DNA of 32,000 bases from Opitutales bacterium (lineage in GTDB: Bacteria; Verrucomicrobiota; Verrucomicrobiia; Opitutales; Coraliomargaritaceae). Where the stretch lies: the NCBI GenBank assembly GCA_049606355.1, contig JBMYVL010000003.1, forward strand, positions 150,001-182,000. The letters run 5' to 3'. Positions 1 to 32,000 of the stretch are shown here, in pieces; the first letter of the stretch is position 1, and each line of letters begins with the position of its first letter. The position numbers and the translations under genes were made by a program. The notes beneath the pieces are model-generated. The model was not told the DNA's origin, did not search any database, and saw only the letters and a program-made list of their open reading frames with translations.

Positions 1-936
1 GCGAATCGAGCGAACAAAATCGGCCTCGACCTGCCAGCCAACACTTTGCTCGCGAGACAGGGTTATTTTGCGCTCCTCCGTAGCTCCAGCGGCCGCGAAA
101 AATAATTGCTTCTGGATCGCGTCAAAACGAAGCGCGCCCTGTGAGCCATTGATCCGAAACTCCATGCGCGGCTTGCCTGACTCGACGCCACTGAAGTGAT
201 AGACTAGACGTGCCGCCGACTTTGCCCAACGCCCGAACACACTCAAACTGTCGGGGAGCTCAACCGGCAGTAACTGCGGGTCATCGGCATAGGCACGGCT
301 GGGCTGAAAAATCGCGCCGTCGGCGAGCAGCCATGCGGGCTCGTCTTCGACCCAGCGCTGCACCGTCTCGTGCATAATCCCCATCGTCAAAATATTCTTA
401 CCGCTGAGCGTACGGTCTTGGCGCCAAGTCATCGGTGCATCCGGATCTGCGAGGTGCCCGCCGGTGTGGACCACACGTACTTCGAGCAAGCGTCCGATAT
501 GACCGTCGGCTAGCATGGCACGAATTGTCGCATCAAAATCCAACGAAAAGGGAGCCGGTACCAACTGAGCAATCTGCTTGGGGTGCGCGCGCGCCGCCGC
601 ATACATCCGCTGCGCTTCGTCGAGATCACTTGCCATGCGTGCCTCACAGAGCACGTGCTTACCCGCCTGCAAGGCAGCAATCGTGGCTTCCGCATGTAAA
701 TAAGGCCACGTACCAATACAGACCGCGTCGATCGTGGGGTCCGCTACGATCGCACGCCAATCCTCCGCAACTGCGGTAATGCCGTATTGGGATGCGACCG
801 CTTGCGACGAGGCCGGAGTTCGATTGGCAACCAAGGCCAACTCCACGTTCTCCAATTTTTGGAAGCCTGGCAGATGCATTTGGCGGGTATTGGCCCCCGC
901 GCCGATCAATCCCACACGTAATTTAGGCTGCGTCAT
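1..936 (-). CDS. Gfo/Idh/MocA-family NAD(P)-dependent oxidoreductase; C-terminus runs off the left window edge
   Basis: Absent from the ORF track because it is open at the edge. My translation of the reverse strand from the ATG (complement of 934-936) gives [40 protein letters not shown]...[32 protein letters not shown]... The frame stays open to nt 1 (312 codons). It has the N-terminal GxGxxG Rossmann motif and the typical family layout. The start codon directly abuts the lolD stop (937-939). Confidence 0.8.
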
Positions 937-1638
937 TTAGGTCGAACGTAGGCAGCCTAAGTGCAAGGTCAACTGGCGTTGTGTACACGCGGCAAATTCA
1001 GGATTATGCGTGACCAGAATGAGACTTTTGTCCGCTTCGTTCACCAGTTCTAAAAGGAGCCCCATCACCGCTTCTCCCGTCGCTTCATCCAAATTGCCGG
1101 TTGGCTCATCCGCCATGATGAGCGGCGGATCATTGATGAGCGCTCGGGCCACCGCCACGCGCTGGCGTTCGCCACCGGAAAGTTTGGTCGCATTGTGCTG
1201 CAGGCGATGCCCCATGCCGACGCGCTTCAGCAAATCAATCGCCCGCCCCCGCACTGACGCAGTTACCGCCCCGGCAATGCGGGCGCTCAGTAGTACATTT
1301 TCCAACGCAGTGAGCTCGGGCGCCAGATAGTAGGCCTGAAAAACAAAACCAATATAATGTGTGCGCAGGCGAGCCAAGGACCCTAAGGAGCGGCCTGCGA
1401 CGCCCTCCCCCTGCCACTGCAGCTCTCCGGCATCCGCAACTTCTAAGCCGGAAAGAACATTCAGTAAGGTGGATTTCCCACTGCCGGACTCCCCGCGTAT
1501 GCTCACGCTTTCGCCGCTGTTTAAATTGAAATCGACACCCTTGAGCACCGGGATACGACCCTCTGGCGCCGGAAAGGTCTTAACGAGGCCACGCGCGGCG
1601 AGTAAGGGCTGAGTCGAATTATTCACTGCGGAGGGCAT
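937..1638 (-). CDS. lolD: ABC transporter ATP-binding protein, LolD-like (lipoprotein release)
   Basis: 233 aa with Walker [13 protein letters not shown] signature [15 protein letters not shown] and Walker [13 protein letters not shown]. It lies downstream of, and overlaps by 20 nt, a LolC/E-type permease gene. Confidence 0.85.
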
Positions 1639-2851
1639 CGGCGGGGTTGAGTAAAGCGGCGCGCAGCGCAGGTACGAGGCCGGCTAAGGTTGAGATCATC
1701 ACAGCAAAACAAGTCACGGTAATAAAATCCTTGGTCAAATAATGAACCGGCAGCGCGTAGACATCATAGATGCCGAGGAAGTTCAGTTGGTTGCCGGTCA
1801 GTCGCGCATACAGCCCGAGAATCGGCACCCGATAGTGAAGCGCGAGGAGCGCCATACCAATCCCGGACGCAGTGCCGAGCACCCCGATGATCAGGCCTTG
1901 CAGGCAAAAACTCAGCGCGATCTGCCGCGGGCGAGCCCCCATGGCAATCAATAGGCCAATTTCTCGAGTCTTGCGAATGACGGCCATCATCAGCGCGATC
2001 GCAATGGAGAACGAAGCGACCAAAATAATAAAGATAATGATAAACGAGATCACCAGCTTCTCCTGCCGAATGACAAAAAGAAAATCTTCGTTCGCTTCCA
2101 ACCAACTGATCGGCTGTAGGCCGGCTCGCAGCACCGACGTTTGCAACTGCTGCGCATAAGCTTGCGCGGCTACACCTGGCTTGAGCTTGACGACCACACC
2201 ATGCACCCCTTCGTCCAGTCCGTAGAGTTCCTGCATCACACGCAACGTACACAGCATGGTATTGCCATCTACGGCAGGAGATCCGGTGCGGAATAAGCCC
2301 AAAACCGTAAACTCACGCGGCAGCAGTACTTCGTCTTCCTTCAACCGCTCCAGCATCAGTGGCGTGAAGACTTCGACTACGGAACCGGGGCCCGCCTGGA
2401 GAGCATAGGCCAGCCCTTCACCCAGGAACACACCGCCGTCATCAAAATCATCCAAATCACCCCGCGTTAAAAATTTGCGCACCGGCACCACCGATTCTTC
2501 AACTTGCGGGTCAATGCCGCGCACCATCGGAAATTGCGGCCGCGCACCATGCTGCAGCATGATCACCCCCTCTGCATAAGGTGCCGCCGCCAGTACTTCT
2601 GCTTGGGCTTCCAACTGAGCTACCAACTCTGGCCAATCATAAATCACCTCGTTGGAGCGAATCCGAATATCGCCCTGTGTTTCTACAATGCGCGCACGGA
2701 TGTTTTCTCCGAAGCCGTTCATCACACTTTGTACGATAATCAGCACGCAGACTCCCAGCATGACGCCCAGAATCGACATGAGGGAGAAAAATGAGAAACA
2801 ACGCCCCGAAGGAAACAGCTGCTTCAACGCGTGGTAGAGGTACCAAGGCAT
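1619..2851 (-). CDS. LolC/LolE-family (FtsX/MacB-type) lipoprotein-release permease
   Basis: 410 aa. It has an N-terminal TM helix, a large periplasmic domain, and a C-terminal FtsX-like 3-TM bundle ([16 protein letters not shown] motif). It is paired with lolD. Confidence 0.85.
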
Positions 2852-2942
2852 CTAGCTAGTTTGTTTCGATACCCTAGCTCAGGGGAAGCGTAAAAACACT
2901 CCTTTCGAGAAGAATTTTGAAACTTAACAAATCCATCCAGCG

Positions 2943-4472
2943 ATGTATGGTTCCAATACGATGCCCCTAGATCCACCTACCCCAGACACGCTCCCCATCA
3001 ATGAGGCATGGCAGCCGTTGCCCCCGGATCAGTGGCGCGAGGATGCCGCCGCGCACTTGCTGCGACGCATTAGCTTTTCGGCAAACCCTGCGATCGTTCG
3101 CTCTATCTTGAAACACCCGATTCGTCGGGTGCTCTCCCGTTTTTATGGCGAGACACGCCCACTAAAAACCAGCGCTGCCTGCGAAGCATTTGCAGCCAGT
3201 CTGCCGCAGGCCTATTTCGAACTCTACAACACAATCAAGGACCCGAAAGAACGGCGCCAACGCAGGCAGCAACTCAACCGCGAGAACAACAAGTTCTTCC
3301 GCGAGTTTGCCATGGATTGGTACGCCCATGCACGCGACGAAGCCAACAGCGCACAAGAAAAATTTGTCCTCTTTCTGCACGACATCCTGGTCATCGACCG
3401 CCGCAAGGTGCGTGACGCGCCGACCCTGATCGACTTTCAGCATCTCTTACGGAAAGGAATCCAGACCACCTACCCACAGCTGTGTAAAGCGGTCAGTCGC
3501 CACCCCGGCATGTTAATCTATCTGGACCTTAAAGAAAGTACGGCCCAAAAACCCAATGAAAACTTTGCTCGCGAGTTATTCGAACTCTTCGTCCTTGGGG
3601 AAGGCAATTACACCGAGACCGACGTCAAAGAGGCCGCGCGCGCGTTCACTGGCCATCGCTTGCGCAAACGCACCGTCTATTCGTTTAATCCGCGCGCGCA
3701 CGACTCGGGCCTAAAAACTATTTTCGGCCAACGCGGCCGGTGGAATGGCGATGCGGTGATTGACCTTGCCTTTCAACAACCCGCGGCACGTACCTTTTTT
3801 ATACGAGAGCTACTCAAGTTTTATTTAACCGATGGCGAACTGCCGCATGAGGCGTATATTGAAGCGCTTGGTGAGCAATGGGCGGCACACAACTTTCAGA
3901 TTCGCTACCTGATCTTTACTATCTTTGAAAGCCGGCTGTTCTTCCATCCCGCTTATCGTGGCAATCAAGTCAAAAGCCCCACGCAGTTTTATATCGGCCT
4001 CTGCCAGGACCTGAATCTCGCAATCGTGCCCTTTCAAGGGCGCTTGCTACAAAGTATGCGAAGCATGGGGCAGGATTTCTACAACCCACCAAACGTGCGC
4101 GGTTGGCAGTATGGCCAGCATTGGATCAACTCCACGACGATTCGAGCGCGCCGCCAAGTCGTCGACTATGCCTTCAGCCCCTTGTATGAAAATTATTTGA
4201 ATGGAAATGAGAAGAAAGCGCTGGCGGATGCGCGCGCGGCGAATCAGAGCAATTTCAAAATCTCTGAGGATCGGCTCAAGCCACTGTTGGCACAGAGCAA
4301 CGCAGCACTGACCCAACATCTGTGCAACTTTTTCATAACCGAACGCTTCCGAGACACATACCAAACCCGCGTGAGTGAGCTCATCGGAGACACGGCAGCG
4401 AAGGGCGCGCTCAACCGCACGCGGAACACCCTGATGGCACTCCTGCAATCCCCCGCCTACAATCTCTGCTGA
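2943..4472 (+). CDS. DUF1800 family protein
   Basis: 509 aa. Recalled family motifs are present: AAHLLRRISFSA, MLIYLDLKES...KPNENFARELFELFVLGEGNYTETDVKEAARAFTGH. A DUF1501 gene follows 5 nt later, which is the classic pairing. Confidence 0.85.
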   Translation: MYGSNTMPLDPPTPDTLPINEAWQPLPPDQWREDAAAHLLRRISFSANPAIVRSILKHPIRRVLSRFYGETRPLKTSAACEAFAASLPQAYFELYNTIKDPKERRQRRQQLNRENNKFFREFAMDWYAHARDEANSAQEKFVLFLHDILVIDRRKVRDAPTLIDFQHLLRKGIQTTYPQLCKAVSRHPGMLIYLDLKESTAQKPNENFARELFELFVLGEGNYTETDVKEAARAFTGHRLRKRTVYSFNPRAHDSGLKTIFGQRGRWNGDAVIDLAFQQPAARTFFIRELLKFYLTDGELPHEAYIEALGEQWAAHNFQIRYLIFTIFESRLFFHPAYRGNQVKSPTQFYIGLCQDLNLAIVPFQGRLLQSMRSMGQDFYNPPNVRGWQYGQHWINSTTIRARRQVVDYAFSPLYENYLNGNEKKALADARAANQSNFKISEDRLKPLLAQSNAALTQHLCNFFITERFRDTYQTRVSELIGDTAAKGALNRTRNTLMALLQSPAYNLC

Positions 4473-4477
4473 AAACC

Positions 4478-5716
4478 ATGAAACAACCCGACCCCTCACT
4501 TCCTCTGACCCGCCGTGAATTTCTTCGTGGTGCCAGCGGCATCGGCTTTATGGCTTTCAGTGGCTTTGCCCCGGCCTTTCTGGCGCGCAGTGCCATGGCG
4601 CAAAATCCGGCGCCGGAGAAAGATCGGACGATTCTCGTCATCATTCAGCTCGCGGGCGGCAACGACGGGCTCAATACCGTCATCCCTCACGTCGACGACA
4701 ACTATTACAAACTACGCCCTAACCTGGCGCTCCGCAAAGGACTGCTGCCCCTCGACGACCACCAGGCACTGCACCCGGCGTTGGGCGGCTTGCACCGGCT
4801 CTTCGATTCGGATCGACTCGCGATTGTCCAAAACGTCGGCTATCCGAATCCAAATCGCAGCCATTTTCGCTCTACGGAAATCTGGGAAACCGCGAGCGAC
4901 GGAGACAGTTATCACAGCAGCGGGTGGCTGGGGCGCTACCTCGACAATACCTGCAGTGGCACACCGACTCCCGAAGCCGACCCAGCAGCAATCCACATCG
5001 GCGACATTACTCCACAGAGCTACCTCGCCGAACAGCCACAAGCGATCTTTGGCGTGCAAGCCAAAGGGCGCCTAAAAGGCCGTCGCACTCTGGCAGATCA
5101 TGCCTTCGAAGAACTGCTCGACACCGAGCACAACGAAGGCAATGCCAGTTACTTACAGCAAACGATGCTGAATACCCACATCACGGAGCGGCGGATTGAA
5201 ACGATCATCGCGCGCTATAAGCCCGCAGTCCCTTACCCCAAGACGCCGCTCGGCAAGGCCCTCTTGCGCATTTCCGCACTGATTCATGCCGATGCTGAAA
5301 CCCGCCTCTATTTTGCCTCGCAGGGGGGCTACGACACCCATGTACGGCAATTGAACAATCACGCTCGCCTACTGGGGCAGCTGTCGGATGCGATGGCTGC
5401 CTTTCAAGCGGATCTGGCCGCCAACCGTAAAGACGATCAGGTACTGACCATGACTTTTTCTGAATTTGGACGCCGTCCTGCAGAAAACGGCAGTCGTGGT
5501 ACCGATCATGGCACCGCAGCCCCACTCTTTGTAATGGGTAAAAACGTGAACGGCGGGCTGATTGGCAGCGCACCGGACTTAAACCTTAGAGCCAAACAAG
5601 ACCTCCGCTACAGCACCGATTTTCGCGGCGTATACTCGACCATCCTGGACCAATGGCTGCAGAGTGACTCCACGCACATTTTAGGTGAACGATTCAATCC
5701 AGTACCCTTTATTTAA
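4478..5716 (+). CDS. DUF1501 family protein (sulfatase/alkaline-phosphatase-like fold), Tat-exported
   Basis: 412 aa. It has a twin-arginine signal (TRREFLRGASGIGF) and the motifs GGNDGLNTVIP, GYPNPNRSHFRSTEIWETA, GGYDTH and FSEFGRRPAENGSRGTDHGTAAPLFVMG. Confidence 0.9.
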   Translation: MKQPDPSLPLTRREFLRGASGIGFMAFSGFAPAFLARSAMAQNPAPEKDRTILVIIQLAGGNDGLNTVIPHVDDNYYKLRPNLALRKGLLPLDDHQALHPALGGLHRLFDSDRLAIVQNVGYPNPNRSHFRSTEIWETASDGDSYHSSGWLGRYLDNTCSGTPTPEADPAAIHIGDITPQSYLAEQPQAIFGVQAKGRLKGRRTLADHAFEELLDTEHNEGNASYLQQTMLNTHITERRIETIIARYKPAVPYPKTPLGKALLRISALIHADAETRLYFASQGGYDTHVRQLNNHARLLGQLSDAMAAFQADLAANRKDDQVLTMTFSEFGRRPAENGSRGTDHGTAAPLFVMGKNVNGGLIGSAPDLNLRAKQDLRYSTDFRGVYSTILDQWLQSDSTHILGERFNPVPFI

Positions 5717-5813
5717 AGGGCTCAAAAAACTTTGAGAAAGCACTTTACATAGACGCCACATCGGCGTTTTCTGTCGCTTCTTCAAACCACTGCTCCTGTT
5801 TGAAGCCACAAAT

Positions 5814-5895
<82 letters not shown>

Positions 5896-5901
5896 TTTAA
5901 A

Positions 5902-5930
5902 AGCCTCCGACAGCCGTCGGAGGCTTTTTT
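5902..5930 (+). terminator. Rho-independent terminator after tRNA-Met
   Basis: GCCTCCGAC (5903-5911), loop AGCC, GTCGGAGGC (5916-5924), followed by TTTTTT (5925-5930). Confidence 0.8.
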
Positions 5931-6134
5931 ATGCCAAATGCCCTCAGCTGGACCCAGCTCAGTCTCGTTGAGCAGCCGCAGGCCACCGGCCCTCAGATCG
6001 AACTCTTAGTACGCGGCATCCGCGGACGACGCTCGTTTCATTGCGCTCCACTTCCGAGGCCTCTGGCCGACAAGACCGGATGCGTAGCAGACCGGAACAA
6101 CCCTCTGCTCGATTTCGCTCGCCTTTAATTTTCG

Positions 6135-6155
6135 AATAGCGGAGCAGGAGGGATT
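6135..6155 (-). repeat. Degenerate copy (18/21) of the 3' end of the adjacent tRNA-Ser
   Basis: AATAGCGGAGCAGGAGGGATT (6135-6155) versus AATGGCGGAGAGGGAGGGATT (6228-6248, tRNA-Ser acceptor 3' strand plus half the T-arm). Same orientation, 93 nt apart. Confidence 0.6.
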
Positions 6156-6227
6156 GCTGCGCCATCTCCGCTTCGCTCCGTCGAACAAGTTCTCATCCCT
6201 CGTTGAACTTCAAGCATTTGCTTCGCA

Positions 6228-6320
<93 letters not shown>

Positions 6321-6375
6321 AGGGAAAGCCGCTGAACAAAGGCGGCGCGCTTGAACAGGTCAACAGAAAACATTC

Positions 6376-7713
6376 TTGGAAACGGATGTCGAAAGGGTCA
6401 TAGCTAAGTCAATGATGTGCCTCTACCGCCTGCTGTTTTTGCCCGCGCTGCTGCTCGCGCTGCCGTATTATTTGCTGCGCATGTGGCGCCGTGGCGGCTA
6501 TCGCAAAGACTTTCAGCACCGCTTGGGGCGCTTTCACCGACTCCCTCCTCCCAGCGCGAAGGTGCGGCGTTTTTGGCTGCAAGCGGTCAGCGTGGGTGAA
6601 GTGTTGGCGATCGGTCCCTTAATTGATGCGCTCCAAGCCCACGGGGATGTGGAAATTGTCCTCACGACCACCACCAGCACCGGCTACGCGGAAGCCCGCA
6701 AGCGTTACTCCGAAACGGTCCTCGCCATCGGCCTTTTCCCTCTCGATTTTTGGCTTTTTTCACGCTGGGCATGGCAACGCATTCAACCCGATGCGGTGCT
6801 CCTCACGGAAAGTGAATTGTGGCCGGAGCACCTGCACCAAGCGCAGTGCCATAAGGTGCCGGCTTTCTTAATCAACGCCCGCCTGTCCGACCGCAGTTAT
6901 AGGCGCTACCAAAAGCTGCGCCCACTCGCGCAAGGCCTGATTCACAAACTCGAGCACGTATTTACTGCGAGTGAGCCGGACCAAGCCCGCTTTCTGGAAC
7001 TCGGCGCCGAATCCGCGCGAACCACCTGCACCGGCAACATTAAATTTGATGTCCCACTCCCGGCTCTGCTTACGGAGCCTGAACGCCAGCGCTTGCGCGA
7101 AGCATTGGGCTTCCCCGAGGGCGATGCGATCCTACTCGGCTCGTCCACCTGGCCAGGCGAAGAGGCCTGCCTGATAAGGACACAACAAGCCCTTTTGCAG
7201 TCCGGTATCGCTTGCAGCCTACTCCTGGTACCCCGCCATGCCGAACGCGGTGACGAGATCGCGCAACTACTCAAACAACAACCACTGCCCTGGCAGCAGC
7301 GCAGCAAGAGCAGCACAAGCACGCACTCCGTCCGTATCCACCTAGCGGATACAACCGGAGAGCTCACACAGCTCAGTCAACTCGCCGATCTGGCCTTCAT
7401 CGGCAAAAGTCTACCGCCTAACAACGGCGGCCAGACACCCATTGAGGCTGCAGGCCTCGGCATCCCGCTGCTAATGGGCCCCCAGATGAATAATTTCAAA
7501 TCCGTTGCGTCCTCACTGATTGCTGCAGGTGCAGCCTGCAGCGTGACCGACGCAGACGACCTGCAGCGTGAATGCCAGCGCCTCTTAGGCGATGCCAAGG
7601 TGCGGACAGGCATGCAGCATGCCGCACAAGCGTGGTACCAAAGCAACCAAGGGAGCAGTCAACAGATTGCCGACTGTATCCGCGCCAAGCGAGAACCTAG
7701 AACACAAGTATGA
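6376..7713 (+). CDS. waaA: 3-deoxy-D-manno-octulosonic acid (Kdo) transferase
   Basis: 445-aa ORF. It has an N-terminal membrane anchor, then WLQAVSVGEV...TTTTSTG and the C-terminal GT-B motifs LLVPRHAERG and GGQTPIEAAGLGIPLLMGP typical of KdtA/WaaA. The track start at 6376 is TTG; the ATG-ATG at 6412-6417 is the more likely start. Confidence 0.85.
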   Translation: METDVERVIAKSMMCLYRLLFLPALLLALPYYLLRMWRRGGYRKDFQHRLGRFHRLPPPSAKVRRFWLQAVSVGEVLAIGPLIDALQAHGDVEIVLTTTTSTGYAEARKRYSETVLAIGLFPLDFWLFSRWAWQRIQPDAVLLTESELWPEHLHQAQCHKVPAFLINARLSDRSYRRYQKLRPLAQGLIHKLEHVFTASEPDQARFLELGAESARTTCTGNIKFDVPLPALLTEPERQRLREALGFPEGDAILLGSSTWPGEEACLIRTQQALLQSGIACSLLLVPRHAERGDEIAQLLKQQPLPWQQRSKSSTSTHSVRIHLADTTGELTQLSQLADLAFIGKSLPPNNGGQTPIEAAGLGIPLLMGPQMNNFKSVASSLIAAGAACSVTDADDLQRECQRLLGDAKVRTGMQHAAQAWYQSNQGSSQQIADCIRAKREPRTQV

Positions 7714-7788
7714 TTTCGTATTGCCCGAAGTGCGCAGTCCATACCCGCGACCAGCACTGCGGCCACGCTGCCCGTTCTATAGTGAGAC

Positions 7789-10026
7789 TTGCCCTACGGG
7801 ACAGCCTGTAACAGTGTCATCGACGAACACCTCCTCACCGTGCCACATTCCAGCCAGCATTCGACCCGCTACCCCTACTTCAACCGTGAGTTGAGTTGGC
7901 TTGCGTTCAATCGACGCGTGCTGGAGCAAGCCGAGGGCAGCGACTACCCACTGCTGGAGCGTATGAAGTTTCTCGCCTTCGTGAGCTCAAACTTGGATGA
8001 ATTTTTTGAGATCCGGGTTGCCGGTCTGATGCAGCAAGTCAAGTCCGGTGTGATTGAGCGCGGGGCCGATGGACTGGGCCCCAAAGAACAGCTGCGCCGG
8101 ATCCAAAGCATCGCCAAGCGATTGGTTGCGGATCAGTACACTTGCTGGCACCAACAAATTGTGCCCGCATTAGAGGCCGAGCAGATCAAATTCTGCGCCT
8201 ACGATGCATTGACCCGCAACGAGAAACAATGGGTGGCGCAGTATTTCGAAGAGCAGATCTTTCCGGTACTTACACCGCTCGCGATTGACCCCGCCCATCC
8301 CTTTCCTCAGCTGACCAACAAAGCCCTGTACATTTTAGCGTCCATCGATGACCCGGAAACCGCGGTCATCGAACGCCTGATGGCGATTATACCGGTACCA
8401 CGGATCCTTCCGCGCATCGTTCGTATTGGAGTGCCACGACGCGGCCACCCCGAAGTGTACATCGGGCTCAGCGACATCATCCAGCGATACGTCAAACGGC
8501 TGTTTAATGGTTACCGGGTGCGCTCGGCAGTTCCCTTCCGCATCACACGCAACAGCGACCTTTACATCGACGAAGAGGAAATCGTCAATCTGCTCAGTAA
8601 AATTGAGGAGGAACTCATCAACCGCGAGAAAGGCGCAGCGGTGCGACTTGAGATCGCAGAAGGGGCCGACCCGGTATTACAACAGGAACTGTTGGATGCC
8701 CTCGAGCTGAAGCCCGACAACACCTACACCATTCAAGGACCGTTAAATTTAGCGCGCCTGATGAGCGCTTACGAGCTAATCGAACGGCCGGACCTTAAGT
8801 TCAGCCCCCATGTGCCTTATATCGATCCGGATCTGGAAACAGCCGATCGGCTATTTGAGCACATTCGTAAAAAGGACTATTTGCTCCATCAACCGTACGA
8901 CAGTTTTCAACCCTTCGTCGACTTCATCACTCAAGCGGCGCAGGACCCGGCGGTCTTATCCATCAAACAAACCCTGTACCGAACGTCGGGTGATTCACCC
9001 TTAGTCGAAGCCTTAAAGGAAGCCTCTCGGAACGGCAAACAAGTCACCGTTCTCGTTGAGCTGAAGGCGCGCTTCGACGAGGCAAATAACATCCGCTGGG
9101 CCCGCCAACTTGAAGATGTTGGTGTGCATGTCGTGTATGGTTTGGTCGGTCTGAAAACGCACTGCAAGGCTTGCATGGTCGTCCGCCGCGAGGGCAGCAA
9201 ACTCTGCCATTATGTCCATCTCGGCACGGGCAACTATAACAATAAAACCGCCAAGCTGTACACCGACCTGAGTTTATTTACTGCCCGCGAGTCGATCACC
9301 GCGGAAGTCGCCAAGCTCTTCAACACCCTCACCGGCTTCGCACTGAAGCCTACATTCAAAAAGCTGCTGGTAGCTCCCTTTAATCTACAGACCTCAATTT
9401 TACGCTTTATACAAACCGAGACACGCAACGCACGGGCCGGCAAACCAGCGCGTATCGTCGTCAAGGCCAATAGTTTGGTCGACCAGGAAACCATTGACCA
9501 CCTCTATCGTGCATCCCAAGCCGGCGTAAAAATCGATCTAATTATCCGCGGCATTTGTAACCTCGTTCCGAAAGTCAAAGGTCTCAGCGATACAATACGC
9601 GTGCACAGCATACTCGGACGCTATTTGGAACATAGCCGAATTTATTATTTTGAAAATGCCAGTGGGGCTCAGCCACGTATCTATGCCGGCAGTGCCGATT
9701 GGATGCCCCGTAATTTCTATCGCCGTATTGAAGTGGTTTTTCCCTTGGAGGATCCGGACATCCGCCAACGTATTGTGGATATTTTAGACACCTACACCAA
9801 AGATAACCTGCATGCCCGCAGTCTAAGTGCCAACGGTTCCTACCGGCGGCGCAAACGTCCGAATAACGAAGCACAGCTGGTCTCCGCTCAGGATCACTTC
9901 CGCACGCAGGCGGAACAGCGCCGCCAACTACTTGAAAAGCAAAACGAGAGCGAGCCAAGCCTGCAGGCACACACGCCCTTCGCTCGTGAAGCAGCGGCCG
10001 ATGCGGGCAGTGAATCGCCTGGATAA
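7789..10026 (+). CDS. ppk: Polyphosphate kinase 1
   Basis: 745-aa [23 protein letters not shown]-terminal signature, two PLD-like HKD-type regions and full PPK1 architecture. The start is uncertain because there is no in-frame ATG upstream of the conserved N-terminus. Candidates are TTG 7789 or GTG 7840. Confidence 0.95.
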
Positions 10027-10075
10027 TTGGCTTGCCGCAATAGACCGCGGAGTTTTTGTACCTTGAGTGCGCCAT

Positions 10076-10151
<76 letters not shown>

Positions 10152-10173
10152 GGCCGGCCCAGCAGCGGCTCGA

Positions 10174-10926
10174 CTAAGCACGTAGGATTTCCACTTGATA
10201 CGCTTTGCCGACGCCAGAACAACGTGGGAAGCGGCGACAGATACGATGCATATTGGCCTCGAACTGAGCTCGGTCGAAAGCGGTATTGGTAAATGCCACG
10301 ATGCGATTCTCGTAGCCTTCGATACGGAAGGACCAGACATGCGGAAAACGCGCGCACAAATCCTGGTCTTGCATGGGTGGTAAAAACGGCAGCTTCTCCG
10401 GCTCGATGACATTCATGAGCAAGATTCCGTCCGGGCGCAAACGCCCGGCCAGAGTATGAAACCAGTCGATATCCATGGGCGCGCATCGGATGGGCAAGCC
10501 GGATTCTTCCGCGTACAAATCATCTAAAATGTAATCAAATTGACTGCCCTCGGCACCACCACGCATCCATTCAACCGCATCGGCCGCGATGAGTTCGCAG
10601 CCTTGGCTACACTCAAAAAAACCGTCTGCGATCGTGAGGTGGATTGGGTCCAGCTCCACTCCGACAATGCGCTCGGGTTTCACCAGCTCGGCCAATACGC
10701 GACCCGCCGCGCCTGCGCCAAATCCTAAAATAAGGGCATCCTTGCAGCTTCCCTGCATCCGGTAGAGCGCTGGCAAGACCAGTAAATCCCAAATGCCGCC
10801 GCCCAGCGGGCGGTTTGGATTGAACTGCGAGTGGTGGACCCCATTGCGATATAGCCGCAGGGTCGCCCCCGCCGAGCGGACCTCGTAATGATTTGCTTCA
10901 ATCGCTCGACTCCAAATGACTGCCAT
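10174..10926 (-). CDS. Class I SAM-dependent methyltransferase fold, spermidine/spermine-synthase-like
   Basis: 250 aa. Glycine-rich motif I ALILGFGAGAAGRVL, followed by IVGVELDP and ILDDLY acidic loops. The N-terminal beta-hairpin region (LRLYRNGVHHSQ) resembles the one in spermidine synthases. The exact activity cannot be told from sequence. Confidence 0.6.
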   Translation of the reverse strand: MAVIWSRAIEANHYEVRSAGATLRLYRNGVHHSQFNPNRPLGGGIWDLLVLPALYRMQGSCKDALILGFGAGAAGRVLAELVKPERIVGVELDPIHLTIADGFFECSQGCELIAADAVEWMRGGAEGSQFDYILDDLYAEESGLPIRCAPMDIDWFHTLAGRLRPDGILLMNVIEPEKLPFLPPMQDQDLCARFPHVWSFRIEGYENRIVAFTNTAFDRAQFEANMHRICRRFPRCSGVGKAYQVEILRA

Positions 10927-11132
10927 TGGCTTAAACTGAGGATCGCTGCCTGCAGATCAAGCCTCGAGCATGCGTGACCACTCTGCGCACCTCTCCAAGA
11001 TACCAGCAGTCGTCCAAGTGACGGGAAGCCAGCAGTCGCGCAATTGTAACAAATATGCAACAGAGGCCGCAAAGTTCACAAAAACTTTGACCCCTCGTTC
11101 GGAGACGCGGTTTATAGGATGCATACTCTACC

Positions 11133-12044
11133 GTGAAAAAAACAACGCTAGCTTACCGAACGATTATTATCTCGGATGTGCACCTCGGTACACTCGACTG
11201 TAAGATCGACGAGGTGAATCATTTCCTCAAACACACCCACTGTGAGCAACTCATCCTGAACGGAGACATTATCGATGGCTGGAGTCTTGCACGCAAAGGC
11301 GGCTGGACAGAGAAGCACACCCGCTTCGTCCGGCTGGTCCTCAAGAAAATTGAAAAGCACGCCACGGATGTCGTCTATTTGCGCGGCAACCACGATGACA
11401 TGCTGGCGCGTTTTTTACCGCTTTTTTTGGGCAAGCTCAAGATCGTCGATGAACACATCCATGAAGGCGTGCAGGGCAATTACCTGGTCGTCCACGGTGA
11501 TGCCTTCGATACCGTAACTGTGAATCACAAGTGGTTGGCAATTCTGGGAGACATCGGCTATCAATCCCTGCTCGGCATTAACCGCATCTACAACCGATAC
11601 CGCATTTGGCGCGGCAAGCAGACCTTTTCGCTGAGTAAGGTGATTAAAGCGAAAGTGAAATCCGCGGTCAGCTTTGTCAGCAAATACGAGGAGCAATTGC
11701 AAAACCTCGCCCGCAAACGTAAGTGCCACGGCATCATCTGTGGCCATATTCACACCCCCGATAACAAAATGGTGGGCGACACGCATTACCTCAATTCCGG
11801 CGACTGGGTGGAGTCCTTAACTGCAATCGTCGAGCATCCGGATGGTCGATTCGAAGTCTATGATTATGCTGAATTTTGCCGCCGACTGGAGGCCAAAACG
11901 CAGCAGCAAGGGTCACCCAGTAAACTAAAGAAGGCGAAGCGCGCTCCTCAGGAAGCGCTGCCCGTCGAAGACGATAGCGACCCCATCGCCGTCGTCGGTT
12001 CGGAACGGCTGCACCCACCGGACTCAACCGACCGCCAAAAGTAA
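11133..12044 (+). CDS. Calcineurin-like metallophosphoesterase, UDP-2,3-diacylglucosamine diphosphatase (LpxH)-like
   Basis: 303 aa with a GTG start. Metallophosphoesterase motifs IIISDVHLG, NGDIIDGW, LRGNHDD, VVHGDAFD and CGHIHTP are in LpxH-like order. A ~60-aa charged, low-complexity C-terminal tail is not part of the fold. Confidence 0.7.
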   Translation: MKKTTLAYRTIIISDVHLGTLDCKIDEVNHFLKHTHCEQLILNGDIIDGWSLARKGGWTEKHTRFVRLVLKKIEKHATDVVYLRGNHDDMLARFLPLFLGKLKIVDEHIHEGVQGNYLVVHGDAFDTVTVNHKWLAILGDIGYQSLLGINRIYNRYRIWRGKQTFSLSKVIKAKVKSAVSFVSKYEEQLQNLARKRKCHGIICGHIHTPDNKMVGDTHYLNSGDWVESLTAIVEHPDGRFEVYDYAEFCRRLEAKTQQQGSPSKLKKAKRAPQEALPVEDDSDPIAVVGSERLHPPDSTDRQK

Positions 12045-12155
12045 CAAATAAAACGTAGACAAGCGACGTAGATCCCCCTTTCGTCGGCTCTTAAAGCTTC
12101 TAAACGCTACCGCCTCATACTCTGACTGACCCGCCCCTCTCGATCCATTTGATTT

Positions 12156-12917
12156 ATGAAAACTCCACTCGTACTCCGACTCGTACTGCCGGCATCTCTT
12201 TTAGCGCTTCCGCTCTGGGCGGAGAACAAACTTCAGGACACGCGTGATGTTCTCGAGCAGTGGGTCGAGACCCAACAAATCGTCTCTGCGGAACGCGCCG
12301 ATTGGCGCCTCGAAAAGTCGATCCTTACGGACAGCGAAAATTTGCTCCGTAGCGAATTGGCACGTCTCATCGAATCACTGGAAGATCTGAAGGCATCCGC
12401 CACTGCTGCGGATGAAGATCGCACCCGGCTGGCCGCCGAGAAAGAAGAGCTGAAGGCGGCCTCCGCAGTCGTCGAAGCCAATATTGGTGGGCTGGAGACT
12501 AAAATGAAAGCGCTGGTACCCACCTTGCCGCAACCGCTCATCAACAAGATTAAGCCACTCATGCGTCGCTTGCCCGATAACCCCAACAAAACCACACTCT
12601 CCCTCGGTGAGCGCGTGCAAAACATCGTCGGTATTCTGAGCCAAGCGGACAAGTTCAACACCACAATTACGCTCAGTAATGAGTCGCGTGAAATTGCGGA
12701 TGGTAAGGTCGTGCAAGTCACTACGCTCTACTGGGGCTTAGCAATGGCCTATTTCGTGGACAATTCCGGCGATTATGCGGGGATTGGCAGCCCTGGCGCC
12801 GCTGGCTGGGAGTGGCAAGAAAGGGCCGATGCCGGACCGCAAATAAAACAACTCCTTGATATCTACGAAGGCACCCAAGAAATCAACTTCGTCAGCGTGC
12901 CCGCTCGCATCAACTAA
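12156..12917 (+). CDS. DUF3450 family periplasmic coiled-coil protein (TtpB-like, first gene of a TonB2-type cluster)
   Basis: 253 aa. Signal peptide, long heptad/coiled-coil region, and a C-terminal globular part ([17 protein letters not shown]...WEWQ). It sits immediately upstream of a long MotA/ExbB paralog. Confidence 0.75.
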
Positions 12918-12937
12918 CCCGAACCGTTTTCATTCTT

Positions 12938-14338
12938 ATGTACGCCCTTCACAAAACCCTTTTTGCGATCACGCTGGCTGCGATGAGCCTCTGCGCAAGC
13001 GCTCAGACGCAGACCTTTCAGTCGGCATCCGAGCAAGCGAAGCAAGACCTCGACGGCGCGCTCGAATTACTGCAAAGCACCCGGGAGAGTATTGCCTCCG
13101 AAAAGATCCCACTGATCCGCACGGTTTCGAAACTGGAAAGCGAGGTTCGCGAGAAGCAAGCGGAGCTGGATCGCCTGCGCCGCTTGCGTGATAACAGTGA
13201 TCTCGGGCTCAACCGGCTGCGTGACCAAGTCGAAGCGATTCAGGCACAAAACGAGTACGCTGCCGGTTTGTTGGATGAGTTTGTTCGCTCCTTTGAAACG
13301 CGGATCGATTACAGCGAACGGCAGCTGTACGAAGCGGCCGCAGAGGAAGCCAAGCTCGCGCTGGAAGATGCGGACATGAGCCAAGCCGATCGCTTTAACA
13401 AACAGATCGATGTCATCGATGTGGCGATTGATCGCCTGGCTCAACTGATTGGTGGCTATCGCTTCGCGGGGGTTGCGCTCACCCCTGAAGGCGATATCGA
13501 AGCAGGGCAGTTTGCTGCGTTCGGGCCAAGCGTTTATTATGCCTCCGAACAGTCGGATATCGCAGGTCTCGCCATCACTAAACTCAATGCCGCCGAAGCT
13601 GCGATTGCGACCCCCGGCGATGCATATAGTAAAGGCATTCGTCAACTCGTCGAAACAGCGGAAGGCACGGTACCAGCGGATGCTACCTTGGGCAAAGCGC
13701 TCAAGATCGTCGAAGGCAATGACAGTATCGGTGAGCACCTGGCAAAAGGTGGCAGCGTCGGAATGGTCATCATCGCACTCGGCATTGTCTGCTTATTACT
13801 GGGCGCTCTCAAGGTCAACGAGATCACCAGCTTCAAATCACCGGATCCGGAGAAAGTACAAGCGGTCCTCAGCCATTTGGAAAGTGGCGATCTAGCCAAT
13901 GCCCAAACAGCTGCAGGTGCGGTTTCGGGGGCAGGCGGCGAACTACTCCTCACCGGCCTCGAACATGCCAACGAGAAACGAGCGACACTCGAAGAAATTC
14001 TCTACGAAAAGATTTTGGCCGTACGTCCGAAACTGGAACGTTACCTGCCCTTCATGGCCTTGACTGCAGCCGCCGCGCCACTCCTTGGACTGCTGGGTAC
14101 CGTTACCGGGATGATTAAGACCTTTAATCTGATTACTATTTTTGGCACCGGCGATGCCAAGAGCCTCTCATCCGGTATTTCCGAAGCCTTGGTAACCACT
14201 GAGCTCGGCCTGATCGTCGCGATTCCATCGCTCATTTTGCACGGCTTACTTTCGCGGATGGCGAAGCAGAAAATTGGGGAGCTTGAGCAAACTGCAGTTG
14301 GTTTCATCAACGGCGTCTCAGCCTCTGGTAAAAAATAA
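12938..14338 (+). CDS. MotA/TolQ/ExbB proton-channel family protein, long form with N-terminal periplasmic coiled coil (TtpC-like)
   Basis: 466 aa. Signal peptide, ~250-aa coiled-coil/periplasmic region, then three TM helices with [13 protein letters not shown] and [15 protein letters not shown] channel motifs. Confidence 0.8.
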
Positions 14339-14349
14339 GCCGCCCTGCG

Positions 14350-14988
14350 TTGATAGAACTCGCACTGAACAGAGACCCCCGCTGCATGGATGCCTTTTTT
14401 GACATAGTCCCACGATGCTGGAGCATTTGGATGAGCGGTGGCTGGGTGATGATCCCTCTGGTTTTACTGGCAGCGCTGATCTACACCAATGGGATGCAAC
14501 TCCTCCTGTCCCTGAACGCCCGCACCGCGGAAATGGGTCGCGAAAGCGAATGGATCGAGTGGATCCACAATCCACAGTCAGCGAGTGGTCGCGTGGGTGA
14601 AATTATTCGCTACACCCAGGATAACGTCCGCCACGCCAAACAAGTGCGCAATCGTTTTACCGAGGTGAAGCAAGCAATGATCCACACGATTGATCGGCGC
14701 CTCACTTTCCTCAATACACTTGTCGCAGCCGCGCCGTTGATGGGCTTATTGGGCACCGTGATTGGGATGCTTGGTACCTTTGCCGCGATTTCAAGTGGTG
14801 GCGGTTCGGAAACCGCCGCTAAAGTCGCTGAGGGTATTTCGGAAGCACTGATTACCACCCAAACCGGCCTCTTTATCGCCCTGCCCGGAATCTTCCTGGT
14901 ATTATTGATCCGCCGCCGCAAGCACGCCATTGAAGCCGCCCTGGCGCGCATGGAAGCGATGAGCCTCACCAAGCTCAAACTCGACTGA
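14350..14988 (+). CDS. exbB: ExbB/TolQ-type proton channel subunit
   Basis: 212-aa ORF with motifs [13 protein letters not shown] and [15 protein letters not shown]. The track start is TTG; the ATG at 14386 or 14431 is the more likely start. Confidence 0.85.
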
Positions 14989-15028
14989 TTTTTCTTTCTT
15001 CCTTTCGACCCTAAACCCAGCAGCTGTT

Positions 15029-15427
15029 ATGCGACGTAATTTAACCTCCGATGACCGAGACGATGTAGAGATCAATCTCTCCCCCATGATCGACATGGTC
15101 TTCATCCTTCTGATCTTCTTTATTGTAACGACCGTGTTCGTCGAAGAGACCGGCGTCGAAGTCAACAAGCCCGAAGCGGCGGCTGCAGTGCAGTTGGAAA
15201 AAAACAGTATCCTCATTGCCGTCACCAAGGATAACAAGGTTATCTACGGAGGTCGCGACATTGGTATCAGCGGTGTATCTCCGATTGTGAAGCGCTTAAC
15301 GCTCAACGAAGATATTCCCGTCATCATTCAGGCCGATGAAGGTGCCAGCCACGGGGTCTTCGCTCGTGTCTATGGCGAGGCCAAGCTTGCCGGCGCAAAA
15401 GCCATTAACTTTTCCACCAAGCGCTAG
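15029..15427 (+). CDS. exbD: ExbD/TolR biopolymer transport protein
   Basis: 132 aa. [21 protein letters not shown] single TM containing the conserved Asp, plus a periplasmic domain. Confidence 0.9.
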
Positions 15428-15460
15428 GCGGGCGCTCCCTGAATCCTTGTTCTAAATTCG

Positions 15461-16120
15461 ATGGCACCGCTTTATCAACCCCCTACGGGACAAAGTACGC
15501 AGCAACGCGGCACCATTCTCGGGATCGGCGTCTGCGCGCTGCTTTTTTTGGCCATTCCGCTGACACAAATCTTCACGGAATACGAAAAAGCACCGGAAGC
15601 CATTGATGCTCTTGAAATTGCGCCGCCACCGCCACCACCACCGCCCGAGGAACCGCCGCCTCCGCCGGAACCAGAGGAAGAAGAGCCGCCCCCGGAGCTG
15701 GATACGCCGCCCCCGCCCATTACCCTGGAGCAACTGGACATGGCACTCAACCCGGGTACCGGCGGATCGCTTGCTGGCGATTTTGCGATGCCGAGTTTCA
15801 ACGCAAAAAAAGAAGACTTGGGTACGCTCGACATCTTCGACATCGGCGATTTGGACAACAAACCCAGACCCAGAAAGCAATCGGCACCCAAATACCCCAG
15901 TACGGCGAAACGACGTGGGCAGGAGGGCTATGCGATCGCCGAATTCATTATCGATGAATTTGGCAATGTCGTGAATGTAGAAATTAAAAATTCCAGTGAT
16001 CCGGTCTTCGAAGCACCCACGATCGATGCCATTCGTGGCTGGAAATTTACGCCCGGTGAAAAAGACGGGCGCAAAGTTAAAACCCGCACCCGCGTCAAAA
16101 TACCCTACACATTGAGCTAG
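15461..16120 (+). CDS. tonB: TonB family energy transducer
   Basis: 219 aa. N-terminal TM, a Pro/Glu-rich spacer ([25 protein letters not shown]), and a C-terminal TonB domain ([26 protein letters not shown]...[10 protein letters not shown]). Confidence 0.9.
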
Positions 16121-16176
16121 TCCTCGCTGCAGCTACCGCACTCTTTTTTCGTTCATCTTCTCTATTTTTCCCGATC

Positions 16177-17553
16177 ATGAAAGCACTCAAACTAATCCTT
16201 CTCGGCATTGCCCTCACCACCCTTCTGGGAACAGCTCCCCTCTCTGCAAAACGGGGCCCGGCCTACCCCGGGGCGGAATTGTGGAACGACGAAAGCTTCG
16301 TCAAGTCCTTCCTCGGCAGCTATGGCGTCTTGGCCGTTTATGAACCTAAAATATCCGACGCAGAAAAAGATGTGCTGCGGAAGCTAATTGATTTGATCAA
16401 GGCGAACCCTAAGGCCGCGATTCAACAGCTTGAGCCACAAATCAAGGCCGGAAGCAGTGCCGCTTTTGACTTCATCCTCGCCAATCTGCATTTCCAAGAC
16501 GGCAATCTCGCCAAAGCTGAACAGTACTATACCAGCGCGACCAAAAAACATCCGAGCTTCCGCCGTGCCTATAAAAATTTGGGCCTCGTCTACATCCAAG
16601 ACGGCAATTTTGAAAAAGCCGTGCCCACGATTTCCAAGGCACTCGAGCTCGGTGAAGTGGATGGCCGTGCCTATGGTCTGCTCGCTTACGGCTATCTCAT
16701 CCAAGAGAAATACTACCCTGCTGAAGCAGCGTACCGCCAAGCGATCCTGATTCAGCCGAATGTCAAAGACTGGAAGATCGGCCTCGCTCGTTGCCTGCTC
16801 GAAACCGAGCGCTACACCGAAGCGGTCGCGCTGTTTGATACCCTACTCAAGGAGGAGCCGGATAACACCGACTTCTGGCTGCTGCAAAGCAACGCCTACC
16901 TCGGCAAAGATGAAACCCTCAAAGCAGCACAAAATATCGAGATCGTGCGCCGTATGGGAGCTGCCGAGCTGACCACGCTCAAACTACTCGGCGATATTTA
17001 CATGAACAACGATTCGCCCGAACTTGCAGTCAGCGCTTATTTAGCGGCCGTTGCCATTGCCGAACCAAATCAGAATGAACCACTGGTGCGTGCCGCCGAT
17101 ATTCTGGCTCAGACCGCAAACTTTGAACAAGCGAAAGAATTGATCGCGACCATCCGTGCCAAGGCCAACGCCACTCTCAGCGAAGCACAAGACCTGACTT
17201 TACTGATTGCCGAGGCAAAAATTGCCCGCGATGCCGGTGACAATGAAACCGCAGTCGCCACCCTACACAAAATCGTGGAGCGTGATGCCCTCAACGGCGA
17301 TGCGCTGATTGAGCTCGGCAACTACTATGCCGATCAAGACCTGATGGCAGAAGCAATCACGCGCTATGAACAAGCTTCGCAAATCAGCGCCAGTGAGCGC
17401 AAAGCTCGTATCGCACATGCGCAGGCACTGGTTCAAAAGAACAACTATCGCGAAGCGCTGCCCCTGCTCAAACGTGCCCTGAAGATCCGCAGCGATCGCG
17501 CTCTTGAAGACTATACCGCACGCGTCGAGCGCGCCGCGAAAAATCAGAGCTAA
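16177..17553 (+). CDS. Secreted tetratricopeptide-repeat protein (TtpD-like last gene of the TonB2-type cluster)
   Basis: 458 aa. Signal peptide, then repeated TPR-like A/Y/L patterns throughout (for example [35 protein letters not shown]). Confidence 0.85.
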
Positions 17554-17585
17554 GCACACCGCTCCCACAGCATTCTCGAAAACCC

Positions 17586-17615
17586 ATGCCGTCGCTTCTC
17601 GCGACGGCATTTTTA
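17586..17615. terminator. Strong, probably bidirectional, intrinsic terminator
   Basis: Perfect 10-bp stem ATGCCGTCGC (17586-17595), loop TTCTC, GCGACGGCAT (17601-17610). It is followed by a T-run through 17614 and preceded by GAAAACCC, which gives GGGTTTTC after the hairpin on the minus strand. Confidence 0.8.
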
Positions 17616-17616
17616 T
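17593..17616 (+). repeat. Left copy of the 24-nt direct repeat CGCTTCTCGCGACGGCATTTTTAT
   Basis: 23/24 identical to 26091-26114. It corresponds to the last 3 nt of the left arm, the loop, the right arm and the T-tract of the terminator hairpin. Confidence 0.9.
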
Positions 17617-17621
17617 ACCCT

Positions 17622-17636
17622 TGGCACGCGGCACGC
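17622..17636 (+). promoter_or_regulatory. Weak sigma-54-like -24/-12 candidate
   Basis: TGGCACGCGGCACGC has a perfect TGGCAC and correct GG-N10-GC spacing, but the -12 element reads ACGC instead of TTGC. It lies 75-95 nt upstream of the 17711/17732 start. Confidence 0.2.
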
Positions 17637-17710
17637 CAATGCCACCCCTTTGGCACATCATTGTAACACGTCACCTATTTTTAACTTAGGATCCAATTAT
17701 ACAAATTGAT

Positions 17711-18517
17711 GTGACAATCGTTCGAGGCTTAATGAAAAGCATGTCATTGTTTACTATGCCGATTGCGGTAGCTCTAGTACTGCTTGCTTCTTCAATTCAA
17801 TTGTCTGCTGCGGACAAAAAGGATCCTTTGCATGTAAATGATCCAGTATTACGCTCTCTTCTTGACTCACATATTACCGCTATCGGAGGCTGGTCTAATT
17901 GGAATGCTGTTTCCAGTATGCGTCTGCGAGGCCAAATCGAACGCGAGGGACAGACGATCGACTGCGTTTTTGTCAAAAAGCGTCCCAATTTAATTCGTGC
18001 GACGCTGACACTACCGATTGCAGGTAAGAAGAATCAATCGCTGCAAATGATCCGAGCACACAATGGCAAACACGCATGGAGCACAACACGCATGAGTGGT
18101 GCGCAGGAAGCTCTCAATCACAAAATACTTAATGGCTCAGAAGCTAATGCCTTACTTGGAGATGCCGGTGTTGAACCTTTATTAATACAATTTTGGAAAA
18201 GTGAGGCAAAGCTCACACTTTGTGCATCTGAGCTTGTCGGCGGTCAGCACTGCTTCGTCATTAAAGCGTCCGCTACAAAATTAGACGGAGATTATTTATT
18301 CTATCTCTCTACAAAAAACTTGCGACTGCTCCGTCGCGAGCACGTGCATCCTAAAGAGGGACGTACTGTTACCGACTATAACGATTACCAAACGATTGAA
18401 GGTGTATCGATTGCCAGACGCCAAACAATCGATTCGTCCCAGACTGGCCATACCATTGTTACCATTCAAGGGATCGATTTAGGAATCGGCATCTATGCCG
18501 ATTATTTTAATCAATAG
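17711..18517 (+). CDS. Secreted hypothetical protein, possibly a LolA-like/lipoprotein-sorting-like fold
   Basis: 268-aa ORF (GTG; ATG at 17732 more likely). Signal peptide MKSMSLFTMPIAVALVLLASSIQLSA. The pattern AIGGWSNW...LRGQIEREGQ...VFVKKRPNLIRATL...HNGKHAW...GQHCFVIKA...DYNDYQTIEGVSIARR resembles outer-membrane lipoprotein-sorting-like proteins I recall. This is unverified. Confidence 0.7.
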   Translation: MTIVRGLMKSMSLFTMPIAVALVLLASSIQLSAADKKDPLHVNDPVLRSLLDSHITAIGGWSNWNAVSSMRLRGQIEREGQTIDCVFVKKRPNLIRATLTLPIAGKKNQSLQMIRAHNGKHAWSTTRMSGAQEALNHKILNGSEANALLGDAGVEPLLIQFWKSEAKLTLCASELVGGQHCFVIKASATKLDGDYLFYLSTKNLRLLRREHVHPKEGRTVTDYNDYQTIEGVSIARRQTIDSSQTGHTIVTIQGIDLGIGIYADYFNQ

Positions 18518-18631
18518 AGCCAAACATAGATTACACCCAGTTTTTAAAGCGAAGATTCAATCGCCTCAAAATTATAAAACTATGTAATTAGCCTGCGGCG
18601 CTTGCTGTAATATTCAATTACACATAAGACC

Positions 18632-18639
18632 TGTATAAT
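18632..18639 (+). promoter_or_regulatory. Extended -10 promoter element TGTATAAT
   Basis: Exact TGnTATAAT match 18 nt upstream of the ATG at 18658. An inverted repeat TGTAAT-ATTCA-ATTACA (18606-18622) overlaps the expected -35 region. Confidence 0.35.
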
Positions 18640-18657
18640 TTATAAAATTCTGTAACC

Positions 18658-19344
18658 ATGATACCTGTCAAAAATGTTTTCACATCGATCATGAGTAGTC
18701 AGATATTCACATTAATTTGTTATGCGATAGCTACAAATGGAATCGCGACTCAAAGCGTATCGTATGCTACTCAAATATCGGGTTTAGTTCACTACAAAGT
18801 CAGCGGTTATTGCGAATTTAATGGCAATCTGATGTTTTCAATTAGTGATTTACGAACCGGCGGCAGTAGGTGGTTGAGTCGCGCGCAGGTTTATAACGAT
18901 CTTCAGCTGCTCGAGTTTGATACTCACCAACAAGCTTTTAAAGCAATCTACCGAGGCCAGGAGGTGTACCTCCATCTTAAAAAAACCAACGACGGAACCG
19001 TGGTTTTACCGCAGTCGCCCCCCCTTCAAGAAGAAACCTTGAGCCCCTCCAGAATCAAGCAACTAGTCAGTGAGCTCGAGACAAAGCTCATCGCGGGTTT
19101 GCCAGAGGAATCACACAAGCTGCACACTGCCATGAAGACCTCGATCCAGAATCGTATCGCCGCATACGAATCGAGCTTGATAGCAAAGCAGATACGACAA
19201 GCCGAGGGCAGCGGGCATGAACATGAAACCTCCAGCGGCAAACAGGTGAAGCCCATGATTGGGAGTCTACGCCAAGAAAATCGGATTAATTCAAGAGTGT
19301 GGGCCTCCGATCACATTGAAATTCACGGCGAGCCCCCCCTCTGA
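18658..19344 (+). CDS. Hypothetical membrane-anchored/secreted protein
   Basis: 228 aa. N-terminal hydrophobic segment (IFTLICYAIATNGIA), a small beta-rich region, then a predicted helical, charged C-terminal half. I recognise no family. Confidence 0.65.
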   Translation: MIPVKNVFTSIMSSQIFTLICYAIATNGIATQSVSYATQISGLVHYKVSGYCEFNGNLMFSISDLRTGGSRWLSRAQVYNDLQLLEFDTHQQAFKAIYRGQEVYLHLKKTNDGTVVLPQSPPLQEETLSPSRIKQLVSELETKLIAGLPEESHKLHTAMKTSIQNRIAAYESSLIAKQIRQAEGSGHEHETSSGKQVKPMIGSLRQENRINSRVWASDHIEIHGEPPL

Positions 19345-19345
19345 G

Positions 19346-20095
19346 TTATTCCTTTTCAACGAAGTAGGTCCTGATTTCTCCTAGGCCCTCGTGCCTTGAA
19401 ACCACACGCCCCGAGGAAAGCAATTCGACGACAACTGGTAAGGTGCTGTTATCATCAAGATGAAACAGCGTATGACAATACCCTCTTGATAAATAGCCCG
19501 GCATAGACTGAATCAAGGGTGTAAACTCCTCGGCGATGGCATTGATATTCTGTTTATTACCCAGTGGATCCAAGTATACCAGACAGGTCTGGTCGCGTTC
19601 TTCAGTCGAGAGCTCACGATAAAATTGATCTGCCTGCCATACTGCTTCCTTTGTTTCGATCTCATCGGAGCGACCATAAAGGATAATCCATCGTGAAAAT
19701 TTATTCACAATGTGAGACCGAAGCGGTAACTGCCACCCACTTTCACCGCTAATTATCTTGTTAGCGAAAAAATAGCTCATTCGAGGAACATATTTGTTGG
19801 GAACGTTTTGCGTTTCCACCCCAGCAAGATTCTGCATGACATCCGTACTATCGATAGCCACTGGATAAACCCCAATACGTGGAAAATCTGCTAAAAGATA
19901 CCCGTCATTCAGCGGTCTTAACAGAATAAACCGAGTGCCCTCTTCGATCATCTTTGATGCATCACTCGGCTGAAAATCTTCAATGAGATTTCCAAAGAAA
20001 GGGAGGCGCTGTTCTTCCTCATCAGTTAGCTCCACGCCCGAGAGAGATATCAGCATGGATAAAAATACGAATATAAGCGATAAGACCTGTCTCAT
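19346..20095 (-). CDS. Hypothetical secreted protein
   Basis: 249 aa. Signal peptide MRQVLSLIFVFLSMLISLSG. I recognise no family. Its stop codon lies 1 nt from the stop of the convergent 18658-19344 gene. Confidence 0.65.
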   Translation of the reverse strand: MRQVLSLIFVFLSMLISLSGVELTDEEEQRLPFFGNLIEDFQPSDASKMIEEGTRFILLRPLNDGYLLADFPRIGVYPVAIDSTDVMQNLAGVETQNVPNKYVPRMSYFFANKIISGESGWQLPLRSHIVNKFSRWIILYGRSDEIETKEAVWQADQFYRELSTEERDQTCLVYLDPLGNKQNINAIAEEFTPLIQSMPGYLSRGYCHTLFHLDDNSTLPVVVELLSSGRVVSRHEGLGEIRTYFVEKE

Positions 20096-20156
20096 AATTA
20101 AAGCGTCGGTTTTATTGGAAAGATACCTGTATACCCAGAGAGAGATTGAGTTCAGT

Positions 20157-20185
20157 AAAAAAGCACCTCCCTAATGGGAGGTGCT
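20157..20185 (-). terminator. Rho-independent terminator after the PEP-CTERM gene
   Basis: On the minus strand: AGCACCTCCC ATTA GGGAGGTGCT followed by TTTTT (plus-strand stem 20162-20171 / 20176-20185, A-run 20157-20161). Confidence 0.75.
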
Positions 20186-20211
20186 TGAAATAAGTCTATT
20201 ACTGTAAGTGT

Positions 20212-20823
20212 TTAGCTGCGGCGGCGAACTGCAGCGAAGCCAAGTGCAACCACACCCGCAATTACAGCAAACGACGACGGCTCAGGAACAACCGTACCGG
20301 TAATGGCAAAGTTGTCGTAGAGACCGCTTGCGGTAGGTGTGAAGCTATGAGATGCTGATGCAACTCCATCCAGAGAACTCAGATCTACAGTCACCTTATT
20401 GAAGTCCGTAGCTGATCCAGTTGCGGAGTAAGCATAAGTCAACTCCAGACCAGTCAAGTTAGCAGCGCTGAAGTTGAGGGTGAAGGAATCGTTTCCTGTA
20501 AGGGATTGGAAACCTTGCTCAGCGCCACCAAAGTTTTGACTGAATGCCGTGAAACCAGTCGTCGGATCGCTAAAACCGAATGCATCGTTCGCAGCAGTGT
20601 CATTAAAGCTGGCGCTAATGCCAAACTCTGATGTGAAAACAAATGGAGGGTTCGCAGGGGAATGCGTCCAGCTTAGAGTTGCCGCACTTGCTTGAGAACC
20701 CCAGTTAGCACTTGTAGATGCTGCTGCCTGGTTAACCCCATCGAAATCCCATCCAGCAACAAATGACTGCGCGTTCACGGTCAATGCGACTGTAAGAAAG
20801 AAGGTATTGATTAAATTTTTCAT
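20212..20823 (-). CDS. PEP-CTERM sorting-domain protein
   Basis: 203 aa. Signal peptide MKNLINTFFLTVALTVNAQS, a Ser/Thr/Ala/Asn-rich beta-type body, and the canonical C-terminus VPEPSSFAVIAGVVALGFAAVRRRS (PEP motif, TM helix, Arg cluster). Confidence 0.9.
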   Translation of the reverse strand: MKNLINTFFLTVALTVNAQSFVAGWDFDGVNQAAASTSANWGSQASAATLSWTHSPANPPFVFTSEFGISASFNDTAANDAFGFSDPTTGFTAFSQNFGGAEQGFQSLTGNDSFTLNFSAANLTGLELTYAYSATGSATDFNKVTVDLSSLDGVASASHSFTPTASGLYDNFAITGTVVPEPSSFAVIAGVVALGFAAVRRRS

Positions 20824-20859
20824 TATACTCTTTATTTTTTGATAATTTTTACCACTGGA

Positions 20860-22317
<1,458 letters not shown>

Positions 22318-22412
22318 AGTTTGATAGTTAGTTAACCTGAATCATTCAGGTGGGCCTATCATAGAAGAAGAATGTGACAGCCCTAGGGCTTGAGGGTTAC
22401 GAAAAGGTGAAA

Positions 22413-25400
22413 TTAATATTCGTATGAAAAGCTTACCGAATAAACCCTACCCTTCTTGTATTTATCACGCTGTATTTTGCCATACTCCAAACCCTGATCC
22501 CCGGAAGAGACCGACTCATAATAAGTCCCGCGGCTAGAATTCGTCAGATTCTTGGCTGTAAATCCAAACTTCAAGTGATCATTGATACGCTTCGAAAGGG
22601 TAAGATCAAATGACGAATAGGACTCTTCAAACACATCATAAGAGTTTACCAAAGATGTCCCTTTGAGGACATCGCTGATGTGGTAAGCTATCAAAGATAC
22701 ACGCAGCCCCAAATCTTCATTTTCGTAAGTAAGATCACCGCTGAAGATTTCGGAAGGCTGCTGGGTCAACTGACGCGATCGGTAATTATCTAGGTCTTCT
22801 TCGGAAACGAGCACTCCTGCCTTGTCCTTTGCGGCCACCTCTACGGGGAAGCGATCCACCTTGCCGCTAATACGAGTAAAACTTCCTCCAATGCTTAAAT
22901 CCTCTAAACCCGAAAAACCAAGACCCTTCCGAAACTCGATTTCAAAACCCTTGAGTGTAGCTTCGTCGGGGTTATTATACCAACTGTATAGTCCAGCTCC
23001 GATGTTTTGTGAGGAAGCAAAAATCTGGTAGTCGTCGTAATCATCAGAGTCAGACGAATCCGCTCCCAATCCCGCAATACGTTCGATTCGATCAGCAATG
23101 CGCTTCTTGAAAATCCCGACGGAGAGATAATCTCCAGTATCATTGTTGTAGGACCAGCCCATATCCCAATTCTTAACTTTTGAAGGTTGTAGACTCAGAT
23201 TCCCCACCTCCACATCAGTGCCCGCCAGCTCACTGCTGGCGTAAGGTGACACTTCCCGGGCTGACGGCAAAGCAACTGTCTGCGAATAGGATGCTCTGAG
23301 TGAAAATTTCTCGTCCAAGCTTTTACAAATAATCGTTGCCGATGGCAGGAATGATTTTTTGTTATATCCACCCGACAGCGGCTGATTTTCGAAGGGGTTA
23401 TTAAAGCCCGCACCGCGTAAGATGGTCTGACGATTAACTCTGACATCAGCCGAATTATTTTCGTGGCGGTAGCCAGCAATGAACCTGAAGCAGGAGGCAC
23501 CTTCAAATTGATGATCTAGCATCAGATATTTAGCTGTAGACTTAGTCACCAGATCCACATCAGCTGCCACGGCATATCCGGTCGGAACAAGCCCATCAAA
23601 ATTAGACATTGGAGCATTGGTGTTTTCAGAAACAGGTACCACATCGCTAATATATTCGAGCTCTAGGAACTCATCGAATACAGTGCGCCTAGAGTCAGAA
23701 CCCAATACTCCGAGCTTCACTTTAGTTGCCAATCCATCCGAGTGGTCCTCATAGAACGTAAAATCCAACTTTCTGCTGTCTTTCTCATCATTGATGCCTC
23801 GCCAAATTAGGTAGGATGGTTCCGGAGTTGCTGAGGCAGTTGAATTCGTCGACAAAGTGAAATCACCTTCGGCCGATGAAATAATGCCCCTTGTTTGCAA
23901 GTAGCCGGGCTCATCCTGCTTTGCATGATCCGAAGACAGCGCCCAATTAATATCCATGTCCCCCAAAACAAGCCCCGGGACTTCCAACGTGTGCTCGCCG
24001 CTCAACTGAACCCGCTTTAAGCCTCTCTCTACGTAGCGCAGACTCTCTTGGATCTGATAGTCCAGCGAAGATGCCGTGTCGAGCACACCATCTCCATCAG
24101 CATCATAATCAAGTATACTGTCTGCATAATCTGGCTCCCAAATCCCCCTAAACGGAGCCTGATAATAGCGACCATAAACACCCGATGCTCCACGAGCATC
24201 GAGTCGAGCATTAATATCCTCGGATACATTTAGATCGAGTGCCGAAAAGCTAAGCCTGTGCTCATCCGAAAGCTCTAAACCCAGAACAGCAGACAAAGAT
24301 AGGGTTGAAGTAGTTGTAGACTCAGACAAAAGCGCTCTATGATAACCAGTCGCAACTCCAGGATTCACAAAGTTCTTTGGGGTCAATCCACGCTCACTAC
24401 CGGGCTCGACATAACTCCTGAAATAATCCGTATTTTCTATAAATTCTGATGTTCCGGAGTAATTTAGACCAAATGAATAACCCATACGCGGACCGGAGTT
24501 ACCCCAATTATAAACGTCACCAAAACTAAATTTTAATCCATGATTTGGATCCGAATTCTCACCATAATTGTGTTTCGCGATACCCACACTTTCTGAAATC
24601 GCACTTAGCTCCGCAACGCCGGCATCGAAATCTGCCTGCGAAATAAACAAAGCTGGCAGAATGGTTGCGAATTGATCATTGATCGTTTTGTCAAATACGT
24701 TAGGAAATGGCCCCTCCGCTGCACCGCCAGGGAACGCTCTTTTGTCCGCAGCCATCGCCCAGCGATCACGAGAAGTGGCTCGCCGATTCCTCAAGTAGTT
24801 GTTGTTACCCTGTACGTTCGAATTTAAGCCCGCGCTTACCGAAAGTTTTAGGAAAAAATCTTCTGGAATCGGGTTCACTCCCAAATTGATTCCCCCCGTA
24901 GAGGTGCCCTGCTGATCCGGGGTAAAGGTTTTGCTTACTTCAACTGAGCTGAAAAGGGATGTCGGGAACATGTCTAACTGTACAGCAAGCCGATCCGGGT
25001 CAGGACTGGCAATCGGCAGTCCGTTCATCGTGGTCGCCACATAACGGTCACCCAATCCTCGAATAACTGCATATTTTCCACCCTCGACCGAAACCCCAGA
25101 AACCCGTTTAACCGCATCACCGATATCACTAGCGGCGTACTTCGAAAAGTCTTCTGCAGTCATCACACTCAAGGCAGCTGCCGAATTAGCGATGAGATCT
25201 AACTTCATCATCATTTCATTTGCCTGCTGCGCGGTCACGGTAAAATCCTGCAGCTCAAAAACCTCATCCGACATCTCTGCTGGGCGAGGCGGTAATGCGA
25301 ACGCAAATTCATGAACAGTCCCCGATTCAAGCTTGAAATCGGTTATATTTGCTTCGAGGAAGCCTGTTTTCACAAAAGTTAATGTGTAGCTACCCGCGGG

Positions 25401-25793
25401 TGCGGGACCCAACTTATACCGTCCTTCCGCATCGGTGATCGTACCAATAGCAGTGTCCTCGAATAGAATGGCCACTGAAGCTAAGGGCATATTGGTGGAT
25501 TGATCCACCACTTGACCCATCACATAAGCTTCTTCCAAAGGGACACGCTCTGGTGGATTGCTGCGATTCTCAGCGGCAACATCCATGCTTGCTTTACCGT
25601 CTTCAGCCGTAGCCGCTGAGGGCGCCCAATGAGTCGCTCGCAAGGAATCTGAAGAAGCTACTTGCACCATTCGCTGCGACTCTACTTGAGCTTGTAATGC
25701 GTTAGGAATTTCAATCTGTATCGCCGCAACAATATCAAATGAGCTCAGTAAGAGAAATATAGAGAACCAGTTACGAGACGAGTAGGCATTCAT
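22413..25793 (-). CDS. TonB-dependent receptor with N-terminal carboxypeptidase-regulatory-like domain
   Basis: 1126 aa. Signal peptide. CarboxypepD_reg-like segment (GQVVDQSTNMPLASVAILFEDTAIGTITDAEGRYKLGPAPAGSYTLTFVKTGF). TonB-box-like DEVFELQDFTVTA. Plug (DIGDAVKRVSGVSVEGGKYAVIRGLGDRYVATTMNGLPIASPDP). Long beta-barrel ending in ...RVYSVSFSYEY with a terminal aromatic residue. Confidence 0.95.
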   Translation of the reverse strand: MNAYSSRNWFSIFLLLSSFDIVAAIQIEIPNALQAQVESQRMVQVASSDSLRATHWAPSAATAEDGKASMDVAAENRSNPPERVPLEEAYVMGQVVDQSTNMPLASVAILFEDTAIGTITDAEGRYKLGPAPAGSYTLTFVKTGFLEANITDFKLESGTVHEFAFALPPRPAEMSDEVFELQDFTVTAQQANEMMMKLDLIANSAAALSVMTAEDFSKYAASDIGDAVKRVSGVSVEGGKYAVIRGLGDRYVATTMNGLPIASPDPDRLAVQLDMFPTSLFSSVEVSKTFTPDQQGTSTGGINLGVNPIPEDFFLKLSVSAGLNSNVQGNNNYLRNRRATSRDRWAMAADKRAFPGGAAEGPFPNVFDKTINDQFATILPALFISQADFDAGVAELSAISESVGIAKHNYGENSDPNHGLKFSFGDVYNWGNSGPRMGYSFGLNYSGTSEFIENTDYFRSYVEPGSERGLTPKNFVNPGVATGYHRALLSESTTTSTLSLSAVLGLELSDEHRLSFSALDLNVSEDINARLDARGASGVYGRYYQAPFRGIWEPDYADSILDYDADGDGVLDTASSLDYQIQESLRYVERGLKRVQLSGEHTLEVPGLVLGDMDINWALSSDHAKQDEPGYLQTRGIISSAEGDFTLSTNSTASATPEPSYLIWRGINDEKDSRKLDFTFYEDHSDGLATKVKLGVLGSDSRRTVFDEFLELEYISDVVPVSENTNAPMSNFDGLVPTGYAVAADVDLVTKSTAKYLMLDHQFEGASCFRFIAGYRHENNSADVRVNRQTILRGAGFNNPFENQPLSGGYNKKSFLPSATIICKSLDEKFSLRASYSQTVALPSAREVSPYASSELAGTDVEVGNLSLQPSKVKNWDMGWSYNNDTGDYLSVGIFKKRIADRIERIAGLGADSSDSDDYDDYQIFASSQNIGAGLYSWYNNPDEATLKGFEIEFRKGLGFSGLEDLSIGGSFTRISGKVDRFPVEVAAKDKAGVLVSEEDLDNYRSRQLTQQPSEIFSGDLTYENEDLGLRVSLIAYHISDVLKGTSLVNSYDVFEESYSSFDLTLSKRINDHLKFGFTAKNLTNSSRGTYYESVSSGDQGLEYGKIQRDKYKKGRVYSVSFSYEY

Positions 25794-25914
25794 GAGCAGT
25801 CAGTGAAAACTATAGTTGCTGAGTAAGGTGCAGATGCTTGAATCCAGACTACAGCGACGGTGTCTTAAAAATTAATAAAACTGCACGCCTAGATGGTCGG
25901 CATCTTTTCCAGCT

Positions 25915-25932
25915 CAACGCTAAACAGCGTTG
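25915..25932. promoter_or_regulatory. Perfect 7-4-7 palindrome in the TBDR upstream region (candidate operator)
   Basis: CAACGCT AAAC AGCGTTG, about 120-140 nt upstream of the TBDR start at 25793, within a 317-nt leader/intergenic region. Confidence 0.25.
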
Positions 25933-26090
25933 CAGCCGTTAATATCACACCTCCGTAACATTTGGGTGCCTCAAGTTACAAATGAGTCACAAAACCACCA
26001 ATAGTGCGTCGCCTACAGAAAACTGTAACATCGACAGACTAAGTTCAAAGCGATAGCCACATTGCCAACGCTCGCATCCAAATCTGGATC

Positions 26091-26114
26091 CGCTTCTCGC
26101 GACGGTATTTTTAT
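26091..26114 (+). repeat. Right copy of the 24-nt direct repeat CGCTTCTCGCGACGGTATTTTTAT
   Basis: 23/24 identical to 17593-17616. The left hairpin arm is missing here (only CGC is retained). The repeat overlaps the trpA stop codon (TTA at 26111-26113 on the plus strand). Confidence 0.9.
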
Positions 26115-26929
26115 GCGCTCGTTGGCTTCGCTAAAACTGCCGGTGCACACAGTTCCTTAAGCTTAGCACTCAGCGCTGTAGTGATCGCCGCAGAATCACC
26201 TAAATGATGTGCGATACAATTAACGATCGCACTGCCCACCACGACCCCGTCAGCCGCTTGCGCAACCGTTTGCACGTGCTCGGGGGTTGAGATTCCAAAG
26301 CCCACCACTACCGGTCGCTCCGTGTGTTGCTGAATCCCCGCCACGCGCGCCGCAATATCGTCGGCCATCGAAGCCCGTTCACCCGTAACGCCTTCACGCG
26401 AAACGTAGTAAACAAATCCGGTGGTCGCTTGGCAGATCGTCGCGAGTCGCTCATCGGGAGTGGTCGGTGCCACAATAAAGACGGTCTGCAGCGCCTGCGC
26501 CGCACAGGCCGCCAAATGTGCCTGCGCTTCTTCCGGAGGCAGATCCAGGGTGAGCAAGCCATCAACACCCGCTGCCTTGGCCTCTGCCGCGTACGCCTCA
26601 CTGCCCTTGGCAAAAACCAAATTGTAGTAGGTATAAAAAACAATTGGTACTTCACTGAAGCTCCGCACCGCACGTACCAAATCAAGCACGCGCTCCGAAG
26701 TCATTCCGCTCTCCAGGGCGCGCTGCGCAGCGAGTTGATTGGTTAACCCATCCGCCAAGGGATCCGAAAACGGCACGCCCAGCTCGAGAATGTCGACACC
26801 GCTGTCAATCAGGGTGCGACAGGCCGCTACCGAAGTCTCAAAGTCCGGATCTCCGGCACACAAGTAACCGATAAAACACGCGCGGTTTTGTGCATGGGCA
26901 GTGTCAAAGGCAGCAGCGATACGATTCAT
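26111..26929 (-). CDS. trpA: Tryptophan synthase alpha chain
   Basis: 272 aa. ELGVPFSDPLADG, YYNLVF, GFVYYVSREGVTG and VGFGIS motifs, colinear with TrpA. Confidence 0.95.
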   Translation of the reverse strand: MNRIAAAFDTAHAQNRACFIGYLCAGDPDFETSVAACRTLIDSGVDILELGVPFSDPLADGLTNQLAAQRALESGMTSERVLDLVRAVRSFSEVPIVFYTYYNLVFAKGSEAYAAEAKAAGVDGLLTLDLPPEEAQAHLAACAAQALQTVFIVAPTTPDERLATICQATTGFVYYVSREGVTGERASMADDIAARVAGIQQHTERPVVVGFGISTPEHVQTVAQAADGVVVGSAIVNCIAHHLGDSAAITTALSAKLKELCAPAVLAKPTSA

Positions 26930-27012
26930 ACTCTATGGGGATAGCGAAGACGGGAGCGAGGACGCGAGCCTTTTTCACGACCGACCGCGATGGACTTGGG
27001 TCGCGCAACGCA

Positions 27013-27099
<87 letters not shown>

Positions 27100-27202
27100 T
27101 TAAATCGTCAGTGCGTGTTGTGTTGGGTAACGAGCCCACTGTCAACAAAGCAGGTGGTGAAATTGAAAACCCATGCGTCCTGTCGGGCGAATGCCCGCGG
27201 AA

Positions 27203-27215
27203 CCACCACCTGAGC
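27203..27215 (-). repeat. Exact 13-nt copy of the 5' end of tRNA-Leu
   Basis: CCACCACCTGAGC occurs at 27203-27215 and at 27087-27099 (tRNA acceptor 5' strand plus the start of the D-arm). An inverted 9-mer CAGGTGGTG lies at 27151-27159. Confidence 0.85.
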
Positions 27216-27327
27216 CGAACTAAACCCAGCCTCGCTCGACATCACTCAGGCACCCCAGCCAACGCAGGCGCATCCACCGGTGCACTCTGGAGTTGGCGCA
27301 GCTGATATGACTGCCTAGGCTACTGTC

Positions 27328-27864
27328 ATGACCATAGAAGAACGCCTTGAGAAATACCTCGATCAAAGTCCACAAATTCATCCGTCTGCCTATGTCGCAT
27401 CGGGAGCGATCGTCCTGGGTGCAGTACAACTTGGTGCCAATGCCAGTGTGTGGCATGGTGCTGTGCTACGGGCCGACATCAATCAGATCGAGATCGGCGA
27501 GGGCTCCAATGTCCAAGATGGCACGATCCTACACCTTTCCGACGACTATGGGGTCAACATTGGTCGGTACGTAACCATTGGTCATGCGGCCATGCTGCAC
27601 GCCTGCGAAATCGGAGACGAGTGTATGATTGGCATGCAGGCTACGATTTTAGATGGTGCGGTGATCGGTGCGCAATCGATTGTCGGCGCGGGAGCTCTGG
27701 TGACCAAGGGTACCCTGATTCCCCCCGGCTCACTCGTGCTCGGCTCTCCCGCGCAGGTGGTGCGACCGCTGACAGCGACCGCGCGAAGTCAGTTGAAGGC
27801 TTGGGCAGAGAAATATGTGGTGGTCGCGCAGGGGCATAAAACTCGCTTCGGCTCTACGCTGTAA
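27328..27864 (+). CDS. Gamma-class carbonic anhydrase-like / hexapeptide-repeat (LbH) protein
   Basis: 178 aa. PQIHPSAYVASGAIVLGAVQLGANASVWHGAVLRADINQIEIGEGSNVQDGTILH and continued hexapeptide periodicity, typical of the YrdA/CaiE/PaaY family. Confidence 0.85.
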   Translation: MTIEERLEKYLDQSPQIHPSAYVASGAIVLGAVQLGANASVWHGAVLRADINQIEIGEGSNVQDGTILHLSDDYGVNIGRYVTIGHAAMLHACEIGDECMIGMQATILDGAVIGAQSIVGAGALVTKGTLIPPGSLVLGSPAQVVRPLTATARSQLKAWAEKYVVVAQGHKTRFGSTL

Positions 27865-27904
27865 GCTTGCAATCACGCTGAAACTATTTCTTTTAGGGCG
27901 CAAT

Positions 27905-27919
27905 TGAGACAGAATCTCA
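27905..27919. promoter_or_regulatory. Imperfect 7-1-7 palindrome upstream of feoA (Fur-box-like geometry)
   Basis: TGAGACA G AATCTCA, with 5 of 7 arm positions complementary. It matches about 9/14 positions of the 7-1-7 Fur motif TGATAATnATTATCA as I recall it. It lies only 10 nt upstream of the feoA ATG. Confidence 0.2.
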
Positions 27920-27929
27920 GCAAAGTCCG

Positions 27930-28160
27930 ATGTCCGCACGCCTCCACACCATCCAAAAAGACGGCCACTTTCGAGTGCTTCAGCTCAACGGTGCCAATCA
28001 CTGCATCGCGCGCCTGATGACCATGGGGCTCTTACCGGGTCAGGAAATTCGCCTCGTTCATGAAGCGCCACTCGGCGATCCGATTGCGATCGAATTCAAC
28101 GACTGCCAAGTCAGCCTACGGCTGGCAGATGCCGCTGAAATTGAGGTTGAAGCACTCTAA
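27930..28160 (+). CDS. feoA: Ferrous iron transport protein A (FeoA, SH3-like)
   Basis: 76 aa. FRVLQL...ARLMTMGLLPGQEIRLVHEAPLGDPIAIEF pattern. The stop overlaps the feoB ATG (TAATG). Confidence 0.85.
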   Translation: MSARLHTIQKDGHFRVLQLNGANHCIARLMTMGLLPGQEIRLVHEAPLGDPIAIEFNDCQVSLRLADAAEIEVEAL

Positions 28161-30328
28161 TGAGCACCTCCTCAAACTTGCGAATTGCGCTGATCGGCAA
28201 TCCGAACACCGGTAAAACATCATTGTTTAACACGCTGACGGGCTTACGGCAACAGGTCGGCAACTATTCAGGCGTCACCGTCGAAAAAAAGACCGGCTTA
28301 TGGACCCTCCCACAAGGCCAACAAGTCGAGCTCATCGACCTGCCCGGCACCTATAGCTTAAGCGCTGATTCGCTCGACGAGCGCGTCGCTGTCGATGTGT
28401 TGACCGGCAACCAAGACGCACAACCCGCACCGGACTTAATCATTGTGGTGGTAGATGTTGAGAACCTGCGGCGTAATCTCTTTCTCGCCTCACAAGCTTC
28501 TGAGCTCGGAGTACCGATCGTGATTGCCCTGAACTGCTGGGATGTGGCGGAGAAGAAGGGGCTCCAGATTGACAGTCAACTGCTGCAACAACGCCTTGGC
28601 GTGCCGGTCGTGCCGACCGTGGCCAAGCACCGGCGTGGCACCGAGGAGCTGGCCAAAGCGGTGGAAGCTGCCATACCGCTGCGCCCCATGCTGGTACGCC
28701 CACAATGGCCTGAAGCCGTGCAAAAAGCCTTGCAATGCCTGCGTCGCGAATTCGTCGAGCAACGCGGACAGGCCTTGTGCGAAGGTGAACTGCAACGCCT
28801 CTTATTCGACTCCAAAAGTGCGGTGTGTGAACGTCTCACATGCCCAGCCGCCGCCTACGAACCGATCATTAAGGCGACGCGCGACCAATTGTACCGCGAT
28901 GGCTACCAGCCCGATGCTGCCGAGTCACTGTTGCGCTTTCGTTTTCTGAACCCGCTCCTCAATGACATTCTGGAGCGGCAAGCGGCGCTCAAGCAAACCA
29001 GCAAATCTGAGAGTATCGACCAGTTGCTCCTACACAAAGTGTGGGGGCTCGCGATCTTCGTTGCCATGATGTACGTGGTCTTTCAGTCGGTCTACAGCTG
29101 GGCGGGGCCCCTTATGGATTGGATCGAATCGGGCGTCGGCCTTGTCGGTGATTTTGCCGGGGGCTTGTTGGTACAGACACCGATGCTGCAAAGTTTGGTC
29201 GTCGATGGCATCGTCGGCGGCGTGGGCGCCTTCTTGGTGTTCCTACCGCAAATCTTAGTCCTCTTTTTCTTCATCTCCCTACTCGAAGAATCCGGCTATA
29301 TGGCACGCGCGGCCTTTCTGATGGATAAGCTCTTTAGCTGGTGCGGCCTCAATGGCAAAAGTTTCGTCCCCTTACTCTCCAGTTTCGCCTGTGCGATTCC
29401 CGGGATCATGGCAACGCGGACGATCAGTGACCGCAAAGCGCGCACGATTACCATCCTAATCGCGCCACTGATGAGCTGCTCCGCACGACTGCCCGTCTAC
29501 TTGCTCTTGATCGGTGCTTTCGTCGAGCCTGAGTATGGCCCGACCATTGCCGGTATCACGCTCTTCGCGATGCATTTCGTCGGCGCATTGGTCGCGGCCC
29601 CCTTTGCCTGGGCACTCAACAAGGGTCTCAACCAGGGCAAGCAAGCCGAAGCCTTCGTTATGGAGCTGCCGCATTACCGCGTGCCACACATCAAACACAC
29701 CACGCTGCGCATGTATGAAAGTGGCAAGGAGTTCGTCATCCGCGCGGGTACAGTTATCTTTGCCATGACGCTACTGATTTGGGCGCTGCTCTATTTTCCA
29801 CGCCCTGCTGCGATCGAAGACGCTATCCGCGCCGAGGCAGCATCGATCGAGTCCGTCGCAAACAGCGAAGCCCAACTCACGCATGCCGTGGATGCTGCCT
29901 ATCTGGAGCAAAGCTACATGGGCCGCTTCGGTAAATGGGTACAGCCCATCTTCGCACCCGCCGGATACGATTGGAAAATTACCATTGGGGTACTCGCCAG
30001 TTTTCCGGCACGTGAAATCATTGTCTCGACGCTCGGCATCACTTACTCGCTCGGCGGCGATGTGGACGAAAGCTCGGATGACTTACGCACCACGCTAACA
30101 AACGCACACTGGGAGGACGGCCCGCGCGCCGGAACCCCGGTGTTCAATCTTCCCGTGGCACTATCCATTATGGTCTTTTTTGCGTTGTGCATGCAATGCG
30201 GTGCCACCCTTGCAGTGATTGCCAAGGAGCTTCATTGGGGATGGGCGATCGCCAGCTTTTGCACCCTCACAACCGTGGCATGGATCGCTGCGGTACTGGT
30301 TTACCAACTCGGCATGTGGCTTGGCTAA
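28160..30328 (+). CDS. feoB: Ferrous iron transporter FeoB (G-domain plus membrane permease)
   Basis: 722 aa. G1 motif LIGNPNTGKTSLFN, DLPGTYSL and NCWD G-motifs, then a polytopic membrane domain containing the conserved gate motifs. Confidence 0.95.
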   Translation: MSTSSNLRIALIGNPNTGKTSLFNTLTGLRQQVGNYSGVTVEKKTGLWTLPQGQQVELIDLPGTYSLSADSLDERVAVDVLTGNQDAQPAPDLIIVVVDVENLRRNLFLASQASELGVPIVIALNCWDVAEKKGLQIDSQLLQQRLGVPVVPTVAKHRRGTEELAKAVEAAIPLRPMLVRPQWPEAVQKALQCLRREFVEQRGQALCEGELQRLLFDSKSAVCERLTCPAAAYEPIIKATRDQLYRDGYQPDAAESLLRFRFLNPLLNDILERQAALKQTSKSESIDQLLLHKVWGLAIFVAMMYVVFQSVYSWAGPLMDWIESGVGLVGDFAGGLLVQTPMLQSLVVDGIVGGVGAFLVFLPQILVLFFFISLLEESGYMARAAFLMDKLFSWCGLNGKSFVPLLSSFACAIPGIMATRTISDRKARTITILIAPLMSCSARLPVYLLLIGAFVEPEYGPTIAGITLFAMHFVGALVAAPFAWALNKGLNQGKQAEAFVMELPHYRVPHIKHTTLRMYESGKEFVIRAGTVIFAMTLLIWALLYFPRPAAIEDAIRAEAASIESVANSEAQLTHAVDAAYLEQSYMGRFGKWVQPIFAPAGYDWKITIGVLASFPAREIIVSTLGITYSLGGDVDESSDDLRTTLTNAHWEDGPRAGTPVFNLPVALSIMVFFALCMQCGATLAVIAKELHWGWAIASFCTLTTVAWIAAVLVYQLGMWLG

Positions 30329-30354
30329 ACGCTACCTTGGGCTAAACTTAAGGT

Positions 30355-30537
30355 ATGCATTTAAACACGGTACATCAGTTCGCACACACACTGCCCACGA
30401 TCGATGCGGTGCTCGTAGCGGTGCTGCTCGGCGCCGCCGTCGTGTGGCTGATTAACCACTTTCGCCCGAACACAAAAACTCGCAGCTGCGGCTGCCCGCA
30501 GAAACATTGTGCGCGGCCTTCCGAGCGAGCGGAGTGA
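30355..30537 (+). CDS. Small FeoB-associated Cys-rich membrane protein (candidate)
   Basis: 60 aa. One TM helix (AVLVAVLLGAAVVWLINHF) followed by a basic stretch and SCGCPQKHC. It lies 26 nt downstream of feoB. This matches my recollection of the FeoB-associated Cys-rich membrane protein family. The short ORF makes the call tentative. Confidence 0.55.
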   Translation: MHLNTVHQFAHTLPTIDAVLVAVLLGAAVVWLINHFRPNTKTRSCGCPQKHCARPSERAE

Positions 30538-30625
30538 GCTGCTAGTAATTTGTAAATCGACCTTTTGAGTTCGCTCTCCGCGGCGCTGAGTTTATATTAA
30601 GCATAACACTTAGCCACGGCCAGCA

Positions 30626-31087
30626 ATGCTCTCAAAACCTCTCACCGACTATTGCCACAAGCTCCTTAGGATTGGCGTCCAGCAGCTCGGATTACCGCTC
30701 GGCATCGTCAGTCGTGTGTACAACGGTAATTATCAAATCATTGCCATCAATTCTGCGGCGGGTGTTTTGAAAGAAGGAGCGGTTTTTCCAATTGGGCAAA
30801 CCTACTGCCGCGAGGTCGTCCAGACCGGACAAGTGGTAACACTGACTGAAATCGATGGGGTTCGCGGCTTAAAAAAGCATCCGCTCTACATCCGCATGCC
30901 GCTCGAGGCCTACATCAGTGCGCCTATTTTTCACGACGGTGTGGTTTGGGGCACGATTAATTTCACCTCGATGCAAGTTCGCCCCCCTTTCCGCGCAACA
31001 GACATCGAGTGCGTCACCCAACTTGCCGATCACATTGCCAGCTACTTGGATCAAATGGAAGCTCCGCGCGGCTATGGAGCCGCTTAA
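30626..31087 (+). CDS. Stand-alone GAF-domain protein
   Basis: 153 aa. GIVSRVYNGNYQIIAI...GQTYCREVVQTGQVVTLTEID...HPLY...LEAYISAPIFHDGVVWGTINFTS is a GAF-like sensory fold pattern with no output domain. Confidence 0.7.
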   Translation: MLSKPLTDYCHKLLRIGVQQLGLPLGIVSRVYNGNYQIIAINSAAGVLKEGAVFPIGQTYCREVVQTGQVVTLTEIDGVRGLKKHPLYIRMPLEAYISAPIFHDGVVWGTINFTSMQVRPPFRATDIECVTQLADHIASYLDQMEAPRGYGAA

Positions 31088-31111
31088 GTGATCGGTTTTG
31101 CAGCAGAGAGC

Positions 31112-32000
31112 TCAGGCCTCAGCGCCAGCAGTGCCCATTTGGATCTTATACTCCACTGAATCGACCAAGGCCTCCCATGTGGCTTCGATAATATTATCAC
31201 TGGCGCCTACGGTCCCCCAAGTTTCACCGGTTCGGGTATCTTTGCTCTCAATCTGAACTCGAATGATCGCATCCGCGCCGTGCTGACTTTCCAAAATGCG
31301 CACCTTATAGTCGACCAACTCGACTTGCATGATCTCGGGGAATACCGGGGCGATTGCCTTGCGTAAGGCATGGTCGAGCGCGCCCACCGGACCGGTCGCT
31401 TCCGCAACCGTGTGATGTATTTCACCATTAATGCGAACCTGTACAGTGGCCTCCGAGACGACGCGTTCGAGGGCTGTTTGATGGCTCACCATCACGCGGT
31501 AGCCAACCAAATCAAAATCAGGCTGCTTGCCCTTAAGGAAGCGTGCGAGCAGCAATTGAAACGAGGCATCGGCCGCCTCATACTCGTAGCCTTTATACTC
31601 AAGCTCCTTTAACTGCCCTAAAAACTCTTTTAGTTCCGGTGCCCGCGCGTCGAGCTCCACCCCAATTTCCTTGGCCTTCATCATTACACTGCTGCGTCCA
31701 GACATATCAGAGACCAGCACGCGCGTGCGATTTCCGACAAGCTCCGGTTCAATGTGTTCGTAGCTATGCTTTACCTTAGCTGCTGCATCTGCGTGGACAC
31801 CGCCTTTGTGCGCGAATGCACTGGATCCGACAAAGGGTGCCTTGCTATCCGAAGCACGGTTGGCCATCTCATCAACGAAGAGGGCCAGGTCGCGCAATTT
31901 TGATAAATTCCCGCTACAAGCCATCGTGCGGTTCATTTTCAAGGACAAATTTGGAATCAGCGTCGTGAGGTTCGCATTTCCATTGCGCTCACCAACACCA
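31112..32000 (-). CDS. cimA: Citramalate synthase / 2-isopropylmalate-synthase family protein, C-terminal part (N-terminus beyond the right window edge)
   Basis: The frame stays open upstream of the track Met to the window edge. FVGSSAFAHKGGVHADAAAKVKHSYEHIEPELVGNRTRVLVSDMSGRSSVMMKA plus the C-terminal LeuA-dimer regulatory domain resemble CimA-type enzymes. CimA versus LeuA cannot be settled without the N-terminus or a phylogeny. Confidence 0.75.
   Translation of the reverse strand, partial: GVGERNGNANLTTLIPNLSLKMNRTMACSGNLSKLRDLALFVDEMANRASDSKAPFVGSSAFAHKGGVHADAAAKVKHSYEHIEPELVGNRTRVLVSDMSGRSSVMMKAKEIGVELDARAPELKEFLGQLKELEYKGYEYEAADASFQLLLARFLKGKQPDFDLVGYRVMVSHQTALERVVSEATVQVRINGEIHHTVAEATGPVGALDHALRKAIAPVFPEIMQVELVDYKVRILESQHGADAIIRVQIESKDTRTGETWGTVGASDNIIEATWEALVDSVEYKIQMGTAGAEA

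Follow-up and report, generated by a model that had tools for sequence, protein, structure and literature searches.

The locus examined here raises the question of how six genes that bring no enzyme for their own movement came to lie between a gene for a TPR protein and trpA, flanked by two copies of a short direct repeat. It belongs to a stretch of 32,000 nucleotides, the whole of which was analysed and which we call the window. Our comparisons demonstrate that the six genes, a TonB-dependent uptake cassette, are present in some strains and missing from others, having been inserted into the bidirectional terminator common to the convergent TPR gene and trpA. Through the insertion, 24 bp of the target became duplicated; they comprise the loop, right arm and T-tract of the hairpin, 3 nt of its left arm, and the stop codon of trpA. 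The features of the locus, in window coordinates, are as follows.

12156 to 17553, + strand: TonB2-type operon (Pfam, NCBIfam) encoding a DUF3450 protein (TtpB-like), a large MotA/ExbB protein (TtpC-like), ExbB, ExbD, TonB and a TPR protein
16177 to 17553, + strand: TPR protein in the TtpD position, last gene of the operon
17586 to 17610: perfect 10-bp hairpin with a 5-nt loop, an A-tract on its left and a T-tract on its right, a bidirectional terminator (single copy in L088 and L098)
17593 to 17616, + strand: left copy of the 24-bp direct repeat, attL-like
17617 to 26090: inserted cassette, 8,474 bp, GC 0.47, missing from the conspecific contigs L088 and L098
17711 to 18517, + strand: I1, exported LolA-like protein of 268 aa (261 aa from the ATG at 17732), with a signal peptide visible in the sequence and a match to Pfam PF17131 (E 4e-5) that is below the curated cut-off
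18658 to 19344, + strand: I2, 228 aa, hydrophobic N-terminus, no family match, homologues in the L089, L090 and L095 cassettes
19346 to 20095, - strand: I3, exported, 249 aa, no family match
20212 to 20823, - strand: I4, 203 aa, signal peptide and PEP-CTERM sorting motif (Pfam PF07589)
20860 to 22317, - strand: I5, exported right-handed beta-helix protein of 485 aa (Beta_helix_4, PF28492)
22413 to 25793, - strand: I6, TonB-dependent receptor with an N-terminal CarboxypepD_reg domain, plug and barrel
26091 to 26114, + strand: right copy of the 24-bp direct repeat, attR-like, with the trpA stop codon inside
26111 to 26929, - strand: trpA, tryptophan synthase alpha (TIGR00262, E 1e-84), intact in the occupied and empty forms

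The two copies of the repeat, CGCTTCTCGCGACGG(C/T)ATTTTTAT, have the same orientation and are identical at 23 of 24 positions. They are the only matches to the 24-mer in the window when up to 3 mismatches are allowed, against 0.00 expected from 100 shuffles. The variable base is position 16, which in the left copy is C in the window, L004 and L096 and T in L092 and L097; the right copy of the window matches the left copy of strain L097 at 24 of 24 positions. The hairpin, ATGCCGTCGC-TTCTC-GCGACGGCAT, folds with -18.5 kcal/mol on the + strand and about -20 kcal/mol on the - strand (z about -3.3 to -3.9). It terminates the TPR gene and, where the site is empty, trpA as well. Of the hairpin's left arm, the left copy of the repeat takes in only the final 3 nt; the rest of it consists of loop, right arm and T-tract. 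At the right copy, CGC is the sole remnant of the left arm, the trpA stop codon (26113-26111, - strand) falls within the repeat, and the fold of the region is not significant (-13.1 kcal/mol, z -1.4). The 24-bp target duplication thus left the whole terminator at the left junction and a stump at the right. An earlier sequence-only reading of this DNA had claimed the direct repeat, the placement of its left copy inside a perfect 10-bp hairpin, the stump abutting the trpA stop codon at the right, and a trpA without a terminator of its own in the occupied form, and each of these claims was confirmed. With its terminator split, trpA would now read towards the receptor gene.

Outside the 24-mer, similarity between the two junctions, such as a decayed trpA 3' end at the left one, was not significant (P 0.09-0.7). 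Further copies of the 24-mer were absent from about 6.4 kb of extra conspecific DNA (L091/L098) and from about 90 related loci, a search that covers these sequences rather than the whole genome. A metagenome scan with the 24-mer gave 1 match and was not exhaustive, as it missed L098. An Rfam scan at the gathering threshold returned tRNAs only. By eye, the arms ATGCCGTCGC and GCGACGGCAT are unlike attC or dif. A BamHI site (GGATCC) lies across the right joint; because the window contains 12 such sites, it is not noteworthy.

The same sequence-only reading predicted an empty site of the order TPR gene, single hairpin, trpA. We found this arrangement, with exactly one 24-mer in each case, in two conspecific contigs assembled from separate metagenomes, L088 (Ga0228650_1004395) and L098 (Ga0494230_1209, 92.6 kb). 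Both flanks are 98.3-98.9% identical to those of the window, the two flank alignments overlap by exactly the 24-mer, and repeat position 16 is C in the empty allele. The related claim that the TPR gene and trpA were once convergent and had a terminator in common is also supported by the single hairpin in L088 and L098 and the adjacent, convergent genes in L008, L009, L015 and L094. The result is a base-exact natural before/after pair of gene gain in an uncultured marine Verrucomicrobium, in which the joint can be read to the nucleotide.

All of these sequences derive from metagenome assemblies, and several contigs break near the hairpin. One might therefore suspect that the block was falsely joined, or that the empty contigs were misjoined across the repeat. 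We consider such an artefact barely conceivable. Both occupied junctions are present in at least 6 independent contigs (the left one also in L004, L092, L096 and L097, the right one also in L001 and L002, all assemblies of other samples), and the empty junction occurs in two contigs from different samples, the 92.6-kb contig among them. Moreover, the longest exact run common to the two copies is 15-24 nt, presumably below the k-mers of the assemblies, which for such metagenomes are normally 31 and above.

Strain variation also places the insertion in time. Between the window and L092, a second occupied strain, 1.64% of positions differ in the flank and 1.88% in the block. Since divergence inside the block is about that outside, the insertion is not very recent, and it is older than the divergence of the present strains. 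The haplotypes are mosaic, in that the empty-site lineage mixes SNPs of two occupied lineages; SNPs are dense in the roughly 90 nt around the hairpin, with no peak across the coding flanks.

The inserted genes point to a role at the cell surface. All six are predicted to encode exported or envelope proteins, and they fill the block with full coding density. The AlphaFold model of I5 shows a confident beta-helix (pLDDT 86.6), with only weak fold matches to GH28, PL and AlgG enzymes and no match among PDB sequences; for the I6 receptor, a look-up of the exact protein found nothing on record. Judged by its beta-helix and PEP-CTERM proteins, the cassette may act on a glycan or some other polymer and not on iron. 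The gene order of the left flank is identical to the six genes ttpB-ttpC-exbB-exbD-tonB-ttpD of the Vibrio TonB2 operon, and in Vibrio TonB3, as here, the gene for an outer-membrane receptor adjoins the operon (PMC6957404). This likeness bears on the role of the cargo and not on how the cargo moved. As the locus illustrates, a whole TonB-dependent uptake module without mobility genes of its own can be gained right behind the operon that powers it.

No integrase or transposase was detected in the block by Pfam, NCBIfam and PHROGs searches of the six proteins or among ORFs of at least 40 aa, and terminal inverted repeats of the block were not significant (P 0.06-0.39); that such features were missing had been noted from the sequence before, rightly. 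The block is a clean but fairly ordinary genomic islet, without an enzyme for its own movement. The direct duplication of the target at both ends could recall transposition with a 24-bp target-site duplication, by a non-autonomous transposon or a casposon-like element. This idea is effectively refuted: the block has neither terminal inverted repeats nor a transposase or Cas1, 24 bp is far above the usual length of a target-site duplication, and a second copy of the block ends was seen nowhere in the sequences searched.

Base composition changes at the repeats. GC is 0.470 for 17617-26090, as against 0.552 in the left flank and 0.560 in the right, and 1-kb windows average 0.471 in the block versus 0.553 outside (Mann-Whitney p = 4e-5). 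The contrast extends to GC3, which is 0.41-0.52 in the six block genes and 0.57-0.68 in 19 flank genes; GC skew keeps its sign in the block. The AT-rich block of the sequence-only reading was thus right in direction and boundaries, but its hand counts of 30-45% GC inside and 55-65% outside were too extreme. The cassette is GC-poorer than its flanks in L060, L089, L090 and L095 as well, so that only part of the GC contrast supports import.

Where, then, did the cassette come from? In the nearest other species, L008 and L009 (TPR protein 77-79% identical), trpA and the TPR gene are adjacent and convergent and the site is empty; L015 and L094 are also empty, with the TPR gene beside trpA. Four other members of the Coraliomargaritaceae (L060, L089, L090 and L095) carry a cassette of identical gene order, placed immediately behind the terminator of the TPR gene, and no flanking repeats were found around these four cassettes. 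The site between the TPR gene and trpA holds a deep-branching type of cassette in L060 and a TA module plus a cassette in L029, and may be described as a recurrent variable spot in the family. On this gene order, the cassette is the usual companion of the TonB2-type operon in the Coraliomargaritaceae and not an alien mobile element.

Protein similarities within the family are discordant. I5 of the window is 82% identical to that of L089 and 81% to that of L090, which are 80% identical to each other; for the TPR protein, the window reaches 64/63% with L089/L090, which again are 80% identical to each other. Four cassette proteins (I3, I4, I5 and the receptor) resemble those of L089/L090 more than those of L095 or L060, and the flanks have no such preference. 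Because of gene-order parsimony and this discordance, we infer that the cassette was probably imported from another Coraliomargaritaceae lineage into an ancestor in which the TPR gene and trpA were adjacent. The earlier notion of a foreign segment survives in part: block and flank proteins do tell different histories, but the same cassette stands behind the same operon in L060, L089, L090 and L095, and the segment is no alien element. A search for a donor in a sister species found nothing between 82% and 100% identity for I5 or between 77% and 99% for the TPR protein. In L089, 7 nt separate the terminator hairpin and its T-tract from a following TTGGCA, and the window has the same motif after 6 nt; the left junction looks native to the cassette. 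The hairpin stem of L060 is similar (GCCGTCGT/ACGACGGC).

Vertical inheritance from a family ancestor would make all empty sites, including those of L088 and L098, deletions, and the repeat no insertion scar. It would account for the presence of the cassette behind the TPR gene of several deep lineages (L060, L089, L090, L095), for a block that has diverged between strains as much as its flanks, for an empty-site haplotype that is a mosaic of two occupied ones, and for a block GC below that of the flanks in every genome. Nonetheless, we regard it as improbable. A deletion cannot create a 24-bp duplication in which the terminator stands whole at the left and is reduced to a non-functional fragment at the right; furthermore, the nearest species are empty, and the similarities of the cassette proteins disagree with those of the flank proteins. 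The L088/L098 lineage may still have lost the cassette precisely via the repeats, which would agree with our preferred reading.

Several candidate attachment sites were considered and rejected. A conserved hairpin serving as att throughout the family does not fit, as the hairpins of L089, L095 and L094 are unrelated and L008, L009 and L015 have none. The trpA 3' end as a general att site yielded, in 84 loci, only the L029 case and an unrelated repeat in L087. The tRNA-Leu beside trpA was considered as an island target, but it plays no part, as the block lies on the opposite side of trpA.

Food for the remaining argument is the mechanism itself. The best reading is one conservative recombination event with the terminator as the joint. 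We favour host recombination, and not a dedicated integrase, as its agent, at a probability of about 0.5, ahead of a recombinase supplied in trans. The donor cassette would already have stood directly behind a TPR-gene terminator, whose hairpin and T-tract could have given short homology or microhomology for one joint; the other joint would have been illegitimate, between GGATC and CGC. This could have taken the form of a Campbell-type single crossover of a circularised fragment or, alternatively, of homology-facilitated illegitimate recombination in which a free end was ligated within the displaced anchor. The cassette would now be a presence/absence allele in a recombining population, movable by recombination in its flanks, and precise loss via the 24-bp repeats might restore the terminator.

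Both processes insert DNA without a dedicated recombinase, with one joint in a short common sequence and the other arbitrary, and a single crossover duplicates the common segment on both sides of the insert. They are known from laboratory transformation with longer anchors, whereas the 24-bp anchor here is at the lower limit of efficient RecA recombination. In B. subtilis, the minimal efficient length is >40 bp (PMC4824099). With 24 bp at or below that length, host recombination would have been a rare event. A circular or anchored donor would also need about 24 bp identical to the recipient terminator, and hence to be a close relative, but identity to the closest cassettes sampled is no more than 62-82%, and the hairpins of these have other sequences. 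Neither a donor genome nor a circular junction was found in the sequences searched: the 24-mer scans, of which the metagenome scan missed L098, gave no contig with the circular, attP-like arrangement (CTGGATC, the 24-mer, then ACCCTTGGC).

An exact direct repeat with a precise empty site is, in addition, the classic mark of site-specific recombination. It is possible, though less probable than host recombination, that the block carries cargo alone and owes its movement to a recombinase from another part of the genome, or from a passing element, with the 24-mer as att core. Such a cassette would circularise, integrate in the terminator (attB) and excise precisely, much like a CIME or a mobilisable island. 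The exact 24-bp direct repeats, the precise empty site in two conspecific contigs and the coincidence of the composition shift with the repeats all agree with this. The perfect 10+5+10 palindrome and the AT-rich 8-mer may resemble binding arms and an overlap region. If the empty allele was deleted from a parent with C at the left and T at the right, its C puts the crossover in the last 8 nt, ATTTTTAT, and outside the longer, 15-nt identical run, which suits a defined AT-rich crossover site slightly better than host recombination. Finally, the end of L003 coincides with the outer edge of the right repeat, which would be expected of a sample containing both alleles.

Against this, no recombinase is encoded in the block or elsewhere in the 32-kb window, and there is no space for a decayed one, the intergenic stretches at the block ends being 94 and 297 nt long and promoter-like. 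The 24-mer was absent from the viral contigs that we searched for a phage attP and from every other locus examined, and among the 84 loci the trpA 3' end does not recur as an att site. Homologues of the cassette occupy the same locus in four other genomes without repeats, and the hairpin sequence varies from species to species, so that their common position cannot be put down to one att specificity. Should a recombinase acting in trans be found, it would define a new system of cargo-only modules; if there is none, the locus would be a well-documented natural case of recombinase-free additive gene transfer.

Known mobile systems each resemble the locus in part. A cis-mobilizable element (CIME) is what remains of an ICE or IME after decay, with attL and attR retained and the genes for integration and transfer gone (PMC5704250). 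CIMEs and other integrase-less, att-flanked islands have, as here, attL/attR-like direct repeats and a precise empty site in relatives. By definition, however, a CIME has an ICE or IME as its ancestor and occupies an att site used by a known family of integrases, whereas remnants of such an element and a known integrase are absent here and the cargo is native to this very locus in related species. No other element with the same core was seen in viral contigs or related loci. Of the hallmarks of integrative elements, the locus thus displays target-derived direct repeats and a single-copy empty site, and it lacks an internal integrase or recombinase.

The minimal mobile elements of Neisseria (PMC1797815) and the replacement flexible genomic islands of marine bacteria (PMC4033161) likewise have variable or no content between two conserved genes, no mobility genes and cell-surface functions, and they are exchanged in a recombining population, as may also be the case here. 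Alternative content is found here too, since L008, L009, L015, L094, L088 and L098 have no genes at the site between the TPR gene and trpA, which is filled in the window, L060 and L029. These elements and islands are exchanged by double crossover in the flanks with no target duplication, in contrast to the 24-bp duplication and the coding flanks free of substitution peaks at this locus.

Integron cassettes and Xer-dependent pdif modules (IMEX) resemble the block in carrying cargo without a recombinase and in having a short, partly palindromic boundary site. The block differs from them in that no attC- or dif-like sequence is apparent by eye, its repeats are in direct rather than inverted orientation, and its six genes lie on both strands, with a GC skew that does not switch sign. 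A bolder idea, which we rate as a long shot, is that the cassette family consists of cargo-only receptor modules plugged in and out by a chromosomal recombinase at the hairpin behind the TonB2 operon. If true, this would be a docking system for outer-membrane uptake modules, with a logic analogous to that of integron and pdif cassettes. It would also explain two unrelated types of cassette at one site with empty sister lineages, the filled and empty sister pairs being the window versus L008 and L060 versus L094.

The 8,474-bp block at 17617-26090, between the TPR gene (+) and trpA (-), forms together with one 24-mer a presence/absence polymorphism within one species. The 24-mer, CGCTTCTCGCGACGG(C/T)ATTTTTAT, occurs twice in one orientation (17593-17616, 26091-26114), with 23/24 identical positions, and these are its only two matches in the window with up to three mismatches allowed (0 in 100 shuffles). 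Part of the left copy is contained in a perfect hairpin (17586-17610; 10-bp arms, 5-nt loop), preceded by an A-tract and followed by a T-tract, that folds at -18.5 and about -20 kcal/mol on the two strands (z -3.9 and -3.3). In the right copy the left arm is reduced to CGC and the sequence continues into the trpA stop codon (26113-26111, - strand); folding gave no significant hairpin in this region (z -1.4). Pattern search with shuffles and folding therefore uphold the direct repeat and hairpin geometry described in the sequence-only reading. Around the hairpin (17558-17648) conspecific contigs carry nine polymorphic sites in ~90 nt, compared to 1-2% elsewhere, which accounts for three assemblies (contigs L005, L006 and L091) all breaking at 17565.

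Genes of the block and its flanks
12156-17553, left flank: TonB2-type operon for a DUF3450 protein, a large MotA/ExbB protein, ExbB, ExbD, TonB and the TPR protein
17617-26090, block, + strand: LolA-like protein; 228-aa protein
17617-26090, block, - strand: 1126-aa TonB-dependent receptor with a CarboxypepD_reg domain; 485-aa Beta_helix_4 protein; 203-aa PEP-CTERM protein; 249-aa protein
Right flank: trpA; tRNA-Leu; gamma-carbonic-anhydrase; FeoA; FeoB; GAF genes

The left-flank operon has the same architecture as ttpB-ttpC-exbB-exbD-tonB-ttpD of Vibrio (PMC6957404). Six genes fill the block completely, and all six proteins start with a signal-like hydrophobic segment. The 485-aa protein is confidently modeled as a right-handed beta-helix (pLDDT 86.6) whose fold resembles carbohydrate-active beta-helix enzymes only weakly (best E 2e-3); a sequence search of the PDB gave no match. 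As previously claimed for the block, searches of Pfam, NCBIfam and PHROGs found no recombinase or transposase there or in the rest of the window, and a repeat test found no terminal inverted repeats; the latter contradicts transposition. A strong terminator-like hairpin on the - strand (20161-20186; 11 pairs, T-run), between the PEP-CTERM and 249-aa genes, suggests that the four cassette genes on this strand do not make up a single simple operon.

The best relatives for trpA belong to the Opitutales (Coraliomargaritaceae/Puniceicoccaceae group) with at most 80% identity, so the window represents an unsampled species of marine Verrucomicrobiota; among 5.8 billion proteins, none falls between 77% and 99% identity to the TPR protein. 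In a non-exhaustive metagenome collection, scanning for the 24-mer hit a single contig, L088 (Ga0228650_1004395, 5,065 bp). Its positions 1670-5065 align to window 17616-14222 (98.9% identity) and 1-1693 to 27783-26091 (98.3%); exactly the 24-mer is covered by both alignments. The order reads TPR stop ... GAAAACCC ATGCCGTCGC TTCTC GCGACGGCAT TTTTAT, directly followed by GCGCTCG (trpA). The same empty junction occurs independently in another sample, in L098 (Ga0494230_1209, 92.6 kb), which was reached via a partial TPR protein and is collinear with the window over 21 kb except for the block. The pattern scan missed L098 even though L098:10934-10957 is an exact 24-mer, so the single hit says little about copy number. 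The empty site that had been predicted (TPR gene, single hairpin, trpA) is thus present in two conspecific contigs. The occupied left junction recurs in other assemblies (L004, L092, L096, L097), as does the right one (L001, L002, contigs that extend from trpA into the receptor gene). These recurring junctions and the two independent empty contigs contradict an assembly artefact. Moreover, the longest exact run common to the two copies is 15-24 nt and the usual assembly k-mers for such data are 31 and above, therefore neither form should be a false join. Contig L003 (Logan, SRR27204693) stops precisely where the right repeat has its outer edge (L003:2684-2707, window 26091-26114), and L096, from the same run, begins just before the hairpin; such an end is the de Bruijn expectation if SRR27204693 held both an occupied allele and an empty one with T at position 16, the variable base.

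In the nearest species (L008, L009; TPR protein 77-79%, TonB 84-89% identical to the window) trpA and the TPR gene are adjacent, convergent and 47 nt apart, and they are likewise adjacent and convergent in L015 and L094. Given that the nearest species are empty, that a deletion cannot make a duplication, and that the right copy is truncated while the left terminator is whole, the locus began as a TPR-terminator-trpA arrangement into which the block was inserted. A vertical history that involved nothing but deletions is contradicted by the empty nearest species and by the right copy, a truncated, non-functional piece of terminator. Between occupied L092 and the window, divergence is 1.64% for the flank and 1.88% for the block; with values this similar, the insertion is as old as the present strain diversity. 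Position 16 of the left copy is C in the window, L004 and L096 and T in L092 and L097, the L097 left copy matches the window's right copy at 24/24 positions, and both empty sites have C; the base that differs between the copies is polymorphic among strains. Along the TPR gene, the haplotype of the empty sites resembles the L091/L092 group in its left half and the window group in its right half, a mosaic which shows that the population recombines. No SNP pile-up was found in the coding flanks. The empty allele may either have persisted from the ancestral state or have arisen by precise loss via the repeats. On the other side of trpA (26930-31110), tRNA-Leu(CAG) (27013-27099, -; with a 13-nt copy of its 5' end at 27203-27215), gamma-carbonic-anhydrase, FeoA, FeoB and GAF genes precede the next - strand gene, which in L098 is a 530-aa HMGL-like/LeuA-type gene. 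This order is seen only in the window's species (window, L088, L098), and in L008 and L009 the HMGL-like/LeuA-type gene abuts trpA; it is a second lineage-specific rearrangement beside the block.

The cassette gene order (receptor, beta-helix, PEP-CTERM and 250-aa protein, plus one or two opposite-strand genes) also stands directly behind the TPR-gene terminator in L060, L089, L090 and L095. In L060 the cassette lies between the TPR gene and trpA as in the window, in L090 the LolA-like gene is absent and pst/porin genes lie on the far side, and L095 is from an organism close to C. akajimensis. Related receptors lie downstream of trpA in L029 and L023. None of these loci has flanking repeats. 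The "foreign segment" proposed from the sequence was indeed inserted; it is not an alien element, as relatives carry the same cassette at this locus.

Protein identity to the window in L089/L090; L095; L060
TPR protein: 64/63%; 64%; 69%
485-aa protein: 82/81%; 72%; 36%
Receptor: 62/62%; 53%; 54% over part of its length
249-aa protein: 51/51%; 36%; 23%
PEP-CTERM protein: 59/54%; 49%; 35%

For the 485-aa protein, the identity between the window and L089/L090 equals that between L089 and L090 (80%). By contrast, the TPR proteins pair as window/L008 (77%), L060/L094 (81%) and L089/L090 (80%). Judged by these identities, the window cassette is of the L089/L090 type and its flanks are not, a discordance which indicates transfer within the family Coraliomargaritaceae. 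L060 (10784-19772), whose deep-branching cassette has a beta-helix protein only about 35% identical to the others, and L094 (11375-11482, genes adjacent) form a second occupied/empty pair, making the TPR/trpA site a recurrent variable spot. The TPR-side hairpin of L060, GCCGTCGT-ACGAG-ACGACGGC, is similar to the window's stem. GC is 0.470 between the repeat copies and 0.552 and 0.560 outside, with GC3 of 0.41-0.52 inside and 0.57-0.68 outside; the AT-rich block had thus been delimited correctly, but hand counts exaggerated the contrast. Part of this contrast is a property of the cassette family, since every related cassette compared has a GC 3-8 points below its own flanks.

The structure demands a conservative event leaving the same 24 bp on both sides. 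This could have been one reciprocal crossover between the locus and a circle, or the capture of an anchored strand followed by joining of its free end within the anchor. We give host recombination a probability of about 0.5. A donor fragment with its own TPR-gene terminator would find short homology exactly at the recipient terminator, explaining why position and orientation are shared with other species, and host recombination would account for the lack of a mobility gene and of repeats elsewhere. In L089 the terminator hairpin and T-tract are followed by TTGGCA after 7 nt, in the window after 6 nt; hence the left junction looks native to the cassette and the right joint (GGATC to CGC) is the novel one. 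However, the terminator of such a donor would have to be almost identical, and 24 bp lies at the limit for RecA recombination. Alternatively, a site-specific recombinase may have acted in trans, which we consider rather unlikely: the exact repeat and precise empty site are its classic marks and the core holds a palindrome and an AT-rich 8-mer, but nothing else speaks for it: block and window contain no recombinase or element remnants, no second element with this core and no att conserved across species were found, and among 84 loci the 3' end of trpA does not recur as a target.

In another species (L029:10743-11611), 50 nt from the 3' coding end of trpA recur as a perfect direct repeat (10743-10792, 11562-11611) around a ~770-nt insertion with an antitoxin-like ORF, a PIN-domain (VapC-like) toxin and no recombinase; a new tail of 7 codons has been added to the first trpA copy. 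It adds a second case of an insertion at the trpA end that is flanked by repeats and lacks a recombinase. L087 carries a 27-nt exact, hairpin-like direct repeat, CGGGCGGACGAGGCGTCCACCCCCCGT, at 1279-1305 and 6368-6394, 5 kb apart; one of the copies lies immediately downstream of trpA, and the repeat may be a terminator element that recurs in that genome.

The block is a strain-variable genomic islet, direct-repeat-flanked and without its own recombinase, and its junctions are unusually well documented. Empty site, repeats and hairpin confirm both the original observation and its interpretation. With att-flanked islands it shares repeats and a precise empty site, but not the recombinase inside the element. 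It shares attL/attR-like repeats and the absence of mobility genes with CIMEs (PMC5704250), but not derivation from an ICE or IME. Neisseria minimal mobile elements (PMC1797815) and marine replacement islands (PMC4033161) likewise have variable content between conserved genes, surface functions and no mobility genes, yet unlike the block they leave no target duplication.

In the occupied form, the TPR gene would retain its terminator and trpA would lose its own, with the receptor gene 317 nt downstream on the same strand. Both cassette ends (17617-17680, 25960-26070) carry GTAAC/GTTAC palindromes and TTGGCA/TGCCAA motifs, which also flank the L089 cassette (L089:150-200, 8570-8600), and these are probably a shared operator or promoter element of the two inward-facing transcription units.
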